From contig OZ246413.1 in assembly GCA_965231085.1 (NCBI GenBank), positions 411,234 to 475,233 of the forward strand: a DNA stretch of 64,000 bases, written 5' to 3'. The position numbers and the translations under genes are program-made. Source of the stretch: an uncultured Candidatus Saccharibacteria bacterium. GTDB lineage: Bacteria; Patescibacteriota; Saccharimonadia; Saccharimonadales; UBA10212. Below the pieces are notes generated by a model. That model saw nothing but the letters and a program-made list of their open reading frames with translations, ran no database searches and was not told the DNA's origin. Shown here piece by piece: positions 1-64,000 of the stretch (positions within the stretch are counted from its first letter, which is position 1; each line of letters begins with the position of its first letter).

Positions 1-1274
1 GAAGCTGCCACTGCCGAAAGAACCGCTAAACCAATAGCGCCACCAACTTGCTGTGAAGTATTCAATATACCTGAAGCAAGACCAGAAAAGTGCTTAGGCA
101 CCCCGCTAGTAGCCGCTAGGGTCATAGACACAAAGCTTAGGCCCATACCTACGGCGTTTACGGCGATACCAGGAAAGACATCATGCCAATAATTACCACC
201 TACATGAATATGAGTCAAAATGTAAAAACCAATAGCTAGGAAAATCGGTCCAACGGCTAGGAATGGTTTGTAGCCAAATACATTTACTTTTTTGGAGACA
301 ATTGCCGATGTTATGGCAATAATGAAAGTAATGGGCAAAAAGCTCAACCCAGACTTAGCTGGCGAATAACCCAGAATTGTCTGTACGTAAAGTGTCATGA
401 AGAAGAATTGCGAAAAAAGAGTAGAGGCTATAACTAGCGCAGCTAGATTACCTCCTGTAACGTTCCTAATCTTGAACAATTTAAGAGGCATCAAGGGCTG
501 TTCTGCTCGCCTTTCGTTAAAGATAAACAGGCCAAGCAAAACTACGCTACCGGCAATAAATTCCCATACTGTACGAGAGCCCCAGCCATCCTGCGGAGCC
601 TTAGACAGACCATAGACCAAAGCCATAAGCCCTGCAGTAACAGTTGCCGCTCCGGGTAAATCGAGCTTTATCTTATGGTTTTCTTCACCTATGTGATGTG
701 GCAATAGCCTAGCTGAAGCTAACACTACGAAAATTCCAACCGGGACATTAACAAAGAAATTCCAGCGCCAATCTAGATACTGGGTCAATACTCCACCAAG
801 CAAAACACCGACGGCAGCTCCGCCAGCAGCGACGGCAGCCCATACACCCAGTGCCTTATTGCGCTCCTTACCTTCTTTAAACTCAGTTAAGACTATGGAC
901 AATGCAGCCGGAGACATAAATGCTCCAGCCAGACCCTGGATGGCTCTAGCAACAATCAATTGCGTTTCAGATTGAGCTAGCCCACAAAGCAGCGAAACTA
1001 CTGAAAACACAGTCACAGCAGTCATAAAAACTTTTCTTCTACCATACAAATCAGCAGCTCTACCACCAAGAAGCAGAAATCCGCCAAACGTTAGAGCATA
1101 GGCTGTAACTACCCATTGGAGATTAGCCTGCGCAAAATTTAAACTCTTAGCAATAGACGGCAGAGCTACGTTAACGATCGATACATCGAGCACAACCATA
1201 AATTGCGCCAAAGCCAGCAAGGCCAATATAACCCACTTATTGCTAGCGTGTTTTGATAATTCTTTTCTTGCCAC
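1..1274 (-). CDS. MFS transporter, DHA2 (EmrB/QacA-like) drug:H+ antiporter family; C-terminus runs off the window start
   Basis: Absent from the ORF track because it is open at the window edge. Reverse-strand translation from GTG at 1274 reads VARKELSKHASNKWVILALLALAQFMVVLDVSIVNVALPSIAKSLNF...LTFGGFLLLGGRAADLYGRRKVFM...ARAIQGLAGAFMSPAALSIV and continues as hydrophobic TM segments to position 1. These are classic DHA2 MFS motifs. Track ORF 397..615(+) is an antisense shadow. Confidence 0.85.
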   Translation of the reverse strand, partial: MARKELSKHASNKWVILALLALAQFMVVLDVSIVNVALPSIAKSLNFAQANLQWVVTAYALTFGGFLLLGGRAADLYGRRKVFMTAVTVFSVVSLLCGLAQSETQLIVARAIQGLAGAFMSPAALSIVLTEFKEGKERNKALGVWAAVAAGGAAVGVLLGGVLTQYLDWRWNFFVNVPVGIFVVLASARLLPHHIGEENHKIKLDLPGAATVTAGLMALVYGLSKAPQDGWGSRTVWEFIAGSVVLLGLFIFNERRAEQPLMPLKLFKIRNVTGGNLAALVIASTLFSQFFFMTLYVQTILGYSPAKSGLSFLPITFIIAITSAIVSKKVNVFGYKPFLAVGPIFLAIGFYILTHIHVGGNYWHDVFPGIAVNAVGMGLSFVSMTLAATSGVPKHFSGLASGILNTSQQVGGAIGLAVLSAVAA

Positions 1275-1306
1275 TACTCCCTGCCTCTCTTTTTTATAAT
1301 CAAATT

Positions 1307-1351
1307 TTGTCGTATACATAGATGATAACCGAGTTGTCTATGATATGACAA
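1307..1351. promoter_or_regulatory. Imperfect inverted repeat in the divergent MFS / NDH-2 intergenic region (candidate operator)
   Basis: Arms are TTGTCGTATACATAGA (1307-1322) and TGTCTATGATATGACAA (1335-1351). They pair as TTGTC-N-TAT-(A)-CATAGA with one mismatch and one 1-nt indel, separated by 12 nt. No regulator gene is adjacent. Confidence 0.3.
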
Positions 1352-1385
1352 TTATTTATTTGACTACTAGTGAGCTAAACTATTA

Positions 1386-2576
1386 GTGAATATGAGCAAC
1401 ACAAAAAGACGTGTTTTGATTCTTGGGGGTGGTTTTGGGGGCACCAAAACAGCGCTAGATTTAGCCAAAGACAACAACTTTGAAGTCAGCCTAATTAGTG
1501 ACCATACGGATTTTAGATACTACCCCACACTTTATCGAACAGCAACCGGTGGTGATTCTTCTGCCTCCTCAATCCCTTTAAGCGAGATATTCCAAGACAA
1601 AAATGTCAAAGTTATTAAAGACAAAGCAATATCCATAGACCGAGCTAATAATCTAGTTAATTGCCTAAGCAAGAACTCATACCCTTACGACATATTGGTA
1701 ATCGCTCTAGGCGTAGTTACCAACTATTTTGGTATTAGGGGTTTGGAGAAATTTGCCTACGGAATCAAAAGCTTGGATGAGGCCAAAAAACTTCGCGCTC
1801 ATCTTCATGATTTGATAGCCGATGATAAAAAACCTGATTTAAATTACGTGATAATCGGGGGCGGGCCAACAGGGGTCGAGCTGGCCGGAGCTCTGCCTGA
1901 TTATCTTAAAGAAATAATGAGATCACACGGCGTGCCTAGCAAGACAGTGCACATCGATATCGTAGAAGCAGCGGCGCACCTGGTACCAAGAATGAATATA
2001 GGCTACTCCAGAGCTGTAGAGAAAAGGCTAAAAAAACTTGCGGTTAGGTTATTGCTAAAGAGGACTGTCGAAGCCGAGTCAGCCGAGTCGCTGATGGTCA
2101 GCGGCCACTCTATAAAAAGCCATACCGTGGTATGGACCGCTGGTGTTACTAATCACCCGTTCCTAAAAGCCAATGGTTTTATCTTAAACAATCACGGAAA
2201 AGTGGTAGTCGATAAGTACCTGCAAGCCGAGGACAACATTTACGTTATCGGTGATAATGCCGACACCCCATATTCCGGTATGGCCCAAACAGCGCTATAC
2301 GACGCAGTCTTTGTAAGCAAGAATATAAGGCGAGTTCATGCCGGGAAACAGTTGCATGCCTATACCCCAAAAAGGCCGGTTTACGTTACCCCCGCTGGAC
2401 GCAAGTGGGCCATTGTTCAATGGGGCCCAGTTCGATTATCTGGCCGAGTGGGCTGGTGGCTTAGAGACATTGCTGATTTTATTGCTTTTCACAGATTTGA
2501 ACCGTGGTGGAAGGCTAGCAGGCATTGGGTTGCTGAATTCGAAACAGAAAGCGAATGCCTCGTATGCAAAAAATGA
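1386..2576 (+). CDS. ndh: Type II NADH dehydrogenase (NDH-2) / FAD-dependent pyridine nucleotide-disulfide oxidoreductase
   Basis: N-terminal FAD Rossmann motif VLILGGGFGGTKTA and second dinucleotide fold VIIGGGPTGVELAG. Length (396 aa) and tryptophan-rich amphipathic C-terminus are typical of NDH-2. The track start is GTG at 1386; ATG at 1392 (MSNTKRR) is equally plausible. Confidence 0.85.
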   Translation: MNMSNTKRRVLILGGGFGGTKTALDLAKDNNFEVSLISDHTDFRYYPTLYRTATGGDSSASSIPLSEIFQDKNVKVIKDKAISIDRANNLVNCLSKNSYPYDILVIALGVVTNYFGIRGLEKFAYGIKSLDEAKKLRAHLHDLIADDKKPDLNYVIIGGGPTGVELAGALPDYLKEIMRSHGVPSKTVHIDIVEAAAHLVPRMNIGYSRAVEKRLKKLAVRLLLKRTVEAESAESLMVSGHSIKSHTVVWTAGVTNHPFLKANGFILNNHGKVVVDKYLQAEDNIYVIGDNADTPYSGMAQTALYDAVFVSKNIRRVHAGKQLHAYTPKRPVYVTPAGRKWAIVQWGPVRLSGRVGWWLRDIADFIAFHRFEPWWKASRHWVAEFETESECLVCKK

Positions 2577-3883
2577 ATCTCAGACGTAGTTTATTGCTAG
2601 GCTTTTTAGTTGCTAACTTATTGGCTGTGATATTCGGCTGGTGGCAAATCAGTGGTCAACATACGCATTCCCCAGCTCTCTGGTACATAGCGATTGGTCG
2701 ACTTAGCGGTCTAGTGGCTTCTATTACGGTACTAATTGAAATCCTAACTATGAGCCGCACACCAATTGTCGAAAACAACTTCGATATGGAAGAACTGACC
2801 TGGTTCCATAAAATAAATGGCTATCTAATGATCGGGTCTTTGACGGCTCACATCCTGTTCTTACTAGCAGGCTATGCCCTACTCGACAAAATATCTTGGT
2901 GGCACGAATTTGGGCAATTTAATTCAGGATTCTCGGACGTCTTAAATGCAACTATAGGCAGCGGCATATTTGTGGCAGCCGTTTTTGCCTCGATCAAAAT
3001 AGCTCGTAACAAACTGCCTTATCAGTGGTGGTATGCAGCTCATCTGACTTTATACCTAGCTATTGTTCTAACCTTCCCTCATATAATTAATAGTGGCGGG
3101 GATTTTATAGGTCACCCATTGTTTAGTTTCTACATGTGGGCAATTTACGGTGTCAGTTTGGGTCTTTTAGGAATTTACAGATTTTTGCGGCCTTTTTATT
3201 ACATGTACAAATACGATTTTCGAGTTCTCAGTTTTAATGCTGAAGCTAACAGAATTCATTCGGTTGTTATAGGTGGTAAAAACATTAGCAACTTCTCGTT
3301 CAGGCCAGGACAATTTGCGGTCTGGTGGTTCCTGATACCTGGTCTATGGTGGGAAGGTCATCCTTTTTCATTTTCGATAGCTCCTAACGGAAAAAATCTA
3401 AGACTGACCTTTAAGGAAAGCGGTGATTATACCTCTAGGTTAGCCAGCGGCTTAAAAGTAGGAGCCCGGGTTCTAGTCGATGGCCCACGAGGCATGTTTA
3501 CATCCCAGAGAGCCAACTCTGAAGAGGTGTTAATGATTGCAGGCGGCATAGGAGTAACTCCGATGCGAGCCATGGTAACCAGGCTACTTGACCAAGGTAA
3601 AAAGGTTACATTAATATACGCTGCTAAACGAGCCGGCGATATAGCTTTTTCGGCTGAGTTGAAAACTCTCAGCAAACAGCAAAGTTTGAAAGTAGATTAT
3701 TATATCGAAGATAAAACTGGTCGCTTAGAATCAGAGACCCTGGCGGCATACTTGCAGCCAGACCCCGTCCGTAAAACTGTATATATCTGCGGGCCACCTG
3801 CCATGATGGATTCCTTAAGGCAAGATTTAGAACAAATTGGCGTGCCAAAACAAAACATTTTGAGCGAAAGGTTCTCGTTCTAG
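2555..3883 (+). CDS. NOX/FRE-type flavocytochrome: ferric-reductase transmembrane domain (two bis-His heme sites) fused to FAD- and NAD(P)H-binding ferredoxin-reductase domain
   Basis: Six hydrophobic helices. His85-x13-His99 (WFHKINGYLMIGSLTAH) and His163-x12-His176 (AAHLTLYLAIVLTFPH) lie in separate helices. FAD motif HPFS at 269-272, NAD(P)H motif MIAGGIGVTP at 327-336, and CGPPAMM near the C-terminus. The start overlaps the ndh stop by 22 nt; alternative ATGs at 2564 and 2573. Confidence 0.85.
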   Translation: MPRMQKMNLRRSLLLGFLVANLLAVIFGWWQISGQHTHSPALWYIAIGRLSGLVASITVLIEILTMSRTPIVENNFDMEELTWFHKINGYLMIGSLTAHILFLLAGYALLDKISWWHEFGQFNSGFSDVLNATIGSGIFVAAVFASIKIARNKLPYQWWYAAHLTLYLAIVLTFPHIINSGGDFIGHPLFSFYMWAIYGVSLGLLGIYRFLRPFYYMYKYDFRVLSFNAEANRIHSVVIGGKNISNFSFRPGQFAVWWFLIPGLWWEGHPFSFSIAPNGKNLRLTFKESGDYTSRLASGLKVGARVLVDGPRGMFTSQRANSEEVLMIAGGIGVTPMRAMVTRLLDQGKKVTLIYAAKRAGDIAFSAELKTLSKQQSLKVDYYIEDKTGRLESETLAAYLQPDPVRKTVYICGPPAMMDSLRQDLEQIGVPKQNILSERFSF

Positions 3884-4554
3884 CTTTTATAGGCGATCAT
3901 TTTATAATCTGGATGGCCTGCGATATATTTAGTCGCTAAATTACCCATAACAAAGCAGGCGGTCGCCAGAACATCGGCCATAATAATATCGGGTCCGATT
4001 ATCGAAACACTACTCCAGTAGTCAGCCGGTTGCTTAGTTTTTGGATTAATAAGGTGCCTCCCTCTTTCATAATTGCCGCTCGTTGCTACGGCTTGATCAC
4101 GGAGTTCAACAACTTGTCTAATATTCATGCTATCTGCGGGGTCTTGGATACCTATACGCCAAGTCTTATCCCCCTTTGCTAATATATCGCCGCCAGCACT
4201 TATGCAGAAGGTATTCTGCCCTGATTGTTCAAGTTTTTTGGCAGCTTTAGCTATTGCCCAGCCCTTAATATAACCGTTGGCGTCAAACCGACCTGCTGCC
4301 ATCGCCGAAAAATAACCATTGGTATACCTTTTAGCCCGCTCGCAGTCTTTCAATATTTCTCTGAGTTCCGGGCTGAGATTATTATTCAGTTCGCCTCGTA
4401 TATACATAGATACTTGGCTGTCCGGTTTGTAATTACTAAAGTTCTCGTCAATCCGCTCAAATTCTAAAAAAACGAGATTAAAATAATTTTGATCTTCACA
4501 GTCGGGGATATCAACACTAATCGGCATCCCCATTATCTGAGCTACTCTGCGCAT
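3880..4554 (-). CDS. apbE: FAD:protein FMN transferase (ApbE family), short form without signal peptide
   Basis: ApbE core motifs: IMGMPISVDI (MGT-type start of the domain), TSGNYERG, and ADVLATACFVMG (metal/FAD-binding ADALxTA-type motif). The start lies 1 nt downstream of the FMN-binding protein gene. Only 224 aa, with no N-terminal hydrophobic segment. Confidence 0.8.
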   Translation of the reverse strand: MRRVAQIMGMPISVDIPDCEDQNYFNLVFLEFERIDENFSNYKPDSQVSMYIRGELNNNLSPELREILKDCERAKRYTNGYFSAMAAGRFDANGYIKGWAIAKAAKKLEQSGQNTFCISAGGDILAKGDKTWRIGIQDPADSMNIRQVVELRDQAVATSGNYERGRHLINPKTKQPADYWSSVSIIGPDIIMADVLATACFVMGNLATKYIAGHPDYKMIAYKS

Positions 4555-4555
4555 T

Positions 4556-5011
4556 TTAAACTCGAGCTTGGTCTAGGGCAGACTGAAGAGACTGCTGATA
4601 AGATTCACTAGTACTAGTAGCGCCAGATACAAAGTCGATATTAGCGCTCTGTTTTGATATTGTTGATTGCTTGAGCAGTGGCTGGCACATACGGCTAATC
4701 ATCATTGATCTTCCCATATCACTGGGCATCTGCAGGAAATTAACGTCGCTAATTTTTCCGCCACTAACAACAACTGCAACCTGGACCGTCCCGTAAGGAT
4801 TATCGAAACTTGAACCGGTAAAAGTACCGTCCTTGTAGCTAGAGCTGTTGCTCGTTGACGGCTGGTTGGAGGCTACACTATTTCCGACCGCTCCTGCAGA
4901 ATTGGTTGACGACGTCGAAATAGTAGTGTTGCTGCCGCTTTTATTTTTAACAACTAGGCCTATGCTGCCAATAATGGCAATCGTAAATACGATAACTAAA
5001 CTTTTCTTCAT
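4556..5011 (-). CDS. Signal-anchored extracytoplasmic FMN-binding domain protein (ApbE substrate, PplA-like)
   Basis: N-terminal KK plus hydrophobic anchor (MKKSLVIVFTIAIIGSIGLVV), an S/T/N-rich linker, then an FMN_bind-type domain with flavinylation motif D-F-V-S-G-A-T (Thr132). Confidence 0.8.
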   Translation of the reverse strand: MKKSLVIVFTIAIIGSIGLVVKNKSGSNTTISTSSTNSAGAVGNSVASNQPSTSNSSSYKDGTFTGSSFDNPYGTVQVAVVVSGGKISDVNFLQMPSDMGRSMMISRMCQPLLKQSTISKQSANIDFVSGATSTSESYQQSLQSALDQARV

Positions 5012-5017
5012 CTATCT

Positions 5018-5023
5018 ATTATA
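5018..5023 (-). promoter_or_regulatory. Candidate -10 box (TATAAT) 6 nt upstream of the FMN-binding protein ATG; possible leaderless transcript
   Basis: The minus strand reads AGGTATAATAGATAG-ATG. No convincing Shine-Dalgarno lies between the box and the ATG, and no good -35 was found. Confidence 0.3.
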
Positions 5024-5056
5024 CCTGGCTAAAAAATAAGACTCTGCGAGAGCAAT

Positions 5057-5089
5057 AAAAAACGAGGCTGCTCAATTTGCGCAGCCCCG
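5057..5089 (-). terminator. Rho-independent terminator after the DUF378 gene (heliorhodopsin-DUF378 unit)
   Basis: The minus strand reads CGGGGCTGC-gcaaattga-GCAGCCTCG followed by TTTTTT: a 9-bp stem with one G:U pair. The plus strand is also followed by a T-run, so it could work in both directions. Confidence 0.6.
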
Positions 5090-5114
5090 TTCATTTTTTT
5101 GTTTTTCTAGAGAA

Positions 5115-5327
5115 TTACTTGTTGCCTTTGCCCATCATCATGACCATGCCGTACAAGCTCCATACAGCTGCTAGGCCAACGATATCGTAAACAACTTTGG
5201 CCCCGGTAGAACCTACACCAAAGATTTTGTCTACTAAATTATAGTCAAAGAACCCGACTAAGCCCCAGTTTAAGGCACCGATTGTTACCAGTAGCCATGA
5301 GACCTTATCTGCTGCGTTCATTTCCAT
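5115..5327 (-). CDS. DUF378 family small membrane protein
   Basis: 70 aa with two TM helices. The motif LLVTIGALNWGLVGFFDYNLVDKIFG is characteristic of DUF378. Confidence 0.7.
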   Translation of the reverse strand: MEMNAADKVSWLLVTIGALNWGLVGFFDYNLVDKIFGVGSTGAKVVYDIVGLAAVWSLYGMVMMMGKGNK

Positions 5328-5398
5328 TTTGGATTTCTCCTTAAAGTTGTTAATAACTTAAGCATAAGCCTAATTAATATTAATGTCTACAACATTTT

Positions 5399-6193
5399 TT
5401 AGTTAGTTAAGGCCCCAGCGAATACCTGCCAAGCCAGGGCTGATTTAGCTACCAAGCTTAATATCATATATACCTTTTCACCGTACATGTAATCAGCCCA
5501 CCGCCCTATCTTTTTGTATTGTAAAAACATATTGATTGCAAAGCAGTTAAAGAACACAAATAGGGTTACATATATCCAATAAACAAAGCTTGGTATCTGG
5601 CCTAACCCGTAGTGGCTAGAGCCCCAAAAGTACAAGGCAATAACCGCCCACGGCATGATGCCAGCCAAACAACCAATTTTAAAAGCCAGCCAGTTAGTTT
5701 TTTCAGTCGTTTGGTTATGAACTTCCATGACTAGCCCCATTAAGTTCATTACTGCCGTAAATATAAAGATCATGGCTAGCACTCCAAGATCCCATAACCC
5801 CGACAGAAGTCCGATGGCCACCATCATAGTGCTGGCGCTCAGTGCATATTCAAACCACCTTGCTTTGTTGAGGCCCTTCTTCAGATTATTCTCATACGAT
5901 CTACGATAGATTGTCGCAATAACTAGATGAGCTAGAGCGCTTAGAAAAAAGAAGCCGGCCACCAGATAGGCAATGTTCACACTAAATACATGGTGCTGGG
6001 CCTGTACTAAATCTGGCATTTTACCAGTTATTGCTAGCTGGGCCGGGTCCTTAACGGTTAAGTAGGTAGTATGGACTGCCTGCACCCCGTGACCTGGTTT
6101 TGCTAAAGCCAAAATTGCAAAGCCTTGGACAGCATGCAAAAAGCCCATGAATATATTAAACTTCCTTAAACCTTTGAACGTAACTTTTGACAT
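5399..6193 (-). CDS. Heliorhodopsin
   Basis: 264 aa, 7 TM. Long collinear similarity, recalled from memory, to heliorhodopsin 48C12: FMGFLHAVQGFAILALA, ARWFEYALSASTMMV (counterion Glu), WLAFKIGCLAGIMPWAVIALYF, FVFFNCFAINMFLQYKKIGRW, and the near-identical retinal-lysine helix YMILSLVAKSALAWQVF (Lys250). Confidence 0.9.
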   Translation of the reverse strand: MSKVTFKGLRKFNIFMGFLHAVQGFAILALAKPGHGVQAVHTTYLTVKDPAQLAITGKMPDLVQAQHHVFSVNIAYLVAGFFFLSALAHLVIATIYRRSYENNLKKGLNKARWFEYALSASTMMVAIGLLSGLWDLGVLAMIFIFTAVMNLMGLVMEVHNQTTEKTNWLAFKIGCLAGIMPWAVIALYFWGSSHYGLGQIPSFVYWIYVTLFVFFNCFAINMFLQYKKIGRWADYMYGEKVYMILSLVAKSALAWQVFAGALTN

Positions 6194-6279
6194 TTTAGTT
6201 TTTCCTTTATCTACTTACTAGGCTAACAAATTTAATAAGCCCTTGCCAACACCAAAATTCTGTTCATTTTCATGTCAAA

Positions 6280-6308
6280 TTGACTGTATTCAAAAATACA
6301 ACTACTAT
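6280..6308 (+). promoter_or_regulatory. Sigma70-type promoter candidate for the 6344 gene
   Basis: TTGACT (6280-6285), 17-nt spacer, TACTAT (6303-6308), 35 nt upstream of the ATG. The -35 sits inside the small palindrome GTCAA-A-TTGAC. Confidence 0.4.
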
Positions 6309-6343
6309 TAAATGTATAAATTAAGCATAAGCGAGATAAAAAC

Positions 6344-7168
6344 ATGTCAATTAGCAACAAAAACCAGTCCGGTATTGCCCATTTAATGATAATCATTGGG
6401 TTAGTAGTTATTGCGGTTATCGCAGCCGTAGCCTGGAAGGTTAGTTCTTCAAAATCAACAACTACCGTAGCCTCCAAAGCTGTTCAGTCGGCCTGCGAAA
6501 AAGAAATAAACGATAAAAACTTCTGTAAATTTGCCGCCAGCTTTACTTTAAATACGTCGTACGAGGCAACCATTACGACTGTTGATACAGCCGGTGCCAC
6601 TTCCTCTATGACAATGCAGTCCGATACTAAAAACAATAGCTCAATAGTCTCAAGAGCCGATGGCAAGGAAACCGCCGCCTATGTAAGCTTAGATGGCGAC
6701 ACGTACTTTAAGGACGAGTCAACTGGATCATGGACGAAAATAGCTGGCGACAAAACCAAGCCAACTGTTACTAGCCCAACCAGCGATATTAAAATTGACA
6801 CTACCGACTTAACCGCTAAGAACACCACGACTTACAAATATCTATCCAAAGAAAAATGTGGTAGCTTGAATTGCTTTAAATATCAGATAGTCGATACTGC
6901 CGCCACAGGTACTACGCAGTACATTTGGTTTGATGATAAAAATTATCAAATGCAAAGATGGTACTCAAAGGACGCTAACGGTTCTACAGATATGAGTTTT
7001 ACTTACAAATCTATAAAAATTTCAGCCCCCTCACCAGTAAGTGATACTTCGGCTTCAGACGCTGCAGCGCTTCAAGCAGCACAAGCTGCTGCTGCCGCTC
7101 TTAACAGCGCCGCCTCTAATACAGATACGACGACCACTGACACCACCAGCACAGACACTACTCAGTAG
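6344..7168 (+). CDS. Membrane-anchored secreted protein of unknown function with Thr/Ala-rich low-complexity C-terminus
   Basis: N-terminal anchor GIAHLMIIIGLVVIAVIAAVAW, a Cys-containing globular middle region, and a C-terminal AALQAAQAAAAALNSAASNTDTTTTDTTSTDTTQ tail. No recognised family. Confidence 0.5.
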   Translation: MSISNKNQSGIAHLMIIIGLVVIAVIAAVAWKVSSSKSTTTVASKAVQSACEKEINDKNFCKFAASFTLNTSYEATITTVDTAGATSSMTMQSDTKNNSSIVSRADGKETAAYVSLDGDTYFKDESTGSWTKIAGDKTKPTVTSPTSDIKIDTTDLTAKNTTTYKYLSKEKCGSLNCFKYQIVDTAATGTTQYIWFDDKNYQMQRWYSKDANGSTDMSFTYKSIKISAPSPVSDTSASDAAALQAAQAAAAALNSAASNTDTTTTDTTSTDTTQ

Positions 7169-7177
7169 TTAAGTGCT

Positions 7178-7978
7178 TCAAGAGTCAATATCGCGAGAGC
7201 GAAAAGCCAGCCAAGACAAGCCGCCCAGAACCACTACTGCGACTAATAGACCTACCAAGTTAGGTATCGAAAACCTACCATTCAAGACATCTCCTGGGTG
7301 GTAATAGTGATACGGCAACAGTTTAGCTGGCCACTCCAACCACGACGCTAAACCAACCAGTGAGGTAATAATATACCCGCCAAAGGCCACAAAAGTGGCT
7401 ATGCCGACACTTGATAGCCTTCCCTTTCTACCTATTGCCGTCATAAAGAAGGCAATAGCCCCAAACAACAGAGCCATAACCATCGACATTACCGAAGCCA
7501 GAACTATCCACCCAAGACCGACTTCAATATTAACGACCGAACTTAGAATAACTGTCGTCACAGTAGAAATTAAAGTTACGATTGAAAGAATAATTAACCC
7601 TGCCAGAGCTTTGGCAGCAAGCAGCCTGCCTCTTGATACGGGTCGTGATAGAAGCAGCTCTATTGTCCCCTCGTTCTCTTCTTTGGCTATTAAACTGCTG
7701 CCCATTCCAATCGCTAAAATACTAAGTAACATCGGAAGCATCAGATAGAATATTTGCGAACTCAAATAACCAACCGGGGATAGAAAATCAGAAGTATCCG
7801 AAAATAATGACTTGGCAGCGTCAGGCAATTGCTCCAATGATTGGTTGAGCTGGCTAGCCTGATCTTTGACGGCTGGGTAGAAAACTAGATTCAGAACTAT
7901 AAAGATGCTAACTCCGAGACACCACCAAAAGATCGACCATCGGCGCTGCTGAAGCGTCCATTTAATAATTGTCTTCAT
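7178..7978 (-). CDS. ABC-2 type exporter permease
   Basis: About 6 predicted TM helices. 4-nt overlap with the upstream ATPase gene. Confidence 0.7.
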   Translation of the reverse strand: MKTIIKWTLQQRRWSIFWWCLGVSIFIVLNLVFYPAVKDQASQLNQSLEQLPDAAKSLFSDTSDFLSPVGYLSSQIFYLMLPMLLSILAIGMGSSLIAKEENEGTIELLLSRPVSRGRLLAAKALAGLIILSIVTLISTVTTVILSSVVNIEVGLGWIVLASVMSMVMALLFGAIAFFMTAIGRKGRLSSVGIATFVAFGGYIITSLVGLASWLEWPAKLLPYHYYHPGDVLNGRFSIPNLVGLLVAVVVLGGLSWLAFRSRDIDS

Positions 7979-8883
7979 TTAGTTTCCCCCGCGTAATATC
8001 TCAGAAATTCGTGCTCAACACTTATCTCTCTTTGGTTGATCGCCAATACATTATTAGCGGCTAATATTCTAAACATCGGCGATAGATCACCTTTGATATG
8101 AATCGTGACTTGGTGTGGTGAAACTTGCTCAACTTCTGTTTTCGGCAGAGCTTTAAGCTCCTTTATTGGAACATCGTCTTTAAAAGTTATATCAAAGGTT
8201 TTGATTGCGCCTATGTCAAGCGTAGCAATATTCTGCTCGGCTATTAGTTTCCCTTCCCGAATAAATCCTACACGATCACAAACCTTCTGGACCTCGCCTA
8301 AGTTATGGCTGCTAACAAAGACACTGGCCCCTCTTTGCTTGGTTTCGTGCATTAATTTAAAAAATTCTTCCTGCATCAACGGGTCCAGCCCGCCAGTTGG
8401 CTCATCAAGAATCAACAGTTCTGGTTCATGCATAAAAGCCTGTATGATACCTATCTTTTGTCGATTGCCTTTAGATAGCGCGCGAATTGGTACATCAACA
8501 TCGGCCTGAAATCTATCTATTAAAGTCTTTTGTATCCCGGGGTCCTTTGGAGGTTGCAGCTGGGACATATATTTCAAAAATTGTCGGCCTGTCATTTTGG
8601 AGTAAAGAGCTGCGTCACCAGACAAATACCCAACATGCTTTCTAATGGCAACTGACTCGCCAACAATATCCTTGCCTAGAATTCTAGCGGAACCACTAGT
8701 TGGCTGAATCAAATTAAGAAGCAGGCGAATCGTGGTGCTTTTACCCGAACCATTGGGGCCCAAAAAACCGTATATCTCACCCTTTGCGACGGCTATATCA
8801 AGATCGGAAACGGCATAATGATCAGAGCTACCATATCGTTTCGTGAGGCCGTCAGTTTTTATAACAAACACCTTAGTCCTCAT
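7975..8883 (-). CDS. ABC transporter ATP-binding protein
   Basis: Walker A GPNGSGKST, signature LSKGNRQK, Walker B LLILDEPTGGLD. Confidence 0.9.
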   Translation of the reverse strand: MRTKVFVIKTDGLTKRYGSSDHYAVSDLDIAVAKGEIYGFLGPNGSGKSTTIRLLLNLIQPTSGSARILGKDIVGESVAIRKHVGYLSGDAALYSKMTGRQFLKYMSQLQPPKDPGIQKTLIDRFQADVDVPIRALSKGNRQKIGIIQAFMHEPELLILDEPTGGLDPLMQEEFFKLMHETKQRGASVFVSSHNLGEVQKVCDRVGFIREGKLIAEQNIATLDIGAIKTFDITFKDDVPIKELKALPKTEVEQVSPHQVTIHIKGDLSPMFRILAANNVLAINQREISVEHEFLRYYAGETK

Positions 8884-8950
8884 ACTATAATTATACTCCT
8901 CCTAGGCTAGCTACTTTCGAGACAAAATAATGTCTTTCGATATTCTGGCT

Positions 8951-9535
8951 CTAAAAGCCGCGGCTGATTTTACCAATAGAAATATTTGCGTATCCATCTT
9001 TGGGCAGTGCAATTTTTAGATAGTGGGGAGTCGTAACCAAATTAGGATAGGCGAGTTTTCTAATGCTTTGTTTGCCTGCTGATATACCTCCTATGATTGA
9101 GGTTAGAATGTTTACATCTTCCGGAAAATAAGAATTAACACGGCCCTCCACTACCTCTTCGCAGCTGTATACTCCGCCGCCTGGGGAAAGGATTACCGAA
9201 TGTGATTGCTCGAATTTTCCACCTCGCTCGGCCACAAAGTTTCGTAGAGCATCTGTTCCTTCATCTCGATTAGTTTGATTGAAGTGCTGCATATATGCCT
9301 CACGGTATCCGGCAGCAAATAGAATCACTCCCGCTGCCGTACAACCTGTTAAATTACCAGTGGCTATTGAGCCGGTATCTCCGGGAGCCACAATGATTGA
9401 ACCAGCATTATTTGCATGGACAATATATGTTCCCTCGTTTTGCTCTTTTATCATGGCACGATCCCATAGCACTGATTCCACCGAGTTTCCGTATCCCGAT
9501 ACTGGCCTATAAGGATACTGGCCGGGTATAGTCAT
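8951..9535 (-). CDS. Hypothetical soluble protein (194 aa)
   Basis: Long ORF between two ABC-2 exporter operons on the same strand. No TM segment or signal peptide. Contains the Gly-rich Cys motif NLTGCTAAGVILF. No family recognised. Confidence 0.5.
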   Translation of the reverse strand: MTIPGQYPYRPVSGYGNSVESVLWDRAMIKEQNEGTYIVHANNAGSIIVAPGDTGSIATGNLTGCTAAGVILFAAGYREAYMQHFNQTNRDEGTDALRNFVAERGGKFEQSHSVILSPGGGVYSCEEVVEGRVNSYFPEDVNILTSIIGGISAGKQSIRKLAYPNLVTTPHYLKIALPKDGYANISIGKISRGF

Positions 9536-9573
9536 GCCTAGTATTATGAAATTAATTGATGTTTAGTAAAGGC

Positions 9574-10320
9574 TTAGGCCTGAATACGATTAAACCGATT
9601 AACCGCAAACCATACGCAAACCACCAAGGTTAGGCTCATAACAACGAGGTCTTTAATGATTCCAAAATGAGTTTGGTTAATTAATGTATAGCGAAGACCA
9701 TCAACAGCGTATGAAACGGGGTTAGCCGAAGCCAAGACTCTGAGCGCCACCGGCGCATTAGTTAGCGGATATAAAGCACTCGACAAGAAGAAAAGTGGAA
9801 ATACTAAAAAGTTATTAATACCCTGAAAGCCCTGGAAGTCGTTAACAATACTGGCGATAGCTGCTCCAAAACTGGTAAGGGCTATACTTAACATAATGAT
9901 AATCAACCCAGCCAGAGGTAGCATCGCATAATTTACTGGCCTAAAGCCTAGAGCTATCGACAAACCAAACACCAACAAGGCTTGAAATAAAACCGTTGTG
10001 GCCCCTCCAAGAGCATTGCCAAGCAGTATTCTAAACCGGCTAACCGGTGCGACTAACATTTCTTTTAAGAAACCAAAACGTTTATCAAACAGAATTTGTA
10101 TGCCCCAAAACACACCGGAAAATAATAAGGTTTGAACAATAATGCCAGGCACTAGAAATTGCAGGTAATTACCTTCGCCCGCTCGTTTGTAGACCGAACC
10201 AAGTCCGTAGCCAAGGGCTAGCAAATAAAGAACTGGTTGGCCAACTGCACCAAGCACCCGGGACTTACTCCTAAAGTACCTTTTAATCTGGCGGAGCCAA
10301 AGAATATATAAGACATCCAT
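9574..10320 (-). CDS. ABC-2 type exporter permease
   Basis: Six hydrophobic helices. Start and stop abut the upstream ATPase gene with a 1-nt overlap. Confidence 0.75.
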   Translation of the reverse strand: MDVLYILWLRQIKRYFRSKSRVLGAVGQPVLYLLALGYGLGSVYKRAGEGNYLQFLVPGIIVQTLLFSGVFWGIQILFDKRFGFLKEMLVAPVSRFRILLGNALGGATTVLFQALLVFGLSIALGFRPVNYAMLPLAGLIIIMLSIALTSFGAAIASIVNDFQGFQGINNFLVFPLFFLSSALYPLTNAPVALRVLASANPVSYAVDGLRYTLINQTHFGIIKDLVVMSLTLVVCVWFAVNRFNRIQA

Positions 10321-11123
10321 TAGCGGAGCCTCGAGTTTCTAAGCGCACCACGAACATTAAGGCCGTTATTATCTTCGCTAGTTTTGTCACGGACTTCTTT
10401 ACCAGTCATTTCTAGATATGCTTCTTCGAGTTTTTTGGTCTTGGTTTTAGCTGTTAGCTCTTTGGTGGTTCCGGTCGCGACAATTTTGCCATGATCAATG
10501 ATCGCAATTCTATCAGCCACCGCCTCAGCCTCATCCAGATAATGAGTGGTGAAAAATATTGTCATGCCTTCAGCACGACTGAGTTTTCTTACATAATCCC
10601 ACAAAATATTCCTGGTTTGGGTATCTAGTCCAAGTGTTGGCTCGTCTAAAAATAAAATCTTTGGGTGGTGCAATAATCCGCGGGCAATCTCAAGCCTTCG
10701 TCTCATACCGCCAGAATAGGTTCTAACTAAAGAATCCTTGCGTTCCCACAAATCCACTAGCTTCATTAGTTCTTCTATTCGGCTTGCTTGCTCGGCCTTT
10801 GGTGTGCCATAAAGTACAGCATGGATTTTCATGTTTTCATATGCCGTTAGTTCTTCTTCGAGTGCTGGGTCTTGGAACACAATGCCAAAACTTTTCCTAG
10901 CCGAAGCTTGATCTTTAGTTACGTCGTGACCGTTAAGCAATAAGACTCCACTTGTTGGCTGAAGCATAGTAGTGAGCATACTGATAGTTGTGCTCTTACC
11001 GGCTCCGTTTGGTCCCAAGAATGCAAAAATCTCACCAGCTTTAACCTGAAAGCTAATACCGCGCACAGCTCTAACTTCACCAAAATTTTTAACCACATTC
11101 GTGGCTTTAATAGCAAAATTCAT
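10320..11123 (-). CDS. ABC transporter ATP-binding protein (DrrA/CcmA-like)
   Basis: Walker A GPNGAGKST, signature YSGGMRRRLEIA, Walker B ILFLDEPTLGLD. Confidence 0.9.
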   Translation of the reverse strand: MNFAIKATNVVKNFGEVRAVRGISFQVKAGEIFAFLGPNGAGKSTTISMLTTMLQPTSGVLLLNGHDVTKDQASARKSFGIVFQDPALEEELTAYENMKIHAVLYGTPKAEQASRIEELMKLVDLWERKDSLVRTYSGGMRRRLEIARGLLHHPKILFLDEPTLGLDTQTRNILWDYVRKLSRAEGMTIFFTTHYLDEAEAVADRIAIIDHGKIVATGTTKELTAKTKTKKLEEAYLEMTGKEVRDKTSEDNNGLNVRGALRNSRLR

Positions 11124-11150
11124 TAATAAATATTATACACGGCTGGCTAG

Positions 11151-12296
11151 TTACTTGATCACGCGAGCAACTGCTGGAACGATTTTTTTATCTAATACGT
11201 AAGGAATTATTTGCTGGGCTGTTGGCCTTTTAACAAGGCTGGCTATTGCCTCAGCGGCAGCTATCTTATGTTCGTCGGTAATCTTTTTTACTTTGTTATC
11301 AAGCGCCCCACGAAAAATTCCTGGAAACGCCAAGGCGTTATTAACTTGGTTAGGATAGTCACTTCTACCAGTGGCTACGACGGCTGCACCGGCTTTTAGA
11401 GCAAGATCCGGCATAATCTCAGGGATTGGATTAGCCATGGCAAAAATAATGGCATTTTTATTCATAGATTTCACCATTGCCGGAGTAACTAACCCTGGAG
11501 CCGAAACACCTATAAATATGTCGGCCTCTCTCATTGCGTCGACTAAATCGCCAGACAGCTGTTTTCTATTGGTGAACTTAAGAAGTGCATTTTTCTCAGT
11601 ATTAAGATCGTTGCGAGACTTAGCAATAATCCCTTTGCTATCAACCGCCAAGATGTTCGGTTTAGCATATTTATATAGTAATTTCATAACTGCTGTACCA
11701 GCGGCTCCGGCACCCACGCAGACAACTTTGCAGTCTGACAGGTTCTTACCTGTAACCTTGGCAGCATTAATCAGTCCGGCTAGCACGACAATAGCTGTGC
11801 CATGTTGGTCATCGTGCATTACTGGTATATTTAGCTGCCTTTTAATCCGTTCCTCAATCTCAAAACACTTAGGTGCTGAGATATCTTCGAGGTTAATCCC
11901 TCCAAAACTTGGGGCAATAGCCAACACTGCTTCAACAATTTCATCAGCTGTATGTACGTCCAATACTATTGGCACTCCGTCGATATTGGCAAAATGCTTA
12001 AACAAAGCCGCCTTGCCTTCCATAACTGGCAATGCTCCGTACGGGCCAATGTCGCCTAGGCCAAGCACCGCTGAACCGTCGCTGATAATTGCCACGTTGT
12101 TTTTAAGCCATGTGTACTCGCGAGCTAATTCTGGCTTACCGGCGATCAATTTGGACACGGCAGCCACCCCCGGAGTGTAATAAATGCTGAGCTTCTCTCG
12201 GGTATCGAGCTTATCTTTTAAAGCAATGGCTATTTTGCCATGCATTTTCTTGTGTGCCGTAATAGCTTGCTTATTAACATCCATCTTATAGCCCAT
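11151..12296 (-). CDS. NAD(P)-dependent malic enzyme (short form)
   Basis: IYYTPGVA, DGSAVLGLGDIG, Rossmann motif VVCVGAGAAG, and GRSDYPNQVNNALAFPGIFRGALD are typical of prokaryotic malic enzymes. The 269-aa antisense ORF 11371..12180 is a shadow. Confidence 0.9.
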   Translation of the reverse strand: MGYKMDVNKQAITAHKKMHGKIAIALKDKLDTREKLSIYYTPGVAAVSKLIAGKPELAREYTWLKNNVAIISDGSAVLGLGDIGPYGALPVMEGKAALFKHFANIDGVPIVLDVHTADEIVEAVLAIAPSFGGINLEDISAPKCFEIEERIKRQLNIPVMHDDQHGTAIVVLAGLINAAKVTGKNLSDCKVVCVGAGAAGTAVMKLLYKYAKPNILAVDSKGIIAKSRNDLNTEKNALLKFTNRKQLSGDLVDAMREADIFIGVSAPGLVTPAMVKSMNKNAIIFAMANPIPEIMPDLALKAGAAVVATGRSDYPNQVNNALAFPGIFRGALDNKVKKITDEHKIAAAEAIASLVKRPTAQQIIPYVLDKKIVPAVARVIK

Positions 12297-12348
12297 TTTA
12301 ACGCATTATGTGGAAAACAGATGTTGTATTCTTGCCCAGCACCTACCG

Positions 12349-12600
12349 TCAATCGACCAAAGTAATCCTGGCCTTCAACTGCCTTAAACCCTGGCCGTAA
12401 TATTTCAAACTTTGTTCTCTTTTGAGAGCATCATCTTTGGTCGGATAGGCTTCGTAGTAAACTAACCTCCAAGGTACCCCAAACTTTGTGGATAAGTTCT
12501 TACCTGCGTTATGAGAGTAAAGTCGTCTCTTAAGATCAGGGGTCGTACCCACGTAGAACCCCTTAGTTTTTTGACTGTGCAAAAGGTACAAATAGTACAT
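12349..12600 (-). CDS. GIY-YIG nuclease superfamily small protein
   Basis: 83 aa. YYLYLL...GFYVGTTPDLKRRLYSHN matches the GIY-YIG core. Confidence 0.8.
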   Translation of the reverse strand: MYYLYLLHSQKTKGFYVGTTPDLKRRLYSHNAGKNLSTKFGVPWRLVYYEAYPTKDDALKREQSLKYYGQGLRQLKARITLVD

Positions 12601-12635
12601 GAGACGATTTTACTATATTTACAGTAGGTGCTGGG

Positions 12636-12665
12636 TTGAACAATAGGGGTGGCAACTGATACACT
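12636..12665 (+). promoter_or_regulatory. Candidate promoter of the atp operon
   Basis: TTGAAC (12636-12641), 18-nt spacer, TACACT (12660-12665), about 85 nt upstream of atpB. Confidence 0.3.
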
Positions 12666-12748
12666 GGGGGTTGAATGAATCGACATAAAAAAGTTACGAC
12701 CCGCGTTAATACGCTAGCCGTTCGACCCATCATGAGTCGGGGGTATCT

Positions 12749-13555
12749 ATGCTAGGCTTTTTCGGTGCGTTTCAGACAGAGCCTTTGAGCGCTGAACATT
12801 TGTTCAATATTGGCCCGCTCGGCATAACCAACTCCATGCTTTTTGGGCTGATTACGGCTATTAGTGTTGTCGCTTTATTACTTGCAGCTGCCAAATACTC
12901 TAGGCTCCACCCCCAAAGCAAACTAGCCTACACGGTTGAGCTACTGGTTGATTTTATTTGGGGCGTAGCTATTGGTGCGTTTGGTGACAGAAAAAAGGCC
13001 TTAAAGCATCTACCGCTCCTTGGTACTTTGTTTATCTTTATTTTAATAGCCAACTTATCTGGATCCGGGCTATTGCCAGGGGTTGGTACGTTCACTTATC
13101 ATTCTGGTGGTGAAACCTCGCCCTTGCTGCGACCGCTGACTACTGACTTAAATGCAACCTTATCGATGGCAATCCTGACCATTGGTTTAGTTCAGTTCTA
13201 CGCTATTAAAGAGTTAGGTATTAAAGGACACCTGAAGCACTATTTTGCTAGCCCTATTTGGAATCCAATGAATTTATTCATCGGTATCAACGAGGTTTTT
13301 GGTGAACTCCTTAGAATCGTGACCCTTTCGATGCGTCTTTTTGGCGTTATCTATGCTGGAGAGGTACTAATCACCGCGGTTGGCCATCTGGCTGGTAATT
13401 TTGCTTGGTTTGCAACAGTACCAACCGTTTTAATGGAGATATTTTTCTCCGTCATTCAAGCTTATGTGTTCATGATGTTAACTGCCACCTACCTGTCGGT
13501 AGCGACGAGCGGTGGGCATGAAAAACATGAGAAGCCCGCAGAAGTAATAAATTAG
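12749..13555 (+). CDS. atpB: F-type ATP synthase subunit a
   Basis: Polytopic membrane protein with the conserved Arg helix LSMRLFGVIYAGE. First gene of the atp cluster; no atpI upstream. Confidence 0.9.
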   Translation: MLGFFGAFQTEPLSAEHLFNIGPLGITNSMLFGLITAISVVALLLAAAKYSRLHPQSKLAYTVELLVDFIWGVAIGAFGDRKKALKHLPLLGTLFIFILIANLSGSGLLPGVGTFTYHSGGETSPLLRPLTTDLNATLSMAILTIGLVQFYAIKELGIKGHLKHYFASPIWNPMNLFIGINEVFGELLRIVTLSMRLFGVIYAGEVLITAVGHLAGNFAWFATVPTVLMEIFFSVIQAYVFMMLTATYLSVATSGGHEKHEKPAEVIN

Positions 13556-13565
13556 TATTAAGTAA

Positions 13566-13796
<231 letters not shown>

Positions 13797-13812
13797 TTGT
13801 AAGGAATAGAAA

Positions 13813-14343
13813 TTGTTAAACTTTAATCCACAATTTGCAAGCGATAACTCTGGCGGCATCAGCTCGCTGGGCGTCAATCTGAAGAGTTTTATCTTTCAGT
13901 TGATCACTTTTGTGATTGTTCTGTTGATTCTAAAACGCTATGTCTTTCCAAAGCTCGTAAAAACTCTAGAAGATAGACGCAAAACTCTTGAGGAAAGTTT
14001 GATCCAAGCTAAAAAAACCGAGGAAGCTTTAGCCAAAGCCGAAGAAAGTGCTACGCATATCCTTCATAAAGCGCGTGAACAGGCCGATGAAGCTCTAGCC
14101 GAAGCTAAAAATCAAGCCAAAGAGTTGGTCAGTAAGAGCGAGGAAACTGCGCGTGAACAGGCCGACAGGATAATTAAGGAAACTGAGTCTGTAATAGTTC
14201 AAGAACGCAATAAGTTGCGTGCAGAAATGAAGGCTGAGCTAGCCGGGTTGGTTGCTGAGGCCAGCGAGAAAGTCTTAAAAGCCAAGATGTCATCCAAAGA
14301 AGATGAAAAGCTGATTGAACAAAGCATCAAGGAGCTAAGATAA
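13813..14343 (+). CDS. atpF: F-type ATP synthase subunit b
   Basis: Single N-terminal TM helix followed by a long Ala/Glu/Lys-rich helix. TTG start. Position in the operon fits. Confidence 0.8.
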   Translation: MLNFNPQFASDNSGGISSLGVNLKSFIFQLITFVIVLLILKRYVFPKLVKTLEDRRKTLEESLIQAKKTEEALAKAEESATHILHKAREQADEALAEAKNQAKELVSKSEETAREQADRIIKETESVIVQERNKLRAEMKAELAGLVAEASEKVLKAKMSSKEDEKLIEQSIKELR

Positions 14344-14736
14344 ATGATTAATGCTTCACGCCGTTCATTAGCCAAGTACGCTGTTACTAAACTTGAGGCT
14401 GGCGAATCGCCTGCTAAAATTGCTAAAGCCCTTGTTTCTAGTCTTGCTGATAGCGGCAAGAAGAAAGAGTCTGAACTATTGATTGCAGATGTTTTTGAAA
14501 TGCTCGAAGTCAAAGGCCTGGTGGCTAACGCTACAGTCACAACGGCTAAACCATTGAGCGCCAAAAGTCGTGATTCATTAAGAAGGCATGTTGCAGATAT
14601 TGCTCGCGTAAAACAAGTAATTATAAATGAAGTGATTGATGAAGCCGTAATAGGTGGTTTTCGAATCGAAACGTCCACTCACAGCTGGGATAGAACAATT
14701 GCTCGAAAACTTGCCATGATAAAAGGAGGAATTTAA
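14344..14736 (+). CDS. atpH: F-type ATP synthase subunit delta (OSCP), short form
   Basis: Operon position plus the C-terminal OSCP-like motif [22 protein letters not shown]. Only 130 aa. Confidence 0.7.
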
Positions 14737-16286
14737 TGGCTACTATGGATACAAATGTAAAAAATCTAGCCGATGAAGTTAGGAAAGCTATTGCTGGTCT
14801 CAAGGACACGGGCGATGAGAAATCGGCCGGCGTAGTTACTCGTGTAGGCGACGGTGTAGCTTGGATTTATGGTTTGAGAGAGGTTGGCTACTCCGAAATG
14901 ATTGAAATTGAGAGTGTTTCAGGCAAACCAGTTACCGCTTTTGCCCTTAACCTCCTAGAGGACGAAATCGGAGCAGTGTTGCTTGGTGAAGATCAAGAAG
15001 TAAAGGCTGGTGCCCGAGTAAAGCTATCTGGCGAAATTTTAAGCATACCAATTGGCCCTGAACTAATTGGTCGGGTAGTCGACCCGTTGGGGCGACCACT
15101 GGACGGCAAAGGTCCTCTAAAAACTAAAGCTCGCGGCGAGATTGAGCGCCCTGCCCCAGGTGTTCTATATCGCAAAGGAGTTCACGAACCCCTGCCTACT
15201 GGAATTACAGCCATTGATGCTATGGTCCCAATCGGCCGTGGTCAACGACAGCTAATCATTGGCGACCGCCAAACTGGTAAAACCGCAATTGCTGTTGATA
15301 CTATGATCAACCAGGGCAAGCAAAAAACCGGGATTGTAACCATCTACGTAGCAATTGGCCAGAAGAATGCTCGTATTGCCCGTTTAATCGAGCGTCTTAA
15401 GCACGAAGGGGTTATGGACAACAGCATTATTGTCGCAACCAGCGCCTCCGACCCAGCCAGCCTTCAATACCTAGCACCTTACGCCGGCTGCGCCATTGGA
15501 GAATGGTTCCGTGATAATGCTAAACATGCCCTAATAATCTATGACGACCTATCTAAGCATGCCACTGCTTATCGTGAGATGAGTTTGTTGCTCCGCCGCC
15601 CACCAGGCCGCGAGGCTTATCCGGGTGATGTTTTCTACTTGCACTCAAGATTGCTTGAACGAGCTGCAAAACTTAGCGACGACCTTGGTGCTGGTTCGCT
15701 TACTGCCCTACCAATCATAGAAACTCAAGCCGGAGATGTTAGTGCCTATATCCCTACTAACGTGATCTCGATTACCGACGGTCAGATCTACCTAGAGACT
15801 GACTTGTTCTACCAGGGTATTCGCCCAGCTATTTCGGTCGGTTTGTCGGTTAGCCGTGTAGGTGGTGCTGCTCAACCCAAGGGTATTAAAGCCATAGCCG
15901 GTAGCTTACGTCTAAATCTTGCTCAATACCGTGAGTTGGCAGCGTTTTCTCAACTATCATCCGACCTAGACGAAGAAACTCAAGGTCGCCTGACTCGTGG
16001 TCGCTTGCTTACAGAGATGCTAAAGCAGGCCCAGTTCTCACCAATGAGCGTTTGGCAGCAAATGGTTAGTATCATCGCCTCAACCGAGGGAGCTTTTGAC
16101 AAAGTACCTGTCGATAATATTCGTGCAGCTCAAACAGCCCTACTGGCCGAAGTTGAGAAAAAGCACTCCAAATTGCTCAAGGATCTTGATGGTTCTGATA
16201 AGCCGACCGATGAACTTAAAAAGAAAATCATCGAAATTGCATCCAATATTGCCAAACAATATAAAGAAGCAAAGGTTAAAAAGTAG
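14736..16286 (+). CDS. atpA: F-type ATP synthase subunit alpha
   Basis: Walker A GDRQTGKT and highly conserved alpha-subunit sequence throughout. Confidence 0.95.
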
Positions 16287-16292
16287 CATCTT

Positions 16293-18564
<2,272 letters not shown>

Positions 18565-18568
18565 AATA

Positions 18569-18991
18569 ATGAATTTCCAGTTAATTTCAGCTACTGGCAT
18601 AAAGTTTGATGAGCCTGCTTACGAAGTAATCGTACCAACCAAGGACGGTGCAATTGCTCTATACGAAGATCACATGCCGTTAATCAGTTCTGGAGCCCCG
18701 GGAGTTTTAAGTATTCGTAAAAAACAGTCCGATAAAGACGCAGACATGGAGCACTTTGCAGTATATGGCGGTATTATGCAGATTGACGGCAAGAACGCTC
18801 GGTTTGTAACTGACGACGTTACTACATCTGATGAAGTCAGTGAGTCTGAGGCCAAAGCTGCTCTTGAGCGAGCCAAAAGCTTGGTTTCAGGCGCTGAATC
18901 ACGTGTCGCCTTGCACGAAGCAAGAAGCATAATCATGCACCATGAGGCCAGACTGCATCTAGCTCAGATTAAAAGCCGACACCACCGCTAG
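18569..18991 (+). CDS. atpC: F-type ATP synthase subunit epsilon
   Basis: Last gene of the operon, 140 aa, beta-sandwich plus helical hairpin pattern. Confidence 0.85.
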   Translation: MNFQLISATGIKFDEPAYEVIVPTKDGAIALYEDHMPLISSGAPGVLSIRKKQSDKDADMEHFAVYGGIMQIDGKNARFVTDDVTTSDEVSESEAKAALERAKSLVSGAESRVALHEARSIIMHHEARLHLAQIKSRHHR

Positions 18992-20469
18992 GAGTTAAGT
19001 TTTACCTTTTGTTCTAGGTGATCAATTAGATATTTAGCATTTAACTTTTCGCCTGTGATTTTCTCTATTAGCTGACTGGCACTATACCTGCGGCCTTCCT
19101 TATGAATGTTTTGTCTGAGCCAGACGAGTAATGGTTTGAAGTTCCCCTTAGCAAAAGACTCCTCGAGGCCTGGAATTTGTTTTTTGACCGTATTATAAAG
19201 TTGGGCAGCATTAAGATTACCTAAAGTATAGGATGGGAAATAGCCAAAAGCTCCGTGAGCCCAATGGACATCCTGCAATACCCCAAGGGCATCATCTTTT
19301 ATATCTAAGCCAAGATATTTTTTAACTTTTTCATTCCAGGCAGCCGGCAAGTCAGCAGCCGATAAAGATCCCTCTATCAAAGCTTTCTCAAGTTCGTATC
19401 TGAGAATTATATGCAAGTTATATGTAACTTCGTCCGACTCAACTCTGATTGGAGTAAGTTCTACCCTATTAATCCACATAAACAAATCTGTTTCGCTATA
19501 ACCAAGTTCACCAAAATTATTTTCAAGAATTGGATATAAATAACTAATAAATGATGGACTCTTGGCAACAAGATTTTCCCAAAGCCTAGACTGTGACTCA
19601 TGAATACTTAAACTCAAGGCCTCTCCCAGAGGTGTACCCCAGCTCTCTGCTGGTAAGCCTTGCTCATACATAGCGTGTCCTGCTTCGTGGATTACCGACC
19701 CAAGAGAAACCCAAAAATCCTTATCGTCATAGCGAGTGGTCACCCGAACATCACTCGAGTGAATCGTGGTTTCAAATGGATGCGGGCTAGCGTCAACCCT
19801 ACCGCCCTGAAGATCGTAACCCAAAGTAGATATTACTAGTCGATTTACATTTTGCTGGGTAGCAATATCATAACTCTTAGATGGTAGTTTCTTGACTGAG
19901 TTACCGTGATTCTCATCGACTAATCGCGCTATTGAATTTGCCAGTGGTATAAAAACATTGTCAACTTCTCTAACATTTAGCCCTGGCTCAAAACTATCCA
20001 ACAGAGCATCGTAGGGCGAGTGCTCATAACCGATAAGCTCTGCTTCTTCCTGCTTTAGTTTTATAGTCTTTGTTAGTATTGGTTCAAATTTTTTGTAGTT
20101 CGATTCTTCCCTGGCGTTAGCCCAAATCCCAAAAGCTTCGCTTGTTAATTGGGCAGTTCGCTCAACAAACTCAACCGGAAGCTTCGTAGCAAGATCAATA
20201 TCTCTCTTGGTCTCACGAACGATTACTTGATCATCCTGGTTAAGCGACTTAAATACTTCTGGCTGCGCCAAATCATAAACCTGTTTTTTTAATTTTGGGG
20301 ATGTTATTCGCTTATGTGCTTCAGCTGAGAGCAACGCCAAAACTTCGCCTCTAAAGCCATGCCCGTTTTCTGGTAAATTAACCTCTTCGTCCCAGGCAAG
20401 CAATGCTAAAGCAGAACTATATTTTGAAATTATTTTAAGTTCATTGACAAGTTTTTTTGTATCAGCCAT
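18988..20469 (-). CDS. Carboxypeptidase Taq-type metallopeptidase (M32 family)
   Basis: HEAGHAMYEQG (HExxH), the HPF motif (ASPHPFETT) and HESQSRLWEN are M32 signatures. Confidence 0.85.
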   Translation of the reverse strand: MADTKKLVNELKIISKYSSALALLAWDEEVNLPENGHGFRGEVLALLSAEAHKRITSPKLKKQVYDLAQPEVFKSLNQDDQVIVRETKRDIDLATKLPVEFVERTAQLTSEAFGIWANAREESNYKKFEPILTKTIKLKQEEAELIGYEHSPYDALLDSFEPGLNVREVDNVFIPLANSIARLVDENHGNSVKKLPSKSYDIATQQNVNRLVISTLGYDLQGGRVDASPHPFETTIHSSDVRVTTRYDDKDFWVSLGSVIHEAGHAMYEQGLPAESWGTPLGEALSLSIHESQSRLWENLVAKSPSFISYLYPILENNFGELGYSETDLFMWINRVELTPIRVESDEVTYNLHIILRYELEKALIEGSLSAADLPAAWNEKVKKYLGLDIKDDALGVLQDVHWAHGAFGYFPSYTLGNLNAAQLYNTVKKQIPGLEESFAKGNFKPLLVWLRQNIHKEGRRYSASQLIEKITGEKLNAKYLIDHLEQKVKLNS

Positions 20470-20530
20470 CGCTTTATTTTAACAAACTATGAGTTTGTAT
20501 ATGTTGTTGTTTAGATAGTTATACTAGCTA

Positions 20531-21247
20531 TCAAATTCCACTAACGTGAAATAAAACGCCTATACCATAGGTCACTATCATCGCCATCGCTCCTCCAAGC
20601 ACAACTCTGACGATTGCCGGACGTACTGGCGCTTTGCCAACTTTCGCGCTTAATGCTCCCGTAATAAACAGTGCGACTATAACTGATATGAACGTTGCCG
20701 GAAGTCTTAGGTTCGCAGGCGGTAATAAAATTGTAATAATTGGTAGCGCTGAACCTATCAGAAATGAAATTGCGGAAGCAATTGCGGCATTCCAGGGGCT
20801 AGCAAGTTCATTGGGGTCAATTTTAAGCTCCGCCTCAGCATGAGCTGCAAAATCGTCATGCTTGGTTAATTCCTGAGCAACTAATGTTGCCGTCGAATGG
20901 TTCAATCCTTTTGCCTGATATATTTTGATTAGTTCCGCTTCTTCCATGTCGGGGTAATGTTTAAGTTCGAATTTTTCCTTGGCCAGTAAGGCTTTTTCCG
21001 TATCTCGCTGGCTACTAACCGAAACATACTCTCCAGCAGCCATGGAAATGGCCCCCGCCACAACACCCGCCACACCGGCAGTTAATATTGCTGATTTAGA
21101 TGCTTCCGCCCCAGCGACGCCCACAACAAGGCCTGATATCGAGACAATCCCATCGTTTGCTCCCAAAACTGCTGCTCTGAGCTTATTGAGCTTGGCTCCA
21201 GTTCTTTCACCGTGAACTTCTAGAATGTCATGTTTATTTTTTACCAT
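20531..21247 (-). CDS. VIT1/CCC1 family iron/manganese transporter
   Basis: LGANDGIVSISGLVVGVAGA, GEYVSVSSQRD, a cytoplasmic helical metal-binding segment and C-terminal TM helices. Confidence 0.8.
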   Translation of the reverse strand: MVKNKHDILEVHGERTGAKLNKLRAAVLGANDGIVSISGLVVGVAGAEASKSAILTAGVAGVVAGAISMAAGEYVSVSSQRDTEKALLAKEKFELKHYPDMEEAELIKIYQAKGLNHSTATLVAQELTKHDDFAAHAEAELKIDPNELASPWNAAIASAISFLIGSALPIITILLPPANLRLPATFISVIVALFITGALSAKVGKAPVRPAIVRVVLGGAMAMIVTYGIGVLFHVSGI

Positions 21248-21312
21248 CTAACATTATTCTAGATCCGATAAGCCAGACGGTCAATTTTCATAAGTCAGTT
21301 AGAAGACTAGGG

Positions 21313-22530
21313 TTAAGCCGCCACTGTATCTTGATTTACTAAATCTTCTCTCTTCCATTTACTAGTGATTGTTTTTATATCAATAACCGCTTTAAGTGTT
21401 CGAGTGTCACCGACACTTGGATATAGGTCAATAGTTTCGGCTTCATTTTGATCGTTTCGATGCTCAATCCCACCACAGGCATATTCTGCCCATCTTTCGT
21501 CTGGATGAAGTTGAACATTTTCTCCGGGATACTGTGCTTCAAGCATAGCAACCGTTAAAGTTGGCTCTTCGCTAACATTATCCACTCCGTACATACCATC
21601 TTCTTTAATAAACAGTCTGGCGGTACCGATGGCATACAAGGGCTTGCCGTTCACATACTTAAACCCATGGATAACGAACAGAGCTTCTGTTTTGTTTAAC
21701 CAAACGGGCGGCATAGTTGTACCCATTCTTGCCTCCCCCCACTCCGGACGCGGTTCAGGAAAAGCTACCTCTTGTAGTTCTGTAACTTGGTTATCTTTGT
21801 CGACTGAAAATATTGTCAGAATGTGGTTATGCGAATCTTGTCTGAACATAAAATTATTATGCTCATCATCTGGGTTGAGTTTAAGCGGTGTTACGTTCTT
21901 GCCGGAAAGCAATTCAAACCTGTCATTGCCGTGCCCAATAGGGGTCGTTTCGTAACCTTGGCCAAAATCCTTAACATGGAACGTGTCTGGAAAGCGACCA
22001 CTCACCAAAGCCCCGCCGGGTACTCTAGTCACTGCCGGAAAAGGCTTATACTCATTTGCCTCGTGATCAAAAGCCAAGCGAGTGCAACCCATAACCAAAT
22101 CCCCTTCACGGGTCATGATGACTCGTACATCTTCTAGCTGATCGCCATATCTTTCTGGATCTTCCGGGCGCCAAACTTCCAGGCTAGAAACGACACTACC
22201 ATCCGGGCCAAGTCCCAGTAGAACTAAGGTACCGACATCTGGATCTCCTTGTTTTGAAGCTTCCTTAACCATCCGTCCGAGTAGATAGGTTGTACCATTG
22301 AGTTCAAAAGCAGCGGCATTATAAAATCCATCTGGCATACCTGGAATCTTTTGTATTTCTATAACTCCATCTGACATTCTCTCACTGGTTTTATGCACTG
22401 GATTGACGTCAATGCCTAAGCGGTTCAGCAGCATAGCCTCCCTGCCTATTTCTTTTAGGGTTGAAGCTGCCGGTGTGATCGGTTCAGTTGAACTTTTTCC
22501 GATGTCTTCTTTTTCGTGTGGGTTAACCAT
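21313..22530 (-). CDS. Hypothetical protein, possibly GH130/DUF377-like five-bladed beta-propeller
   Basis: Weak motif resemblance only: GDQLEDVRVIMTREGD (EDPR-like) and MGTTMPPVWLNKTEALFVIHGF (G-x-x-PP...HG pattern). No signal peptide. Confidence 0.4.
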   Translation of the reverse strand: MVNPHEKEDIGKSSTEPITPAASTLKEIGREAMLLNRLGIDVNPVHKTSERMSDGVIEIQKIPGMPDGFYNAAAFELNGTTYLLGRMVKEASKQGDPDVGTLVLLGLGPDGSVVSSLEVWRPEDPERYGDQLEDVRVIMTREGDLVMGCTRLAFDHEANEYKPFPAVTRVPGGALVSGRFPDTFHVKDFGQGYETTPIGHGNDRFELLSGKNVTPLKLNPDDEHNNFMFRQDSHNHILTIFSVDKDNQVTELQEVAFPEPRPEWGEARMGTTMPPVWLNKTEALFVIHGFKYVNGKPLYAIGTARLFIKEDGMYGVDNVSEEPTLTVAMLEAQYPGENVQLHPDERWAEYACGGIEHRNDQNEAETIDLYPSVGDTRTLKAVIDIKTITSKWKREDLVNQDTVAA

Positions 22531-22616
22531 TGTATGTGTTTTGATTAAGGTGTTATAAACGTAACTATAATACTATTTTTCAAAACTACAAGATGACTAG
22601 ATGATAGAATAGATTT

Positions 22617-23003
22617 ATGAACCCACAGCAACCAAAACTCGAAGGTACAAAACTAGCTGATTTTACACCGGCCGGGCCTATAACCCAGCTACAAATTATT
22701 GACATCAAAGAAGGTTCGGGAGAGGCCGTAGCAGAAGGCGCTACTATTACTGCTCACTACACCGGAGCTCTAGCTTCAGATGGTACGATTTTTCAAAGTT
22801 CGCATGATTTTGGTAGACCAATTAGTTTTGGTCTCAATCAAGTAATTAACGGCTGGACCGAGGGAGTACCTGGAATGAAAATTGGCGGCAAGAGAAGACT
22901 AGTAATTCCGGCTGCTCAGGCCTATGGCTCTCAGTCACCGGCTCCAAATATCCCTGCTAATTCTGATTTAGTTTTCGATATCGAACTTGTGGCGATAGCA
23001 TAG
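22617..23003 (+). CDS. FKBP-type peptidyl-prolyl cis-trans isomerase
   Basis: VINGWTEGVPGMKIGGKRRLVIPAAQAYG and LVFDIELV are classic FKBP motifs. Confidence 0.9.
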   Translation: MNPQQPKLEGTKLADFTPAGPITQLQIIDIKEGSGEAVAEGATITAHYTGALASDGTIFQSSHDFGRPISFGLNQVINGWTEGVPGMKIGGKRRLVIPAAQAYGSQSPAPNIPANSDLVFDIELVAIA

Positions 23004-23007
23004 AAAT

Positions 23008-24549
23008 TTAAAGATAAAGTAATTTACTGTTCGGATAAACCAAAACTTGGCTGCCATCATCAAGTAAATCTCTGCTTAGAGGTAGCCCCAGCTGATCTAT
23101 AATCGCCTGGCTAGAACATTCGCTAGGGTTATTGTTTATTGAAACGCCATCTAGTATCAATGCTACTTTTGCTTGGGTAGCTAATTTTGGTTCGTTTCTA
23201 TACGAGCTGGCATGGACCAATTTAGTCCCGGAACACGCTTTTGGATATGGCGCTGAGACAATCAGATTTGTGTAATAGGCTAAGGGCGTGGCAGTATCTA
23301 GGCTGGCATAAGTAGCCTGATAGTTATGAGTTTTTATATATCTAGCAACACTAATTAAATGATCATCAGGCAATTCCCTACTATGCCAAGCCAATAATGT
23401 TGTTCTACCTATAAGAACTACACCGATGCCAATCGCAACAATCGTGATTAATTTAATAAGTTTAGCAATCTTATCTATCGACAAACTAGCAATGCTCAAG
23501 GCAATAATTGGCCCGAGCATAATTAAGTATCTTGAAGTATCCGCCTGAGCGGCCTTGCCGCTAATAATGTAAACGGTTTCATTAATTACCATAAAACAAA
23601 CAATTAATAATATAAGCCTTCTAGGTATACCGCGATTAATAATATCTTTAATGATTATGATCAGCCCGATAACTAATAAAGACGTACAAATTAGCATAAA
23701 CGAGCGTCCAGCATCTAAACCACCGTCTAGCTGTCGCAGGCTAGCATGCGCTGCCTGTTTGATCGCATTAGCTAAACCTGAGAGGCTGGTAAGTGGTTGA
23801 GTAGCACTGGTTGAATTGATAGTAATATTTAATATCTTATACACTAGTTTGCTGATAAGTAGGCTTAGCCCAAAAGAGCCGATAAGTGCAGCCGAGCCAA
23901 GTGATGCCACCCGCCAAGTTATGTTTTTTGATACCGCCAAAACTAATATATAAATCAATATTGGTGCAGCCACCATATAAAACATTAGATTATCGGCAAA
24001 GAATACTAATGTGGCTAGGCTACATAAATATATAAAATTTTTCCTAGTCTGGGCACGAATAAACCTCAGAGCTCCTAGCAGCACAAATAACGCACCGGCG
24101 ACTTCCAGGTTACGTGAGTTTGCATATTGTACCCAAAATTCTGAGCCAGCAATCATTGATAACCAAACCATGGCTATGTATAGCATTGCTCCGGCCTTGA
24201 TTTTGAATTCTGCAAGTATTTTTTTGAGTGCAATGAAAATTAGAAGATAAGTTAGCAAATTAATAAGAATGGTCAGAACTAATAATTTAACCTTAGGCAG
24301 ACCATGGATTAAATCCATTGGCATATAAAATAGGAATATTTTTAATAAGTAGTTTGTACTGCCCAGCACAATATTTTCGTTGTAGCCATGAAGCCAAGAG
24401 TGAGCCAGCACTTGCTGCGTTGTTAGGTCATAAGTTGATGGTCTAGTGAAAAACCTCAGGCAAGTCCAAAAAATAATAAAATAAGCACTAGTTAATAAGG
24501 TGATCTGTATCTTAAAGCGCCGAACTAAGCTTAAAGGAATCTCTAACAT
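23008..24549 (-). CDS. Polytopic membrane protein (513 aa), possibly GT-C-type glycosyltransferase
   Basis: About 12 hydrophobic helices followed by a soluble C-terminal domain of about 120 aa. This architecture is typical of lipid-linked-sugar transferases. No specific motif recognised. Confidence 0.4.
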   Translation of the reverse strand: MLEIPLSLVRRFKIQITLLTSAYFIIFWTCLRFFTRPSTYDLTTQQVLAHSWLHGYNENIVLGSTNYLLKIFLFYMPMDLIHGLPKVKLLVLTILINLLTYLLIFIALKKILAEFKIKAGAMLYIAMVWLSMIAGSEFWVQYANSRNLEVAGALFVLLGALRFIRAQTRKNFIYLCSLATLVFFADNLMFYMVAAPILIYILVLAVSKNITWRVASLGSAALIGSFGLSLLISKLVYKILNITINSTSATQPLTSLSGLANAIKQAAHASLRQLDGGLDAGRSFMLICTSLLVIGLIIIIKDIINRGIPRRLILLIVCFMVINETVYIISGKAAQADTSRYLIMLGPIIALSIASLSIDKIAKLIKLITIVAIGIGVVLIGRTTLLAWHSRELPDDHLISVARYIKTHNYQATYASLDTATPLAYYTNLIVSAPYPKACSGTKLVHASSYRNEPKLATQAKVALILDGVSINNNPSECSSQAIIDQLGLPLSRDLLDDGSQVLVYPNSKLLYL

Positions 24550-24784
24550 CTTTGCAGCTATTATATATAAATATGGAGCAAAATACTTTGTTTAGCATAA
24601 GCGTTTGCGCAAAATCATAATATATTATGGTATTAGCAGTCTGTGTGTTACTATCTAGTTAAGCAAGTGGTTAGTTAAAACCTCTCCGACAGTCTGAAGT
24701 TAGTCCTATCAAAGACAAAACTATCACATCGGTCAGCAGATAAGTAAACGCGAGTGATATTAAGTAAATGATAGGAATAAAATA

Positions 24785-25078
24785 ATGGCAAGTAAATTAT
24801 ACGTAGGCGGCTTAGCCTACAGCGTAAATGATCAAGAACTAGAACAAATTTTTGCAGCTCACGGTACAGTTACAAGTGCGACAGTTATCAAGGATCGCGA
24901 AAGTGGCCAATCAAAAGGCTTCGGCTTTGTTGAAATGAGCACTGACGAAGAAGCGAAAGCAGCAATTAGCGCTCTAAACGACACCGAAGTTAGCGGTCGT
25001 AAGATCATAGTTAATGAAGCACGCCCACAAGAAGATCGACCACGTGGCGGTGGTGGTTTTAATAGCCGACGCTACTAA
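24785..25078 (+). CDS. RNA-binding protein with RRM domain and RGG tail
   Basis: RNP2 LYVGGL, RNP1 KGFGFVEM, and C-terminal RPRGGGGFNSRRY. Confidence 0.9.
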   Translation: MASKLYVGGLAYSVNDQELEQIFAAHGTVTSATVIKDRESGQSKGFGFVEMSTDEEAKAAISALNDTEVSGRKIIVNEARPQEDRPRGGGGFNSRRY

Positions 25079-25115
25079 ACAACTAATACTAATACCAAAA
25101 ATAAGATAGGTGGGA

Positions 25116-25139
25116 AAGTAGCCTAGCAATAGGCTACTT
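25116..25139 (+). terminator. Hairpin downstream of the RRM gene
   Basis: AAGTAGCCTA-gcaa-TAGGCTACTT is a perfect 10-bp stem. The T-tail is weak (TAATCTATT). Confidence 0.45.
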
Positions 25140-25147
25140 AATCTATT

Positions 25148-26188
25148 ATGAATAAAATTAATAAGCATATTGAGATAGTCCGCTCTACCGAAAAAGGTTT
25201 GAGCTCTATTAGTGTTAACTCAAGCCATCATTTGGTCCAAGCTCTCTCAAACCATTATCAAACAGTCGGAATCTCAATTATCAACAACCTGAGCGACCTT
25301 GATAAACTTGTGGAATTAAAACCCGATCTTGTTTTTCTGGGCATTAATTTTTTACCAAGAAATCAGAAACTAGGACTCCTCGATAACGACAAAATTTGGG
25401 TAACCGATTATCTTGAGGAACATGGTATTGCCTATACTGGGTCTGCTCGAATTGCTCACGAACTAGAGATAGATAAATCAATAGCCAAGCGTTTAGTTGC
25501 AAGTGTCGGGCTTAGAACTTCGCCATTTTTTATTATCACAACCGACCAATCTAGGGGTAAAACCGACCCCGCTCTAACTTTCCCTGTATTTATTAAACCA
25601 ACCAGCCGAGGTGGGGGTTTAGGAATAGATAGTAAATCTAAGGTCAATAATCACGATGAGCTTTGGGCAAAAGTTAGCTCGATTGCCTCAACCTATAACT
25701 CTGACTCTATTATAGAAAGCTACTTGCCAGGCCGGGAGTTCACTGTTGCTATCCTTAAAAATGTTGGCCTAGCAACTTATTCTGTTATGCCATTAGAGCT
25801 TATAGCCGTTGCTGACGAAAATGGCGATCGTATACTAAGCAATCAGGCCAAGAAAGACGACACCGAATCTGCTATTGCGATTACAGACGCCAGTCTAAAG
25901 CTTGAACTATCCAAATTCGCACTTGATGTTTTTACGTTAATTAATGGGCGAGACTTTGGACGTATAGATATTCGCTTGGACGAGTTGGGTCGGCCAAATT
26001 TCTTGGAAGCAAATCTTATCCCAAGCTTAACTCCTGAGTTTGGCAACTTCCCTAAAGCCTGCGCTTTAAACATTGGGCTAGATTACGAATCAATGGTATT
26101 AAGAATTATCAGCCTGGCATTCGACCGCTACACAGACAAGAGCCCAAAGAAAGTTGAAACTATCAACTTGTCTTCGGTTTTAGCCTAG
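25148..26188 (+). CDS. ATP-grasp enzyme of the D-Ala-D-Ala ligase family (divergent paralog)
   Basis: FPVFIKPTSRGGGLGIDSKSKV and GRIDIRLDELGRPNFLEANLIPSLTP match Ddl-type ATP-grasp motifs. It lacks the canonical N-terminal GGxSxEHEVS segment that the ddl at 39080..40249 has. Confidence 0.65.
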   Translation: MNKINKHIEIVRSTEKGLSSISVNSSHHLVQALSNHYQTVGISIINNLSDLDKLVELKPDLVFLGINFLPRNQKLGLLDNDKIWVTDYLEEHGIAYTGSARIAHELEIDKSIAKRLVASVGLRTSPFFIITTDQSRGKTDPALTFPVFIKPTSRGGGLGIDSKSKVNNHDELWAKVSSIASTYNSDSIIESYLPGREFTVAILKNVGLATYSVMPLELIAVADENGDRILSNQAKKDDTESAIAITDASLKLELSKFALDVFTLINGRDFGRIDIRLDELGRPNFLEANLIPSLTPEFGNFPKACALNIGLDYESMVLRIISLAFDRYTDKSPKKVETINLSSVLA

Positions 26189-26854
26189 TATATTTACCGC
26201 TCGTGCGGTAACCAGTACAACTGTAAGCAATGATATGAGCGCCTGAATACTCATTAGGGCTTTAGCTCGATGTGTTATGGGTAATGTGTCTGTTGGACTA
26301 AAAGCCGTGCCATTGGTAAGTGATACATAAAGATAATCAATAAAATTTGGTTTCCACGCCGATAGGCCACCAGAGTACTGAGGAAACAGAAAATTCTCGT
26401 TGGCCCTGTTTTTATGCTTACCGCTAAGACCAGGGCTATCTAGCTCCCAATACCACAGCCCAAACATAATGATGTTCGTTAAGAAAATTGCCAGCGCGCC
26501 ACTCAGCAGAGTCTTACCAGGCAAGTGAGTACCATTTATAAGTGCTTTGGTGAGCAATGCCAGCTGGCCAGCATTAGCGAGACTCACCAAACTTATAAGC
26601 AACACTGACAGCCCTCTGTGCGTCCTAGCACTACTGGTGTGGCGCCTAGGGCCTGTAAAGCCAACTGCAAAAACCAGAAGCAGCTCAAGTGCCGCAACTA
26701 AATACTTAGGGCCAAACCTCAGTGAATCAGTTAGTGTTAGCTGCAAAGCTATCGCAGTTAAAATTGTAATTTGAGCGTACCAAAGCTCGCGTCTTGTTAT
26801 AGGATGCATCATATAAATAGAATTATAGCTCAAGCTGGCAATATCAACGAGCAA
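26180..26854 (-). CDS. DUF1345-like membrane protein
   Basis: Four to five TM helices; FGLWYWELD and YLYVSLTNGTAFSPTD resemble DUF1345. The track start is TTG; ATG at 26812 (MMHPITRR) is more likely. Confidence 0.5.
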   Translation of the reverse strand: MLVDIASLSYNSIYMMHPITRRELWYAQITILTAIALQLTLTDSLRFGPKYLVAALELLLVFAVGFTGPRRHTSSARTHRGLSVLLISLVSLANAGQLALLTKALINGTHLPGKTLLSGALAIFLTNIIMFGLWYWELDSPGLSGKHKNRANENFLFPQYSGGLSAWKPNFIDYLYVSLTNGTAFSPTDTLPITHRAKALMSIQALISLLTVVLVTARAVNILG

Positions 26855-27004
26855 ACGCTATAATAACAGGGGTAAATTTGTTTTACCAAAATTAAAGCCC
26901 AAGATTTATCTGGATTTAATTTTGAGAGGAGAAGTCGAGTGCAAAATGAAGTCCAAAAGCTAGTTGTTAGTTTTTGGACAAATTACAAACTCGTACTTAG
27001 ACGA

Positions 27005-27078
27005 TGGGAGTTGGCCAAGCGGTAAGGCACTGGGTTCTGGTCCCAGGATCGGGGGTTCGAATCCCTCACTCCCAGCCA
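27005..27078 (+). tRNA. tRNA-Gln (anticodon CTG)
   Basis: Cloverleaf by hand: acceptor TGGGAGT/ACTCCCA with the U1:A72 pair typical of tRNA-Gln, anticodon arm CTGGG-TTCTGGT-CCCAG, T arm GGGGG-TTCGAAT-CCCTC, encoded CCA. Confidence 0.9.
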
Positions 27079-27082
27079 TAGT

Positions 27083-27688
27083 TTGATTTTTATGTCTAAT
27101 CATACCCACAATAACGTTGGAGATGCCGGGGATTCTCAGCCTGCATTCTACGATTTTAGCGATCAAATTCGATCGGCCATTGAAGGTGCATTAATTACGC
27201 CGCTTAATACAGCAGATATTCCGGATCCTGAAGTCGCGTCTGTGATCAATGGATTAAGATTTGGAAGAACAACCGAAATGGGCGTGCACGACCAAACGTC
27301 CGCTGACTCGGAAGTTGCAACAATTTCTGTAGATAACCCGCATGAATATTTTGTTTTGCTCACACAGGCCTATATGGCGCTTGTATTAAATAAAGATCCT
27401 GCTCTGCTTAGATCTATCGTGGCCACAGAGTTCGACCATGAAATGGATCATGCAGCGGCAGCATCAATAGTGGGTGAGGTATCCATGAAATATTCAGTTA
27501 CATTCTCAAAAGAGCCTTTGCCAGACGGAAGAAGTTTAGTTTGGGTTAACCCACACGTAAGTCTTACTCTCGAGCCATTTTTATCAGGACCAGATTTGGC
27601 GTTTATTTCCTTAGCTCCAGCCGAACCATCACGAACCGACGTCGAGCTAGCCGAGTCTCTAGGCTACAGTCTTGGAGATTTTAGGTGA
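27083..27688 (+). CDS. Hypothetical protein with HExxH motif
   Basis: The ORF starts 5 nt after tRNA-Gln (ATG at 27092 is likelier). It contains TEFDHEMDHAAAA (H-E-x-x-H). No TM segment and no recognised family. Confidence 0.45.
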   Translation: MIFMSNHTHNNVGDAGDSQPAFYDFSDQIRSAIEGALITPLNTADIPDPEVASVINGLRFGRTTEMGVHDQTSADSEVATISVDNPHEYFVLLTQAYMALVLNKDPALLRSIVATEFDHEMDHAAAASIVGEVSMKYSVTFSKEPLPDGRSLVWVNPHVSLTLEPFLSGPDLAFISLAPAEPSRTDVELAESLGYSLGDFR

Positions 27689-27697
27689 GGTACCTGC

Positions 27698-28297
27698 TTA
27701 ACTAGTTAAGCGTTTTTCTACTTCGTCCCAGTTAATCAGCTTCCAGAAAGCTTCTATATAGTCCGGTCGTTTGTTTTGATATTTCAAATAGTAGGCATGC
27801 TCCCAAACATCCAGCCCCAGTAGCGGCGTTTTGCCCTCCATTAGCGGACTGTCTTGGTTAGCTGTTGAGTAAATTCCATACTGGTCACCGCTTTTAACTA
27901 ACCAAGCCCAACCAGAACCAAAGCGACTCGTTGCGGCATCGCTAAATAGTTTCTTGAATTCTTCAAAACTTCCAAATTTGGAATTAATAATTTCTGCCAC
28001 CTTGTCAGTCGGTTCATTAGCGCCACCAGGTGTTATAGTTTTCCAAAACATTGTGTGATTAGCGTGGCCGCCGCCGTTATTTTGTACGGCTGTGCGTACT
28101 TCTTCGGGCACGTTTTTAATATCGCCTAAAATTTCCTCAATGGATTTTGTTTGCCAATCTGGATACTTTTCTAGAGCTGTATTTAATTTATCTACGTATG
28201 CTTGGTGATGCTTGGAATAGTGAATCTCCATAGTCTTGGCATCTATATGTGGCTCAAGCGCGGCATAGTCAAAACCTAGTTCTGGTAATGTAAACAT
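27698..28297 (-). CDS. sodA: Fe/Mn superoxide dismutase
   Basis: [22 protein letters not shown], and [18 protein letters not shown]. Confidence 0.95.
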
Positions 28298-28343
28298 TTT
28301 TATTCTCCAGTTTAAGTAGTACTAATAATTATAGCACCCTGGG

Positions 28344-28985
28344 CTATCTAGAATTTTCTTTGCGCCATTTATCAATTTCGGCATGATGACCGCTCAATAA
28401 AACGTCTGGCACCTTTAGACCTCTGTATTTTTCTGGCCGTGTGTAGTGTGGATGTTCAATATCACTACCCCGACTGTAGCTTTCTTTCTCGGCACTTGTT
28501 TCACCACCTAGCACCCCCGGTATTAGACGTGTAACGGCATCAGCAACTATCATGGCTGGCAGCTCCCCACCGGTTAGCACATATTTGCCAACTGTTAGTT
28601 GTTTGTCTACCAGTGTAGTTATTCGCTCATCGTACCCCTCATACCTACCGCAAATTATTATTAGTCCGTTTTCGGTGGCTGCAAATTCGCGGGCCATCTC
28701 TTGGTTGAACTCATCGCCACGCGGAGTCATTAAAAGTACTTTCGCATCAGGATCATTTTTTTTAGCATGTTCTACAGCTTCAAATAAAGGCTCCGGTTTT
28801 AATACCATACCGTCTCCCCCACCATACGGAATATCGTCAACGACTTTGCGCTGGCCAATACCAAAATCCCGCAGATTAATTAGATGATATTCAACCAAGT
28901 TTTCTTTTTGGGCTTTCCAAAGCATGCTGGAATTAAGCACTCCGTCAAACATCTCCGGAAAAATTGTAATAATCTGTATTTTCAT
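28344..28985 (-). CDS. trmD: tRNA (guanine37-N1)-methyltransferase
   Basis: IITIFPEMF, DDIPYGGGDGMVLKPEP, ICGRYEGYDERI, and VLTGGELPAM. Confidence 0.95.
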   Translation of the reverse strand: MKIQIITIFPEMFDGVLNSSMLWKAQKENLVEYHLINLRDFGIGQRKVVDDIPYGGGDGMVLKPEPLFEAVEHAKKNDPDAKVLLMTPRGDEFNQEMAREFAATENGLIIICGRYEGYDERITTLVDKQLTVGKYVLTGGELPAMIVADAVTRLIPGVLGGETSAEKESYSRGSDIEHPHYTRPEKYRGLKVPDVLLSGHHAEIDKWRKENSR

Positions 28986-29491
28986 TTAATTACTTCAAGT
29001 GCCAGATGAGCCTCTTCGACAATGCCTTCTATGCAATCATAATCAGCTAGTTCTGGTGCGGTTGCCCACGCGTATTCGGTAATGCCTTCTTCTAATGCGA
29101 TTTCACCACCTGCGTATCTTACAGCCATCGTGGTCATGAAAACTGGAACCCCGTCCGGCCTAACAAATAGTTTATCTTTTATCACACGGCCGTCGTTTTT
29201 ATCAACAGTTAGGCCAGCCTCTTCTTGAGTCTCTCTAGTAGCTAGCTTGCCAAGAATACCTTCAACCCCGACTAGTGGGTCAACTCCTTCTTCTTTTATC
29301 ATTTCGGCTACATTAGAATGTTCCAGCTTGCCTCCCGGGAAGGCCCATTTGCCTGGGTGAACCTTTTCATGATCACCACGTTTTATTAGCAACACCGCCC
29401 TTCTGGCAGAGTCAACGACCGCAAAGTTCGAAACAACTAAAAAGAGCTTTTCCGGTTTAGCGTTTTCTACAGAGATGAATATTTCAGACAT
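28982..29491 (-). CDS. NUDIX hydrolase
   Basis: Nudix box GGKLEH...x...RETQEEAGL. It occupies the slot normally held by rimM between the KH-protein gene and trmD. Confidence 0.8.
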   Translation of the reverse strand: MSEIFISVENAKPEKLFLVVSNFAVVDSARRAVLLIKRGDHEKVHPGKWAFPGGKLEHSNVAEMIKEEGVDPLVGVEGILGKLATRETQEEAGLTVDKNDGRVIKDKLFVRPDGVPVFMTTMAVRYAGGEIALEEGITEYAWATAPELADYDCIEGIVEEAHLALEVIK

Positions 29492-29499
29492 TCTAGCCT

Positions 29500-29994
29500 C
29501 TAAAGGTCGAGGTCGTCGAGGTCAGCAAGCTCACGGCGAGTTCGATCCGCTAGACTACCACGGTTATCATCTTTGGGTTCTTCGTCCTTCTCCGCAAAAA
29601 CATCATCTTCATCAGCTTCTTTGGCTGGAGTCGTCTCGGTCGGAACGTCGTCTTCGGATACTGGGCTCTGATCGTCGCTATCGTCAGATTTAGCTTTGGC
29701 GCTTGGCTGGTAACTATCGTCGTGAGTTCTTTCTGGGCGTGGCACGCCATTGTCTACAATCTTTAAGTTATACCTGGCTTCGTTCTTAGTACCAAGAGCT
29801 CTTAGTAGGGTGCGTAAACTCTGAGCAGTTGCACCTTTCTTACCAATAACTCGGCCAAGATCTTCTGGGTCGACAGTTAATTCAAGCAAAACGCCCTTTT
29901 CGTCTATGCGGCGTTCAATCTTAACTGCATCTGGCTTACCTACTAGTGATTTAACAATATATTCAATAAACTGTTGGTCTATAGTCGCGGTCAT
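29500..29994 (-). CDS. KH-domain RNA-binding protein (YlqC/UPF0109-like) with long acidic C-terminal extension
   Basis: The first 80 aa or so match the KH_4 core (VGKPDAVKIE...LGRVIGKKGATAQSLRTLL). The last 85 aa or so are a D/E/S-rich low-complexity tail. Confidence 0.85.
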   Translation of the reverse strand: MTATIDQQFIEYIVKSLVGKPDAVKIERRIDEKGVLLELTVDPEDLGRVIGKKGATAQSLRTLLRALGTKNEARYNLKIVDNGVPRPERTHDDSYQPSAKAKSDDSDDQSPVSEDDVPTETTPAKEADEDDVFAEKDEEPKDDNRGSLADRTRRELADLDDLDL

Positions 29995-30042
29995 AGGGAT
30001 CTCCTTAGTATTTAGCTAAGCTTATTATAACAAAGCTTTGTT

Positions 30043-30570
30043 TTAAGCTGTTGGTTCCGGGGTTTCTTCTGTCTTGACTGGTTCAGCTGGCGCTTCCGGA
30101 GCTGATTCTTCAGCTGCCGGGGCCTCCTTGGCAACTTCATCTGCTTTTACTTCCTCAGCTACCTTTGGCTCATCAGTCGCTGGTGCTGATTCAGCTGGAG
30201 TTTCGCTAGCAACAACCTCTTCAGCTTGTACCGGCGCAGCTTCGGTAACCGGCTCTGCCGGACGATTCTTGCGAAGCTTGTCAGGATTCTTAATAGTTCG
30301 CTTCTTGGGTTCTTCAATCTGCACCCAGTCCGGTAGCTTAACACCTTCTTTCTTAAGAAGGCTGGCAACCCGGGGTGATGGCTGGGCACCATTAGATAAG
30401 TATTTTGTAATTACGTCTTTATCAAGATTGATATCTTTTGAGTGAGGATTATAGCTACCAACGTAAGCAACCACCTTACCTCGTGTTGGGTGAAAATGGC
30501 TATCTTGAACAATCACCCTAAACTGGGCGTGTCCACTTCTTCCGGTTCGCTGCATTCTAATTGCTAACAT
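30043..30570 (-). CDS. rpsP: 30S ribosomal protein S16 with A/E/P-rich C-terminal extension
   Basis: MLAIRMQRTGRSGHAQFRVIVQDS...GKVVAYVGSYNP is the S16 core. About 90 extra residues follow. Confidence 0.9.
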   Translation of the reverse strand: MLAIRMQRTGRSGHAQFRVIVQDSHFHPTRGKVVAYVGSYNPHSKDINLDKDVITKYLSNGAQPSPRVASLLKKEGVKLPDWVQIEEPKKRTIKNPDKLRKNRPAEPVTEAAPVQAEEVVASETPAESAPATDEPKVAEEVKADEVAKEAPAAEESAPEAPAEPVKTEETPEPTA

Positions 30571-30624
30571 TCCAAGTAATTTTACAGATTACGGGCGTTT
30601 TCGTCAAGGTGTTAAATAGATAAC

Positions 30625-31317
30625 CTACTCTGAATAGCTTTTTAGTGCCGTTGTGGCAGCCTCAACCTGTGCAGATTGTTTGCTTGAGCCGGACCCTTGT
30701 CCTTTAAGAGCCCCATCTACATATACACCTATAACAAAGGTTTTGTCGTGATCTGGACCTTCCTCGCTGAGCACCTTATATATGGGCGTAAAACCTTCTT
30801 TATTCTGGACCACTTCCTGCAATCGTGACTTAGGATCAAGCCAGCTACCATTCTTAAGTATCGATTCAAAAGTTGGCAGCAGAGTTCGTTCAATAAAAGC
30901 TTTAGCCGCATCATAGCCTTTGTCTAGATATAAAGCACCAATTACTGCTTCGTAGCTGTTGGCTAATATTTGTTGGCGAGCTCGTTCTGAACCACGTTTT
31001 TCGCCTCGGCTAAGTCTGAGCAAAGCTTCAAAGCCTTCTCGGTCAGCCGCTGCACCGATGCTTTCAGTGCGCACTAATGCACTACGCCAGTTTGTAAGAA
31101 TACCTTCTGGCTCCTGATGATTCTTGAAAAGATACTCAGTTACCACCAACTCCAGTACGGCGTCGCCCAAAAACTCCAATCGCTCATTATGTTCCTGAGC
31201 GGTTTTTTTATGTTCGTTAATGTAGGATCGGTGAGTGAAAGCTGTTATTAATAGGTTAATGTCATTAAAACCATCAAAATGCTTATCTGCAAACGCTTTA
31301 TATTGTGATACATCCAT
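30625..31317 (-). CDS. rnc: Ribonuclease III
   Basis: Signature ERLEFLGDAVLE and a C-terminal dsRBD (GPDHDKTFVIGVYVDG...GSSKQSAQVEAA). Confidence 0.95.
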   Translation of the reverse strand: MDVSQYKAFADKHFDGFNDINLLITAFTHRSYINEHKKTAQEHNERLEFLGDAVLELVVTEYLFKNHQEPEGILTNWRSALVRTESIGAAADREGFEALLRLSRGEKRGSERARQQILANSYEAVIGALYLDKGYDAAKAFIERTLLPTFESILKNGSWLDPKSRLQEVVQNKEGFTPIYKVLSEEGPDHDKTFVIGVYVDGALKGQGSGSSKQSAQVEAATTALKSYSE

Positions 31318-31338
31318 ATTGGTTAATTTTATACTTTC

Positions 31339-31833
31339 TTAGTTTAATGTTCTAATTTTATTTAGCCCAATCAAAATCAACTTACCGATATCTTCATACT
31401 CTATCTTATCTAGAGCTTCGGCGGCAGTCAGCCAGGCAAGGTCATTCATCCACTTCTCGGGCTTTATGTTATCTGTATCGCCTTTAGCTTCAACTAGATA
31501 GATTTCGGTAGTCATGAGCACTAGGCGATTCTCCCGGCGGTATCGAAAGTTAATCTTGCCCAGCCAATCATGAATTTTCATCTCTTGAAGGCCTGTTTCT
31601 TCTCGTATTTCTCGCTCGGCCGTCTGACGAGCTTTTTCTCCCTCTTCTATATGGCCCTTCGGAATAGTCCAACGATTGCGAGAATCTTGGATCAATAAAA
31701 TTTCAATAACCTGTGGGTTGGTTTTTGACTTACGAAAAACAATACCGCCTGCGGTTGGCTCTCGGACCACCTCATTTATAGCTGGGCGGCGTACAAGTTT
31801 ATTAAAGCCAGCAAAGGGCTTCGGGCGCTTCAT
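31339..31833 (-). CDS. NUDIX hydrolase
   Basis: Nudix box GHIEEGEKARQTAEREIREETGL. Confidence 0.8.
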   Translation of the reverse strand: MKRPKPFAGFNKLVRRPAINEVVREPTAGGIVFRKSKTNPQVIEILLIQDSRNRWTIPKGHIEEGEKARQTAEREIREETGLQEMKIHDWLGKINFRYRRENRLVLMTTEIYLVEAKGDTDNIKPEKWMNDLAWLTAAEALDKIEYEDIGKLILIGLNKIRTLN

Positions 31834-31844
31834 TCTATTAAATA

Positions 31845-32309
31845 CTATTCCTGATTAGTTGGTTGTTCGGGTTCCTTGGTCACACCATCTTTTTGCCTGA
31901 GAGCGCTACCTAGAACTCCATTGATAAACTTTGAGGAGTTATCTCCACCAAAAGCTTTAGCAAGTTCGACCGCCTCGTTAATGGCAACTTTAGGAGGCAC
32001 ATCTTTTTCGTAAAGAAGTTCATAGACACCAATCCTCAAGATAACTCTGTCCATTCGCGCTATTTGTTCTAGCGGCCATTCGGGAGCCAGCGGACGAATT
32101 TTTTCATCGATCTCTTGTTGTTTTGCTGTAATCCCGTTCACTAGCTGTTCAATGAACTTCTTATCGTCAATCGTATCTTCGTAACGATCAATATTGCGCG
32201 CCAAAACTTCGCTAAGGTCGAAAGTCCCGTCGCCAGCTTCCTGGCGAAAGTCTTGCTCATACAAAGTTTGGAGTGCAACGATGCGTCCAAGATGTCGATT
32301 GCTTGCCAT
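31845..32309 (-). CDS. nusB: Transcription antitermination factor NusB
   Basis: [10 protein letters not shown]..., [26 protein letters not shown]. Confidence 0.9.
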
Positions 32310-32370
32310 ATTGTTAAATTCCTTTTTTGAGTCGAAGCTTACTTACATTATAGCCTAGGTTATAACCACG

Positions 32371-32520
32371 CTATTTTGAACTGTCTCTTTTCATTTTCTT
32401 AGTACCGACTTTGACTCTAACGGGACTAAGTCCGTTAACCTGGCGGGCCAGCTTTAAAACTAGATGGCTGCGCCGTGAGCCGGTACGCCTGGAACTTGTT
32501 CGTTTCTTTGGTTTGCCCAT
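32371..32520 (-). CDS. rpmF: 50S ribosomal protein L32
   Basis: Not in the track because it is under 60 aa. The minus strand reads ATG GGC AAA CCA AAG AAA CGA ..., giving MGKPKKRTSSRRTGSRRSHLVLKLARQVNGLSPVRVKVGTKKMKRDSSK*. This matches the L32 N-terminal pattern (PKKRTS-x-RR-x-RRSH). Confidence 0.8.
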   Translation of the reverse strand: MGKPKKRTSSRRTGSRRSHLVLKLARQVNGLSPVRVKVGTKKMKRDSSK

Positions 32521-32585
32521 AAAGAAACCTCCTTATTCTTTGATATTTAAGTTTTAACTTAAGTGTAATTATAGCTTCTTAGGAG

Positions 32586-35021
32586 TTAATTGGCAATCAC
32601 TAAGCTTACTAGACGACCTGGTACATAGATTTCTTTTTTTATCTCTTTGTCTTTTATAAGTTCCGCTATCTTCACGTCGGCCTTGGCTGCGTTAATAACC
32701 GAGGCTTTATCGGCGCCTGTCTCAATCTCGATTTCAGCCCGCACCTTACCATTAATCTGAACAGCTAAGGTCATCGTTTCATCTACTACTAGATTTTCGT
32801 CCCATGTTGGCCAAGAACTTATGTGGATGGATTCCTCGTGGCCTAATTCATTCCAAAGCTCCTCAGTTATATGCGGAGCAAACGGTGCCAATAACTGAAG
32901 TAAGGCTTCGATCGTTGAGCTCCAAGCAACCGATTTAGTCATACCGCCATCGGCCTTAATCTTATATAAGTCATTCACTAGGCTCATCATTGCTGCGATT
33001 GCCGTGTTAAAGTTCATAGTCTCTAAGTCTTTTGTAACTTTTTTAATAGTTTTATGGGTCAACGCCTTTAGCTCGACTTCTTTTACCGGGCCTTCTTGCG
33101 TTTCCTTAGCTTCTAAAAACTCATAGGCAAGTGTCCAGACTCGATTCAAAAATCTGTATGCTCCGCCCATACCCTCTACACTCCAGTTGGCAGCTTGATT
33201 CCAGGGGCCAATAAATAGTTCCATGAGCCTTATAGAATCGGCTCCATAACCCTGCTCCAGCAAAGTGTCTGGTTCGATGGTGTTGCCCTTACTTTTGCTC
33301 ATCTTTTGACCATCGGGAGCTAAAATCATGCCCTGGTTACGAAGAGTCAAAAACGGTTCATCAAAATTAACTAAACCTTCGTCAAACATCACCTTGGTCC
33401 AAAATCTGGCATATAGTAAGTGCATCACGGCATGTTCAGCGCCGCCGATATAATCATCGACTGGCAACCAGAACTCAGCACTTTCCTTGCTAAAGGCCTG
33501 CTTGGAATTCTTTGGGTCAGCAAACCTCAGAAAATACCAACTACTACAAGCAAAACCGTCCATGGTGTCAGTTTCGCGCTCGGCCTCATCGCCGCATTTA
33601 GGACATTTAACTTTAACAAATTCGGGAACATTGGCCAGTGGACTTCGGCCATCGCCACTTGGTTCATAGCTCTTCACCTCGGGCAGTATTACCGGTAAAT
33701 CCGTTTCAGGCACCGGCAGCGTACCGCACTTGTCACAGTGGATCATTGGGATTGGCGCTCCCCAGTATCGCTGGCGACTAATTAGCCAATCTCGGAGTTT
33801 ATAATTTATACGCTCTTTGCCAAAAGTCTTAGTCATTTTTTCACGTGCCTGGTTAGTTGATAGACCATCAAACTCGGCCGAGTTTTTAACTATGCCTTCG
33901 CCAGCATACCAATCGGACCCTTTGCTACCTTGCCCATCAAAGACGTATTTGATCGCTAATTTGTGCTTTCTAGCAAATTCCCAGTCTCGCTCGTCATGTG
34001 CTGGCACAGCCATGATAGCGCCAGTGCCGTAACCGCTTAATACATAATCAGCAACCCAGATAGGTATTTTTTCTTTTGTGGCCGGATTAATCGCGTAGGC
34101 ACCAGTAAATACACCTGTCTTTTCACGATCGGTTTCTTGACGCTCGATATCGCTTTTGGCAACTGACTGAGCTATATAAGAATTAACTTGCTGTTTTTGT
34201 TCAGCCAAAACTATAGTTTCGAGTAATGGATGTTCTGGAGCTAGCACCATAAAGGTTGCGCCAAATAATGTGTCGGCTCTGGTAGTAAATACCTTTAATT
34301 TCTCCTGGGTACCATCTACCTTAAAGTCAATTTCCGCACCAATGCTTTTGCCAATCCAGTTGTGCTGCATGGCCTTAATGGCATCAGACCAGTCTAATTT
34401 TTCTAAATCTTTGTCTAGTCGGTCGGCATACTCTGTAATCTTGAAAAACCACTGTTTTAAAGACTTCTTCTCAACCAAGCTACCACAGCGCCAACAGTGA
34501 CCGTCCTCGACTTGCTCGTTAGCTAGCACCGTCTTGTCGACTGGACACCACCATTGCAGACTTTCTTTTTGATACGCTAGTCCTTTATTAAAAAGCATAA
34601 TAAAAAACCATTGCGTCCATTTGTAGTAGTTTGGGTCAGTACTATCAATTTCACGAGACCAATCGTAGCTAAAGCCCATTTGGATTAGCTGCTTTTTAAA
34701 CCGGGCAGTATTGTCATCGATCGCTACGCGTGGGCTAACTCCAGTTTTGATAGCATAGTTCTCTGCCGGTAAGCCAAATGCATCCCAGCCCATGGGATGA
34801 AGCACATTAAAGCCCTTCATGCGGCTAAATCTACTTAGAGTATCGCCAATTGTGTAATTGCGAACATGCCCCACGTGCATGGCAGCACCCGACGGATACG
34901 GAAAATACTCCAATATATATTTTTTGGGTTTATCATGGTCTTGAGTTGCTTGGTTAATTTTGGATTTTTCCCAAACATCTTGCCAATTGGGTTCAATTTC
35001 CTTGGGGTTATAACGTCTCAT
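32586..35021 (-). CDS. leuS: Leucyl-tRNA synthetase
   Basis: HIGH-type motif PSGAAMHVGHVRNY, KMSKS motif QKMSKSKGN, Zn-binding Cys clusters, CP1 editing domain; 811 aa. Confidence 0.97.
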   Translation of the reverse strand: MRRYNPKEIEPNWQDVWEKSKINQATQDHDKPKKYILEYFPYPSGAAMHVGHVRNYTIGDTLSRFSRMKGFNVLHPMGWDAFGLPAENYAIKTGVSPRVAIDDNTARFKKQLIQMGFSYDWSREIDSTDPNYYKWTQWFFIMLFNKGLAYQKESLQWWCPVDKTVLANEQVEDGHCWRCGSLVEKKSLKQWFFKITEYADRLDKDLEKLDWSDAIKAMQHNWIGKSIGAEIDFKVDGTQEKLKVFTTRADTLFGATFMVLAPEHPLLETIVLAEQKQQVNSYIAQSVAKSDIERQETDREKTGVFTGAYAINPATKEKIPIWVADYVLSGYGTGAIMAVPAHDERDWEFARKHKLAIKYVFDGQGSKGSDWYAGEGIVKNSAEFDGLSTNQAREKMTKTFGKERINYKLRDWLISRQRYWGAPIPMIHCDKCGTLPVPETDLPVILPEVKSYEPSGDGRSPLANVPEFVKVKCPKCGDEAERETDTMDGFACSSWYFLRFADPKNSKQAFSKESAEFWLPVDDYIGGAEHAVMHLLYARFWTKVMFDEGLVNFDEPFLTLRNQGMILAPDGQKMSKSKGNTIEPDTLLEQGYGADSIRLMELFIGPWNQAANWSVEGMGGAYRFLNRVWTLAYEFLEAKETQEGPVKEVELKALTHKTIKKVTKDLETMNFNTAIAAMMSLVNDLYKIKADGGMTKSVAWSSTIEALLQLLAPFAPHITEELWNELGHEESIHISSWPTWDENLVVDETMTLAVQINGKVRAEIEIETGADKASVINAAKADVKIAELIKDKEIKKEIYVPGRLVSLVIAN

Positions 35022-35085
35022 CTTCCCATTTATTGTACCTCAAGTGGCACGGAGTTGTTATTCTGATATACTTGAGCTTAATAAG

Positions 35086-36042
35086 ATGAGTAAGACTGAT
35101 AATCTGCTAATATCGGTAGTCGCCCCAGTTTTTAACGAAGCTACTGGCTTAAACCAGTTTAATAAAAGCCTGGTTAAGATTCTTGAAACTCACTTCAAAG
35201 ACAATTACGAGCTAATATATTGCGACGATGGTAGTAGCGATGACACTCCGGGCTTAATTCGCGAATTCCGCGAAGCGAAAAGTAATATTAAACTCGTTAG
35301 ACTATCAAGGAATTTTGGTAAAGAGATTGCAACTACCGCTGGTATTCACGAAGCTAAAGGTCAAGCTATTCTTACTATCGATTCCGACGGTCAGCACCCA
35401 GTAGAACTTATACCCCAGTTTGTAGATAAGTGGCAAAAAGGCAGTAAAGTTATAATTGGTGTTAGAACCACTAACCAAGATGAGGGTCCGGTTAAAAAAT
35501 TTGGGTCAAAAACTTTTTACTGGCTTTTTAACCGATTTACAGGTGTTAAGCTGTTACCTGGCTCGACCGATTTTAGGCTTATAGACCGCAGTGTCCAACA
35601 GGACTTCATTAAAATGACAGAGCGTAATCGCATAACGCGCGGCTTAATCGACTGGTTAGGTTATAAACGGGACTATATACATTTTAGAGCCAATCCAAGG
35701 ATCTCCGGATCAGCTGGCTATTCGTTTAGAAAATTGTTTAAACTCGCTATCGACAGCATTATTAGCTTGAGTATCTCGCCGCTCTATATAACCGCTTACA
35801 TCGGCGCCATTGTATTACCAATATCGGTGCTACTTGGACTGTTTATGATAATTAACCTGATCTTGGGCGACCCAGCTGGATTGCACGCAACTGGTGGAGC
35901 CTATGTTCTGGTTCTAATGTTGTTTTTGATTGGAGTTTTGCTAGTTTCACAAGGTATTATTGGACTTTACTTATCGCATATTCATACCGAGACAAAAAAC
36001 CGTCCCTTGTATATAATCGATAAAGATCGGTCTCTAACATAA
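35086..36042 (+). CDS. GT2 polyprenyl-phosphate glycosyltransferase (GtrB/ArnC/DPM1-like)
   Basis: ISVVAPVFNE, YCDDGSSDDT, a DxD-type IDSDGQHP, and two C-terminal TM helices. ATG at 35086 (MSKTDN) is preferred to the track start at 35044. Confidence 0.85.
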   Translation: MSKTDNLLISVVAPVFNEATGLNQFNKSLVKILETHFKDNYELIYCDDGSSDDTPGLIREFREAKSNIKLVRLSRNFGKEIATTAGIHEAKGQAILTIDSDGQHPVELIPQFVDKWQKGSKVIIGVRTTNQDEGPVKKFGSKTFYWLFNRFTGVKLLPGSTDFRLIDRSVQQDFIKMTERNRITRGLIDWLGYKRDYIHFRANPRISGSAGYSFRKLFKLAIDSIISLSISPLYITAYIGAIVLPISVLLGLFMIINLILGDPAGLHATGGAYVLVLMLFLIGVLLVSQGIIGLYLSHIHTETKNRPLYIIDKDRSLT

Positions 36043-36044
36043 AA

Positions 36045-36461
36045 ATGCTAACCAAATTAAAAAAATTATTGAAGCGGCCGTTATATAGATACGTAATCGT
36101 AGGCGGCAGCGTTTATTTACTAGAAATCTTGGTGATTTTTGTGGCCCAAAAAAAAGGCGCCAGTGCGGTTGTAGCTGTTGGTCTAGCTTTCTGGATAGGC
36201 CTAATAGTATCGTTTATCTTGCAAAAGATTGTGACTTTTTCAGATAAGAGGACTCATCACAAAATATTAATCCCCCAGGTTATAGCTTTTTCAGCTTTGG
36301 TTTTATTCAACTTTGGATTTACCCTGCTAGTAACAAAACTACTTGTTTCAATAGTGCCAGCTGTCGTAACTAGGACCCTTGCTCTTGGGATAACCACTAT
36401 TTGGAATTTTTACCTATACAAAACAAGAATTTTTAAAACCAGCGAAAGCCCCGTTTACTAA
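36045..36461 (+). CDS. GtrA family membrane protein (lipid-linked sugar translocation)
   Basis: 138 aa, 4 TM. RYVIVGGSVYLLEILV... and WNFYLYKTRIFK are GtrA-like motifs. Confidence 0.8.
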   Translation: MLTKLKKLLKRPLYRYVIVGGSVYLLEILVIFVAQKKGASAVVAVGLAFWIGLIVSFILQKIVTFSDKRTHHKILIPQVIAFSALVLFNFGFTLLVTKLLVSIVPAVVTRTLALGITTIWNFYLYKTRIFKTSESPVY

Positions 36462-36470
36462 AAGTAACCA

Positions 36471-39083
36471 ATGCCTACTCAATTTCAAAAAATAAAATCA
36501 CTGGCACGAAAGATCTACTCAAGAGCGGATCGCTACGTAGCTAGGCTAGCCAGTCTGCAACATGCACCAAAATATGCATACGCTAGTCTGTTTGTACTGC
36601 TTGCCACCACCGTTTTTTGGTCAATCTTAGGTGGATCAGTACACCAAAGTAATGCCGATCAAATAGTTAATAGCTACCTATTTAGCGGAAATGACACTTT
36701 TCATAATTCTCAACTTCCCGGGGCACATACATTCTTAATAAAATGGCCGCTATTTTATTTAGTTGATCTTTTTAGGTCAAGTAGTGGAGCCCTTTTGGCG
36801 CTGACCATTATTGCGGCTACTCTTACTGTCGGTTTTATGGCACTCATTATTTATCGAATAGAAAAGCGCCCGTTGGTTTTTGGAACTATATGTTTAGCAC
36901 TGGCTAGTGTGCTCTTGATGGTACCGGCCGAACCGATGGCCGGAACACTATTGCCGCTCAACATGGCTATGTTGGCCACTCGCAATCTTGAGTATATTTT
37001 GTTTATTTTTGGGCTAGTGCTAATTTTTAGATCGCCTCGAATACGTAGCCGGTCCTTTTATCTCGGCGTTATCACACTAGGTGTGCTAATGGCTAGCGAT
37101 AAGCTCTTCCTAACGCTAGGAGCCGGTGGTGCATTAATTGCCTTAATTATTTACTCTCTCGCTAAAGGTTGGAGTCTAGTAAGTCTTTCTGCTAATTGGC
37201 TGGTTGGCACCGTATTAGCCTACCTTGTCGGCCTTACTTGTTTGTGGGCTATTCAGACTTCCAAACTTGTTCATATTATTGGCCAGAGTAATGCCAGCCC
37301 CTACTCAATAGTTACTAGTATTCATGCCTTGGTGCTCGGTGTTATATATGGGCTTTCGGCCTTGTTTACTAACTTTGGAGCCAATCCGGCTTATGACACA
37401 TCTGTGCTTAAAAATGTCCCCAGTGCGAGTCTGCATCGTCTTTTCTCTGTGTCCGGCCCAGCTTACATCATCAACTTTCTTATATTGATAGTCATTGTTG
37501 TAGCAATATGGAAACTAATCCAAACCAGCCTCAAGCACAACAAAGACGGCTCTCTGAGTATGGACCTGCCTGCAAAACTTTCTACGTCATTAATTTGGAT
37601 TAGTTTAGCTGGGTTTATCAGTTTTGTTGCATCCAAACATTACTACGCTGCTGATGCCAGGTATTTAACCATCTTCTTATTCACTGGTTTTTTTGCTGCC
37701 ACAACCGTTTTTAGAAAAGTTAATCTGGACAGTAAAAAACTCGTGTGGGCAGGGGTGGTTTTAGTTGCAGCTATCGGCTTTGGCATTGCCAGCGCTTCAG
37801 GAACCTACCGCAGTGAGATGAAATCAACATCCGAATTGAAGAGTCGCGATATCTTAGTTTCAAAAGCCTTAAGTCAGCACACGGTAAATAGTCTTGTTGG
37901 TGATTACTGGCGAGTTGTACCAGCTAGAGTTTATATACCAAAATCTATTAACGTTCTACCCCTGTCTAGCTGTACCTCCCCTCGAACAATACTTACTAGT
38001 ACATCGTGGCAGCGTGATCTATCTAAAGTAAGTTTTGCCTATCTTTTGAACTTAGAAAAAAGCCAAACCGATTTCCCGTCCTGTACTCTTGATCAAATTA
38101 TTGCAGCCTATGGGCGACCTAACGCCAGCGCCCTAATTGCAGGTACGCAAGATAGCCCTCAGGAGATATTGTTGTTTTATGATAAAGGTGCCAATAGTAG
38201 TTCACCAAATGTAGTACTAAAAACTCCAAGCACTATCCTGCCTGTCCCGCTCTCAGAGTTGCCCTACACCAGCTGCCCAACCGGCAAAACCATCATGAAT
38301 ATATCAGCCCATCAGGACGACGATCTGCTATTCATGAACCCAGACACTTTACATTCCTTGCAAGCTGGTGATTGTATTAGAGCAGTCTATTTAACTGCTG
38401 GCGACGCTGGTAACAATCAGCTCTATTGGCTCGGTCGAGAGCAAGGTTCCGAGGCAGCTTATGCCACCATGGAGGCCACCGATAACATTTGGGTAAAAAG
38501 AATTGTACGCCTAAATGACAAAGAGTTCATTAACGCTTCACATCCACGCGGAGATTACAAAACTAGCATAATATTTTTTAGGCTACCTGACGGTAATCTT
38601 AAGGGCCAGGGCTTTAGGCAATACCTATACGAAAGCCTGGCACAGCTAAATAGTGGCAAGATTAGTAGTCTTACTTCAGTTGACGGTCAGTCCACATACA
38701 CCAAGGATCAACTTGTAAGTGCCTTGTCAGAACTAATGAAGGTCTACGGTGTATCTGAAGTTCGAACCCAAAGTAGTTATGTAAGCAAGCAATACCCAGA
38801 TCACAGCGACCATATAGCCTCAGGCCAGCTTGCAACTCTGGCTAAGAATCTCTACGAAAAAAATTCTTTTGAAAACACAATTCCAATCCCAATTCACTTT
38901 TACACTGGTTACCCGGTACGCGAACAGCCAGCAAATATTAGCGGTTCTGACTTGATTGCCAAGGAAGCAATATTTCTCTCATACGCTAAGTTTGATAAAT
39001 CAGTTTGTCAAAATCACGTAGAATGCTCCGGCGTTTTGACCTACGGCTCCTACCTATCTCGCCAGTACGAAAAACCAAATTAG
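36471..39083 (+). CDS. Fusion protein: polytopic GT-C-like membrane domain + central domain + C-terminal PIG-L/LmbE-family deacetylase domain
   Basis: About 12 TM helices in the first 450 aa or so. From about nt 38290 the sequence reads NISAHQDDDLLFMNPD (AHPDDE-like), YLTAGDAG, and YPDHSDHIASG (HxDH zinc motif), all typical of PIG-L/LmbE N-acetylglucosaminyl deacetylases. Confidence 0.6.
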   Translation: MPTQFQKIKSLARKIYSRADRYVARLASLQHAPKYAYASLFVLLATTVFWSILGGSVHQSNADQIVNSYLFSGNDTFHNSQLPGAHTFLIKWPLFYLVDLFRSSSGALLALTIIAATLTVGFMALIIYRIEKRPLVFGTICLALASVLLMVPAEPMAGTLLPLNMAMLATRNLEYILFIFGLVLIFRSPRIRSRSFYLGVITLGVLMASDKLFLTLGAGGALIALIIYSLAKGWSLVSLSANWLVGTVLAYLVGLTCLWAIQTSKLVHIIGQSNASPYSIVTSIHALVLGVIYGLSALFTNFGANPAYDTSVLKNVPSASLHRLFSVSGPAYIINFLILIVIVVAIWKLIQTSLKHNKDGSLSMDLPAKLSTSLIWISLAGFISFVASKHYYAADARYLTIFLFTGFFAATTVFRKVNLDSKKLVWAGVVLVAAIGFGIASASGTYRSEMKSTSELKSRDILVSKALSQHTVNSLVGDYWRVVPARVYIPKSINVLPLSSCTSPRTILTSTSWQRDLSKVSFAYLLNLEKSQTDFPSCTLDQIIAAYGRPNASALIAGTQDSPQEILLFYDKGANSSSPNVVLKTPSTILPVPLSELPYTSCPTGKTIMNISAHQDDDLLFMNPDTLHSLQAGDCIRAVYLTAGDAGNNQLYWLGREQGSEAAYATMEATDNIWVKRIVRLNDKEFINASHPRGDYKTSIIFFRLPDGNLKGQGFRQYLYESLAQLNSGKISSLTSVDGQSTYTKDQLVSALSELMKVYGVSEVRTQSSYVSKQYPDHSDHIASGQLATLAKNLYEKNSFENTIPIPIHFYTGYPVREQPANISGSDLIAKEAIFLSYAKFDKSVCQNHVECSGVLTYGSYLSRQYEKPN

Positions 39084-40249
39084 AATTGTTTTAAGAAGTT
39101 TGTATCAAAAACTGTCGTTTTGCTTTGTTGGCTAGTCCATCGCTGCTTTGCCAAATCTATCAAATCCTCAACTAATTGAATATTCGAAACACCTGTCTTG
39201 TTCCAGTTATGTGAATACAGGCTACCTGGCAAAGTATTAACTTCATTAAAATAAACTTTACTTGCTTTGGTATCAATTAACATATCAACCCTGGCAATGC
39301 CCTCGCAGCCTAGGGCCCTATAAACGCTTAACCCCAGTTTTTCAGCCTGTTTATATAAACTATCAGGCAACTTAGCTGGGAGTTCACTATAGCCTTGAGC
39401 TCCGCGTTTGCCGCTCTTGCCCGCGCCTTTTTTACCGCCGTTAATATATTTTTTATCAAAATCGAAATACTCATCATCGCTCGTTAATGGATGTTCTAGA
39501 AATGCTGGCTTAAGCGTTTGATTACCCATTATCGGCAGTGTTACTTCGTATAAGTTCTGCACGGACTGCTCAACAATAATGCGCTCATCATAAACCAGAG
39601 CGACTTCAATAGCGTTTTGCAACTCAACCAAACTTCCAACTTTAGAAATGCCAATGCTAGAACCTAGGTGTGCCGGCTTAACAAATAGTGGATAGTTTAG
39701 TTTTGATGTAATTCTTTTTAGTATTTCTTTGCTGTTATCGACATAATCGGCACTAGTGAACCAATCCCATGCTGGTGTAGGTACCCCAGCACTAGTACTA
39801 ACCTGTTTGGCTAGAACTTTGTCCATGGCAACTGCACTGGCGCTAACACCGCAACCAACATATGGAACGTTCGCCATTTCAAAAATTGCCATTAATTCTC
39901 CGTCTTCGCCATGAGTCCCATGGGTTGCCGGAAAGGCGATGTCAATTCTAACCCTGTTTCTTTTGCCCTTTTGCAACACTAAACCATTTTGAAAAATAAG
40001 CTTCACTGGTTCGGCTTTTTTAAGGTAATCATCTATTTTCCCTGAACTATAAAGCGCGATTTCACCCAGCTTATCATCCATAAACCATTGGCCATCTTTC
40101 GCGATATAAACTGGTATAACAGTATATTTTCGTGTCAATTTAAGTGGCACTATTATAGCTGCAAGCGCAGTCACGATTGAAACATCATGTTCGGCGGAAC
40201 GGCTGCCAAAAAATACGCCAACGGTTGGTTTACTCATACCTTTAAGCAT
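39080..40249 (-). CDS. ddl: D-alanine--D-alanine ligase
   Basis: VGVFFGSRSAEHDVSIVTA, HGTHGEDGELMAIFE, YPLFVKPAHLGSSIGISKV, ARVDMLID...VYFNEVNTLPG. Confidence 0.9.
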   Translation of the reverse strand: MLKGMSKPTVGVFFGSRSAEHDVSIVTALAAIIVPLKLTRKYTVIPVYIAKDGQWFMDDKLGEIALYSSGKIDDYLKKAEPVKLIFQNGLVLQKGKRNRVRIDIAFPATHGTHGEDGELMAIFEMANVPYVGCGVSASAVAMDKVLAKQVSTSAGVPTPAWDWFTSADYVDNSKEILKRITSKLNYPLFVKPAHLGSSIGISKVGSLVELQNAIEVALVYDERIIVEQSVQNLYEVTLPIMGNQTLKPAFLEHPLTSDDEYFDFDKKYINGGKKGAGKSGKRGAQGYSELPAKLPDSLYKQAEKLGLSVYRALGCEGIARVDMLIDTKASKVYFNEVNTLPGSLYSHNWNKTGVSNIQLVEDLIDLAKQRWTSQQSKTTVFDTNFLKQF

Positions 40250-40255
40250 AACATT

Positions 40256-41704
40256 TTACACATAATTATCCGGCCAGTCGTTTTGCATTAATACCAGGTC
40301 ACCTTCGGCCACAAAGTGCTCTAGATTTGTATAAAACTCTAGTGGGTCTTCCTCTATGCGAACTTTGCCTTGGTAACTAGACATTCTTATGCCCTGGTCT
40401 ATATAGTCAGTAACGCTATTTTTCATTAACACAACCAAATCTGGGTTGGCCTTGGCTATCGCTTTGCCGAGCTCCATGTGTACTTTTACGGTTTCGTCAC
40501 CTTGGTCAACAAGTCCGGGTGTAACATATATTTTATTTTTGGCTTTTAGCTCTTTCAGAAGTTGTAACCCGGCAAACATCCCCTCAATATTGCCGTTGTA
40601 GGTATCGTCTATTACCCATGCACCTTTTAGTTGCTTGGGCTGCATACGGTGTTCAAACGCCTCTAACTTAGCCACCTCTGCTATTATTTTGGCTTCATCA
40701 ATCCCAGCTTCTGTAGCCAAGTGAACAGCCAAAGCTATAGGTCCAACTAAGTGCCGGCCAATTAGTTTAGTTTTTAATTTCAGGGTCTTGTTGTTTTTGG
40801 TCAGATTAAAGCTCGTGCCCTGTATGCTAAGCGAGACCCTGCTAGCTTGCCAGCCGTCTACGCCACTTTCTGAAAACTTTATTTGCCCCTGCTCTATAAA
40901 AGCTTTGGTTTCGGGGCTATCGGCATTTACATATACTTCGTTCTTGGTCACGTACTTGCTTAGAGAAAAAATATCTTCACCAGCTTGTTTTAGAGATTTA
41001 TATTTATCTAAGTGAGCCGGTGCTAAACCAGTTATTATGCCAATGTCTGGTTTGGTGACGCGAGAAAACCGGGCAATATCGCCCGGGCGGCCTTCGCCGT
41101 ACTCTAATAGTAAAATGTCCTCTTTGCCAGTCAGTGTTTTAGCAAACTCGGCATGACTGCTAGACACGTTTTTGTTCCCCGGCGTGGCGGCCACAACCAA
41201 ACCACTAGATAGCACAGAGCCAAGAATCTCCTTCATGGTAGTTTTGCCATAACTGCCAGCAATTGCTATTTTTACTCCGTTGTGGCGAGCAAATATCTTG
41301 GCTGATTTTCTAATATTTAGATAAGCTAGGGGTTTAATTATTAGTAGCCTGGCCAGCTCTAGTGGAACAACAATAATCTGGGCCCAAACAACTGGGGCTG
41401 ATAGTAAAAATACTACGATTATAGCAATGGTAATTGGTGAATGGTTTCTGTGGTAGGCGTGGTAACCAAGATAAATTCCCCAGATAGTTTGGGCAAGCAT
41501 GCCAAGCCAGAACAGGGCAAGTAGGCCCTTAGTGGCCTTTGTTTTAATCAAACTTTTGCGATAGCTAACGGTGTCAAAATTAAGAGTTCTGTGCAACCAA
41601 GCATAGTATGCAGAGCTCTGATACTCAGTTGCCTGCAGCATATAAACAACCGTACTTGGAAAACTTGGTTTATAGATACTTAAATAATCTTTTAATTTCA
41701 TCAC
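40256..41704 (-). CDS. murF: Mur ligase family protein, MurF-like, with N-terminal transmembrane segment replacing the usual N-domain
   Basis: Central-domain P-loop IAIAGSYGKTTMKEIL and C-terminal TPGLVDQGDETVKVHMELG. The first 125 aa or so contain two hydrophobic helices (LLALFWLGMLAQTIWGIYLGY and ITIAIIVVFLLSAPVVWAQIIVV). Directly upstream of ddl. Confidence 0.65.
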   Translation of the reverse strand: MMKLKDYLSIYKPSFPSTVVYMLQATEYQSSAYYAWLHRTLNFDTVSYRKSLIKTKATKGLLALFWLGMLAQTIWGIYLGYHAYHRNHSPITIAIIVVFLLSAPVVWAQIIVVPLELARLLIIKPLAYLNIRKSAKIFARHNGVKIAIAGSYGKTTMKEILGSVLSSGLVVAATPGNKNVSSSHAEFAKTLTGKEDILLLEYGEGRPGDIARFSRVTKPDIGIITGLAPAHLDKYKSLKQAGEDIFSLSKYVTKNEVYVNADSPETKAFIEQGQIKFSESGVDGWQASRVSLSIQGTSFNLTKNNKTLKLKTKLIGRHLVGPIALAVHLATEAGIDEAKIIAEVAKLEAFEHRMQPKQLKGAWVIDDTYNGNIEGMFAGLQLLKELKAKNKIYVTPGLVDQGDETVKVHMELGKAIAKANPDLVVLMKNSVTDYIDQGIRMSSYQGKVRIEEDPLEFYTNLEHFVAEGDLVLMQNDWPDNYV

Positions 41705-42459
41705 TTACCCAAAAAATCTTTAATATACTTTGCTACTTCGTCCTGATTGCTCTGGTGCACAAAATGGCCTGCCCCTTCAACTATCCTTAGTTCAGATTTA
41801 GGAATTGCTTGCGCAAGCAACTGCCCGTATTCAACCGGTGTTTCAGAGTCTTTTGAGCCATAGATTAACAAAGTAGGGGCACTAACACTCGTAGCTTCTT
41901 TGCGGACATCGTCATTTATAATTTTCTTAAAAATAGCTTGCATGTGCGGGGCAAGCATATAGTCCGAGCCTAGTTTGCTATAGGCTTTTGTTTTTATGGC
42001 ATTTCGCCTATTTTTGGGCAGTAAATAAAGTGGCAGCTTGGCAGCCTTAGAAACAATTTTTAATGTTTGCTTTTGCAATTTAGCACTGGCCCTAATACCA
42101 GCCGACCCAATAAGTACTAGCTTTTCAGATTGCAATTTATTCTGACCAAGGCCTTTAATAAGTACTGCTCCACCATAGGAATGCCCAACAAAAGCGTTAA
42201 CCTTTTGAACATCAATTTTAGCGAGTAAATCATTTGTAAAATCTGCATAATCCGATAAGCTCCAGGCGCTAATTGGGGCTTGCGAGCCACCAAAGCCCGG
42301 CAGGTCTATACTAATAATCATGAACTCTTCCTTGAGAATATTAATAACCTCGTTAAACGTAGCGTTAGTGTCACCCCACCCATGTAGAAACACTAGTATT
42401 CTTTTGCCAGTACCAGATTTTCGGTAGTTGGCCATTAGGCCATTTACAAGAACGTGCAT
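41701..42459 (-). CDS. Alpha/beta hydrolase
   Basis: HGWGD oxyanion region, nucleophile elbow GHSYGG, C-terminal GAGHFVH. Confidence 0.8.
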   Translation of the reverse strand: MHVLVNGLMANYRKSGTGKRILVFLHGWGDTNATFNEVINILKEEFMIISIDLPGFGGSQAPISAWSLSDYADFTNDLLAKIDVQKVNAFVGHSYGGAVLIKGLGQNKLQSEKLVLIGSAGIRASAKLQKQTLKIVSKAAKLPLYLLPKNRRNAIKTKAYSKLGSDYMLAPHMQAIFKKIINDDVRKEATSVSAPTLLIYGSKDSETPVEYGQLLAQAIPKSELRIVEGAGHFVHQSNQDEVAKYIKDFLGK

Positions 42460-42478
42460 GCCTATAAGTATACTCGAG

Positions 42479-43159
42479 TTATCCCCTAAGCTTAAGTACT
42501 TCTTGTTCGGTAAGGTCGCGCCACTGGCTGGGCCTTAAGCCCTTTAAGTCCAGCGGGCCATAATGACTGCGGTGCAGCTTAACAACCGGCAGGCTTACGG
42601 CGTCGAGCATGCGCTTAACCTGGTGGTTGCGGCCCTCATGAATAATAAGCTCTAGCCTATCATCGCTAAGTTGCCTAACCTTGGCCGGCGCCGTCTTACC
42701 ATCCTCTAGCAATACGCCATTCCTTAACACGTCAAGTTTATAATGGTCTATCACGCCCTCTACTGTTGCTACGTAAGTTTTATCTACCTCGAAGCTTGGG
42801 TGCATAAGTTTGTGAGCCAGATCCCCGTCGTTGGTAAGCAGCAGTGCGCCGGTTGTGTCAAAATCTAGTCGCCCTACCGGCACGACCCTCTCGGGTATTT
42901 TTACGTCATCAAGTATTGTTGGCCGATCTTCCGGATCCTTCAGGGTGGTAACACTTCGCTGTGGTTTATAAAAAAGTATATAGCGAAGTTTCTGGCGGCT
43001 AATATCCTTACCATCTAGTTTCACAATGTCGCCGTCTTCTACCTGCGTATTTAACTGGCCAGGCTTTCCATTTACCTCAACTCGGCCAGCTTTTATAATT
43101 TCGTCAGCTCCACGTCGTGAAGCTTTACCGGCTCGAGCTAGATAAGCATTTAGTCTCAT
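42479..43159 (-). CDS. Pseudouridine synthase, RsuA/RluB family
   Basis: N-terminal S4 domain (RLNAYLARAGKASRRGADEII) and catalytic motif VGRLDFDTTGALLLTNDG. Confidence 0.9.
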   Translation of the reverse strand: MRLNAYLARAGKASRRGADEIIKAGRVEVNGKPGQLNTQVEDGDIVKLDGKDISRQKLRYILFYKPQRSVTTLKDPEDRPTILDDVKIPERVVPVGRLDFDTTGALLLTNDGDLAHKLMHPSFEVDKTYVATVEGVIDHYKLDVLRNGVLLEDGKTAPAKVRQLSDDRLELIIHEGRNHQVKRMLDAVSLPVVKLHRSHYGPLDLKGLRPSQWRDLTEQEVLKLRG

Positions 43160-43200
43160 AAATATATTGTATAGGTTATCTAGGTTTTAATAAGTGTTAT

Positions 43201-43227
43201 GTGCGGCCCCCTTGCGGGGGCGCGCAC
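43201..43227 (-). terminator. GC-rich hairpin immediately after the high-GC ORF
   Basis: The minus strand reads GTGCG-C-GCCCCC-gcaa-GGGGGC-CGCAC: an 11-bp stem with a 1-nt bulge, beginning 7 nt after the TGA. No U-tail follows. Confidence 0.55.
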
Positions 43228-43233
43228 GGACGA

Positions 43234-43446
43234 TCAGGCCGGAGCGAGTACGAACCCACGCTCCTCGGCGGCGGGAGTGAGATTGCAGCAGGCGTCGAGG
43301 ACGCCGCAGTTGCCGAGCTCGGTCTTGAGGCGCTCGACGCGCAGTCTCAGCACCTCGTACCCGGCCTCGTTCTCGCTCATGGCCTTGAGACGATTGACGG
43401 CTTCCCGCCACTCGTCTATCTTGGCCTGAGTGGCCTCGTTGGGCAT
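43234..43446 (-). CDS. Small protein (70 aa) encoded in a compositionally foreign high-GC cassette
   Basis: Strong Shine-Dalgarno CCAGGAGGAAGGAGCGT-ATG. Hand count gives 139/213 G+C (65%), and 59 of 70 codons end in G or C. The protein MPNEATQAKIDEWREAVNRLKAMSENEAGYEVLRLRVERLKTELGNCGVLDACCNLTPAAEERGFVLAPA has a helical N-terminal two-thirds and a Cys-containing C-terminus. No family recognised. Confidence 0.6.
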   Translation of the reverse strand: MPNEATQAKIDEWREAVNRLKAMSENEAGYEVLRLRVERLKTELGNCGVLDACCNLTPAAEERGFVLAPA

Positions 43447-43468
43447 ACGCTCCTTCCTCCTGGTCGAA

Positions 43469-43499
43469 GTTGTACGGCTAACAGCACGAATACTGTCAA
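43469..43499 (-). promoter_or_regulatory. Candidate promoter at the edge of the high-GC cassette
   Basis: On the minus strand: TTGACA (43499-43494), 19-nt spacer, TACAAC (43474-43469). The spacer is longer than optimal. Confidence 0.3.
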
Positions 43500-43525
43500 G
43501 TACTGTTATATATTATAATATTATT

Positions 43526-43729
43526 CTAATTAGTCAATGCTAGATAGCTAAACGCTATGCCAAGTATAAAAAAGACTACCATGCCATGTATTTCGTATTC
43601 TGGTGCATCCCAAAAATGTAGGAAACTAGTGAACCAATTGTGCTTATACCCATATTTAATTTGCATATAATCTCGGATGATATGAATAAAACTTAATGCC
43701 GCGAGAATACCGTAGATAGTTTTGTGCAT
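43526..43729 (-). CDS. Small two-TM membrane protein (67 aa)
   Basis: The track ORF 43526..43777 runs into tRNA-Ala. The internal ATG at 43729 (MHKTIYGILAALSFIHII...) avoids the overlap. It has two hydrophobic helices. Confidence 0.5.
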   Translation of the reverse strand: MHKTIYGILAALSFIHIIRDYMQIKYGYKHNWFTSFLHFWDAPEYEIHGMVVFFILGIAFSYLALTN

Positions 43730-43737
43730 AAATCTTT

Positions 43738-43814
43738 TGGTGGAGCATAAGGGATTCGAACCCTTGACCTCATCCATGCCATGGATGCGCGCTAGCCAAC
43801 TGCGCTAATGCCCC
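43738..43814 (-). tRNA. tRNA-Ala (anticodon GGC)
   Basis: The minus strand reads GGGGCAT-TA-GCGC-AGTTGGCTA-GCGC-G-CATCC-ATGGCAT-GGATG-AGGTC-AAGGG-TTCGAAT-CCCTT-ATGCTCC-A-CCA. The G3:U70 identity pair is present. Confidence 0.9.
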
Positions 43815-43890
43815 ACGTCGGAATCGACGTGCCAGCTTCCGTAAAATTATACATAATTCTACTTACAGCTTCAGGTCGCTTCCTCCTTCT

Positions 43891-43931
43891 CAATTTTGTA
43901 AAGTACTGCACTGCGGAACTTCACAAAATTG
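43891..43931 (-). terminator. AT-rich hairpin between the DUF4396 gene and tRNA-Ala
   Basis: CAATTTTGTAAAGT (43891-43904) and ACTTCACAAAATTG (43918-43931) form a 14-bp stem with one mismatch. There is no clear U-run. Confidence 0.3.
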
Positions 43932-43972
43932 TTTAGAACAAAAGTAATTATAGTCTTTTTAATCTGTTATTT

Positions 43973-44398
43973 CTAGTGGTGGTGAATATGTTTTGATTGG
44001 CTCATCACATAACGGTTAACCGGTACGGTTATAACAAAAGCAACAGCCAAAGACAGGGCTAAGCTCCACCAGAACAAACCCTGGTTAAGTTTTGAGTTCA
44101 TGGCTCCGGGTATAAGCCACTCTATTCCATTATCTATAATCTCCATAGAGATAATCGAAACCGTATCAGCCACTAGCGCAATTTTTATTGCTCTTCTTAC
44201 CTCCGGTTTTTCAGCGTATGCTCCGTTGAAGGTTAAGCCATAACCAAAAATGAAAGCTAAAGCCGTTGCAAGTGACGTTTGTGCAGCGTTATGCCAATTC
44301 TGGCCAATAGCCATGCCAAGCACTTCGCCAATTCCACAACCAATTAAACAATGTTTAGTGTGTGCAATTGCCTGTTTGGTGAGTTTATCAATAACCAT
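43973..44398 (-). CDS. DUF4396 family membrane protein
   Basis: HCLIGCGIGEVLGMAIG near the N-terminus and 4 TM helices. Confidence 0.65.
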   Translation of the reverse strand: MVIDKLTKQAIAHTKHCLIGCGIGEVLGMAIGQNWHNAAQTSLATALAFIFGYGLTFNGAYAEKPEVRRAIKIALVADTVSIISMEIIDNGIEWLIPGAMNSKLNQGLFWWSLALSLAVAFVITVPVNRYVMSQSKHIHHH

Positions 44399-44407
44399 TT
44401 AGCTCTA

Positions 44408-45307
44408 TTATGACAAAGCTTCGCGTAATGTGTCAGCAATTTGTCCGTAATAAGATTGCAGATCTTTTGCTCGACGATGTTTTGTAGCATAAGCAAGTGC
44501 CCCGGCCGATAATTGTACGGCCGCATAATCTAAGGTGCTACGACTCCAAAATGCAACTTCCTGAAGAATCTCTCTGGTCTGGCCGACAGTTATACCATTT
44601 AACGCGGCGTTAAGGTCTGTCTTAACATCAATATCCTCACCACCAATATCCGATCTTGCCAAAGAAAAATGAACCGCCCGAGTATTAACAGCCAATTCAC
44701 CAAGCGACTTGCCTAGACTACTAACAACACCTGGTTTTTCGGCACCGTAACGACGTTGCGCATGAAATGTATCTAGGCACAGGCCATCATAACCACGCAT
44801 CCACGCCTCGCTCATCATTGCGCTAACAGACCCAGCCCTAAAAATTTTGGCTACGTGATCGGTTGGTTGAAAATATGCAGCCTTTGGGTTTGCCGCAGCG
44901 ATTATTGTCTTATCTGTATCTCGTGTTATTTGCGGATGAAAAATTGCGGGCAATTGCTCGCCAATTATTTTTTGAGTTTCTCGAATAAAATCAGCTGAGT
45001 CTTCCATGCTTGGGGTCATCGGCCTGACTAATGGGCTGTTTACTATTCTGTCGGCAATGGAAGCCTTGGCCGGATCATTATTGACACCCTGCATTCGCCA
45101 TCTACCTTCACTAAAACTCTGGTGCAATGCCTGAATATTTAATCGGCCTTTCAGCGCTGCTCCAGCAAAAGACTCAGCAGAAAACCAAATTGGATGGACT
45201 TCAACACCATCATAGCCCGCTTCCGCGGCAAATTCTCCAAGCCACTCCGGAGGGCGTAAGCCATACGCAGTATTTGCAAAATTAACATTAGAAAATAAAA
45301 TTTTCAT
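44408..45307 (-). CDS. Xylose-isomerase-like TIM-barrel (AP_endonuc_2 fold) protein, function unknown
   Basis: The N-terminal pattern FAAEAGYDGVEVHP is typical of sugar-phosphate isomerase/epimerase TIM barrels. Weak call. Confidence 0.45.
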   Translation of the reverse strand: MKILFSNVNFANTAYGLRPPEWLGEFAAEAGYDGVEVHPIWFSAESFAGAALKGRLNIQALHQSFSEGRWRMQGVNNDPAKASIADRIVNSPLVRPMTPSMEDSADFIRETQKIIGEQLPAIFHPQITRDTDKTIIAAANPKAAYFQPTDHVAKIFRAGSVSAMMSEAWMRGYDGLCLDTFHAQRRYGAEKPGVVSSLGKSLGELAVNTRAVHFSLARSDIGGEDIDVKTDLNAALNGITVGQTREILQEVAFWSRSTLDYAAVQLSAGALAYATKHRRAKDLQSYYGQIADTLREALS

Positions 45308-45321
45308 GATGTCTATTTATA

Positions 45322-47340
45322 CTACTTGGACAGCATATTGATCAATTCTTTTTCTGTGATTTGCTTAGTGCCAAATTTACTAGCTTTAGCTAACTTGGAC
45401 TCACCGACGTTGGCTCCAACTACCAAGTAATCTGTATCCTTACCAACCGAAGATTGGAAAGTGCCCCCAAGCTGCCTAATCTTTTCGCCTGCTTCTTCAC
45501 GGCCCATGGATTCTAGTGACCCAGTTATTACAAAGCTCTTGCCGCTAAGCTTACCGCCTGCTACAGAAGCCCTTTGTGGTACTACCTTATTTTCTTCGAA
45601 TCTTTTTAGTAGTTTTTTATTATCTTCGTCGGCAAACCAGGCTGCGATACTTTCTGCAACTACTTCGCCCACACCCTCAACCTCGTGCAGCTCATCGACT
45701 GTAGCTTTTGATAAAGCCTCAATGCTCTTAAACCTCTGCGCAAGATCGACTGCCGTTTGTGCGCCTACATGCCTTATGCCTAGGCCAAAGATAAACCTAT
45801 GTAAGCTAGGATTCTTTTTCTCGTTTATCGCATCATACAAATTTTGTGCACTAATGTCTGCAAATCTTTCGAGTTTTAGTAGCTCCTCTTTTTTAACAGA
45901 GTATATGTCGGCAATATCTTCAATTAACCCAGCGTCTATTAAAGCTTGGACATTCTTCTCTCCTAGCCCCTCTATATCCAAAGCTCCCTTACTAGCAAAA
46001 TGTTGAATATGGTTTGCTACTCTGGCTGGACATTTATTATTTGGGCAGCGCCAAATGGCCTCATCTTCTTTTTGTTTTACTAGCTGGCTGTTGCATTCCG
46101 GACATCTTTTTGGCATTACAAACTTTTTTTCGTTACCAGTCCTAAGCCTGATTATTGGCTCGACTACCTCTGGAATAATATCTCCCGCTTTTTGGACTAC
46201 AACTGTATCACCAATTCGGATGTCTTTTCTGGAAACCTCGCCATCATTATGCAGCGTAGCCATTTGCACGGTGGATCCCGCTATTACAATAGGTTCTAGA
46301 ACAGCAACCGGAGTAGCCGCACCAGTTCTACCAATGCTTATAAAAATATCTTTTAGCTTAGTTGTTGCCTGCTCTGCTGGATACTTTACTGCAATGGCAC
46401 CGCGCGGATTTTTGCCTACTATTCCAAGTGCTTCCTGTAGTTTCCTATCGTTAATCTTAACAACCAAACCATCTGTGTTATATGGCAAATCTTTTCGCTT
46501 TTCTCGCCACGAACTGGCAAACTTTAAAACCTCGTCTAATGTCGAGACCTTGCGGGCAATCGTGTTTTTTATAAAACCAATACTATCTAGCGCTTGATAG
46601 GCAAACACATTGGTCGGAATGTCGCTTTCATTATCACGCAAAATATCGTATGGCAAGAAATGCATTTTTCGTTCGGCAACCAAACGAGGATCGAGCTGTC
46701 TAATAGTTCCGGCGGCAAGGTTTCGTGGATTGGCAAAGACCGGCATTCCGGCAGCCAAGCGCTTTTTGTTTAGTGCCTCAAAGTCTTTCTTATACATTAC
46801 AATTTCGCCGCGCACTTCTGTTCGGCCTTTTAGCAAAAATTCGCAGCCCTTATGTTCAACAAGTTTTAATGGTATCGACCCTATGGTTCGTATATTTTCT
46901 GTAACGTCTTCGCCAATTGTTCCATCGCCTCGGGTTATACCCTGCTGCAATACACCATCTACATAAATAAGCGCGCAGGCTAACCCGTCCTTTTTTATAT
47001 CGGCAAAAAAATCAGCCTTTAAGACATGCTTGTCTAGCTTGGCTATCCGTGTAAGCCATGCTCTGACTTCGTCATCACTAAATACATCATTCAGGCTAAT
47101 CATCGGCTTGCTGTGCCGAGCATTACGGAATGCCTCAAGCGGCTTGCCACCAACTCTTTGGGTCGGACTGTCTCTAGTTATTAGTTCTGGATGCTCTGCC
47201 TCAATTTTTTTAAGTTCGGCCATAAGGCTATCGTAAACGGCGTCGTCGACCATTGGCTTGTCGAGCACATAGTAGGCATGCGCATGTCTATTTAGCTCAT
47301 CACGAAGCTTATTGGCTCGCTGCCGTATTACTTCGCTCAT
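45322..47340 (-). CDS. ligA: NAD-dependent DNA ligase
   Basis: Adenylation motif KxDG (DIKKDGLA), Zn finger CPECNSQL...CPNNKCPAR, HhH repeats, C-terminal BRCT (GKSFVITGSL). The three long antisense track ORFs are shadows. Confidence 0.97.
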   Translation of the reverse strand: MSEVIRQRANKLRDELNRHAHAYYVLDKPMVDDAVYDSLMAELKKIEAEHPELITRDSPTQRVGGKPLEAFRNARHSKPMISLNDVFSDDEVRAWLTRIAKLDKHVLKADFFADIKKDGLACALIYVDGVLQQGITRGDGTIGEDVTENIRTIGSIPLKLVEHKGCEFLLKGRTEVRGEIVMYKKDFEALNKKRLAAGMPVFANPRNLAAGTIRQLDPRLVAERKMHFLPYDILRDNESDIPTNVFAYQALDSIGFIKNTIARKVSTLDEVLKFASSWREKRKDLPYNTDGLVVKINDRKLQEALGIVGKNPRGAIAVKYPAEQATTKLKDIFISIGRTGAATPVAVLEPIVIAGSTVQMATLHNDGEVSRKDIRIGDTVVVQKAGDIIPEVVEPIIRLRTGNEKKFVMPKRCPECNSQLVKQKEDEAIWRCPNNKCPARVANHIQHFASKGALDIEGLGEKNVQALIDAGLIEDIADIYSVKKEELLKLERFADISAQNLYDAINEKKNPSLHRFIFGLGIRHVGAQTAVDLAQRFKSIEALSKATVDELHEVEGVGEVVAESIAAWFADEDNKKLLKRFEENKVVPQRASVAGGKLSGKSFVITGSLESMGREEAGEKIRQLGGTFQSSVGKDTDYLVVGANVGESKLAKASKFGTKQITEKELINMLSK

Positions 47341-48290
47341 TCTAATAAACTCCTATATAAGCTGTACAAATAAGTGTGCGTAAACAGCAAGCCAAGAACC
47401 CCCATAATGTAAAACACGGGCGTGACTAAGAATGTTGCATAAAGTATAAGAGGCAGAATCACCAGATACATAGCCCCGACTACCAAAATTGGTAAAACAA
47501 GAATTTTTCGTAAAATTAACCAGCGTCTGAACCTTACTAGGTTCCTGGCCGAGCGTAGAGATTTAATTGGTTCCCAGTTCGGCAGTGTAACAATATACAT
47601 CGCCAGTATTGTTGCCGAGAGCATGTACAAAGACCAAGCTAGCAGGCTGCCCAAAATAATTGCAAAGAACACAGTCCAAAACACACTAACCGAGCCTAAG
47701 CTGGCAACTACGGAACTAACAACGGCCGAGCCCAAAGTAATTGGCAATAGTTGGATAACCATAACTCCAATTATTAAAAGAAATGGTATCAAAGGGGCCA
47801 TAGAGCTATAAAAAGATTGCTTTAAGTTAATCTTATTGCCGGCCATTAGTTGCCTTAGTGACCAGATAATTGCGAGGCTAATAACGATAAGTAGAGCTGC
47901 CTGAAAAACCGAGCCCGCCCCAGAACCAGTAACCCCCGAGCTAGCTGTTAGCTGTAAAAAGCCAAAGACTCCGTTAGCCACCGGATGGGTGATAGGCGCC
48001 GAATTATTTAACTCTGCTTTAATACTGTCTATATCACTGTTAATGTTGCCTATGCCGCTAGCAAGAAATGCGTTGAGCAGTAGGTAGATAATCACAATGC
48101 CAATAAGCGGTTGCCTAAACTTAAACATTGTTAAAACGGATTGTTTAGTTAAAGAATAGGCGCTAGGCAGCTTGGGTCGATTTTTAGTTTCATTTTTTGC
48201 TTTTAGCTTTGCCTGTTTGCGATTAAGCGGCTTTAATCTTGGCCCGTTATATCTGCTATATAAAGTCTTCTTGGACCGCTTTTTAACCAT
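47337..48290 (-). CDS. Polytopic membrane protein of unknown function
   Basis: Basic N-terminus (KKRSKK...KLKAKNETKNRPK) followed by about 6 TM helices. 4-nt overlap with ligA. Confidence 0.5.
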   Translation of the reverse strand: MVKKRSKKTLYSRYNGPRLKPLNRKQAKLKAKNETKNRPKLPSAYSLTKQSVLTMFKFRQPLIGIVIIYLLLNAFLASGIGNINSDIDSIKAELNNSAPITHPVANGVFGFLQLTASSGVTGSGAGSVFQAALLIVISLAIIWSLRQLMAGNKINLKQSFYSSMAPLIPFLLIIGVMVIQLLPITLGSAVVSSVVASLGSVSVFWTVFFAIILGSLLAWSLYMLSATILAMYIVTLPNWEPIKSLRSARNLVRFRRWLILRKILVLPILVVGAMYLVILPLILYATFLVTPVFYIMGVLGLLFTHTYLYSLYRSLLE

Positions 48291-48308
48291 ACCTACATTA
48301 TATCTTTA

Positions 48309-49178
48309 TTAGAGCTTCATTTCACGGAGAACAGCAATTCTTTGCTCTATCGGCGGGTGAGTACTAAATAGATTTAATACGGAGTGTCCCCGCAGCGGAT
48401 TGGCAAAGAACATGTGAGCCGTTGAAGTGTTTTGGGTACGGGTAGTACTGCCTGTTTTTTCAATCTTTTCCAGGGCGCTAGCTAAGCCCTCTGGGTAGCG
48501 CGTTGTTAGCGCTCCTGTTGCGTCGGCTAGATACTCGCGCCTGCGGCTAATAGCTAGTTGCAACAAAGTTGCAGCGATTGGAGCCAGAATAACTGCAACT
48601 ACTGCCAGAACCTGAATTAGTTGATTATTGTTTTCCCTGTCATCGCCACCCCAAAAAGTTATATGCCAGAAAAAATCAGCAATCATCGAGATTATCCCGA
48701 CTAAGGCAAAAGCTAGGGTATTAACTCTGATATCATAATTTTTTACATGTCCAAGTTCGTGAGCAATAACACCCTCAAGTTCTGTGTCACTCATGATTTC
48801 TAGCAAACCGCTGGTAGCACAAACAACTGAGTGATTCGGATCACGGCCAGTGGCAAAGGCGTTAGGAGCTGGATCATCCATAATATAGACTTTTGGCATG
48901 GGCAAACCCTCAGTTATAGATAAGTTCTCGACTGTTCGCCAAAGCCTTGGATTATCCTTTTTGGTAATTTCTTTAGCGCGGTTTACAGCCAAGGCCATTT
49001 TTGCCCCAGCAAAATAACTAAAGATAGCGTAGCTTAGTGAGAATATACCTATAACAAACAGTAGGCCTGGACGGCCAGTGGCTTGGCCAATTACATAGGC
49101 CATAGCCCAGAGCAAAACCAAGAATGACAGCAACAACACGACTGTCCGACGCTTGTTACTAGAAATTTGTTCGTACAC
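48309..49178 (-). CDS. htpX: Zinc metalloprotease HtpX (M48)
   Basis: HELGHVKNYD (HExxH), two N-terminal and two central TM helices, C-terminal STHPPIEQRI. Confidence 0.9.
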   Translation of the reverse strand: MYEQISSNKRRTVVLLLSFLVLLWAMAYVIGQATGRPGLLFVIGIFSLSYAIFSYFAGAKMALAVNRAKEITKKDNPRLWRTVENLSITEGLPMPKVYIMDDPAPNAFATGRDPNHSVVCATSGLLEIMSDTELEGVIAHELGHVKNYDIRVNTLAFALVGIISMIADFFWHITFWGGDDRENNNQLIQVLAVVAVILAPIAATLLQLAISRRREYLADATGALTTRYPEGLASALEKIEKTGSTTRTQNTSTAHMFFANPLRGHSVLNLFSTHPPIEQRIAVLREMKL

Positions 49179-49193
49179 TGCCAGCGCTTCCTA

Positions 49194-49757
49194 CTAAAAC
49201 TCAACTTTTACTGGCTCGGCAACCTTAGCGGCCTCGGACTCATCAACCTCAAAAAAGGTTCTGCTCGTAAAGCCCAACTGGCGAGCAAAAAGATTGGTTG
49301 GAAAAGTCTGGATTTTGATATTTAGGTCTCGGGCTGAGCCATTGTAAAAGCGTCTAGCAGCTTGGATTTTATCTTCTGTATCGGTAACTTCTTCTTGCAA
49401 CTGCTGGAAACCCTGGTTAGCTTTTAGATCTGGATAGTTCTCAGCGACCGCAAACAAGCTCTTTAGTGCAGCTTGGAACTGGTTGTCGGCCTTGGCTACA
49501 TCTTCGACCGACTGTGCACCCATGCCGGCTGTTCGAGCTTTGGTTACATCTTCAAAAACGGTTTTTTCGTGCTTAGCGTAACCCTTAACAGTATTAACTA
49601 GGTTTGGTATAAGATCGTAACGTCTTTTTAACTGAACGGTTATGTCGCTCCAGGCCTCGTCGGTCCTGACTTTTGATCTGACCAGACTGTTGTACATCAG
49701 CCCAACGTACAGAAAGGCCACTCCCAGAACGGCAAGTACAATAATTAAAATTGTCAT
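49194..49757 (-). CDS. lemA: LemA family protein
   Basis: N-terminal TM helix, then NSLV...DEAWSDITVQLKRRYDLIPNLV...ENYPDLKAN...RRFYN, which are LemA motifs. Confidence 0.9.
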   Translation of the reverse strand: MTILIIVLAVLGVAFLYVGLMYNSLVRSKVRTDEAWSDITVQLKRRYDLIPNLVNTVKGYAKHEKTVFEDVTKARTAGMGAQSVEDVAKADNQFQAALKSLFAVAENYPDLKANQGFQQLQEEVTDTEDKIQAARRFYNGSARDLNIKIQTFPTNLFARQLGFTSRTFFEVDESEAAKVAEPVKVEF

Positions 49758-49834
49758 CGGTTCCTCTCCTTAAGATTTTGTACTTATATTATACACCTTA
49801 TCTGTTGCTAACTAATTAAATAATAAGCAAAAGC

Positions 49835-51049
49835 ATGTATCATGAAGCTATGGCTTTAACAGTTACCAGAAGAACTATTTTTAAGATTTTTTGCGTAGTA
49901 CTTGCAGCTATTATTGCCGGCGGCCTTTTTCAGTATTTTCGACCCTTGCCGCCGATAAATGCAGAACCTTTGTCAGTAACCATTACTCCATCTTCTCAAG
50001 CAACTCTGCCCTGGCCGGGCTACGGCCAAGCTGCTCTTGGCAGTAGCAGCTATGGCATTTTAGCAGTGAGTGGCGACCAAAGCCCAGCGCCAATAGCCAG
50101 TATCGCTAAGATTTTTACAGCCATGGCCGTGCTAAAACAAAAACCTTTGACGGTCGGCGAACAAGGTCCAAACCTAACCATAGACAACACCGATCTCGGT
50201 TACTACAACTATTATTCGACCAACGACGGATCGGTCGCAAAAGTTACGACTGGCGAACATTTAAGTGAATTCCAAGCCTTGGAAGCCATGTTGCTACCTT
50301 CTGCTAATAATATTGCCGACAGCCTGGCCCGTTGGGCCTTTGGCTCAACCGATGCCTATCTAACATATGCTAACCAAATGGTTAGAGAGCTAGGCCTAAC
50401 TCAAACAACTATAAGTAGCGCCAGTGGCTTCACGGCCGGTACCACAAGCACCGCTGCCGACCTTGTTAAAGCTGGGCTGGCTGCGCTAGATAATCCGGTA
50501 ATTGCTCAGATTGTCAGTTTAGAAAAGGCCGATATAACAGAGGCTGGAACCGTACACAATGTAAACTGGCTGCTCAACCAAGACGGAGTTAACGGTATAA
50601 AAACTGGCAACACCACAGAGGCTGGTGGTTGTTTTTTGTTTTCAACAGTCCGCCAGATTAGTGGCCAAAACATGACACTCGTTGGCTCGGTTATGGGCGC
50701 TCCAAATCTAAATAAAGCTATCGCGGACTCCGATTCGGTTATCAAAGTTGTCGATTCTGGCTTTGAAAAATCGGTACTGATTAAAAAGGGTCAGGTCCTT
50801 GGTGCATATAAGACTGCTTGGGGTTCAGTTAGCGATGCGATATCTAAAGATGAAGTTTCTGCTTTAGTTTGGAAGGGTCAACAACCGGTTGTAAGTATAA
50901 AACTTAATAATATTACTGCCGCCACACCCAGAGGAGCTAGTGTAGGCCAGGTATCTGTTACCTATAACTCAAAGGTTTCTGAATCGAATATTGTTTTGGT
51001 CCGCGAGATTAAAAAACCAAGCATAACCTGGAGGCTGTTTCGTCATTAA
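49835..51049 (+). CDS. D-alanyl-D-alanine carboxypeptidase (serine peptidase S11, PBP5-like)
   Basis: SxxK (ASIAKIF), SxN (PSANN), KTG (IKTGNT), and an N-terminal membrane anchor. Confidence 0.85.
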   Translation: MYHEAMALTVTRRTIFKIFCVVLAAIIAGGLFQYFRPLPPINAEPLSVTITPSSQATLPWPGYGQAALGSSSYGILAVSGDQSPAPIASIAKIFTAMAVLKQKPLTVGEQGPNLTIDNTDLGYYNYYSTNDGSVAKVTTGEHLSEFQALEAMLLPSANNIADSLARWAFGSTDAYLTYANQMVRELGLTQTTISSASGFTAGTTSTAADLVKAGLAALDNPVIAQIVSLEKADITEAGTVHNVNWLLNQDGVNGIKTGNTTEAGGCFLFSTVRQISGQNMTLVGSVMGAPNLNKAIADSDSVIKVVDSGFEKSVLIKKGQVLGAYKTAWGSVSDAISKDEVSALVWKGQQPVVSIKLNNITAATPRGASVGQVSVTYNSKVSESNIVLVREIKKPSITWRLFRH

Positions 51050-51055
51050 ACTTTT

Positions 51056-51143
51056 TGGTGGGCGAGGAGGGACTCGAACCCTCAAGGCTTATTCAGCCAA
51101 CAGATTTTAAGTCTGTCGCGTATACCGGTTCCGCCACTCGCCC
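51056..51143 (-). tRNA. tRNA-Leu (anticodon TAA)
   Basis: The minus strand reads GGGCGAG...ACAGA-CTTAAAA-TCTGT, a long variable arm, GAGGG-TTCGAGT-CCCTC-CTCGCCC-A-CCA. Confidence 0.9.
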
Positions 51144-51154
51144 AAGTAATGCAT

Positions 51155-51228
51155 TGGAGGCGCCTACCGGAATTGAACCGGTGTAAAAGGATTTGCAGTC
51201 CTCTGCGTAACCACTCCGCCAAGGCGCC
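51155..51228 (-). tRNA. tRNA-Cys (anticodon GCA)
   Basis: The minus strand reads GGCGCCT...GAGGA-CTGCAAA-TCCTT...ACCGG-TTCAATT-CCGGT-AGGCGCC-T-CCA. The U73 discriminator is typical of tRNA-Cys. Confidence 0.9.
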
Positions 51229-51242
51229 ATGAACTGATATAG

Positions 51243-51272
51243 ATTATACTAGAATCAGGTAGTATTTGTTCA
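51243..51272 (-). promoter_or_regulatory. Promoter candidate for the minus-strand tRNA-Cys/tRNA-Leu pair
   Basis: On the minus strand: TGAACA (51272-51267), 18-nt spacer, TATAAT (51248-51243), 14 nt upstream of the tRNA-Cys 5' end. Confidence 0.45.
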
Positions 51273-51297
51273 CTCTTAGAAGGAATGTTTTGCTTTA

Positions 51298-51326
51298 TTG
51301 AGCATTACTTCTTATTTTGTTATAAT
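51298..51326 (+). promoter_or_regulatory. Sigma70-type promoter of the plus-strand four-tRNA cluster
   Basis: TTGAGC (51298-51303), 17-nt spacer, TATAAT (51321-51326), 12 nt upstream of the tRNA-Gly 5' end. Confidence 0.6.
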
Positions 51327-51338
51327 TTACCCTGTTAT

Positions 51339-51415
51339 GCGGGTGTAGCTCAGTTGTTTAGAGCGCGTCCTTGCCAAGGACGAGGCCAAGGGTTAGAGTC
51401 CCTTTACCCGCACCA
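51339..51415 (+). tRNA. tRNA-Gly (anticodon GCC), with unusual D-loop/T-loop
   Basis: GCGGGTG-TA-GCTC-AGTTGTTTA-GAGC-G-CGTCC-TTGCCAA-GGACG-AGGCC-AAGGG-TTAGAGT-CCCTT-TACCCGC-A-CCA. The T-loop reads TTA rather than TTC, and the D-loop has GT where GG is expected. Confidence 0.8.
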
Positions 51416-51420
51416 AGTTT

Positions 51421-51496
51421 GGCTCTTTAGCTCAGTTGGTAGAGCAGAGGCCTGAAGAGCCTTGTGTCCCCAGTTCGAGTCTGGGAGGAGCCACCA
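51421..51496 (+). tRNA. tRNA-Phe (anticodon GAA)
   Basis: GGCTCTT...GAGGC-CTGAAGA-GCCTT...CCCAG-TTCGAGT-CTGGG-AGGAGCC-A-CCA. Confidence 0.9.
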
Positions 51497-51510
51497 GTAA
51501 ATTATCTTGC

Positions 51511-51595
51511 GGGCAAGTGGTGAAATTGGTATACACGCAGCCTTGAGGTGGCTGTGCCGCAAGGTGTGGAGGTTCAAGTCCTCTCTTGCCCACCA
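51511..51595 (+). tRNA. tRNA-Leu (anticodon GAG)
   Basis: GGGCAAG...CAGCC-TTGAGGT-GGCTG, a long variable arm, GGAGG-TTCAAGT-CCTCT-CTTGCCC-A-CCA. Confidence 0.9.
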
Positions 51596-51603
51596 TGAAG
51601 TTC

Positions 51604-51680
51604 GGGCGCTTAGCTCAGTTGGCTAGAGCATCTCGTTTACACCGAGAGGGTCGGGGGTTCGAGTCCCTCAGCGCCCACCA
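51604..51680 (+). tRNA. tRNA-Val (anticodon TAC)
   Basis: GGGCGCT-TA-GCTC-AGTTGGCTA-GAGC...TCTCG-TTTACAC-CGAGA...TTCGAGT...AGCGCCC-A-CCA. Confidence 0.9.
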
Positions 51681-51712
51681 AAAAAAGACTATCAAAGCAG
51701 GTAGTCTTTTTT
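51681..51712. terminator. Bidirectional A/T-flanked hairpin between the tRNA cluster and the convergent FAD-oxidase gene
   Basis: AAAAAAGACTA-tcaaagcagg-TAGTCTTTTTT. The stem extends through the A and T runs. Confidence 0.5.
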
Positions 51713-51713
51713 G

Positions 51714-53354
51714 TTAACCTCTAGGCCTGTAACCATGCTGATGAGCAAGGCTGTATCCAGAACGCATCAGTGTTTTTACTTCTTCAATACTTGAAGTTTT
51801 AACACCTGGATTTAATATGTTGTATGGATCAAAAATTGCCTTAACACTAGAGGTCAACGTAAACAATTCTTCGCCATAAAGCTGTCGAACGTACGGAGCC
51901 CTGATTCTACCCTCACCGGCCGAGGCTGTTACACTCCCACCCATTGAGGTTGCAAGATTATATAAACTTTCAGAAAGTTTAAAGAATTTTTGGCGGTCGC
52001 TAATCTCGGACAAATCAAGGCTTGGATAAACTTTAATAATACCGCTCCCTGCGTGGCCCCAAAACGAAAACGGTAAACGCGTACTACTAAAAATTGACTG
52101 GGCGCTAACTAGAAAATCTGCCAGTTTGCTTGGTGCAACACATAAATCTTCGGCTACAGGAGTTGCAGTTTTTTTACCCTGAGGTGGAATAAAAAGGGTT
52201 GCTAGGCTTTCGCTAATTCTATCGATTTTTTGCTTATCCTCGATCTTGTCGCTACCAATGTAGTCGGCCTCTACACTATCGCAAATTTTGCTCAAGCTTT
52301 TCATGCCGTGTTTTCTTGAAGATTCCTTAGGATCATCAAACTCGACTACCAAATGAACTTCCGCGCTTTGGGTTGGCAAAACACCGTTCAATATTTTTGG
52401 ATTCAATTCACCGACTTCAGCCAAAGCCGCTTTGCTTACAATCTCGCACAAGCTGGGTTTTAGACCGATGATTTGAGGCAGGGCTGTCTTTAGGTCTTCA
52501 AGTTTTTGCAAGCTAACCAAGGCTAGTGCGGTATTCTCGTTCAGTTCACGCAGAGTCATGGTTGCTTCGCTAATTATTCCCAGAGTGCCTTGCGAGCCAA
52601 CGAATAGAGGAGTCAAGTCAAAACCAGACTTATTTTTTACCTTACTTAGCTGATAGCCAACACCGTTGTACGGAGCCTCCGAGGCATATGCAAATTTTTC
52701 AATTATCTGGTAGTTGTCTTCTATTAATGCATCAAGCGCTCTATATATCTGGCCCTCAAAAGACGAGAGACCCATTTTAAAACTTAACTCCTTCTTATTC
52801 AGCGGCCCGGTTTCTATAACCTCGCCATTGGCCAACACTACTCTTAAAGAATCAACGTATCTGCCTAGTTCGCCGTATTTTACTGACCTTTCGCTAACGG
52901 AATTGTTGGCTAATAAGCCACCAATGGTTGCGCCTGCGGCGCCCCTTGGCATCGGTAAAAATAAGCCATGCGTAGACAGAGTTTGCTCAAGTTTATCGGC
53001 AGATATTCCAGACTCAAGAGTTATGTTACGTTTCTTGGCATCCAGCGACAGTATTCGGTTCATATGGGCTGGTAGATAAATTATTGCGCCAGCACCAATG
53101 GCTGCACCGGAAGTGTCGCCACCGCCACCTCTGGCGGTAACTGGTAGTTTCTTACCCCTTTCTGCTAATTGCCACGAGAACCTCATGGTTTTTCTAATGT
53201 CCTGCTCGTCTTTAGGATAAACAACAAAGGCGGGGGTTATTTCTAGAATACTAGAGTCGGTTGAGAGCAATTTCCTAACCTCAGGATTCACCGAAACCTC
53301 ACCCAACAAGTGCTCCTGCAAATAGTGTGCTATTTTACTCATCTTCCGATACAT
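51714..53354 (-). CDS. FAD-linked oxidase (GlcD / D-lactate dehydrogenase family)
   Basis: FAD_binding_4-type N-terminal half (PVTARGGGGDTSGAAIG; GATIGGLLANNS) and a FAD-oxidase C-terminal domain (GGSVTASAGEGRIRAPY...IFDPYNILNPG). An alternative start is at 53342. Confidence 0.8.
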   Translation of the reverse strand: MYRKMSKIAHYLQEHLLGEVSVNPEVRKLLSTDSSILEITPAFVVYPKDEQDIRKTMRFSWQLAERGKKLPVTARGGGGDTSGAAIGAGAIIYLPAHMNRILSLDAKKRNITLESGISADKLEQTLSTHGLFLPMPRGAAGATIGGLLANNSVSERSVKYGELGRYVDSLRVVLANGEVIETGPLNKKELSFKMGLSSFEGQIYRALDALIEDNYQIIEKFAYASEAPYNGVGYQLSKVKNKSGFDLTPLFVGSQGTLGIISEATMTLRELNENTALALVSLQKLEDLKTALPQIIGLKPSLCEIVSKAALAEVGELNPKILNGVLPTQSAEVHLVVEFDDPKESSRKHGMKSLSKICDSVEADYIGSDKIEDKQKIDRISESLATLFIPPQGKKTATPVAEDLCVAPSKLADFLVSAQSIFSSTRLPFSFWGHAGSGIIKVYPSLDLSEISDRQKFFKLSESLYNLATSMGGSVTASAGEGRIRAPYVRQLYGEELFTLTSSVKAIFDPYNILNPGVKTSSIEEVKTLMRSGYSLAHQHGYRPRG

Positions 53355-53411
53355 AATAGCATGATTGGGCTGTCATTAATCTGGGGTTTGGCATAAAATA
53401 ACAGATGTAAC

Positions 53412-53498
53412 GGGCGAATGGCGGAACTGGTAGACGCGCTAGCTTCAGGAGTTAGTGACCGCAAGGTCGTGGAGGTTCAAGTCCTCTTTCGCCCACCA
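53412..53498 (+). tRNA. tRNA-Leu (anticodon CAG)
   Basis: GGGCGAA...CTAGC-TTCAGGA-GTTAG, a long variable arm, GGAGG-TTCAAGT-CCTCT-TTCGCCC-A-CCA. Confidence 0.9.
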
Positions 53499-53671
53499 CG
53501 AAAAGAGTCGGGTCATTTGATCCGGCTTTTTTCGTGCTTGTGAGAAGGACTTGAACCGATAGGCGAGAACAGCTAAACGCTGTTCGAGTTTTCCTTAATA
53601 ACCGCATGCGCATTTGCTTTAGCAAATGTTTGCGCCAGCGGATGATAACGCAAGTCCTCTTTCGCCCACCA
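53478..53671 (+). repeat. 21-bp direct repeat of the tRNA-Leu(CAG) 3' end (copies at 53478-53498 and 53651-53671)
   Basis: CAAGTCCTCTTTCGCCCACCA occurs exactly twice, 173 bp apart. The second copy has no upstream tRNA body. An inverted copy of the T-loop (AAGGACTTGAACC, 53549-53561) lies between them. Confidence 0.85.
53507..53532 (+). terminator. Rho-independent terminator after tRNA-Leu(CAG)
   Basis: GTCGGGTC-attt-GATCCGGC is an 8-bp stem with two G:U pairs, followed by TTTTTT. Confidence 0.55.
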
Positions 53672-53695
53672 TCACAAAAGTACGACCTTCTTAAC

Positions 53696-53741
53696 AAGAA
53701 CCTAACTGTAGAGTGGCTCTAAAGTTAGGTTCTTTGTTTTT
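53696..53741 (+). terminator. Very strong hairpin plus T-run
   Basis: AAGAACCTAACT-g-TAGAG-tgg-CTCTA-a-AGTTAGGTTCTT forms 17 bp in total and is followed by TGTTTTT. It lies about 70 nt downstream of the convergent substrate-binding-protein gene. Confidence 0.6.
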
Positions 53742-53802
53742 GCGATCGACTTTTGCTCCTCCGAGCAAACCATTCTCGCTTTGCTCGGGAAAAACAAAAT
53801 AT

Positions 53803-55587
53803 CTATTTAACATTTTTGTGTTGCTGGCGAACCATCCACTGATTGACGTTATAAAATCTATCAACGCTAGAATTGTTTGCCTTGCGGTCATAATTAAAAA
53901 CCGGCCCACGAGTTACATATAGATAATTTGGTTGGTAAAGAGCAACCGCCGGGGCGTCAGCCGACCAAATATTTTGAAATGCTCGATATTTAACGGCTCT
54001 AATAGTTGGGTCCGACCTAGTGCGTCCAGCCTCAATTGCCGCGTCGGCCGCAGCCGATTGATACTCGCTTAGGTTAAGATGCCCCTGGCTAGTTAAGCTG
54101 GCCTGTGAACTATCCCAGTAGGCATATACATCCGGATCAACACCTATGTTTATTCCGTAAAGCAAGATGTCATATGCATGGCTACCAATAACAGAGGCTT
54201 GTAGTTCATTGCTGTCGTGAAGATCTATAGTCACCTTAACCCCAATCTTAGACCATTCCGACTGCAAGAATTCGGCTACTTTTGTATAGCTTGCGGAGTT
54301 TTGTGCACTTAAGCCAAGGCTTAGTGTTTTGCCATCTTTAGCCCGTATACCATTAGCGCCCTTAGCCCATCCTTGCTGATCTAGTAGCTGGTTAGCATAG
54401 TCTAGATTGTATCCAAGCTCGGCCACCGACGCATCATAGCCGAGCTGCCCTTTAAGCAGCGGGCTATCGACTAGCTGGTTTACTGAACCGAGCAGATTGA
54501 TCAAACTATTACGATTAACTGAGGCAGTCAGAGCCTTTCTAACATTCACATCATTAAGGGGCGCTCGGGAGTTATTAAAGAAGGCCATAACGGCAGTTGT
54601 TAACGGGGTATTATGCTGTTCAACAGTTTTGTCTTTTGCGAGTTCAGCTGGTACTTGCTCTAGACCGCTGGCGGCATTAAGTTGTTTTTTCTCAAACGCC
54701 GATACTATGGCCTGATCGTCGTTATAGGTGATTATACTTAAACCATCTAGTTTTGGTCGGCCAGCCCAGTAATCTGCAAATGGCACAAAGCTGATTCTTT
54801 GCTGCCTGTCTTTTGGTGTTGAACCAGTGACTTCAATGTATTTGAGCATAAATGGCCCAGTGCCAATTGGCTCAGTATTAAACGACAAGCTCCTGAGCTG
54901 AGCCGGCTGTTTTTTTGATAAAACGTGGTATGGAATTATCCCATTAGTCAGGGAGTACGGAAATGAGCTTAGAGCATTCGGAATGTCAAAGGCTACTGCG
55001 TAATTGTCTAGCTTGGTTACGGTTATGCCCTGCCAGCTAGAATATAGCGGCGATTGGGCAGCAATATTTTGTATCGTATGGTAGGTAAACACCACGTCAT
55101 CGGCATTAAAACTGGCCCCATCCTGCCATGTCACATTTTTTCTGAGTATAACTGTGTAGCGTAATTGGTTATCGGATATGGTGTAGCTTGTAGCTAAATC
55201 GCCAACCAATTTATTGTCGTTGTCGTACTTAAATAAACCTGAAAAAACTAATCGACTAACGGCCGCATCGGCGGCACCAGTTGCATAAATTGGATTAGCG
55301 TTAGTAAAGCTTCCTATTAGTCCTTCGTTGTATAGCCCGCCAGCTACCGGCTCAAGAACCTGATAATGCGGCGATAGGTTTCTGGCCTGTAGATAAGTGG
55401 CAAATATCATTAAAACAAAAACTGAAACCCACATTAGTATAAACCTACGGACCGATACTAATCTGTCAAAGCGCCTAATTAACAGCTTCTCGATTTTTTT
55501 GTCAGCTTGCGCAACCGTATCAACAGCGCCTTGATGATGCTTTTTAAACTGTTTCTTAAATTTTCTTTTGGTCGCAGGATCAATCAC
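53803..55587 (-). CDS. ABC transporter substrate-binding protein, family 5 (peptide/nickel type), membrane-anchored
   Basis: N-terminal TM anchor (FILMWVSVFVLMIFATYL), 594 aa. SBP_bac_5-like sequence, for example TWQDGASFNADDVVFTY and GTGPFMLK. No cognate permease or ATPase gene is adjacent. Confidence 0.8.
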   Translation of the reverse strand: MIDPATKRKFKKQFKKHHQGAVDTVAQADKKIEKLLIRRFDRLVSVRRFILMWVSVFVLMIFATYLQARNLSPHYQVLEPVAGGLYNEGLIGSFTNANPIYATGAADAAVSRLVFSGLFKYDNDNKLVGDLATSYTISDNQLRYTVILRKNVTWQDGASFNADDVVFTYHTIQNIAAQSPLYSSWQGITVTKLDNYAVAFDIPNALSSFPYSLTNGIIPYHVLSKKQPAQLRSLSFNTEPIGTGPFMLKYIEVTGSTPKDRQQRISFVPFADYWAGRPKLDGLSIITYNDDQAIVSAFEKKQLNAASGLEQVPAELAKDKTVEQHNTPLTTAVMAFFNNSRAPLNDVNVRKALTASVNRNSLINLLGSVNQLVDSPLLKGQLGYDASVAELGYNLDYANQLLDQQGWAKGANGIRAKDGKTLSLGLSAQNSASYTKVAEFLQSEWSKIGVKVTIDLHDSNELQASVIGSHAYDILLYGINIGVDPDVYAYWDSSQASLTSQGHLNLSEYQSAAADAAIEAGRTRSDPTIRAVKYRAFQNIWSADAPAVALYQPNYLYVTRGPVFNYDRKANNSSVDRFYNVNQWMVRQQHKNVK

Positions 55588-55611
55588 AAATGTTATCCAC
55601 CTGTTAAAAAT

Positions 55612-55827
55612 TTATTTGGCAACGATTCCAACAATGATGCTGGCGGCAAAAATAAAAACCAGGATTATTGTTATCTGGTGAAGGGTTTTGTCTGAACCTC
55701 TACGAACCGTATTAACTTCTCCGCCTCCACCTAGCCCTGCTCCAAGGCTAGCCCCCCGAGTCTGAATTAGAATCAGAATGGTCAGCAGTATAACGCTTGC
55801 TATTGTTATGTAATTCCAGATAGTCAT
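55612..55827 (-). CDS. secG: Preprotein translocase subunit SecG
   Basis: 71 aa, two TM helices flanking a Gly-rich loop (LIQTRGASLGAGLGGGGE). Confidence 0.8.
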   Translation of the reverse strand: MTIWNYITIASVILLTILILIQTRGASLGAGLGGGGEVNTVRRGSDKTLHQITIILVFIFAASIIVGIVAK

Positions 55828-55835
55828 TTTAGTAC

Positions 55836-56204
55836 TTATATATCCTTTAGCGTTCGGCTCACTAATAGATTAACAACTCCGACTATTATACCGGCTACAA
55901 CCGCTACTCCTAAACTTTTTACGTATAGGGGGCTGTATAGCCAGCTAGCTATCATTATTAAAAAGCCATTAACCACCAACATAAACAAACCAAGGCTAAT
56001 GATAATCGCTGGTAGCGACAGAAAAATAACCAAAGGCTTGAGGGCCATATTTACTAAAGCCAAGAACAGACCTGCCAAGACTACCGTTGTCCACTTTGAA
56101 CCAACGCTCAGTCTGTCTGATCCAAGTATCCCAGAAGCAATCCATAAACCAAGAGTCGATGCTAACCAACGTACCCCGAACTTAAAAAGTTTATCTTCCT
56201 TCAT
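55836..56204 (-). CDS. Phage_holin_4_2 / YvlD-type membrane protein
   Basis: 122 aa, 4 TM. LALVNMALKPLVIFLSLPAIIISLGLFMLVVNGF matches this family. Confidence 0.7.
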   Translation of the reverse strand: MKEDKLFKFGVRWLASTLGLWIASGILGSDRLSVGSKWTTVVLAGLFLALVNMALKPLVIFLSLPAIIISLGLFMLVVNGFLIMIASWLYSPLYVKSLGVAVVAGIIVGVVNLLVSRTLKDI

Positions 56205-56221
56205 GCAACTATTGTAACAAT

Positions 56222-57733
56222 TTAACTGCCATCAGATAAGTGCTGCTTAATTAGTGAGGCAAGCTTAGGCCCAACTACCTCTGATAAATCTTCTTCTGTC
56301 GCTTCCATAACACCCCGCGCGGAACCGAAAGATCTTATTAACTTTTTCCGGGTCGCCGGCCCTACCCCCGGGATATCGTCCAGAATACTGCTAGTTGCCC
56401 GTGTTCGTTTTAAGTTAGTATGGTAGCTCACAGCAAAACGATGAGATTCATCCCGGATCCTTTGCAATAATTTAATGAGGTTGGATTTTTCGGGCAATGA
56501 AAGAGTCACGAAATCATCTGTTTCTGTAATAATCCCGGCGTTTGCTTTAACTGCGTTAACTATGAGCTCATAAGGTCTATCAATAAAACTAAGAGATTTA
56601 TGAATAATCAAATCTTCGTGGCGTTTGGCCAGACCAACCATTGGGATATTGGACATCCCCAGTTCATCCCGGGCTGCTAGAGCAGCGCTTAACTGGCCTT
56701 TGCCACCGTCGATCAATATAAAATCTGGGAATCCCCACTTCCTAACATTCTCGTCCCGAAATCGACGTTTCAGAACTTCCGCCATATGAGCAAAGTCATT
56801 GTTACCTGCAACCCTTAGTTTGAACTTACGATAAGCCGTTTTGTAAGGAAGCCCATCAATAAAAACTACCATGCTGGCAACATTGTCCGTACCTTGCATG
56901 TGACTAATATCAAAACCCTCAACTCTTTTTGGCGACTTATCAAGACAAAAGATGTTGGCAAATTCTTTCAATGCGGCGTCTCGACTGGCATCTATAATTT
57001 CTCGATCACTAAATAATATTTGGCGGTTGAGTTCGCGAATTGCGAATAACTGATTCCTCAGCCTTGCGGCTTCCTCGTAACGTTTGTTGCGAGCAGCTTT
57101 TTTCATTTCTCTTTCAATTTCACGAACAATAGCCACTCTCTCGCCCTTAAAATATTGCTTCAGTTTTTTTAGATTAGCCCGATAATCTTCTAGGCTAGTC
57201 TTTCCTTCTTCGAGGCCCGGGTCGAGACCTAAATGATAATGCAGACTAACTCTTTTGCCGATTGCGGGTTTAGATATGGCAAACGGAAACGCCCGGCGCA
57301 AATATCTAAGCGCTTTTTTAACTTCAACACCACTAATATATGGTCCAAAATATTCTGCCCTGTCGTCGAGCGGCCGCCTTACAGTTGTAACCGTTGGGTA
57401 ATCACTTTTTGAATCAACTCTTATGTATATATTAGACTTATCGTCACGCAGCAAAATGTTAAATCTGGGCATATAACGCCGAACCAGCTCCGCCTCCAGA
57501 AATAGCGCGTCGGCTTCGGTTTCAACTTCGGTCCAGTCAATATCTTGTATCTCGCTAACTAAAACATCTGTTTTAGGATCATGATAGCGACTTTTTTGAA
57601 AATATTGTCGTACTCGATTACGTAAATTTGCAGCCTTGCCAATATAAATAATTTCACCGTTTTTATCCTTGTGAAAATAAACACCAGGTGTTGTCGGCAG
57701 CTTCTTTAATTTAGCTTCAATTTTGCTTATCAT
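56222..57733 (-). CDS. uvrC: Excinuclease ABC subunit C
   Basis: GIY-YIG domain (PGVYFHKDKNGEIIYIGKAANLRNRV), UVR motif (YEEAARLRNQLFAI), endonuclease domain, and C-terminal (HhH)2 (IPGVGPATRKKLIRSFGS). ATG at 57733 is preferred; the track start at 57805 adds 24 non-conserved residues. Confidence 0.9.
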   Translation of the reverse strand: MISKIEAKLKKLPTTPGVYFHKDKNGEIIYIGKAANLRNRVRQYFQKSRYHDPKTDVLVSEIQDIDWTEVETEADALFLEAELVRRYMPRFNILLRDDKSNIYIRVDSKSDYPTVTTVRRPLDDRAEYFGPYISGVEVKKALRYLRRAFPFAISKPAIGKRVSLHYHLGLDPGLEEGKTSLEDYRANLKKLKQYFKGERVAIVREIEREMKKAARNKRYEEAARLRNQLFAIRELNRQILFSDREIIDASRDAALKEFANIFCLDKSPKRVEGFDISHMQGTDNVASMVVFIDGLPYKTAYRKFKLRVAGNNDFAHMAEVLKRRFRDENVRKWGFPDFILIDGGKGQLSAALAARDELGMSNIPMVGLAKRHEDLIIHKSLSFIDRPYELIVNAVKANAGIITETDDFVTLSLPEKSNLIKLLQRIRDESHRFAVSYHTNLKRTRATSSILDDIPGVGPATRKKLIRSFGSARGVMEATEEDLSEVVGPKLASLIKQHLSDGS

Positions 57734-57834
57734 TTCAGCTATAAGCCTATCAGGGAAATAAAAGGTTTGCCAACAGATTAGATAATCTGTTAAACTGCTT
57801 ATCAATAACTAATACTAGAAAGGAGCGGCAAACC

Positions 57835-57882
57835 ATGAACAAAATTTACACAAAATTAGATGTCGCTCCACGCGACCTCTAA
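57835..57882 (+). CDS. Candidate 15-aa upstream small ORF (MNKIYTKLDVAPRDL)
   Basis: AAAGGAGCGG lies 6 nt upstream of the ATG. The ORF ends 41 nt before the ABC exporter gene, which has a near-identical SD context (TAAGGAGCGCC). Too short for the ORF track. Confidence 0.3.
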   Translation: MNKIYTKLDVAPRDL

Positions 57883-57923
57883 AATAAATATTTCTAAATA
57901 AATCGGCTAAGGAGCGCCGAGAG

Positions 57924-59702
57924 ATGGAACAAAAAAGAAACGCCCAAGCGGTTAGAATGGCTGCTTCGCATTATTGGCAGCAAATTAAAGCGGACTGGAA
58001 GAATGTCTTGCCTGCTTTTTTATTCCCTGCGCTTGGTAATATATTAGTCTTCTACTTGCCGCCGTTAATCGTAGCAAAAATTCTACTTAGATTTTCTAAT
58101 TCAAGCCACACCGATTTGGCTAGTTTTATTCCGTATATTCTATTGTTTATAGTTCTATGGGGATCAGGCGAAATGTTATGGCGACTCGGTATACACTTTC
58201 TGATTAAGGCCGAGTCAAGAGGCAGTCGGCAGCTCTCTGAAAATGCAATGACCAGTTTGCTAAAAAAAGATTTAGCCTTCTTTCATAACAACTTTTCAGG
58301 ATCTTTAACTAAGCGGGTTTCGAACTATAGCTGGAAGTATATCGACCTACTAGACACCTTGGCTTTCAGTATTTGTTCGGCCTACTTGCCGATTATTTTT
58401 GTGGTTTATATACTTTGGGGATTTACGCCATGGTTAGTGTTTGCACTAGTTGGTTTAATGATTGTAACTGGCTTTATAATTGCTCCGCTCATAAGAAAAA
58501 GGCAGAAAATTGTGGCCGAACGAGAAGCGGCTGGCACCAAAGTCTCTGGTTATATAGCTGACGTATTCAGCAACATCGACACTATTAAAGCCTTTTCTAA
58601 TGAAGATTATGAATTGGAAAACCATAGATCTAACCTAAGAGATTTCTACTCAAAGGCTAAGCACTCCTGGGATTACCAAAACCTTAAGATCGATACCTTA
58701 ACATCACCACTATATGTACTAACCAATGCAGTAGGGCTGATCATCGCCATCTACGTAGCTGGAAAAAGTAAAATAAGTCTTCAGGTATTGTTCGTTAGCT
58801 TTAACTACTTCGCAGGGGTTACTCGCTCGATGTGGGAGTTTAACCATGTTTATCGAAACATTGAGTCAGCTCTAACTGAGGGTGCCCAATACACTGAGCT
58901 TATGCTTGAGGAGGCGTATGTAAAGGATGTCCCTAACCCTAAACCCTTTAAAGTTACTGCGGGTAATATAGATTTTGACAGTATTGATTTTCGGTATCGA
59001 GATTCTTCAACAAAAAATATTTTTAATTCGTTTAACCTACACATTCATGGTGGTGAAAAAGTTGCATTGGTCGGCCATTCCGGCAGCGGTAAAACCACCA
59101 TAACAAAATTGCTGCTTAGATTTGTCGATGTAACAAAAGGGGCAATACATATCGATGGACAGAACATAGCGGAAGTTAAACAGCACGATCTACGCCAAGA
59201 AATAGCATATGTTCCCCAGGAACCAATAATGTTTCACCGCTCTCTGCTAGACAATATTCGATATGGCCGGTTGGACGCCACTGAAGCGGAGGTTAAACTT
59301 GCTGCTAAAAAAGCTAACGCTGCAGAGTTTATTGAGCAGCTACCTGAAGGCTACGACACCCTTGTTGGAGAGCGTGGTATCAAACTTTCTGGTGGCCAAA
59401 GACAAAGGATCGCTATTGCTCGAGCTATTCTTAGGGATGCCCCGATCTTGATTTTAGACGAAGCTACCAGCGCTCTCGATTCAGAAAGTGAAGCGCTAAT
59501 TCAAGATGCTCTCTGGAAATTAATGGAAGGAAGGACTGCCATAGTTATCGCACACCGGTTAAGCACAATCCAAAAGATGGATCGTATTCTCGTTTTGGAT
59601 AAAGGAGTGATAGTTGAGCAAGGATCGCATCGTGAGCTACTTTCTAAAAAGGGTGTGTACGCTAAGCTTTGGGCCCACCAGTCCGGTGGCTTCATAGAAT
59701 AA
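57924..59702 (+). CDS. ABC exporter, fused permease/ATPase (MsbA/type I exporter-like)
   Basis: Six N-terminal TM helices. Walker A GHSGSGKTT, signature LSGGQRQRIAIARA, Walker B ILILDEATSALD. Confidence 0.9.
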   Translation: MEQKRNAQAVRMAASHYWQQIKADWKNVLPAFLFPALGNILVFYLPPLIVAKILLRFSNSSHTDLASFIPYILLFIVLWGSGEMLWRLGIHFLIKAESRGSRQLSENAMTSLLKKDLAFFHNNFSGSLTKRVSNYSWKYIDLLDTLAFSICSAYLPIIFVVYILWGFTPWLVFALVGLMIVTGFIIAPLIRKRQKIVAEREAAGTKVSGYIADVFSNIDTIKAFSNEDYELENHRSNLRDFYSKAKHSWDYQNLKIDTLTSPLYVLTNAVGLIIAIYVAGKSKISLQVLFVSFNYFAGVTRSMWEFNHVYRNIESALTEGAQYTELMLEEAYVKDVPNPKPFKVTAGNIDFDSIDFRYRDSSTKNIFNSFNLHIHGGEKVALVGHSGSGKTTITKLLLRFVDVTKGAIHIDGQNIAEVKQHDLRQEIAYVPQEPIMFHRSLLDNIRYGRLDATEAEVKLAAKKANAAEFIEQLPEGYDTLVGERGIKLSGGQRQRIAIARAILRDAPILILDEATSALDSESEALIQDALWKLMEGRTAIVIAHRLSTIQKMDRILVLDKGVIVEQGSHRELLSKKGVYAKLWAHQSGGFIE

Positions 59703-59716
59703 TAAAACTTAACTTG

Positions 59717-60616
59717 TTAAGCTTTTTGTAACTGGCTTTTAGCGACTTTGGCGCATCTAGCTGAACAGGTCTGGGTTTTGTTGTAACAATCTTCGCATAT
59801 AAGAATTAAGTCATTGCAGGCCATATTGGTGCAGTTCACGTAATTACTGGTGTTCCCTTTGCAATTGGTACAAATACCTATGTCTTTGGATTTGTCGCTA
59901 AATGGTAAGCTCATGCGTTTGTCAAAAACATAGAGCTTACCTTCCCACAGTCCATCGTCTTTAAACTCTTCGCCGTACTTAACTATGCCGCCGTCAATTT
60001 GATAGACTTCTTTAAATCCTCGGTTCTTCATTAGCGCCGATAAAATCTCGCAACGAATGCCGCCGGTGCAGTAGGTAACTATCGGCCTATCTTTTAGATT
60101 AGCCATTTCTGGCTTTTCAAGCTCCTTAATAAAATCTTTTGTGGTTCGAGTATTAGGCACTACCGTATTTTTAAATCTGCCAATTGCCGCCTCGTAGGCA
60201 TTGCGGCCATCCATAAATACAACTTCGTCACCACGTTTTTCGACTAGCTCATTTACCTGGCGCGGTTTTAGGTGTTTGCCGCCGCCAACGACTCCTTTTT
60301 CATTAACTTTCAGCTCATTAGGTACACCAAAAGTGACTATCTCGTCTCGAACTTTTACGCTAAGTTTCGGAAAATCGTCAGCCCCGCCGTCACTCCATTT
60401 CCAGGTAATGCCGCGGAATTTACTGTGCTCTTTCATGGCGCGGGTATAGTATTTTAAATTTTTAAGTTCGCCGCCAAGCGTACCATTAATGCCATGCTTG
60501 CTAATTAATATTCTGCCTTTCAGGCCAAGGCTAGCACATAGTGCTTTTTGCCAATACATAACACTCTCTGTGTCTTCGATCGGCACAAATTTGTAATATA
60601 GAATTATTTTTTGCAT
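59717..60616 (-). CDS. trhO: Rhodanese-domain protein TrhO (UPF0176/YceA, tRNA U34 hydroxylase family)
   Basis: N-terminal ILYYKF...[13 protein letters not shown], rhodanese active-site loop YCTGGIRCE, and a Cys-rich C-terminal tail. Confidence 0.85.
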
Positions 60617-60644
60617 TGCACTAACCTGCCCACTTTAAAGGTGA

Positions 60645-61304
60645 TTACTCGCTCTTGGCTTCGCCCTCGGCTGCTGGTTCTGTATCCTCAGCGCCGGCTT
60701 CGTCAGCTTCGCCCTCGGCTACTTCTTCAGCTTCTTCAGATATTTGAGCCTTTGTTTCAACAACTGTGGCTATCGGATGTTCGGCTTCGGTTAGGATAAC
60801 AACTCCGGCTGGAGCAACTAAATCAGCGACTGTGATCTTGTCGTGAATTTCGACTAGTCTACTGGCATCAACCTTGATCTCATCCGGCAGGTCTCTAGGT
60901 AGTGCTTCAACCGTGACTGTGTCTAGTTGGTGCAATACGACTAGCCCGGCTTTTTCGGCTGGAATTTCACCCTCTAGGTGAACTGGTATTTCAGCCTCTA
61001 CTTTCTCGTTAGCGGCAATCGCCTGAAAAACCACATGCTGCATTCGATGTTTTACTGGATTGTAGTGCACATCCTTAATGAGGGCCAGGAATTTTTGCGA
61101 GCCTACCTCAAGATTTAGAGGGTGGTGCTTACCTGCATCTTTATAAACTTTAATCAGTTCTTTCTCGGAAGCCATGACATGAATAGATGCCTGGCCATGA
61201 TTATGAATAACAGCCGGAATCTGTCCGTCGTTTCTTAAGGCATTAAGGCCTTTTCCAATTTTTTCACGTTCTATTAAGCGCAGTGGCTGGTCTACGTCAC
61301 CCAT
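60645..61304 (-). CDS. rplY: 50S ribosomal protein L25 / Ctc with acidic C-terminal tail
   Basis: KGLNALRNDGQIPAVIHNHGQASIHV and HPLNLEV...VKHRMQHVVFQAI match L25/Ctc. ATG at 61304 is preferred; the track start at 61484 would run across the divergent dedA start. Confidence 0.85.
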   Translation of the reverse strand: MGDVDQPLRLIEREKIGKGLNALRNDGQIPAVIHNHGQASIHVMASEKELIKVYKDAGKHHPLNLEVGSQKFLALIKDVHYNPVKHRMQHVVFQAIAANEKVEAEIPVHLEGEIPAEKAGLVVLHQLDTVTVEALPRDLPDEIKVDASRLVEIHDKITVADLVAPAGVVILTEAEHPIATVVETKAQISEEAEEVAEGEADEAGAEDTEPAAEGEAKSE

Positions 61305-61377
61305 GTAAAAAGTTAACTCCGTTTCTTTAGGTATTATTATAACAGATTTTTCTCTTATACATGTACAATTAAAGAAG

Positions 61378-62031
61378 ATGTTTGACGTTAACCATATTTT
61401 GCAAGTCGGAGGGATATTAGCTGTTGCACTTATTATTTTTGCCGAAACTGGACTATTAGTTGGTTTTTTCTTACCGGGCGACACCCTGCTTCTTGCCGCG
61501 GGTATTTTTGCCGGTGAACATAAACTTAGTATCTACCTGCTCTTACCTGCCGTAGCTTTGGCTGCCATAGTCGGCTATCAAGTCGGGTATAAAGTTGGTG
61601 AAAAAGCCGGACCTAAATTTTTTAAGCGGCGAGATGGTATCTTGTTCCGCGAAGATTACATAACTAAAAGTGAAAAGTTTTTTACAAAACACGGTGGAAA
61701 GACCTTATTGTTAATACGATTTGCCCCGGTTGGCAGAACTGTTATCCCGCTAATTGCGGGTATCGGTAAGATGGATAAAAGAAAATTTTTGGTGTACAAC
61801 ATCGTTGGAGCAATATTTTGGACATTTAGCGTCACCCTAGCCGCCTTTTGGGTTGGCGGTCGTGTGCCAAATATTGACCATTACATTGCCTGGCTACTAA
61901 TAGTTGCAGCCGTACTAACTTCTGGTGGAGTTCTGTTTGGTCTTCTAAAGAGTGGCGAGAAACGCCAAGAGCTAAAAACAGCGCTCCGCGAAGAGCTTGG
62001 TTACTTGCTGGGAACTATTAAATCTAAATAA
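61378..62031 (+). CDS. DedA family membrane protein
   Basis: [49 protein letters not shown]. Confidence 0.85.
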
Positions 62032-64000
62032 TTTTTGCTAAGAATTGGCCGGTATAGCTATTTTTATTTTTGGCAATTTGGTCAGGAGTACCGGCAGCGA
62101 CAACCTGCCCTCCGGCAGCTCCGCCCTCTGGGCCCATATCTATAATATGATCAGCTGACTTTATAACGTCTAGGTTATGTTCAATCACAACCATGCTATT
62201 CCCGGCATCTACTAAAGCGTGGAGCACTTGGAGTAGCTTATCAACATCAGCCATATGTAACCCAGTGGTTGGCTCATCCAGAATATAAAGAGTTCGTCCG
62301 GTTGGGCGGCGTGATAATTCGCTAGCCAATTTTATACGCTGAGCCTCACCGCCTGATAATGTAGTCGCGGGCTGCCCAAGAGCAATGTAACCTAGACCAA
62401 CATCAACAAGCGTCTGCAGTTTTCTGGCAATGCTTGGAATATTTTCAAAAAATTCGAGTCCTTGTTCGCAAGTCATTTCAAGGACATCGCTAATAGTTTT
62501 ACCTTTGTAGTGGATTTCCAGAGCCTCGCGATTATAGCGTTTGCCATGACAGACTTCGCACGGAACATAAACGTCTGGTAAAAAGTGCATTTCAATTTTT
62601 ATAACGCCATCACCAGCACAATTTTCGCAACGACCACCCTTAACATTAAAGCTGAACCTGCCCGGACTATAGCCTCGTAATTTGGCTTCGGGCATTTCGG
62701 CAAACAATTCTCTGATTGGGGTAAAGACGCCAGTATAGGTTGCTGGGTTGCTGCGTGGGGTTCGACCAATTGGCGATTGGTCAATTACTATAGCCTTATC
62801 CAGGTGCTCGATGCCTACAATGTCATCGTGATGGCCGGGTACAACATTGGCTCTCATTAAACGGGCCGATAACTCCTTAGCTAGTATGTCATTTATTAGA
62901 CTCGATTTTCCAGAACCACTAACGCCGCTAACTACTACTAACTCCCCGAGAGGGATATCGACAGTGACATTCTGAAGATTGTTTTCGCGAGCTCCTTTTA
63001 TAACTAAGCTTTTGCCGTTGCCTGATCGACGTTTCTTTGGGGTTTTAATTGTCTTTTCACCACGTAAATACTGAGCCGTGATACTTTGCTTTACCTTAGC
63101 TACCTCAGACGGTGTGCCAGTGGCCACTACTTCACCACCATGGATCCCAGCTCCTGGTCCAATATCAATCAGAAAGTCAGCACTTTTGATTGTTTCTTCA
63201 TCGTGTTCAACCACCAACACACTATTCCCGAGATCGCGCAGTCGCTTTAATGTATTTAAAAGACGCGCGTTGTCGCGCTGATGTAAGCCAATACTTGGTT
63301 CATCCAGTACGTAGAGCACTCCCTGCAAACCCGATCCAATTTGAGTCGCTAGGCGTATGCGCTGGGCTTCCCCGCCCGAAAGCGATACGGCATTACGTGC
63401 TAGGGTTAGGTAGTTAAGCCCGACGTCTTGCAAAAATTCTAGGCGAGCTCCAATTTCTTTTAGTATTTGTTTGGCAATTGAGGCACTGGTTGTATCAAGC
63501 TTAATGGTCTTAAAAAATTTAGCACAGTCGTCGATCGACAACTCGCAGATATCCATTATCGACCTATCAGCAACAGTTACTGCCAAGACTTCCGGTTTTA
63601 ATCTTTTACCATGGCAGGCATGGCATGGCCTTTCCTGCATGTATCGCTCAATGTCTCGTCTTATAAAATCACTGTCAGTCTCTTTGTGGCGCCTTTCAAG
63701 GTTAGGGATTACGCCCTCATAGGTTGTATTAAAAGTTCTGCCGATACCAAGGTTAATTTTGTAGCTTTCGTCACCAGTGCCATAAAGAATTTTATCCAAT
63801 TGATTTTTAGTAAGCTCTGCTGTTGGAACATGCAAACTAAAACCATATTTGTCAGCTACAGCTTGAAGTTTTTTTGTATACCAAGCGTCAGTATTGATTC
63901 GGTTAAACGGCCGAATTGCGCCTTCGGCAATTGTTAGCCGGCCATTGGGTATAACTAAATCAGGATCAACCTCCAAGCGATTACCAAGGCCAGTACAAAC
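62024..64000 (-). CDS. uvrA: Excinuclease ABC subunit A (N-terminus beyond the window end)
   Basis: The reading frame stays open to position 64000. Both ABC modules are visible ([10 protein letters not shown]; [12 protein letters not shown] / [12 protein letters not shown]; [11 protein letters not shown] / [11 protein letters not shown]), as are the Zn-finger Cys pairs. Confidence 0.95.

Follow-up and report, generated by a model that had tools for sequence, protein, structure and literature searches.

The probable task of a three-gene kit in a tiny, Saccharibacteria-type genome is to carry electrons from NAD(P)H out to the surface of the cell. We consider it likely, though some way from certain, that the locus, part of a 64,000-nucleotide stretch of DNA (the window), encodes a self-contained, NAD(P)H-driven conduit that takes electrons across the membrane and hands them to a membrane-anchored flavoprotein on the surface. 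A hydride from NAD(P)H would reach the FAD of a NOX-like protein's cytoplasmic dehydrogenase domain, from which electrons would cross the membrane singly, from an inner heme b (H85/H163) to an outer heme b (H99/H176). They would then pass to FMN held covalently on Thr132 of a signal-anchored FMN_bind protein, where it would have been installed from FAD by ApbE. The reduced flavoprotein would finally serve an external acceptor, which is about as likely to be O2 as Fe(III) or some other metal or organic oxidant. The direct path from NAD(P)H through FAD and two hemes to surface FMN, put forward in the preliminary description, is supported as the most economical reading. If it is true, the locus would provide a fermentative, cofactor-scavenging Saccharimonadales cell with a surface reductase or with a way of disposing of reducing equivalents without quinone. 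Its features are as follows.

1386–2576, + strand: NDH-2 homologue gene, 396 aa (ORF and Pfam)
2555–3883, + strand: NOX/SpNOX-type flavocytochrome gene, 442 aa (ORF and Pfam)
Residues 1–207 of the 442-aa NOX-like protein: six-helix ferric-reductase domain
Residues 208–442 of the NOX-like protein: FAD/NAD(P)H dehydrogenase domain
2807–3082, + strand: heme-ligand His codons H85 (2807–2809), H99 (2849–2851), H163 (3041–3043) and H176 (3080–3082)
3359–3799, + strand: dehydrogenase motifs HPFS (FAD, residue 269), GGIGVTP (NAD(P)H, residue 330) and CGPP (residue 412)
3880–4554, − strand: ApbE-type FAD:protein FMN transferase gene, 224 aa (ORF and Pfam)
4556–5011, − strand: signal-anchored FMN_bind protein gene, 151 aa (ORF and Pfam)
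4949–5005, − strand: hydrophobic anchor of the FMN_bind protein, residues 3–21
Residues 25–62 of the FMN_bind protein: S/T/N-rich linker (38 residues: 13 Ser, 5 Thr, 5 Asn)
Residues 63–151 of the FMN_bind protein: FMN_bind domain
4616–4618, − strand: codon of Thr132 in the flavinylation motif DFVSGAT of the FMN_bind protein
5018–5092, − strand: boundary of the FMN_bind–ApbE transcription unit (sequence and RNA fold)

All genes, motifs and overlaps of the preliminary description were recovered where it had placed them (ORFs, Pfam, motif positions), and each of the profiles it named was matched (Pyr_redox_2, Ferric_reduct, FAD_binding_8, NAD_binding_6, ApbE and FMN_bind). Given the profile E-values and the conserved synteny, the gene identities, motifs and gene order lie far beyond chance. 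The 22-nt overlap between the NDH-2 and NOX-like genes holds for the longest NOX-like ORF; with ATG 2573, the start used in the public gene call (P0001, 436 aa), the overlap shrinks to the 4 nt of an ATGA junction. Translational coupling is compatible with both candidate starts. The 3' ends of the NOX-like and ApbE genes share 4 nt (tail to tail), and the ApbE ATG comes 1 nt after the FMN_bind stop, as had been noted. Following the DUF378 gene there is an intrinsic-terminator hairpin (5063–5092; −21.2 kcal/mol, z = −3.6, equal stability in 0 of 200 shuffles by RNA fold). A perfect TATAAT (5023–5018) lies only 6 nt ahead of the FMN_bind ATG, so the FMN_bind mRNA may be leaderless.

By sequence and modelled fold, the NOX-like protein is a member of the SpNOX (Streptococcus pneumoniae NADPH oxidase) family, and the claim that it is a NOX/FRD-type di-heme flavocytochrome is borne out. 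Pfam matches were obtained to Ferric_reduct (5.3e-13), FAD_binding_8 (9.9e-06), NAD_binding_1 (8.7e-15) and NAD_binding_6 (1.1e-06), and the SpNOX structure 8qt6 matched across residues 66–442 (8.6e-21). The AF2 model (pLDDT 92.4) aligned in Foldseek with SpNOX (TM-score, normalised to query length, 0.73–0.78) and human NOX2 (0.68–0.71). On topology, for which the preliminary description had proposed a check, hydropathy predicts six helices with positive-inside loops, the N-terminus inside and the dehydrogenase domain in the cytoplasm. The two His pairs (H85-x13-H99 and H163-x12-H176) are invariant in a 30-sequence alignment extending down to 23% identity. By analogy with the SpNOX heme ligands (H69/H129 and H83/H142, whose spacing is given in PMC11564096), H85 and H163 would hold the inner heme and H99 and H176 the outer one. 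The phenylalanine of an ERF motif near the C-terminus (F440, or F434 in the 436-aa numbering; codon 3872–3874) is also invariant and aligns with SpNOX F397, the role of which is described in PMC11564096.

The description of the FMN_bind protein as a signal-anchored, S/T-rich surface protein with DFVSGAT agrees with Pfam, hydropathy and motif evidence. It matches Pfam FMN_bind (5.8e-09) and 8p2a (5.5e-16), the SaFMN3 domain, which has been crystallised and is flavinylated by ApbE; among 67 window ORFs it is the sole carrier of a D..[ST]G[AS][ST] motif. Its partner matches Pfam ApbE (3.3e-42), and its AF2 model (pLDDT 91.8) gave query-length normalised Foldseek TM-scores of 0.84–0.89 against Ftp, FmnB and ApbE structures. 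A motif alignment and invariant alignment columns show KGW, GGD, TSGxYERG, His167 and D194/T198 to be conserved, with His167 at the catalytic-His position of the V. cholerae enzyme. To judge from sequence and model, the ApbE fold and catalytic motifs are intact. No signal peptide was found in this ApbE or in its 150 nearest cluster representatives, and the subfamily shows no hydrophobic segment either, whereas the target is signal-anchored, a contrast that the preliminary description overlooked. With the transferase lacking an export signal and its target apparently exported, the textbook picture does not hold here in one of two respects, the topology or the time at which flavinylation occurs; this complicates the idea of extracytosolic flavinylation.

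One way out would be an N-out, C-in FMN domain that is flavinylated in the cytoplasm and acts as an intracellular flavin carrier to or from the dehydrogenase domain, with no surface flavoprotein at all. The signal-less ApbE is what this arrangement predicts: a separate homologue search returned at least 120 further clusters that are similarly short (217–262 aa; many from Saccharimonadales), and cytoplasmic ApbEs that act on targets in the cytoplasm have precedents, among them the second Klebsiella pneumoniae ApbE (PMC12052999). We nevertheless hold it to be unlikely, since the dibasic N-terminus of the FMN_bind protein and the 18-residue hydrophobic segment behind it predict N-in, C-out. The S/T/N-rich linker (P/S-rich in Dormibacterota) is moreover typical of cell-wall-spanning proteins, homologous subunits of the NqrC/RnfG type lie outside the cytosol, models of MsrQ-FMN_bind fusion proteins exist, and a transmembrane di-heme wire would be left without purpose.

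Genetic linkage is in keeping with the surface conduit. Among 80 reference-genome loci with a NOX homologue, 38 (from Saccharibacteria, Dormibacterota and some Actinobacteria) have both ApbE and FMN_bind within 10 kb, tail to tail as in the window in the case of Saccharibacteria; this supports the proposed tie of the NOX-like gene to a signal-anchored FMN_bind protein and ApbE. In other clades, the NOX family neighbours secreted rubrerythrin (15 loci), cupredoxin (4 loci) or DsbB (4 loci). Such varied neighbours, as expected of a modular conduit, fit the properties of SpNOX, which has a very exposed outer heme and reduces cytochrome c directly, and for which a protein acceptor has been suggested (PMC11564096).

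Two readings would specify the acceptor. The flavoprotein may be an assimilatory ferric reductase that turns Fe(III) or chelated iron outside the cell into Fe(II), which is then taken up; this is a narrower version of the main model and remains tentative. Iron assimilation has been proposed for MsrQ-like clusters, 153 of which contain VIT1 (Méheust et al.; PMC8238504), and Bifidobacterium breve mutants in apbE or in SifE, a membrane-anchored FMN_bind protein, show poor growth when ferrous iron is chelated (PMC5449479). In the window's lineage, Zip and FUR genes are situated 1.5–3 kb upstream, and the window itself has a VIT1 gene (20531–21247). However, that gene is 15 kb from the locus, and only 2 of the 38 reference trio loci have VIT1 within 10 kb; the same count (2 of 38) was obtained for FUR. 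Upstream of Zip/FUR and of NDH-2, the only shared sequence that might serve as an operator is a 10-mer with one mismatch, no more than expected by chance, and SpNOX performs very poorly as a ferric reductase in vitro (kcat 0.05 per second; PMC11564096).

Alternatively, the hemes, the flavoprotein or both could reduce O2 to superoxide or H2O2, as a surface NAD(P)H oxidase serving NAD(P)+ regeneration or the scavenging or production of ROS at the surface; we regard this, too, as possible but rather doubtful. SpNOX does consume O2 (PMC11564096), the closest solved FMN_bind relative, SaFMN3 (−184 mV), can pass its electrons to O2, and a heliorhodopsin gene beside the locus suggests a lit, and therefore oxic, habitat. 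On the other hand, the centre at which eukaryotic NOX reduces O2 has no counterpart in SpNOX, and the authors of the SpNOX work are sceptical of O2 as its physiological acceptor (PMC11564096). O2 reduction alone does not call for a dedicated, covalently flavinylated partner plus a maturation enzyme, and the Fe/Mn superoxide dismutase gene of the window (27698–28297), which would suit an oxidase, is 23 kb away.

The place of NDH-2 in the module had to be revised. The protein is an ordinary homologue (Pyr_redox_2, 5e-41; GxGxxG dinucleotide folds at residues 14 and 158; a conserved AQxA motif at residue 300), with Caldalkalibacillus NDH-2 (4nwz, 4.6e-38), B. subtilis YjlD and S. aureus NDH-2 as its best solved relatives. 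Hundreds of Saccharimonadales homologues share 58–68% identity with it; on sequence evidence, it is a core Saccharimonadales gene whose usual neighbour is an NqrB-NAD fusion. NDH-2 adjoined the NOX gene at none of the 80 reference NOX loci, so that the proposed co-occurrence holds for the trio but not for NDH-2, which is no general component of the module. At least 11 related genomes have it beside the conduit gene; this arrangement is limited to the window's sub-lineage and is absent from other NOX-type clusters. NDH-2 probably shares a transcript with the downstream conduit gene, and the conserved adjacency could reflect a functional link. Since it is an ordinary quinone-reductase homologue, NDH-2 is most likely a parallel, co-regulated NADH sink feeding scavenged membrane quinone, and no link of the NOX chain. 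The label 'quinone-independent' suits the NOX route itself; for the cell as a whole, gene absence from 64 kb is no proof, and in one Saccharibacteria relative CydA, UbiA and a methyltransferase of the UbiE/MenG type are encoded no more than 5 kb from the trio. Saccharibacteria have been reported to scavenge heme and quinones (PMC6031116), and loading of the cofactors would therefore need an outside supply.

The conserved position of NDH-2 and its translational coupling to the conduit gene are also what a Listeria-type flavin-based route would lead one to expect, in which NDH-2 reduces a membrane quinone that passes electrons to the surface FMN protein and the NOX-like protein is accessory. We consider this very improbable, and the analogy drawn earlier fails. 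The FMN_bind protein does match the PplA model, but weakly (23.8 bits against a cutoff of 325), and it has one FMN domain and no lipobox. Neither the surroundings of the locus nor the scanned window ORFs yielded a gene resembling EetA/EetB, DmkA/DmkB or FmnA. With its 396 aa, NDH-2 conforms to the standard YjlD/Caldalkalibacillus type, NOX-type trios occur in 38 other genomes without adjacent NDH-2, and both alternative conduits carry an NAD(P)H-binding domain of their own.

The second of these conduits came to light in the closest relatives. There the flanking genes are 65–85% identical to those of the window, and the slot between NDH-2 and ApbE/FMN_bind holds a fusion of an NqrB/RnfD-like and an NAD-binding domain. 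Of 12 distinct relatives (NDH-2 identity at least 56%, sufficiently long downstream sequence), 10 have this NqrB/RnfD-like + NAD_binding_1 gene in the same slot, and it faces ApbE and FMN_bind wherever enough downstream sequence is available. The window ApbE is 54–58% identical to those of three of the nearest relatives with an NqrB-type conduit (L083, L084 and L087) and 52% identical to that of a fourth (L085), as against 35–46% for ApbE from NOX-type loci; for the FMN domain, the corresponding values are 75–78%, 60% and 33–62%. In neighbour-joining trees (without bootstrap support) both window proteins nest within the NqrB-type clade. Judged by gene order and protein identities, the NOX-type gene has displaced the NqrB/RnfD-like fusion in place, with the lineage's own ApbE and FMN_bind retained. 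The fusion thus appears to be a functional equivalent of the NOX-type conduit, doing the same job in the closest relatives.

Several known systems invite comparison. In E. coli MsrPQ, a ferric-reductase-domain di-heme membrane protein likewise serves a soluble extracytoplasmic redox partner, but MsrQ has no fused dehydrogenase domain and is fed by quinol or Fre, and its partner is a molybdoenzyme rather than a flavinylated protein. The EET system of Listeria monocytogenes (Ndh2, DmkA/B, EetA/B, FmnA/B, PplA) also unites an NDH-2-family gene, an ApbE-family transferase and an FMN surface protein at a single locus of a single-membrane cell; its route, however, runs via demethylmenaquinone and EetA/B, and its PplA is a two-domain lipoprotein and its FmnB an exported lipoprotein, features that the window proteins lack. 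SpNOX (8qq7, 8qt6; PMC11564096, PMC11031084) agrees with the window protein in domain order, size class, x13/x12 His spacing, HPFS, GGIGxTP, the C-terminal aromatic residue and whole-chain fold. Their identity is only 21–22%, and SpNOX, assayed with O2 and cytochrome c, has no reported partner, whereas the window protein has a genetically linked flavoprotein. The 'NQR/RNF-like' two-subunit system (an NqrB/RnfD-like + NAD-binding fusion with an NqrC-like FMN_bind subunit; PMC8238504, PMC11334425) shares the chromosomal slot in the closest relatives, orthologous ApbE and FMN_bind, the tail-to-tail layout and the proposed direction from NAD(P)H to the outside. It differs in its unrelated membrane domain (flavin-based NqrB type versus heme-based FRD type), and the FNR-like domains that the two conduits have in common are only 27–29% identical.

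The nearest counterpart is the 'MsrQ-like' system (PMC8238504), in which apbE and an FMN_bind gene are clustered with the gene of a six-helix protein (PF01794) that has two hemes and ends in a PF00175 NAD-binding domain, and NAD(P)H has been proposed to supply electrons to a flavinylated protein outside the cytosol. Its operational definition covers the window's trio, so the module is not new: such trios were known from genome surveys, as were the NAD-binding fusion and the proposed NAD(P)H donor. Reports of that class come mainly from Actinobacteria, and flavinylation has been called under-represented in the candidate phyla radiation (CPR; Méheust et al. 2021, eLife; PMC8238504), whereas the present example comes from Saccharimonadales; its ApbE has no export signal, its FMN_bind protein is signal-anchored in a way that is not clearly of SignalP type, and an NDH-2 gene is fused into the operon. 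What the locus adds to the known trio is the swap of conduits at one chromosomal spot, the sub-lineage NDH-2 neighbour and the signal-less ApbE.

ORF calling placed the four genes of the module where the preliminary description had put them, and every Pfam family expected there (Ferric_reduct, FAD_binding_8, NAD_binding_6, FMN_bind, ApbE and Pyr_redox_2) was matched:

1386-2576, + strand: NDH-2 homologue, 396 aa; Pyr_redox_2 (5e-41)
2555-3883, + strand: NOX-like protein, 442 aa; Ferric_reduct (5.3e-13), FAD_binding_8 (9.9e-06), NAD_binding_1 (8.7e-15, residues 327-422), NAD_binding_6 (1.1e-06)
3880-4554, - strand: ApbE, 224 aa; ApbE (3.3e-42)
4556-5011, - strand: FMN_bind protein, 151 aa; FMN_bind (5.8e-09)

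The motifs on which that description relied (H85-x13-H99, H163-x12-H176, HPFS at 269, GGIGVTP at 330 and CGPP at 412 in the NOX-like protein; DFVSGAT in the FMN_bind protein) all lie at the residues it had assigned to them. Its 22-nt overlap of the NDH-2 and NOX-like genes holds for the longest ORF, but in the public annotation the gene (P0001, 436 aa, 100% identical) begins later, at the ATG at 2573, which leaves a 4-nt ATGA overlap. The NOX-like and ApbE genes overlap tail to tail, also by 4 nt, and the ApbE start follows the FMN_bind stop after a single nucleotide, as had been noted. The FMN_bind-ApbE pair is a transcription unit of its own: the upstream DUF378 gene is followed by a terminator hairpin (-21.2 kcal/mol, z = -3.6 by RNA folding), and a perfect TATAAT (5018-5023, - strand) stands 6 nt ahead of the FMN_bind ATG (5009-5011). 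There is no Shine-Dalgarno sequence at this start, and the transcript may be leaderless. A consensus promoter and terminator scan around the NDH-2 start was uninformative. An Rfam scan of the window for the FMN riboswitch and other families returned tRNAs only, nine genes in all, with six clustered at 51059-51677 and the others at 43741-43814, 27005-27075 and 53412-53495. Identical copies of the module proteins also occur on Logan contigs. The named relatives of all four proteins belong to Candidatus Saccharibacteria or Saccharimonadales, so the earlier guess of a minimal CPR-type genome was reasonable. Beside the flavinylation genes lies a heliorhodopsin gene (Pfam, 8e-91) paired with a 70-aa two-helix DUF378 gene (5115-6193, - strand). 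The closest relatives retain this arrangement, at 79-96% identity (fetched loci, each in its own coordinates: L083 13015-14093, L084 9611-12414 and L087 5356-6441), and no mention of heliorhodopsin together with DUF378 was found in the literature searched.

The NOX-like protein has the helices, the spaced bis-histidine sites on helices 3 and 5, the FNR-like domain motifs and the fold of the family that includes SpNOX, the Streptococcus pneumoniae NADPH oxidase used as a structural model for human NADPH oxidases. SpNOX is its best solved relative by sequence (8qt6, 8.6e-21, residues 66-442 of the NOX-like protein), and the AlphaFold model (AF2, built on 30 homologues; pLDDT 92.4, pTM 0.87) gave whole-chain Foldseek TM-scores, normalised by query length, of 0.73-0.78 to SpNOX structures (8qt6, 8qta and 8qq7) and 0.68-0.71 to human NOX2. 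Six helices appear both in the model and in the hydropathy profile, which agrees with the topology expected earlier: the positively charged loops fall on the cytoplasmic side, which predicts the same side for the N-terminus and the dehydrogenase domain. In SpNOX, H69/H129 bind the inner and H83/H142 the outer heme, with x13 and x12 spacing (PMC11564096). By the same spacing, H85/H163 would hold the inner and H99/H176 the outer heme of the NOX-like protein. All four histidines are kept without exception in homologues as distant as 23% identity. The same holds for HP in HPFS, GxG and P in GGIGVTP, CG in CGPP (where the first P is nearly invariant) and the phenylalanine of the C-terminal ERF, which aligns with SpNOX F397. 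Identity reaches only 46% with the best NOX homologue.

The closest relatives of the NDH-2 keep the gene order of the window, Zip-(FUR)-MFS-NDH-2-[slot]-ApbE-FMN_bind-DUF378-heliorhodopsin-ABC, with flanking orthologues 65-85% identical. The four-gene synteny proposed earlier thus exists, but only in a Saccharimonadales sub-lineage and normally with a different conduit in the slot between NDH-2 and ApbE/FMN_bind. There the relatives carry a 504-516-aa NqrB/RnfD-like protein fused to NAD_binding_1. The fusion was confirmed in three of them (PF00175, 3e-13 to 1.4e-15), with PF03116 above threshold in two (3.8e-09 and 5.7e-11) and below it in L085 (2.8e-04); by domain content it corresponds to the NQR/RNF-like system of Méheust et al. 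When a metagenome scan was added and distinct relatives with an NDH-2 of at least 56% identity and enough downstream sequence were counted, the NqrB-NAD gene directly followed NDH-2 in 10 of 12 and nothing did in the other two; a NOX gene was found at this place in the window only. A small pair of ORFs lacking a Pfam match, absent from the window, is mobile within the locus, lying in the NDH-2/conduit gap of two relatives and the ApbE/FMN_bind gap of another (L083 9242-10161, L084 5770-6740 and L087 3761-4794); it consists of a secreted-looking, coiled-coil-like ORF of about 200-250 aa and one of about 95 aa whose N-terminus carries a hydrophobic helix.

The most parsimonious reading of the slot comparison is a replacement of the conduit, and we consider it highly probable that the lineage of the window exchanged a flavin-based NqrB conduit for a heme-based NOX while keeping ApbE and FMN_bind. 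The window ApbE is 54-58% identical to those of L083, L084 and L087, 52% to that of L085 and 35-46% to those of NOX-type loci; the corresponding values for the FMN domain are 75-78%, 60% and 33-62%. In neighbour-joining trees, which carry no bootstrap support, both proteins nest in the NqrB-type clade. The two conduit types share only 27-29% identity in their FNR-like domains, which suggests that the whole conduit gene was exchanged and not its membrane half alone. This replacement, with ApbE and FMN_bind retained, is good genetic evidence that both conduits reduce the FMN_bind protein from NAD(P)H.

The role of NDH-2 had to be revised. By its motifs (GGGFGG at 14 and GGGPTG at 158, marking two GxGxxG folds, and AQTA at 300 in the conserved AQxA region, which lies close to the quinone site) and its best solved match (Caldalkalibacillus NDH-2, 4nwz, 4.6e-38, residues 7-365, followed by B. 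subtilis YjlD and S. aureus NDH-2), the 396-aa protein is classed as a standard type II NADH dehydrogenase homologue of the quinone-reductase family. Hundreds of homologues at 58-68% identity occur in Saccharimonadales, a far better conservation than that of NOX. The preliminary description had counted the gene as part of the module, but it adjoins NOX in none of the 80 reference-genome loci examined (one has a copy 8 kb off), and both conduit types carry an NAD(P)H site of their own, so that NDH-2 would not be needed in the chain. The gene that precedes NOX in a metagenomic relative (L082) proved not to be an NDH-2. The enzyme would rather be a co-regulated, parallel NADH sink outside the NOX chain; the persistent adjacency of NDH-2 and conduit leaves room for a further link that may exist between them.

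The label 'quinone-independent' is accordingly fair for the NOX route itself; with NDH-2 counted in, it is contradicted, and it does not extend to the whole cell from 64 kb alone. Scavenging of quinones and heme is reported for Saccharibacteria (PMC6031116). One saccharibacterial locus (L004) has genes for CydA (cytochrome bd subunit I, 1.4e-91), a UbiE/MenG-type methyltransferase and UbiA (6026-7537 and 14884-16221) within 5 kb of its NOX, ApbE and FMN_bind genes (the trio), so some members of the phylum would combine the module with quinol oxidation. Homologues of CydA, UbiE, UbiA, the two-component systems, rubrerythrin and DsbB found in relatives were not found in the 64-kb window. It does encode a D-lactate-dehydrogenase-like FAD-linked oxidase (FAD_binding_4 and FAD-oxidase_C; 51714-53354, - strand), which may feed membrane or soluble acceptors in the same small genome.

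Related NOX loci were collected with an 11-sequence alignment, and 80 were fetched from reference genomes. Both ApbE and FMN_bind lie within 10 kb of the NOX homologue in 38 of these, so the co-occurrence anticipated earlier is borne out for the trio; NDH-2 is not part of the recurrence. The layout of the window (NOX, then ApbE and FMN_bind tail to tail on the opposite strand) is found in nine Saccharibacteria-like loci. About 30 loci from Dormibacterota and a few from Actinobacteria have NOX and FMN_bind on one strand, with ApbE after them or a few kb upstream. A two-component pair, OmpR-type response regulator and histidine kinase, is encoded a few kb away (mostly 1-2 kb) in 14-16 of 39 trio loci; it is about 0.5-1.5 kb upstream of NOX in L002 (8238-9925), L005 (12521-14199), L017, L025, L028, L033, L037, L038 and L043.

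In clades that lack flavinylation genes, NOX homologues directly adjoin other redox partners. The most frequent, in 15 loci of the PVC group and Elusimicrobia, is a rubrerythrin with a signal peptide (Rubrerythrin 2.3e-24, with a rubredoxin-like tail) encoded 0-300 nt upstream on the same strand (L039, at 9219-9869, L042, L046, L047, L049, L052, L056, L057, L060, L061, L071, L077, L079 and L080 among them), and the two may form a periplasmic pair that reduces peroxide with electrons from NAD(P)H. Further candidate extracytoplasmic partners are a secreted cupredoxin (4 loci, e.g. L023 3936-4412) and a DsbB-family protein (4 Patescibacteria loci, e.g. L055 9501-9944). The family can be read as a modular wire, driven by NAD(P)H, that serves redox proteins outside the cytoplasm. 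This reading agrees with what is reported for SpNOX, whose outer heme is unusually exposed, which has no eukaryote-type O2 site and which reduces cytochrome c directly and efficiently; the authors of that work considered that a protein acceptor may exist (PMC11564096).

The proposed acceptor in the window is a predicted flavoprotein. Its FMN_bind domain matches the crystallised domain of SaFMN3 from Streptomyces azureus (8p2a, 5.5e-16), which is flavinylated by ApbE, and DFVSGAT is a Dxx[ST]GA[ST]-type motif with Thr132 as the predicted FMN site. From its N-terminus (MKK followed by an 18-residue hydrophobic anchor; neither a clear cleavage site nor a lipobox is seen in the sequence) and the Ser/Thr-rich linker after it, the protein is predicted to lie outside the cell. 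No second substrate was apparent, as no further D..[ST]G[AS][ST] motif was found among the 67 ORFs of the window. The ApbE, although short at 224 aa, is typical in fold: its model (pLDDT 91.8) reaches Foldseek TM-scores, normalised by query length, of 0.84-0.89 to Ftp, FmnB and ApbE structures, and the KGW, GGD, TSGxYERG, catalytic His and D...T motifs are conserved, and invariant in 26 homologues.

Characterised bacterial ApbEs typically carry a signal peptide or lipoprotein anchor that places them outside the cytoplasm. The ApbE of the window has neither and starts MRRVAQIMGMPISV, which is already the first strand of the fold. The same direct start is seen in every ApbE orthologue of the fetched loci; a hydrophobic segment ahead of this strand is absent from all 150 of the nearest cluster representatives, and at least 120 clusters from a separate homologue search, many from Saccharimonadales, are equally short (217-262 aa). 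Neither FMN_bind-ApbE fusions nor a membrane anchor elsewhere in the protein were found in this short subfamily; where its N-termini are longer, the extra sequence is low-complexity read-through from high-GC genomes. An ApbE that lacks an export signal and a target predicted to be exported point to a gap in the accepted picture of flavoprotein maturation. It is possible that the FMN_bind protein is flavinylated before export; known cytoplasmic ApbEs modify targets that are themselves cytoplasmic (PMC12052999). Alternatively, the topology may differ from what the sequence suggests, or ApbE may leave the cytoplasm by some unconventional pathway. Export of an already folded flavoprotein through Tat seems unlikely in the window because the N-terminal pair of its FMN_bind protein is KK; in Saccharibacteria the pair is KK, RK or KR, and RR occurs in a minority of Dormibacterota only.

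Where the electrons go from the flavoprotein is a matter of indirect hints. The hints for iron are weak. A divergent Zip/FUR pair followed by an MFS transporter gene is conserved directly upstream of NDH-2 in the Saccharimonadales sub-lineage (L001 6044-7260, just upstream of window position 1; L085 5178-6396; L086; L088), the window encodes a VIT1-family transporter (5.5e-70; 20531-21247, - strand), and SifE and apbE mutants of B. breve have iron-limitation phenotypes (PMC5449479). Against this, the VIT1 gene is 15 kb from the module and unlinked, and VIT1 and FUR each lie near only 2 of the 38 reference trio loci, too weak an association to assign an iron function. A shared Fur/Zur operator was sought in the Zip-FUR intergenic region and upstream of NDH-2, but the one 10-mer in common, with one mismatch, is about what chance gives in AT-rich 100-nt regions, and no palindrome was found upstream of NDH-2. 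The hints for O2 are as indirect: SaFMN3 reacts with it, a heliorhodopsin gene adjoins the locus and the window has an Fe/Mn superoxide dismutase gene (27698-28297, - strand), but this last is 23 kb from the module and unlinked.

Taken as one package, the exchange of NqrB for NOX, the feeding of the same flavoprotein, protein acceptors, interchangeable conduits and flavinylation before export form a tentative proposal that we rate as rather improbable in its entirety. If it were true, (i) the in vivo acceptors of bacterial NOX-family enzymes would be dedicated proteins and not O2, (ii) NqrB-type and NOX-type conduits would be functionally interchangeable modules and (iii) a cytoplasmic ApbE would flavinylate its substrate before export in Saccharimonadales, Dormibacterota and Actinobacteria, so that the FMN-threonine adduct would have to pass through the membrane; no such maturation has been described in ApbE systems. 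For the question of what bacterial NOX enzymes reduce, the flavinylated partner offers a concrete candidate, and the NOX homologue would be interchangeable with an NqrB-type conduit. For ultra-small fermentative epibionts, the module would be a compact way to shed reducing equivalents or to reduce extracellular substrates.

Among known systems, the flavin-based extracellular electron transfer (EET) locus of Listeria is the more distant. The FMN_bind protein differs from the PplA lipoprotein in having one FMN domain and no lipobox cysteine, and it scored 23.8 bits against the PplA-type model NF041941 of NCBIfam (cutoff 325). The absence of EetA/B genes noted in the preliminary description was confirmed, since a Pfam search of 29 ORFs of the window (six of them searched against NCBIfam too) gave neither EetA/EetB nor DmkA/DmkB, and the neighbours are instead DUF378, heliorhodopsin, an MFS transporter and ABC transporters.

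The MsrQ-like class of Méheust et al. (2021) is much closer. It was defined by a PF01794 protein clustered within five genes of ApbE or FMN_bind, and the survey counted 1,797 such clusters in 1,468 genomes, mostly Actinobacteria, with a C-terminal PF00175 NAD-binding domain in 1,437 of the 1,797 (typical, not obligatory); NAD(P)H was proposed as the cytosolic donor, a relationship to NOX and STEAP was noted and iron reduction was suggested where VIT1 co-occurs (PMC8238504). MsrQ-FMN_bind fusion proteins were modelled in a follow-up paper (PMC11334425). In the window, ApbE and FMN_bind are the next two genes after the Ferric_reduct gene, whose product carries a C-terminal PF00175, and by gene content the trio belongs to this published class, the function of which is a prediction. 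The central proposal of the preliminary description, electron flow from NAD(P)H through the hemes to a surface flavoprotein, therefore fits the class and rediscovers it. The survey required a SignalP-positive target gene, which may be why it scored flavinylation as rare in CPR (PMC8238504). Saccharibacteria were not found mentioned together with ApbE in the literature searched. Loci with the short ApbE lacking an export signal occur in many lineages, and flavinylation-based electron export appears to be common in Saccharimonadales. The core module is thus of a kind already known, and the noteworthy parts are the swap of NqrB for NOX and the ApbE that has no export signal.

What the first reader, a model, noticed from the sequence alone, without database searches (positions are those of the whole stretch)
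5115..6193. Heliorhodopsin gene paired with a DUF378 gene, next to the electron-transfer cluster, with no retinal biosynthesis gene in 64 kb
The 264-aa protein is collinear with heliorhodopsin 48C12 as I recall that sequence. The retinal-lysine helix is almost identical (SLVAKSALAWQ, Lys250) and the counterion Glu sits in RWFEYALSAS. A 70-aa DUF378 membrane protein lies 71 nt downstream, and a good intrinsic terminator (5057-5089) closes the pair. This suggests a two-gene transcription unit separate from the FMN/ApbE unit.

Heliorhodopsins are not known to pump ions, and their function is largely unresolved. They are reported mainly from monoderm prokaryotes. No blh, crt or other retinal-synthesis gene appears in this window, so the chromophore may have to be scavenged.

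The position between a NOX-like oxidoreductase cluster and a secreted protein gene raises the untested idea of a link between light sensing and redox or oxidative-stress handling.
Basis: partly seen in the sequence, partly recalled or inferred. Interest (0 to 1): 0.7.

Follow-up and report, generated by a model that had tools for sequence, protein, structure and literature searches.

The report
Heliorhodopsin paired with DUF378 membrane protein
This is an ordinary, intact heliorhodopsin (light-sensor) gene in a Saccharibacteria-like genome, but the tiny DUF378 membrane-protein gene next to it is a recurring partner in related bacteria, which gives a testable lead on what these unexplained photoreceptors act on.

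Summary
Window 5399-6193(-) encodes a 264-aa heliorhodopsin (Pfam E=8e-91) with the retinal Lys (K250), SxxxK Ser (S246), counterion Glu (E115) and both His residues. It is closer to TaHeR (51% identity) than to 48C12. DUF378 (5115-5327) lies 71 nt downstream, and a strong terminator sits at 5057-5089.

The organism is most likely a Saccharibacterium (CPR). HeRs, missing retinal synthesis and an oxidative-stress hypothesis are already published for that group, so those parts are not new.

The pairing is lineage-restricted but not coincidental.
- Only 1 of 80 species-representative HeR loci has DUF378 nearby.
- DUF378-linked HeRs fall in three separate HeR clades and two gene orders.
- In a large sister clade the order is DUF378->HeR, with a 10-18 nt gap or an overlap, and the flanks are unrelated.
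- Contig-length matching gives 14/50 for that clade against 0/64 for other HeRs.

DUF378 keeps its own conserved promoter and persists in close relatives that lack HeR. The best reading is that HeR regulates or partners with a pre-existing small stress-type membrane protein. The link to the FMN_bind/ApbE/NOX cluster holds only in this lineage. I found no paper reporting a HeR-DUF378 association.

The parts
5399..6193 (-). Heliorhodopsin gene (264 aa). Key residues are H20, H89, counterion E115, S246 and retinal Lys K250.
   Evidence: ORF. Pfam PF18761 at E=8e-91. TaHeR 6is6 at E=3.5e-73, 51% identity. The key residues are invariant in 26 relatives.
5361..5389 (-). Conserved DUF378 promoter inside the HeR-DUF378 spacer. 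The -35 box TAGACA is at 5389-5384, followed by a 17-nt spacer and the -10 box TATGCT at 5366-5361. It starts 9 nt after the HeR stop codon.
   Evidence: The promoter scan scored it 9/12. The same -35/-10 and leader are conserved upstream of DUF378 in HeR-less relatives L087 and L090 and across clade-B loci.
5337..5342 (-). Shine-Dalgarno AAGGAG of the DUF378 gene, 9 nt before its ATG.
   Evidence: Read directly from the sequence. It is conserved in the alignments.
5115..5327 (-). DUF378/YuzA-family gene (70 aa). It has two uncharged hydrophobic segments (about residues 10-27 and 46-64) and the conserved NWGLVG...YNLV..FG motif.
   Evidence: ORF. Pfam PF04070 at E=4.3e-19. Alignment of 43 homologues. 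Charge profile.
5057..5089 (-). Intrinsic terminator closing the HeR/DUF378 transcripts. It has a 9-bp GC-rich core stem (12 bp with flanking A-U/G-U pairs) followed by U6.
   Evidence: Fold of -24.5 kcal/mol, z=-3.5, with 1 of 200 shuffles folding as well. Sequence.

Best explanation
The locus encodes a functional, non-pumping heliorhodopsin of the TaHeR type in a Saccharibacteria-like (CPR) genome. It must load scavenged all-trans retinal.

**Transcription**
The HeR gene has no terminator of its own. HeR transcripts therefore run into the downstream DUF378 gene and stop at the hairpin at 5057-5089. DUF378 is also transcribed from its own conserved promoter.

**Proposed function**
DUF378 is a small two-helix membrane protein. 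Its B. subtilis homologue YuzA belongs to the SigB general-stress regulon. I propose it is the membrane partner or target of HeR in these bacteria. On illumination, HeR would bind DUF378 in the membrane and modulate whatever it does. This is the same logic already shown for HeR with glutamine synthetase, photolyase and an ABC transporter.

**Shown versus inferred**
- Shown: family membership and key residues of both proteins, the transcript layout signals, and recurrent, order-variable, flank-independent HeR-DUF378 linkage in relatives.
- Inferred: physical interaction, light dependence, and the activity of DUF378.
For: **Identity of HeR**
- establish family, nearest structure and key residues.

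**Linkage**
- The closest relative (82% identity) keeps HeR->DUF378->FMN_bind.
- Clade B has DUF378->HeR. The gap is 10-18 nt in L086, L096, L098, L152, L171 and L176, and the genes overlap by 16 nt in L170.
- L084/L085 have DUF378->NmrA-like->HeR. L046 has DUF378->HeR in a third HeR clade.
- Two of four HeR-seeded, unbiased clade-B picks have the pair.
- 14 of 50 clade-B HeRs share an exact longest-contig length with a listed DUF378, against 0 of 64 other HeRs (Fisher p=3e-6).
- The flanks of nine pair-bearing loci share no homologous ORF within 3 kb, apart from one weak NUDIX hit.

**Asymmetry that fits a regulator and its target**
- DUF378 often occurs without HeR: L087-L091, L174 and L175, and 77 of 80 DUF378-seeded loci.

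**Transcript layout**
- There is a conserved DUF378 promoter and no terminator between the two genes.

**Literature**
- Precedents for HeR regulating products of adjacent genes: PMC9529153, PMC9769723, PMC11109279.
- YuzA is in the SigB regulon: PMC10948285.
- Saccharibacteria lack blh, and TaHeR takes up external retinal: PMC9296517.
Against: - 79 of 80 species-representative HeR loci have no DUF378 within 6 kb. The partnership is at best clade-specific.
- In the window's own lineage DUF378 has its own promoter, and in HeR-less relatives it stays put next to the FMN_bind cluster. This instance could be a neutral juxtaposition.
- DUF378 neighbourhoods are otherwise very diverse.
- There is no fusion, co-variation, interaction or expression evidence.
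- The count of truly independent juxtaposition events is small, about three.
- The clade tree is a simple NJ tree.
Confidence: 0.45

Rival explanations
1. Coincidental or historical adjacency. HeR is a stand-alone photosensor that landed, or survived, upstream of an independent monocistronic DUF378 gene. The two products do not work together in this lineage.
For: - DUF378 has its own promoter and leader, conserved in HeR-less relatives.
- L087-L091 keep DUF378->FMN_bind->ApbE without HeR and with no HeR remnant.
- 79 of 80 GTDB HeR loci lack DUF378.
- HeR neighbourhoods in Saccharibacteria are mostly housekeeping synteny.
Against: - Same-strand adjacency recurs in three HeR clades and two gene orders.
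- Clade B shows spacing typical of tight coupling with totally different flanks.
- Contig-length matches are 14/50 against 0/64.
- No terminator separates HeR from DUF378 in the window.
Confidence: 0.3
2. DUF378 belongs functionally to the neighbouring flavin-based electron-transfer cluster (FMN_bind, ApbE, NOX-like ferric reductase, NDH-2). HeR then acts as a light or oxidative-stress input to that redox module.
For: - DUF378 sits next to FMN_bind->ApbE<-NOX<-NDH-2 in the window, in L082 and in HeR-less L087-L091.
- Parts of the cluster lie within 6 kb of HeR in L025, L029 and L041.
- An MsrA-like gene lies upstream of HeR in 17 of 80 loci.
- The oxidative-stress hypothesis is published (PMC8612252, PMC9166423).
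Against: - A strong terminator lies between DUF378 and FMN_bind.
- The cluster is near DUF378 in only 2 of 80 DUF378-seeded loci, both from the window's lineage.
- 3 of 80 HeR loci with parts of the cluster is close to chance expectation.
- None of the clade-B pairs has this cluster nearby.
Confidence: 0.12
3. DUF378 is an accessory for chromophore handling, such as uptake or delivery of scavenged retinal or carotenoid to HeR, rather than a regulated target.
For: - The organism lacks retinal synthesis in the window, and Saccharibacteria lack it generally (PMC9296517).
- An NmrA/SDR-like NAD(P)-binding gene is inserted between DUF378 and HeR, or sits directly before HeR, in L084 and L173. That would fit retinoid redox chemistry.
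- A 2025 preprint proposes that HeRs acquire exogenous carotenoid antennae (10.1101/2025.11.27.691015).
Against: - DUF378 is widespread in organisms and loci without any rhodopsin.
- TaHeR binds external retinal unaided (PMC9296517).
- There is no lipid-binding or transporter signature in a 70-aa hairpin.
Confidence: 0.08

Closest known systems
TaHeR, heliorhodopsin of Thermoplasmatales archaeon SG8-52-1 (PDB 6is6, 7u55; 7clj has Asp at the counterion position)
   Same: - 51% identity over 245 aligned residues, E=3.5e-73.
- The same His/His/Glu/Ser/Lys set.
- A nearly identical helix-7 sequence, SLVAKSALAWQVFAG.
- The host also lacks retinal synthesis and must scavenge retinal (PMC9296517).
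   Different: - The host is bacterial (CPR).
- The loop after TM1 (about residues 32-66) is longer by 7+3 residues, and there is a 5-residue insertion near residue 190.
- No biochemical data exist for this protein.
- No DUF378 partner has been reported for TaHeR.
Heliorhodopsin 48C12 (PDB 6su3/6su4), the founding HeR from a freshwater actinobacterial fosmid
   Same: It is collinear, with the same family motifs. The window's H20 aligns to H23 of the 48C12-like chain 9ljj, and the helix-7 SLVAKSALAWQ motif is shared in that alignment.
   Different: It is clearly more distant than TaHeR (E=2e-42 against 3.5e-73).
HeR 'regulatory helper' operons: AbHeR-glutamine synthetase, TfHeR-photolyase, OcHeR-OmrDE ABC transporter, and the ten operon groups of Cho et al. 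2024 (PMC11109279)
   Same: HeR is co-oriented and probably co-transcribed with a neighbouring gene whose product has a HeR-independent function. The partner also occurs widely without HeR.
   Different: - DUF378 is not among the ten published partner groups (GS, NAD synthetase, photolyase, MerR, TerC, ABCT, SDR, alpha/beta hydrolase, DUF2177, DUF2238).
- Neither 'DUF378' nor 'YuzA' appears in that paper's supplements.
- The partner here is a 70-aa two-helix membrane protein of unknown activity.
Sensory rhodopsin-transducer pairs (SRI/HtrI, SRII/HtrII)
   Same: A photoreceptor gene sits adjacent to a gene for a partner with two transmembrane helices.
   Different: - DUF378 has no HAMP or signalling domain.
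- There is no sequence relationship.
- HeR has inverted topology.
- This is an analogy only.
YuzA of Bacillus subtilis (DUF378/COG2155)
   Same: Same Pfam family. It is a small membrane protein and a member of the SigB general-stress regulon (PMC10948285).
   Different: Its function is unknown there as well. B. subtilis has no HeR. No solved structure exists for the family.

Membership tests
Heliorhodopsin (Pfam PF18761) | Full-length match to the family profile above the curated threshold | tested here: met
   304 bits against a cut-off of 26.7, profile positions 1-242 of 242.
Heliorhodopsin (Pfam PF18761) | Retinal Schiff-base lysine in helix 7 within an SxxxK motif | tested here: met
   S246 and K250 in SLVAK align to the corresponding TaHeR Ser and Lys. 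Both are invariant in 26 relatives. SLVAK is the commonest CPR HeR motif (PMC9166423).
Heliorhodopsin (Pfam PF18761) | Single Glu counterion in helix 3 (E107 in 48C12, E108 in TaHeR) | tested here: met
   E115 in RWFEY aligns to the Glu that is Asp in PDB 7clj. It is invariant.
Heliorhodopsin (Pfam PF18761) | Conserved His pair of the proton-accepting group (H23 with H80 or H82) | tested here: met
   H20 and H89 align to the TaHeR His pair and are invariant.
Heliorhodopsin (Pfam PF18761) | Seven transmembrane helices with inverted topology (N-terminus inside) | not tested
   Inferred only from 51% identity to a solved HeR. No topology prediction was run.
Heliorhodopsin (Pfam PF18761) | Binds all-trans retinal, has a slow photocycle and does not pump ions | not testable with these tools
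   This needs expression with retinal, spectroscopy and a transport assay.
DUF378 / YuzA (Pfam PF04070) | Profile match above threshold, about 60-70 aa, with two hydrophobic helices | tested here: met
   68.6 bits against a cut-off of 25. There are two uncharged segments, and the NWGLVG and YNLV motifs are invariant in 43 homologues.
HeR regulatory operon (HeR plus adjacent target gene) | Same-strand adjacency with no terminator between the genes, conserved in relatives | tested here: met
   Met within clades A and B and in L046. Not met across Saccharibacteria HeRs at large, where only 1 of 80 loci has it.
HeR regulatory operon (HeR plus adjacent target gene) | Physical binding of HeR to the partner and light-dependent change of its activity | not testable with these tools

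The most novel reading that the evidence does not exclude
DUF378 is a dedicated integral-membrane partner of heliorhodopsin in Saccharibacteria. HeR and the two-helix DUF378 protein would form a membrane complex through which light controls a stress-related membrane function. That would give the first function for the widespread DUF378/YuzA family and the first small-membrane-protein effector for a HeR. Preferential placement of HeR beside DUF378, in either order, would reflect selection for co-expression.
Probability: 0.3. Interest if true: 0.65.

Novelty: new variant of a known kind. Interest (0 to 1): 0.45.

Why it matters
Heliorhodopsins are abundant, but their function is known in only a few cases, each found by following the neighbouring gene. 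Saccharibacteria are tiny epibionts with very few genes to spare and carry many HeRs.

A recurrent HeR-DUF378 module gives a concrete, cheap two-protein system to test, by co-expression, pull-down and light-dependent assays. It also attaches the first functional handle to DUF378/YuzA, a widespread family of unknown function.

The HeR itself, the missing retinal pathway and the oxidative-stress idea are not new.

Tried and rejected
- **HeR remnant in HeR-less relatives.** I searched the 930-bp gene-free stretch upstream of DUF378 in L087, L090 and L091 with tblastn. Nothing scored better than E=0.2, so there is no evidence of recent HeR decay there.
- **Conserved partners of DUF378.** I clustered the neighbours of 80 DUF378-seeded loci. 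No dominant partner emerged: RRM protein 6, TetR-like 4, metallophosphoesterase 4, HeR 3, MsrA 3.
- **Solved structure for DUF378.** None was found, even at E<=1 with a profile.
- **Literature on DUF378/YuzA.** There were 0 papers for 'heliorhodopsin'+'DUF378'. The 13 papers mentioning DUF378 were all incidental. A plain 'yuzA' search was swamped by author names. Adding 'Bacillus subtilis' and 'regulon' gave only SigB-regulon and sporulation-list mentions.
- **Organism name.** Cluster look-up of the exact proteins returned no name or accession. Taxonomy therefore rests on the names of HeR and DUF378 homologues and of GTDB contigs.
- **HeR+DUF378 co-folding.** I considered it but did not run it.
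- **Wider taxonomic test.** I could not test adjacency in Actinobacteria, Chloroflexi, Firmicutes or archaea.

Full report
**1. What is in the sequence**

On the minus strand, ORF 5399-6193 encodes 264 aa and ORF 5115-5327 encodes 70 aa. The first matches Pfam Heliorhodopsin over the whole profile (E=8e-91, 304 bits). The second matches DUF378 (E=4.3e-19).

The genes are 71 nt apart. DUF378 has a strong Shine-Dalgarno sequence (AAGGAG, 5342-5337). Downstream, at 5089-5057, a 9-bp GC-rich stem (12 bp with flanking pairs) is followed by six U. The 75-nt region folds at -24.5 kcal/mol, z=-3.5.

The consensus terminator scan did not list this hairpin because its loop is longer than that scan allows.

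**2. The heliorhodopsin**

The best solved relative is TaHeR (6is6) at E=3.5e-73, with 51% identity over 245 aligned residues. The 48C12 entries score E=2e-42.

- E115 (RWFEY) aligns with the Glu that is Asp in PDB 7clj.
- K250 and S246 (SLVAK) align with the Schiff-base Lys and the SxxxK Ser.
- H20 and H89 align with the two conserved His.
- All five residues are invariant in an alignment of 26 relatives.

I did not test topology or pigment formation. Both are inferred from homology.

**3. Organism and prior knowledge**

Every named close homologue of the HeR and of the DUF378 protein comes from Candidatus Saccharibacteria/Saccharimonadales or another CPR group.

- HeRs are already documented in this group: 80 occurrences in Saccharimonadia, with SLVAK as the commonest motif (PMC9166423).
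- Saccharibacteria with rhodopsins lack blh and are thought to take retinal from hosts, and TaHeR binds external retinal quickly (PMC9296517).
- The idea that HeRs mitigate light-induced oxidative stress is published (PMC8612252; PMC9166423).

The Pfam sweep of the window found no carotenoid-cleavage, phytoene synthase or desaturase, lycopene cyclase or type-1 rhodopsin family. That is true but expected, and 64 kb cannot speak for the genome.

**4. Is the HeR-DUF378 pairing conserved?**

*From the HeR side.* Among 80 HeR loci from species-representative genomes (51-63% identity; mostly Saccharibacteria, plus Dojkabacteria, WWE3 and Woykebacteria), only L046 has a DUF378 gene within 6 kb. There it lies upstream of HeR on the same strand.

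*Closest relative.* The HeR at 82% identity keeps HeR->DUF378->FMN_bind.

*From the DUF378 side.* Three of 80 metagenomic loci seeded with DUF378 have HeR immediately downstream, 14-17 nt away.

*Look-ups of individual proteins:*

| Locus | Arrangement |
|---|---|
| L086 | DUF378->HeR, 18-nt gap |
| L084/L085 | DUF378->NmrA-like->HeR |
| L170 | DUF378->HeR, 16-nt overlap |
| L171 | DUF378->HeR, 10-nt gap |
| L176 | DUF378->HeR, 16-nt gap |
| L172 | HeR without DUF378 |
| L173 | NmrA-like->HeR, no DUF378 |
| L174, L175 | DUF378 without HeR |

*Phylogeny.* An NJ tree of 87 HeRs puts the DUF378-linked ones in three separate clades:
- A: the window and L082, order HeR->DUF378.
- B: a clade of 261-aa proteins, order DUF378->HeR.
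- C: L046.

Clade B is large. About 50 of the 120 best database hits to the window's HeR belong to it.

*Proxy for co-residence.* I matched the 'longest contig' lengths reported for HeR and DUF378 clusters. 14 of 50 clade-B HeRs match a listed DUF378, against 0 of 64 HeRs outside clades A and B (Fisher p=3e-6). This is a lower bound, because both lists are truncated.

*Flanks.* Nine pair-bearing loci share no homologous ORF within 3 kb on either side, apart from one weak NUDIX match. The pair therefore persists or moves as a unit and is not just part of a syntenic block.

**5. Asymmetry and transcription**

In close relatives of the window's lineage (DUF378 at 80% identity), the same DUF378->FMN_bind->ApbE<-NOX-like<-NDH-2 arrangement exists without HeR, and no HeR remnant is detectable.

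The DUF378 upstream region is conserved between HeR-containing and HeR-less loci and between clades A and B. It has a -35 box (TTGCTA or TAGACA), a 17-nt spacer, a -10 box TATGCT and a similar leader up to the SD. In the window this promoter (5389-5361) begins 9 nt after the HeR stop codon, and no terminator lies between the genes.

- In clade B, HeR is driven from the DUF378 promoter as a bicistron.
- In the window, HeR sits upstream of that promoter. Its transcripts must read through DUF378 to the terminator at 5057-5089, while DUF378 can also be made alone.

DUF378 is thus the more stable gene, and HeR, when present in these clades, tends to sit beside it. This is the pattern expected if HeR modulates a protein that has its own function. 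That was shown experimentally for HeR with glutamine synthetase (PMC9529153), photolyase (PMC9769723) and an ABC transporter (PMC11109279).

**6. What DUF378 may be**

It has two uncharged hydrophobic segments and an invariant NWGLVG...YNLV..FG motif. More positive charge sits on the termini than on the loop, a weak indication of N-in/C-in topology. No solved relative exists.

B. subtilis YuzA, the family's namesake, is a hub gene of the SigB general-stress regulon (PMC10948285). Its other neighbourhoods are diverse. Its activity remains unknown, and the proposed mechanism (light-dependent binding by HeR) is inference.

**7. The redox-cluster idea**

The FMN_bind/ApbE/NOX-like/NDH-2 genes (1386-5011) are separated from the pair by the terminator.
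- They accompany DUF378 only in the window's lineage: 2 of 80 DUF378-seeded loci.
- Parts of the cluster lie within 6 kb of HeR in only 3 of 80 loci, near the roughly 1 expected by chance.
- An MsrA-like gene upstream of HeR in 17 of 80 loci is compatible with the published oxidative-stress theme. It was not annotated with a profile here.

**8. Novelty**

I found no paper mentioning heliorhodopsin together with DUF378. DUF378 is not among the ten published HeR operon groups, nor in that paper's supplements.

The HeR is a new member of a known kind. The HeR-DUF378 module is a new, clade-restricted variant of the known theme of HeR plus an adjacent target.

**9. Verdict**

Interest is moderate (0.45). 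The gene itself and the retinal and redox remarks are ordinary or already published. The recurrent HeR-DUF378 linkage is real, unreported as far as I could search, and directly testable.

Noticed in passing
window 1386-5011: A cluster of an NDH-2-like Pyr_redox_2 gene (1386-2576,+), a NOX-like Ferric_reduct+FAD+NAD protein (2555-3883,+), ApbE flavin transferase (3880-4554,-) and a membrane-anchored FMN_bind protein (4556-5011,-). It looks like a flavinylation-dependent extracytosolic electron-transfer module. It is conserved with DUF378 in HeR-less relatives L087-L091.
   Followed up: partly
window 5018-5023 and 5011: A perfect TATAAT box ends 6 nt before the ATG of the FMN_bind gene, and there is no Shine-Dalgarno sequence. 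This suggests a leaderless or near-leaderless transcript starting just after the HeR/DUF378 terminator.
   Followed up: no
L084 5282-6157; L085 1215-2090; L173 3070-3990: An NmrA/3beta-HSD/epimerase-like NAD(P)-binding gene sits directly upstream of clade-B HeRs (10-14 nt gap). In L084 it lies between DUF378 and HeR. It may correspond to the published 'SDR' HeR operon group. It could be a retinoid oxidoreductase in organisms that scavenge chromophore.
   Followed up: no
L001-L080 (e.g. L067 5449-5976): An MsrA-like gene (GGGCFWC motif, about 175 aa) lies upstream of HeR on the same strand in 17 of 80 Saccharibacteria HeR loci. A RumA-like 420-aa gene lies just downstream in 17 of 80. The MsrA link fits the oxidative-stress hypothesis. 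The annotation is by motif only.
   Followed up: partly
upstream of DUF378 in L086, L096, L098, L152, L170, L171, L176, L174, L087, L090 and window 5328-5398: The DUF378 promoter and about 35 nt of 5' leader (TATGCTTAAAGTAT..AAATAAC..AACAAAGG) are conserved across loci whose HeRs are only ~60% identical and whose flanks are unrelated. That is unusually strong non-coding conservation and could hide a regulatory element.
   Followed up: partly
window 27698-28297, 20531-21247, 56222-57805, 62024-64000: Fe/Mn superoxide dismutase, a VIT1 iron transporter, UvrC and UvrA are all in the same 64 kb. A FUR gene and a Zip transporter lie just outside the window on the same contig (L081). These are light- and oxidative-damage-related genes but are not linked to the HeR locus.
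   Followed up: no
window 25148-26188 and 39080-40249: There are two D-Ala-D-Ala ligase-family genes. The first matches only the C-terminal domain.
   Followed up: no
window 51059-51677: A cluster of six tRNA genes, two on the minus strand and four on the plus strand.
   Followed up: no
window 6344-7168: A 274-aa Thr/Ser-rich protein with an N-terminal membrane anchor, transcribed divergently from HeR. It has no Pfam family and no homologue in any of the 169 related loci examined at that point. It is lineage-specific.
   Followed up: partly
L172 5167-6997: One clade-B HeR locus without DUF378 carries an LRR-Ser/Thr kinase and a WhiB-like gene just downstream. WhiB is typical of Actinobacteria, so the taxonomic assignment of that contig, or gene transfer between host and epibiont, may deserve a look.
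   Followed up: no

Follow-up and report, generated by a model that had tools for sequence, protein, structure and literature searches.

Morons, exemplified by the HK97 gene 15 element, are pieces of extra DNA of deviant GC content that lie between genes adjacent in relatives, and they are horizontally spread, independent transcription units in which a promoter of their own is followed by a single small open reading frame (ORF) and then a stem-loop (PMC3594210). The Saccharibacteria DNA analysed here over its whole length of 64,000 nucleotides (the window) contains a unit on the minus strand at 43160–43537 that can be compared with these elements. We consider it probable, at roughly 60%, that these 378 bp are an autonomous, moron-like accessory-gene cassette that entered by horizontal transfer and whose insertion, within a hypervariable interval downstream of a tRNA-Ala gene, is confined to this lineage. 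The features of the locus are as follows.

43738–43814, minus strand: tRNA-Ala(GGC), called by ARAGORN and Rfam; upstream anchor of the hypervariable interval.
43526–43729, minus strand: gene of a conserved small membrane protein of 67 aa, start ATG at 43729, compared with relatives by tblastn; upstream flank.
43510–43537, minus strand: putative cassette promoter, with −35 box TTGACT (43537–43532), a 16-nt spacer and −10 box TAATAT (43515–43510).
43462–43509, minus strand: predicted 5′ untranslated region, with a conserved AGTACTT just past the −10 box, a TTGACA and a small UUCG hairpin.
43450–43461, minus strand: Shine-Dalgarno sequence AGGAGGAAGGAG, read from the sequence, 3 nt 5′ of the ATG.
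43234–43446, minus strand: ORF70, an orphan protein of 70 aa with coding periodicity and a homolog in the relative L084.
43201–43227, minus strand: GC-rich hairpin of 11 bp with a one-base bulge and a GCAA (GNRA) tetraloop, without a U-tract.
43160–43200, minus strand: AT-rich tail, AUAACACUUA past the hairpin and then the leader CCTATACAATATATTT adjoining the rluB ATG.
42479–43159, minus strand: rluB, encoding a 23S rRNA pseudouridine synthase (Pfam PseudoU_synth_2 and S4); downstream flank.
43187–43411 and 43234–43446, minus strand, and 43199–43429 and 43201–43518, plus strand: the four overlapping ORFs of the GC-rich island.

Like a moron, the cassette lies between two genes, those of the membrane protein and RluB, that are adjacent in eight relatives and 366 nt apart here, and its composition departs from that of its neighbours (GC 0.66 vs 0.435; GC3 0.83 vs 0.40). 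A promoter consensus match, found in three cassettes, may provide a promoter of its own; the hairpin is strong, but it has no U-tract and the scan calls no terminator in it. The cassette differs in residing in a chromosomal housekeeping operon (tRNA-Ala, the membrane gene, rluB and cell-wall genes) instead of a prophage, and in having ends that are conserved across differing payloads, a property outside the definition of a moron; the term is used here as an analogy only. Integron cassettes are likewise small single-ORF units with an imperfect hairpin containing an extrahelical base and with variable payloads in one locus. However, the present cassette has a putative promoter of its own and lacks the R''/R' core sites (RYYYAAC/GTTRRRY) at the base of the stem, and the tetraloops, GNRA here and UNCG in the relative L084, point to a role at the level of RNA rather than of ssDNA. 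Furthermore, no integrase or recombinase, transposase or reverse-transcriptase domain occurs among the genes called within ±5 kb, although Pfam gave no match for two of these genes (317 and 299 aa). The missing pair of core sites, the putative promoter and the lack of a recombinase domain among these genes led to rejection of the integron attC model. With tRNA-linked islets and islands the cassette shares deviant, variable accessory DNA beside a tRNA gene, the content of which differs among close relatives, but it is split from tRNA-Ala by a conserved gene and is just 378 bp long. A tRNA-targeted island was discarded because the genes called nearby include no integrase domain and the window holds no direct repeat of the tRNA-Ala 3′ end, which occurs once even with 3 mismatches allowed. 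DGR target sites, comprising a variable region, a GC-rich IMH and a hairpin, are common in CPR bacteria. Like them, the cassette has a GC-rich hairpin, its loop 4 nt long, after a hyper-divergent coding segment in a CPR genome, but its divergence spans the whole ORF and is not adenine-specific, and a DGR variable region was rejected for want of a template repeat anywhere in the 64 kb (18 nt at best) and of a reverse-transcriptase domain among the genes called within ±5 kb.

The surroundings of the cassette are those reported by the initial annotation, namely a pseudouridine synthase gene, a small membrane gene and a nearby tRNA-Ala. The rluB product is an RluB-type pseudouridine synthase (Pfam E = 9e-22) with its nearest relatives in Saccharibacteria/Saccharimonadales MAGs, in keeping with the Saccharibacteria-type genome supposed at the outset, and the membrane protein is 37–55% identical to its relatives by tblastn. 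The neighbourhood also includes genes for a DNA ligase, DUF4396, a hydrolase, a Mur ligase and Ddl, and no phage genes were seen within ±5 kb. In 8 of 8 relatives that have the membrane gene (L003, L004, L005, L008, L083, L084, L085 and L095, with RluB 64–88% identical to that of the window), it directly abuts or overlaps rluB, the rluB ATG overlapping the membrane-gene stop, so that the insertion is specific to the lineage of the window. The segment is an insertion relative to every relative examined. The membrane-gene ATG lies 9 nt past the CCA of tRNA-Ala, just as in distant relatives, and this junction looks ancestral. The cassette has no clear terminal repeats; a 9/10 AT-rich direct repeat (43162–43171 and 43508–43517), which may be due to chance, was judged unreliable as a target-site duplication.

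The segment 43201–43480 is compositionally foreign. Its GC content is 0.661 compared with the window mean of 0.435 (z = 6.3), no other 280-bp interval of the stretch exceeds 0.56, and in a 120-bp scan of the 64 kb a value of at least 60% GC was reached outside the island at a single start position (42521, exactly 0.60). At either edge of the island, the shift in composition is abrupt and takes about 10 nt. The initial annotation had described an island of about 280 bp of foreign composition in AT-richer DNA, with four overlapping ORFs, and this description stands for the GC-rich core (43201–43480), but the inserted unit is larger (43160–43537). The counts given for ORF70 were also reproduced (G+C 139/213; G or C at the third position of 59 of the 70 sense codons), and its GC3 of 0.83 lies far above that of the 56 long ORFs serving as the host reference (0.40, sd 0.033, maximum 0.48). 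The GC1/2/3 of 0.68/0.45/0.83 with a period-3 chi-square p of 1e-5, the Shine-Dalgarno sequence and a homolog of similar length support the view that 43234–43446, presumably translated, is the coding frame, as first proposed. This composition fits a genome of about 60–65% GC, from which we infer a horizontal origin in a high-GC gene pool.

The helices predicted for ORF70 comprise residues 4–24 and 27–43; the C-terminal tail, with the motif EL..G(V/I)LDA...LT..A.E(R/K)G, is of low confidence, as is the AlphaFold2 single-sequence model overall (pLDDT 65.5). Three C-terminal Cys had been pointed out, and a modified peptide had been named among the possibilities. The Cys are present (C47, C53 and C54), but the equivalent residues of the L084 homolog, ORF79, are A, M and G, and the modified-peptide idea is weakened because the Cys are not conserved. 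A RiPP precursor with a Cys-rich core was rejected on this ground and in view of the housekeeping neighbours, among which there are no adjacent modifying enzymes. At a guess, ORF70 may be a small regulator or a conflict-related accessory protein.

Pfam and structure matching assigned ORF70 to no family and no fold; a fold search with the low-confidence model returned no match, and a PDB profile search with ORF70 and ORF79 gave nothing below E = 0.39. No PADLOC defence family matched ORF70, ORF79, ORF80 or ORF99, and scans of the collection with the three payload proteins and with the hairpin-plus-tail DNA pattern both yielded zero hits. Several candidate relatives were dropped. A ScpB remnant was considered when tblastn placed an ORF70 match within ScpB, encoded upstream of rluB in the actinomycete MAG L045 (E = 0.045, from a tiny database), but the other two matches, with comparable scores, lie in an unrelated protein rich in Cys, and Pfam found nothing. 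The match to P0002, a coiled-coil protein of eukaryotes (E = 5e-7 over six repeats), reflects coiled-coil composition and not homology. Residues 37–67 resemble one TALE-like repeat of about 33 aa (BurrH/Bat), but as a single unit without a tandem array, and the whole-sequence E of 1.2e-4 for BurrH is an artefact of summing over 11 near-identical repeats, the best single repeat having an i-Evalue of 690.

The two closest relatives, L083 and L084, each have a cassette that shares promoter and tail with the one described here but is located between tRNA-Ala and the membrane gene. The payload of the L084 cassette is ORF79, a 79-aa homolog of ORF70 (33–35% identity, pairwise E = 8e-6), and that of the L083 cassette is ORF80, an HTH protein unrelated to ORF70. 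ORF80 has sub-threshold matches to a prophage immunity repressor of M. abscessus (46.7% over 45 aa, database E = 0.06; pairwise 36% over 70 aa) and to PHROG transcriptional regulators (E = 0.014). The GC1/2/3 values of the two sister payloads, 0.62/0.38/0.85 and 0.58/0.44/0.79, follow a pattern like that of ORF70. The tail at 43160–43200 is homologous to the stretch from the hairpin to the membrane-gene ATG in L083 and L084; tail and leader are conserved as far as the start codon of the following gene, whichever it is. Between the window and L084, the cassette ends are about 71–73% identical, as counted from alignments, and the third codon positions of rluB 48%. The best reading of these sequence comparisons is that of a small cassette family with common AT-rich ends and differing GC-rich payloads, which has landed at two different sites in sister lineages.

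The putative promoter scored 9/12 matches in the promoter scan and is of sigma-70 type, and it is in register across the three cassettes (TTGACT-16-TAATAT here, TTGACA-16-TAAAAT in L084 and TTGATA-16-TAAAAT in L083). The initial annotation had instead drawn attention to a TTGACA upstream of ORF70. This motif exists at 43494–43499 on the minus strand, but it is probably not a promoter: the scan pairs it with no acceptable −10 box, and the L084 cassette does not preserve it. The conserved promoter would rather be TTGACT-16-TAATAT, which is predicted to be active. The Shine-Dalgarno sequence noted earlier is present, though spaced 3 nt and not 4 nt from the ATG, and has counterparts in the sister cassettes (GGAGG in L084 and GGGAG in L083). 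The hairpin reported 7 nt after the ORF70 stop, without a U-tail, was likewise found (dG −24.4 kcal/mol, z = −4.5). In L084, the hairpin has the same architecture and bulge position with a UUCG (UNCG) loop, and two of its pairs are changed on both sides with 100% of pairing retained; this covariation is statistically weak, being equalled in 135 of 500 shuffles in a family of only two or three members. The scan calls no intrinsic or canonical terminator in the unit, the hairpin at 43201–43227 included, and the hairpin is probably an mRNA 3′ stabiliser or a leaky terminator.

The most likely mode of action of the cassette can be put forward. Its own promoter would drive the expression of a 70-aa cytoplasmic helical-hairpin protein, and the hairpin, lacking a U-tract, would stabilise the 3′ end or terminate transcription only partly, leaving read-through to supply rluB and genes further downstream. 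The insertion may have broken a former translational coupling of rluB and the downstream genes to the membrane gene. The AT-rich promoter and tail are unlike high-GC donor DNA, suggesting that the unit is a mosaic. Furthermore, the only homolog of ORF70 belongs to a cassette of a sister Saccharibacteria lineage in which the AT-rich promoter and tail recur, and this argues that the unit is not raw donor DNA.

Cultured Saccharibacteria live on Actinobacteria and are naturally competent. Given that the source genome is that of a Saccharibacteria member and that the GC1/2/3 of ORF70 fits a gene of a genome of about 62–65% GC, the gene could be a very recent acquisition, straight from the actinobacterium that hosts the epibiont or from a phage of this host, and could act, still unameliorated, in the host interaction, as was suggested initially. 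This origin is possible but rather unlikely. The weak, sub-threshold matches of the sister payloads in Mycobacterium phages (the immunity repressor for ORF80 and gp68 of mycobacteriophage Miko for ORF79, database E = 0.4) speak for it, but high-GC queries tend toward matches in high-GC phages through composition alone, and it is our impression that Mycobacterium phages are apparently abundant in the phage collection searched. The Miko candidate was rejected, ORF70 itself not being alignable to gp68. Proteobacteria and other high-GC taxa match the composition equally well, and the sharing of the AT-rich promoter and tail with cassettes of other Saccharibacteria counts against the uptake of raw host DNA. 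ORF70 has no match among phages, plasmids, 5.8 billion protein clusters and 1.84 billion representatives, and beyond the sister Saccharibacteria homolog there is none in about 15 billion proteins, phages, plasmids, viral contigs and metagenome contigs; a 70-aa query is of low sensitivity, ORF79 itself (35% identical) having been missed by a protein search. The initial annotation had held that the lack of a homolog in any high-GC taxon would speak against its actinobacterial or host-phage origin, and the finding of none in high-GC taxa, phages or plasmids, with a query as short and insensitive as this, therefore counts against that claim. An actinobacterial origin is plausible in itself.

Alternatively, promoter and leader could form a resident expression site into which GC-rich payloads of ORF plus hairpin are swapped repeatedly, the shift in position then being a local rearrangement. 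Three lineages do have three different payloads, each flanked by the promoter and leader modules that they have in common, the compositional boundaries match the payload and not the whole unit, and the nucleotide identity of ORF70 to ORF79 (46%) is no higher than that to the unrelated ORF80 (47%), compared with about 71–73% at the ends. However, the ancestral appearance of the junction between tRNA-Ala and the membrane gene indicates that the unit from promoter to leader sits at a new site; in addition, no empty promoter-plus-leader site was seen in any relative, and the genes called nearby include no recombinase domain, making a resident site doubtful. In AT-richer genomes, an island of high GC often proves to be an RNA, and the ORF could be incidental to a structured non-coding RNA, given that all frames are open in high-GC DNA. 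The segment does fold better than shuffled sequences on both strands (z = −4.4 and −3.8), and the terminal hairpin is kept with compensatory changes, but such an RNA is improbable: only tRNAs passed the Rfam gathering threshold, and 43100–43600 gave nothing meaningful even at E ≤ 10. Period-3 GC is strong in one frame and recurs in both sister payloads, a Shine-Dalgarno sequence stands at the right distance in 3 of 3 cassettes, ORF70 and ORF79 are similar as proteins, the internal gaps in the alignment of window and L084 cassette DNA are multiples of three, and the body outside the hairpin is merely 46% identical in nucleotides. The sharp compositional edges would also suit an assembly chimera or a contaminating high-GC read, the main alternative named at the outset, but this is barely conceivable now that the junctions and flanks have been found identical in independently assembled contigs of 125.7 kb and 77.1 kb from two other runs (Logan assemblies SRR14271372 and SRR13076587; 100% identity over 10.2 kb and 5.5 kb). 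Moreover, the homologous, same-ended cassette of L084 comes from another project, and the cassette of the window provides the upstream gene with its stop codon and reaches precisely to the rluB ATG.

The genomes of CPR bacteria, Saccharibacteria included, are tiny and are thought rarely to gain genes, and the acquisition of host genes is poorly documented at single-gene resolution. Comparison of the filled site with the empty sites of relatives delimits a complete foreign mini-gene, as read from its sequence, within an operon of essential genes. It may be speculated, with considerable reserve, that this Saccharibacteria subclade harbours a new class of miniature mobile cassettes with conserved AT-rich promoter and leader ends and exchangeable payloads, each a small high-GC ORF with its tetraloop hairpin, capturing and expressing single genes of high-GC hosts or their phages. 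If this were true, there would be a cassette-capture route for gene flow from host to epibiont that does without an integron-type integrase. Payloads derived from host Actinobacteria or their phages would serve as markers of host range and as a handle on proteins of epibiont–host or epibiont–phage conflict; payloads of other origin would make the cassette an ordinary orphan islet. The promoter and hairpin modules could also be of use as expression parts in the genetics now being developed for Saccharibacteria.

The accessory-gene cassette favoured here also leaves a mark on the gene upstream. Its −35 box contributes to the last codons of the membrane gene and lies beside the stop (GCA TTG ACT AAT TAG), and the membrane protein ends in YLA|LTN* in the window and in YLAGRP*, YLAVKQ*, YLAFH* or YLAVQ* in relatives, the final three codons here being derived from the cassette.

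The compositional island described in the initial annotation proved real and extreme: the GC content of positions 43201–43480 was 66.1% against a window mean of 43.5% (z = 6.3), none of the 280-bp windows elsewhere in the 64 kb exceeded 56%, and at 120-bp resolution the 60% mark was reached from just one further window start (42521, exactly 0.60). Recounting gave the same four overlapping ORFs on the island and, for the minus-strand ORF at 43234–43446, the same 139/213 G+C and 59/70 sense codons ending in G or C. The other elements reported there were also located, as listed here with the cassette.

42479–43159, minus strand: rluB, encoding an RluB-type 23S rRNA pseudouridine synthase
43160–43537, minus strand: the 378-bp cassette
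43201–43227: hairpin without a U-tract (dG −24.4 kcal/mol)
43234–43446, minus strand: ORF70, 70 aa
43450–43461: Shine–Dalgarno sequence, with the ATG 3 nt further on
43499–43494: TTGACA
43738–43814, minus strand: tRNA-Ala(GGC)

The GC1/GC2/GC3 values of ORF70 were 0.68/0.45/0.83 (period-3 p = 1e-5, chi-square); GC3 of the 56 long ORFs of the window was 0.40 ± 0.033 and never exceeded 0.48. We consider it fairly likely, with a probability of about 0.6, that a real orphan gene cassette, specific to this lineage and acquired horizontally, occupies a hypervariable spot in the Saccharibacteria genome.

An assembly chimera had been named as the main alternative. The ORF70 protein is recorded in NCBI and in Logan assemblies, and two Logan contigs were 100% identical to the window with both junctions included, one of 125.7 kb (SRR14271372) across 10.2 kb and one of 77.1 kb (SRR13076587) across 5.5 kb; these identical junctions contradict a chimera. 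The closest RluB relatives of the window were Saccharibacteria/Saccharimonadales MAGs. Eight related loci (L003, L004, L005, L008, L083, L084, L085, and L095) carried the small membrane-protein gene, and their RluB proteins were 64%–88% identical to that of the window. The membrane-gene stop abutted or overlapped the rluB ATG in 8/8; in the window the gap was 366 nt. Beyond the conserved ‘YLA’, the membrane protein ended in LTN* in the window versus GRP*, VKQ*, FH*, and VQ* in relatives. The abutting genes of all eight relatives, together with this C-terminal switch, argue for a lineage-specific insertion younger than the split from the relative with 88% RluB identity.

The inserted unit extends beyond the GC island and has relatives. 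The closest relatives, L083 (RluB 88%) and L084 (84%), also carried small high-GC3 ORFs (GC1/2/3 of 0.58/0.44/0.79 and 0.62/0.38/0.85, respectively), located between tRNA-Ala and the membrane gene. An AT-rich predicted promoter and an AT-rich tail/leader were common to all three, and a hairpin to the window and L084.

Predicted AT-rich promoters, aligned in register
Window: TTGACT-16-TAATAT-ATAACAGTACTT
L084: TTGACA-16-TAAAAT-ATAGTAGTACTT
L083: TTGATA-16-TAAAAT

In the window the −35 box encodes the final codons of the membrane gene; in L083 it holds the stop of a 99-aa ORF. The tail/leader, with the pattern (C/G)C(T)(A/T)TACA(A/C)TATA..T, directly adjoins the ATG of the next gene, namely rluB in the window but the membrane gene in the other two loci. 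The hairpin is built from five C-G pairs and one G-C pair, then a bulged C and a lower stem. Its loop is GCAA in the window and UUCG in L084, the two classic stable tetraloops of RNA, and A(U/A)AACACU comes after the hairpin. Two lower-stem pairs are changed on both sides between the window and L084 (C-G to U-A and U-A to C-G); this covariation, drawn from two sequences only and matched by 135/500 shuffles, is suggestive but statistically weak. The cassette is one member of a very small family whose AT-rich ends are conserved and whose payloads are GC-rich.

ORF70 and the L084 payload, ORF79, are homologous, with 33%–35% identity (pairwise E = 8e-6) and a common motif, EL..G(V/I)LDA...LT..A.E(K/R)G; the three Cys of ORF70, mentioned in the initial annotation, are not conserved in ORF79. 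The L083 payload, ORF80 (435–677, 80 aa, high GC), is unrelated to ORF70 and looks like an HTH-like protein, with weak matches to PHROG transcriptional regulators (E = 0.014) and to a Mycobacterium abscessus prophage immunity repressor (database E = 0.06, with 36% over 70 aa in the pairwise alignment). Identity in the promoter and hairpin modules was approximately 71%–73% (counted from alignments), compared to only 48% for rluB third codon positions in the same genomes and 46% for ORF70/ORF79 nucleotides (47% for ORF70 and the unrelated ORF80); the cassette ends, unlike the payload, are thus conserved well above the near-saturated third-position level. A GC3 of 0.83–0.85 could not have survived such in situ divergence under the AT-biased regime of the host; hence the payloads came separately from a high-GC gene pool, or else their GC content is actively maintained.

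Searches with ORF70 and an ORF70/ORF79 profile against 5.8 billion clusters found nothing beyond ORF79, as did those of JGI metagenome contigs, IMG/VR, and phage and plasmid collections (DNA and protein level). ORF70 had no relatives in Pfam, PHROGs, NCBIfam, or PADLOC and no match in PDB by sequence, profile, and fold, and the cassette had none in Rfam. Using phmmer against 1.84 billion representatives, ORF70 returned a coiled-coil artefact only; because ORF79 itself was missed, a query of 70 aa cannot detect homologs at 35% identity in a database of this size. The actinobacterial-host origin proposed initially fits the composition, on which it is plausible, but gained no homolog from any collection searched. 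A likeness of ORF70 residues 37–67, in the C-terminal third, to one 33-aa BurrH TALE-like repeat (L.A...L.PA..ERGF) was judged to be chance; its E = 1.2e-4 is a sum over 11 repeats, each insignificant alone.

The cassette (43537–43160, minus strand) may be an autonomous transcription unit comprising the promoter, a predicted 5′ UTR of about 60 nt (judged by where the −10 box lies), the Shine–Dalgarno sequence, ORF70, the hairpin, and the tail. AlphaFold2 without an alignment gave ORF70 helices at 4–24 and 27–43 and a disordered tail (pLDDT 65.5); the protein is probably cytoplasmic, because inspection found no N-terminal hydrophobic segment. Since the hairpin has no U-tract and a scan of the cassette detected no intrinsic terminator, it may act as a transcript stabiliser or partial terminator. 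Transcription from the promoter may continue into rluB and the co-directional hydrolase, Mur-ligase, and Ddl genes, and the insertion would have ended the translational coupling of rluB and downstream genes to the membrane gene. Called genes within ±5 kb contained no integrase, transposase, or reverse-transcriptase domains, and neither a tRNA-derived att repeat nor a template repeat was found in the window. Candidate routes are illegitimate recombination after DNA uptake and recombination between strains.

Phage morons are defined as additional DNA separating genes that lie side by side in relatives, with deviant GC and their own promoter and stem-loop (PMC3594210). The anatomy of the cassette fits this definition (inserted DNA, deviant GC, predicted promoter, stem-loop). 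However, unlike morons, it lies outside any prophage, so that it would be moron-like in its working and not a moron; by analogy, it may be regarded as a moron-like accessory islet. The cassette showed no defining features of an integron cassette, tRNA-integrated island, DGR target, RiPP precursor, TALE-like repeat, or known RNA. These cassettes would be of much greater interest with payloads shown to stem from host organisms, or with conserved ends that prove to serve in capture or mobility.

RluB proteins on four contigs of approximately 69% GC labelled Gaiellaceae or Actinomycetes (L010–L013) were 59%–63% identical to that of the window; the best Firmicutes RluB was clearly further (≤51%). 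This suggests either that rluB crossed between the two phyla, Saccharibacteria and Actinomycetota, or that they have a deep relationship in common. No ORF70-like gene lay upstream of rluB in these contigs.

The interval between tRNA-Ala and rluB (window 43160–43737; L003–L009, L083–L089, and L092–L095) was hypervariable across Saccharibacteria, and several assemblies end precisely in it. Depending on the lineage, it holds the small membrane gene alone, 69–79-aa ORFs of a ‘DGG..DGFIV.PFDP’ family (L086, L088, L093, and L094), a cupin-like gene (L007), a hairpin alone (L089), or high-GC cassettes. The related locus L006 (621–1054) has another insert of approximately 400 nt at the same membrane-gene/rluB junction, with normal GC and an ORF of approximately 100 aa, flanked by a duplicated stretch of approximately 37 nt of the rluB 5′ end (AATGAGGCTTAATG.TTTTTGGCG.CGGCCGGG); it is a second, independent insertion at this site, with target duplication. 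In the window, the mechanical membrane-protein ORF (43526–43777) overlaps tRNA-Ala; homolog comparison places the true start at ATG 43729 (MHKTIY...), 9 nt past the tRNA CCA end. Immediately 5′ of tRNA-Ala, a non-coding block of approximately 80 nt (AAGGAGGAAGCGACCTGAAGCTGTAAGT...TTACGGAAGCTGGCACGTCGATTCCGACG; 43815–43895, minus strand), also present in L007 (765–845) and L093 (25–108), is kept among Saccharibacteria with RluB identity of only approximately 67%–73%. It had no Rfam match at E ≤ 1 and forms a predicted stem-loop with some compensatory changes; possible identities are a leader or processing element of the tRNA and a previously undescribed small RNA.
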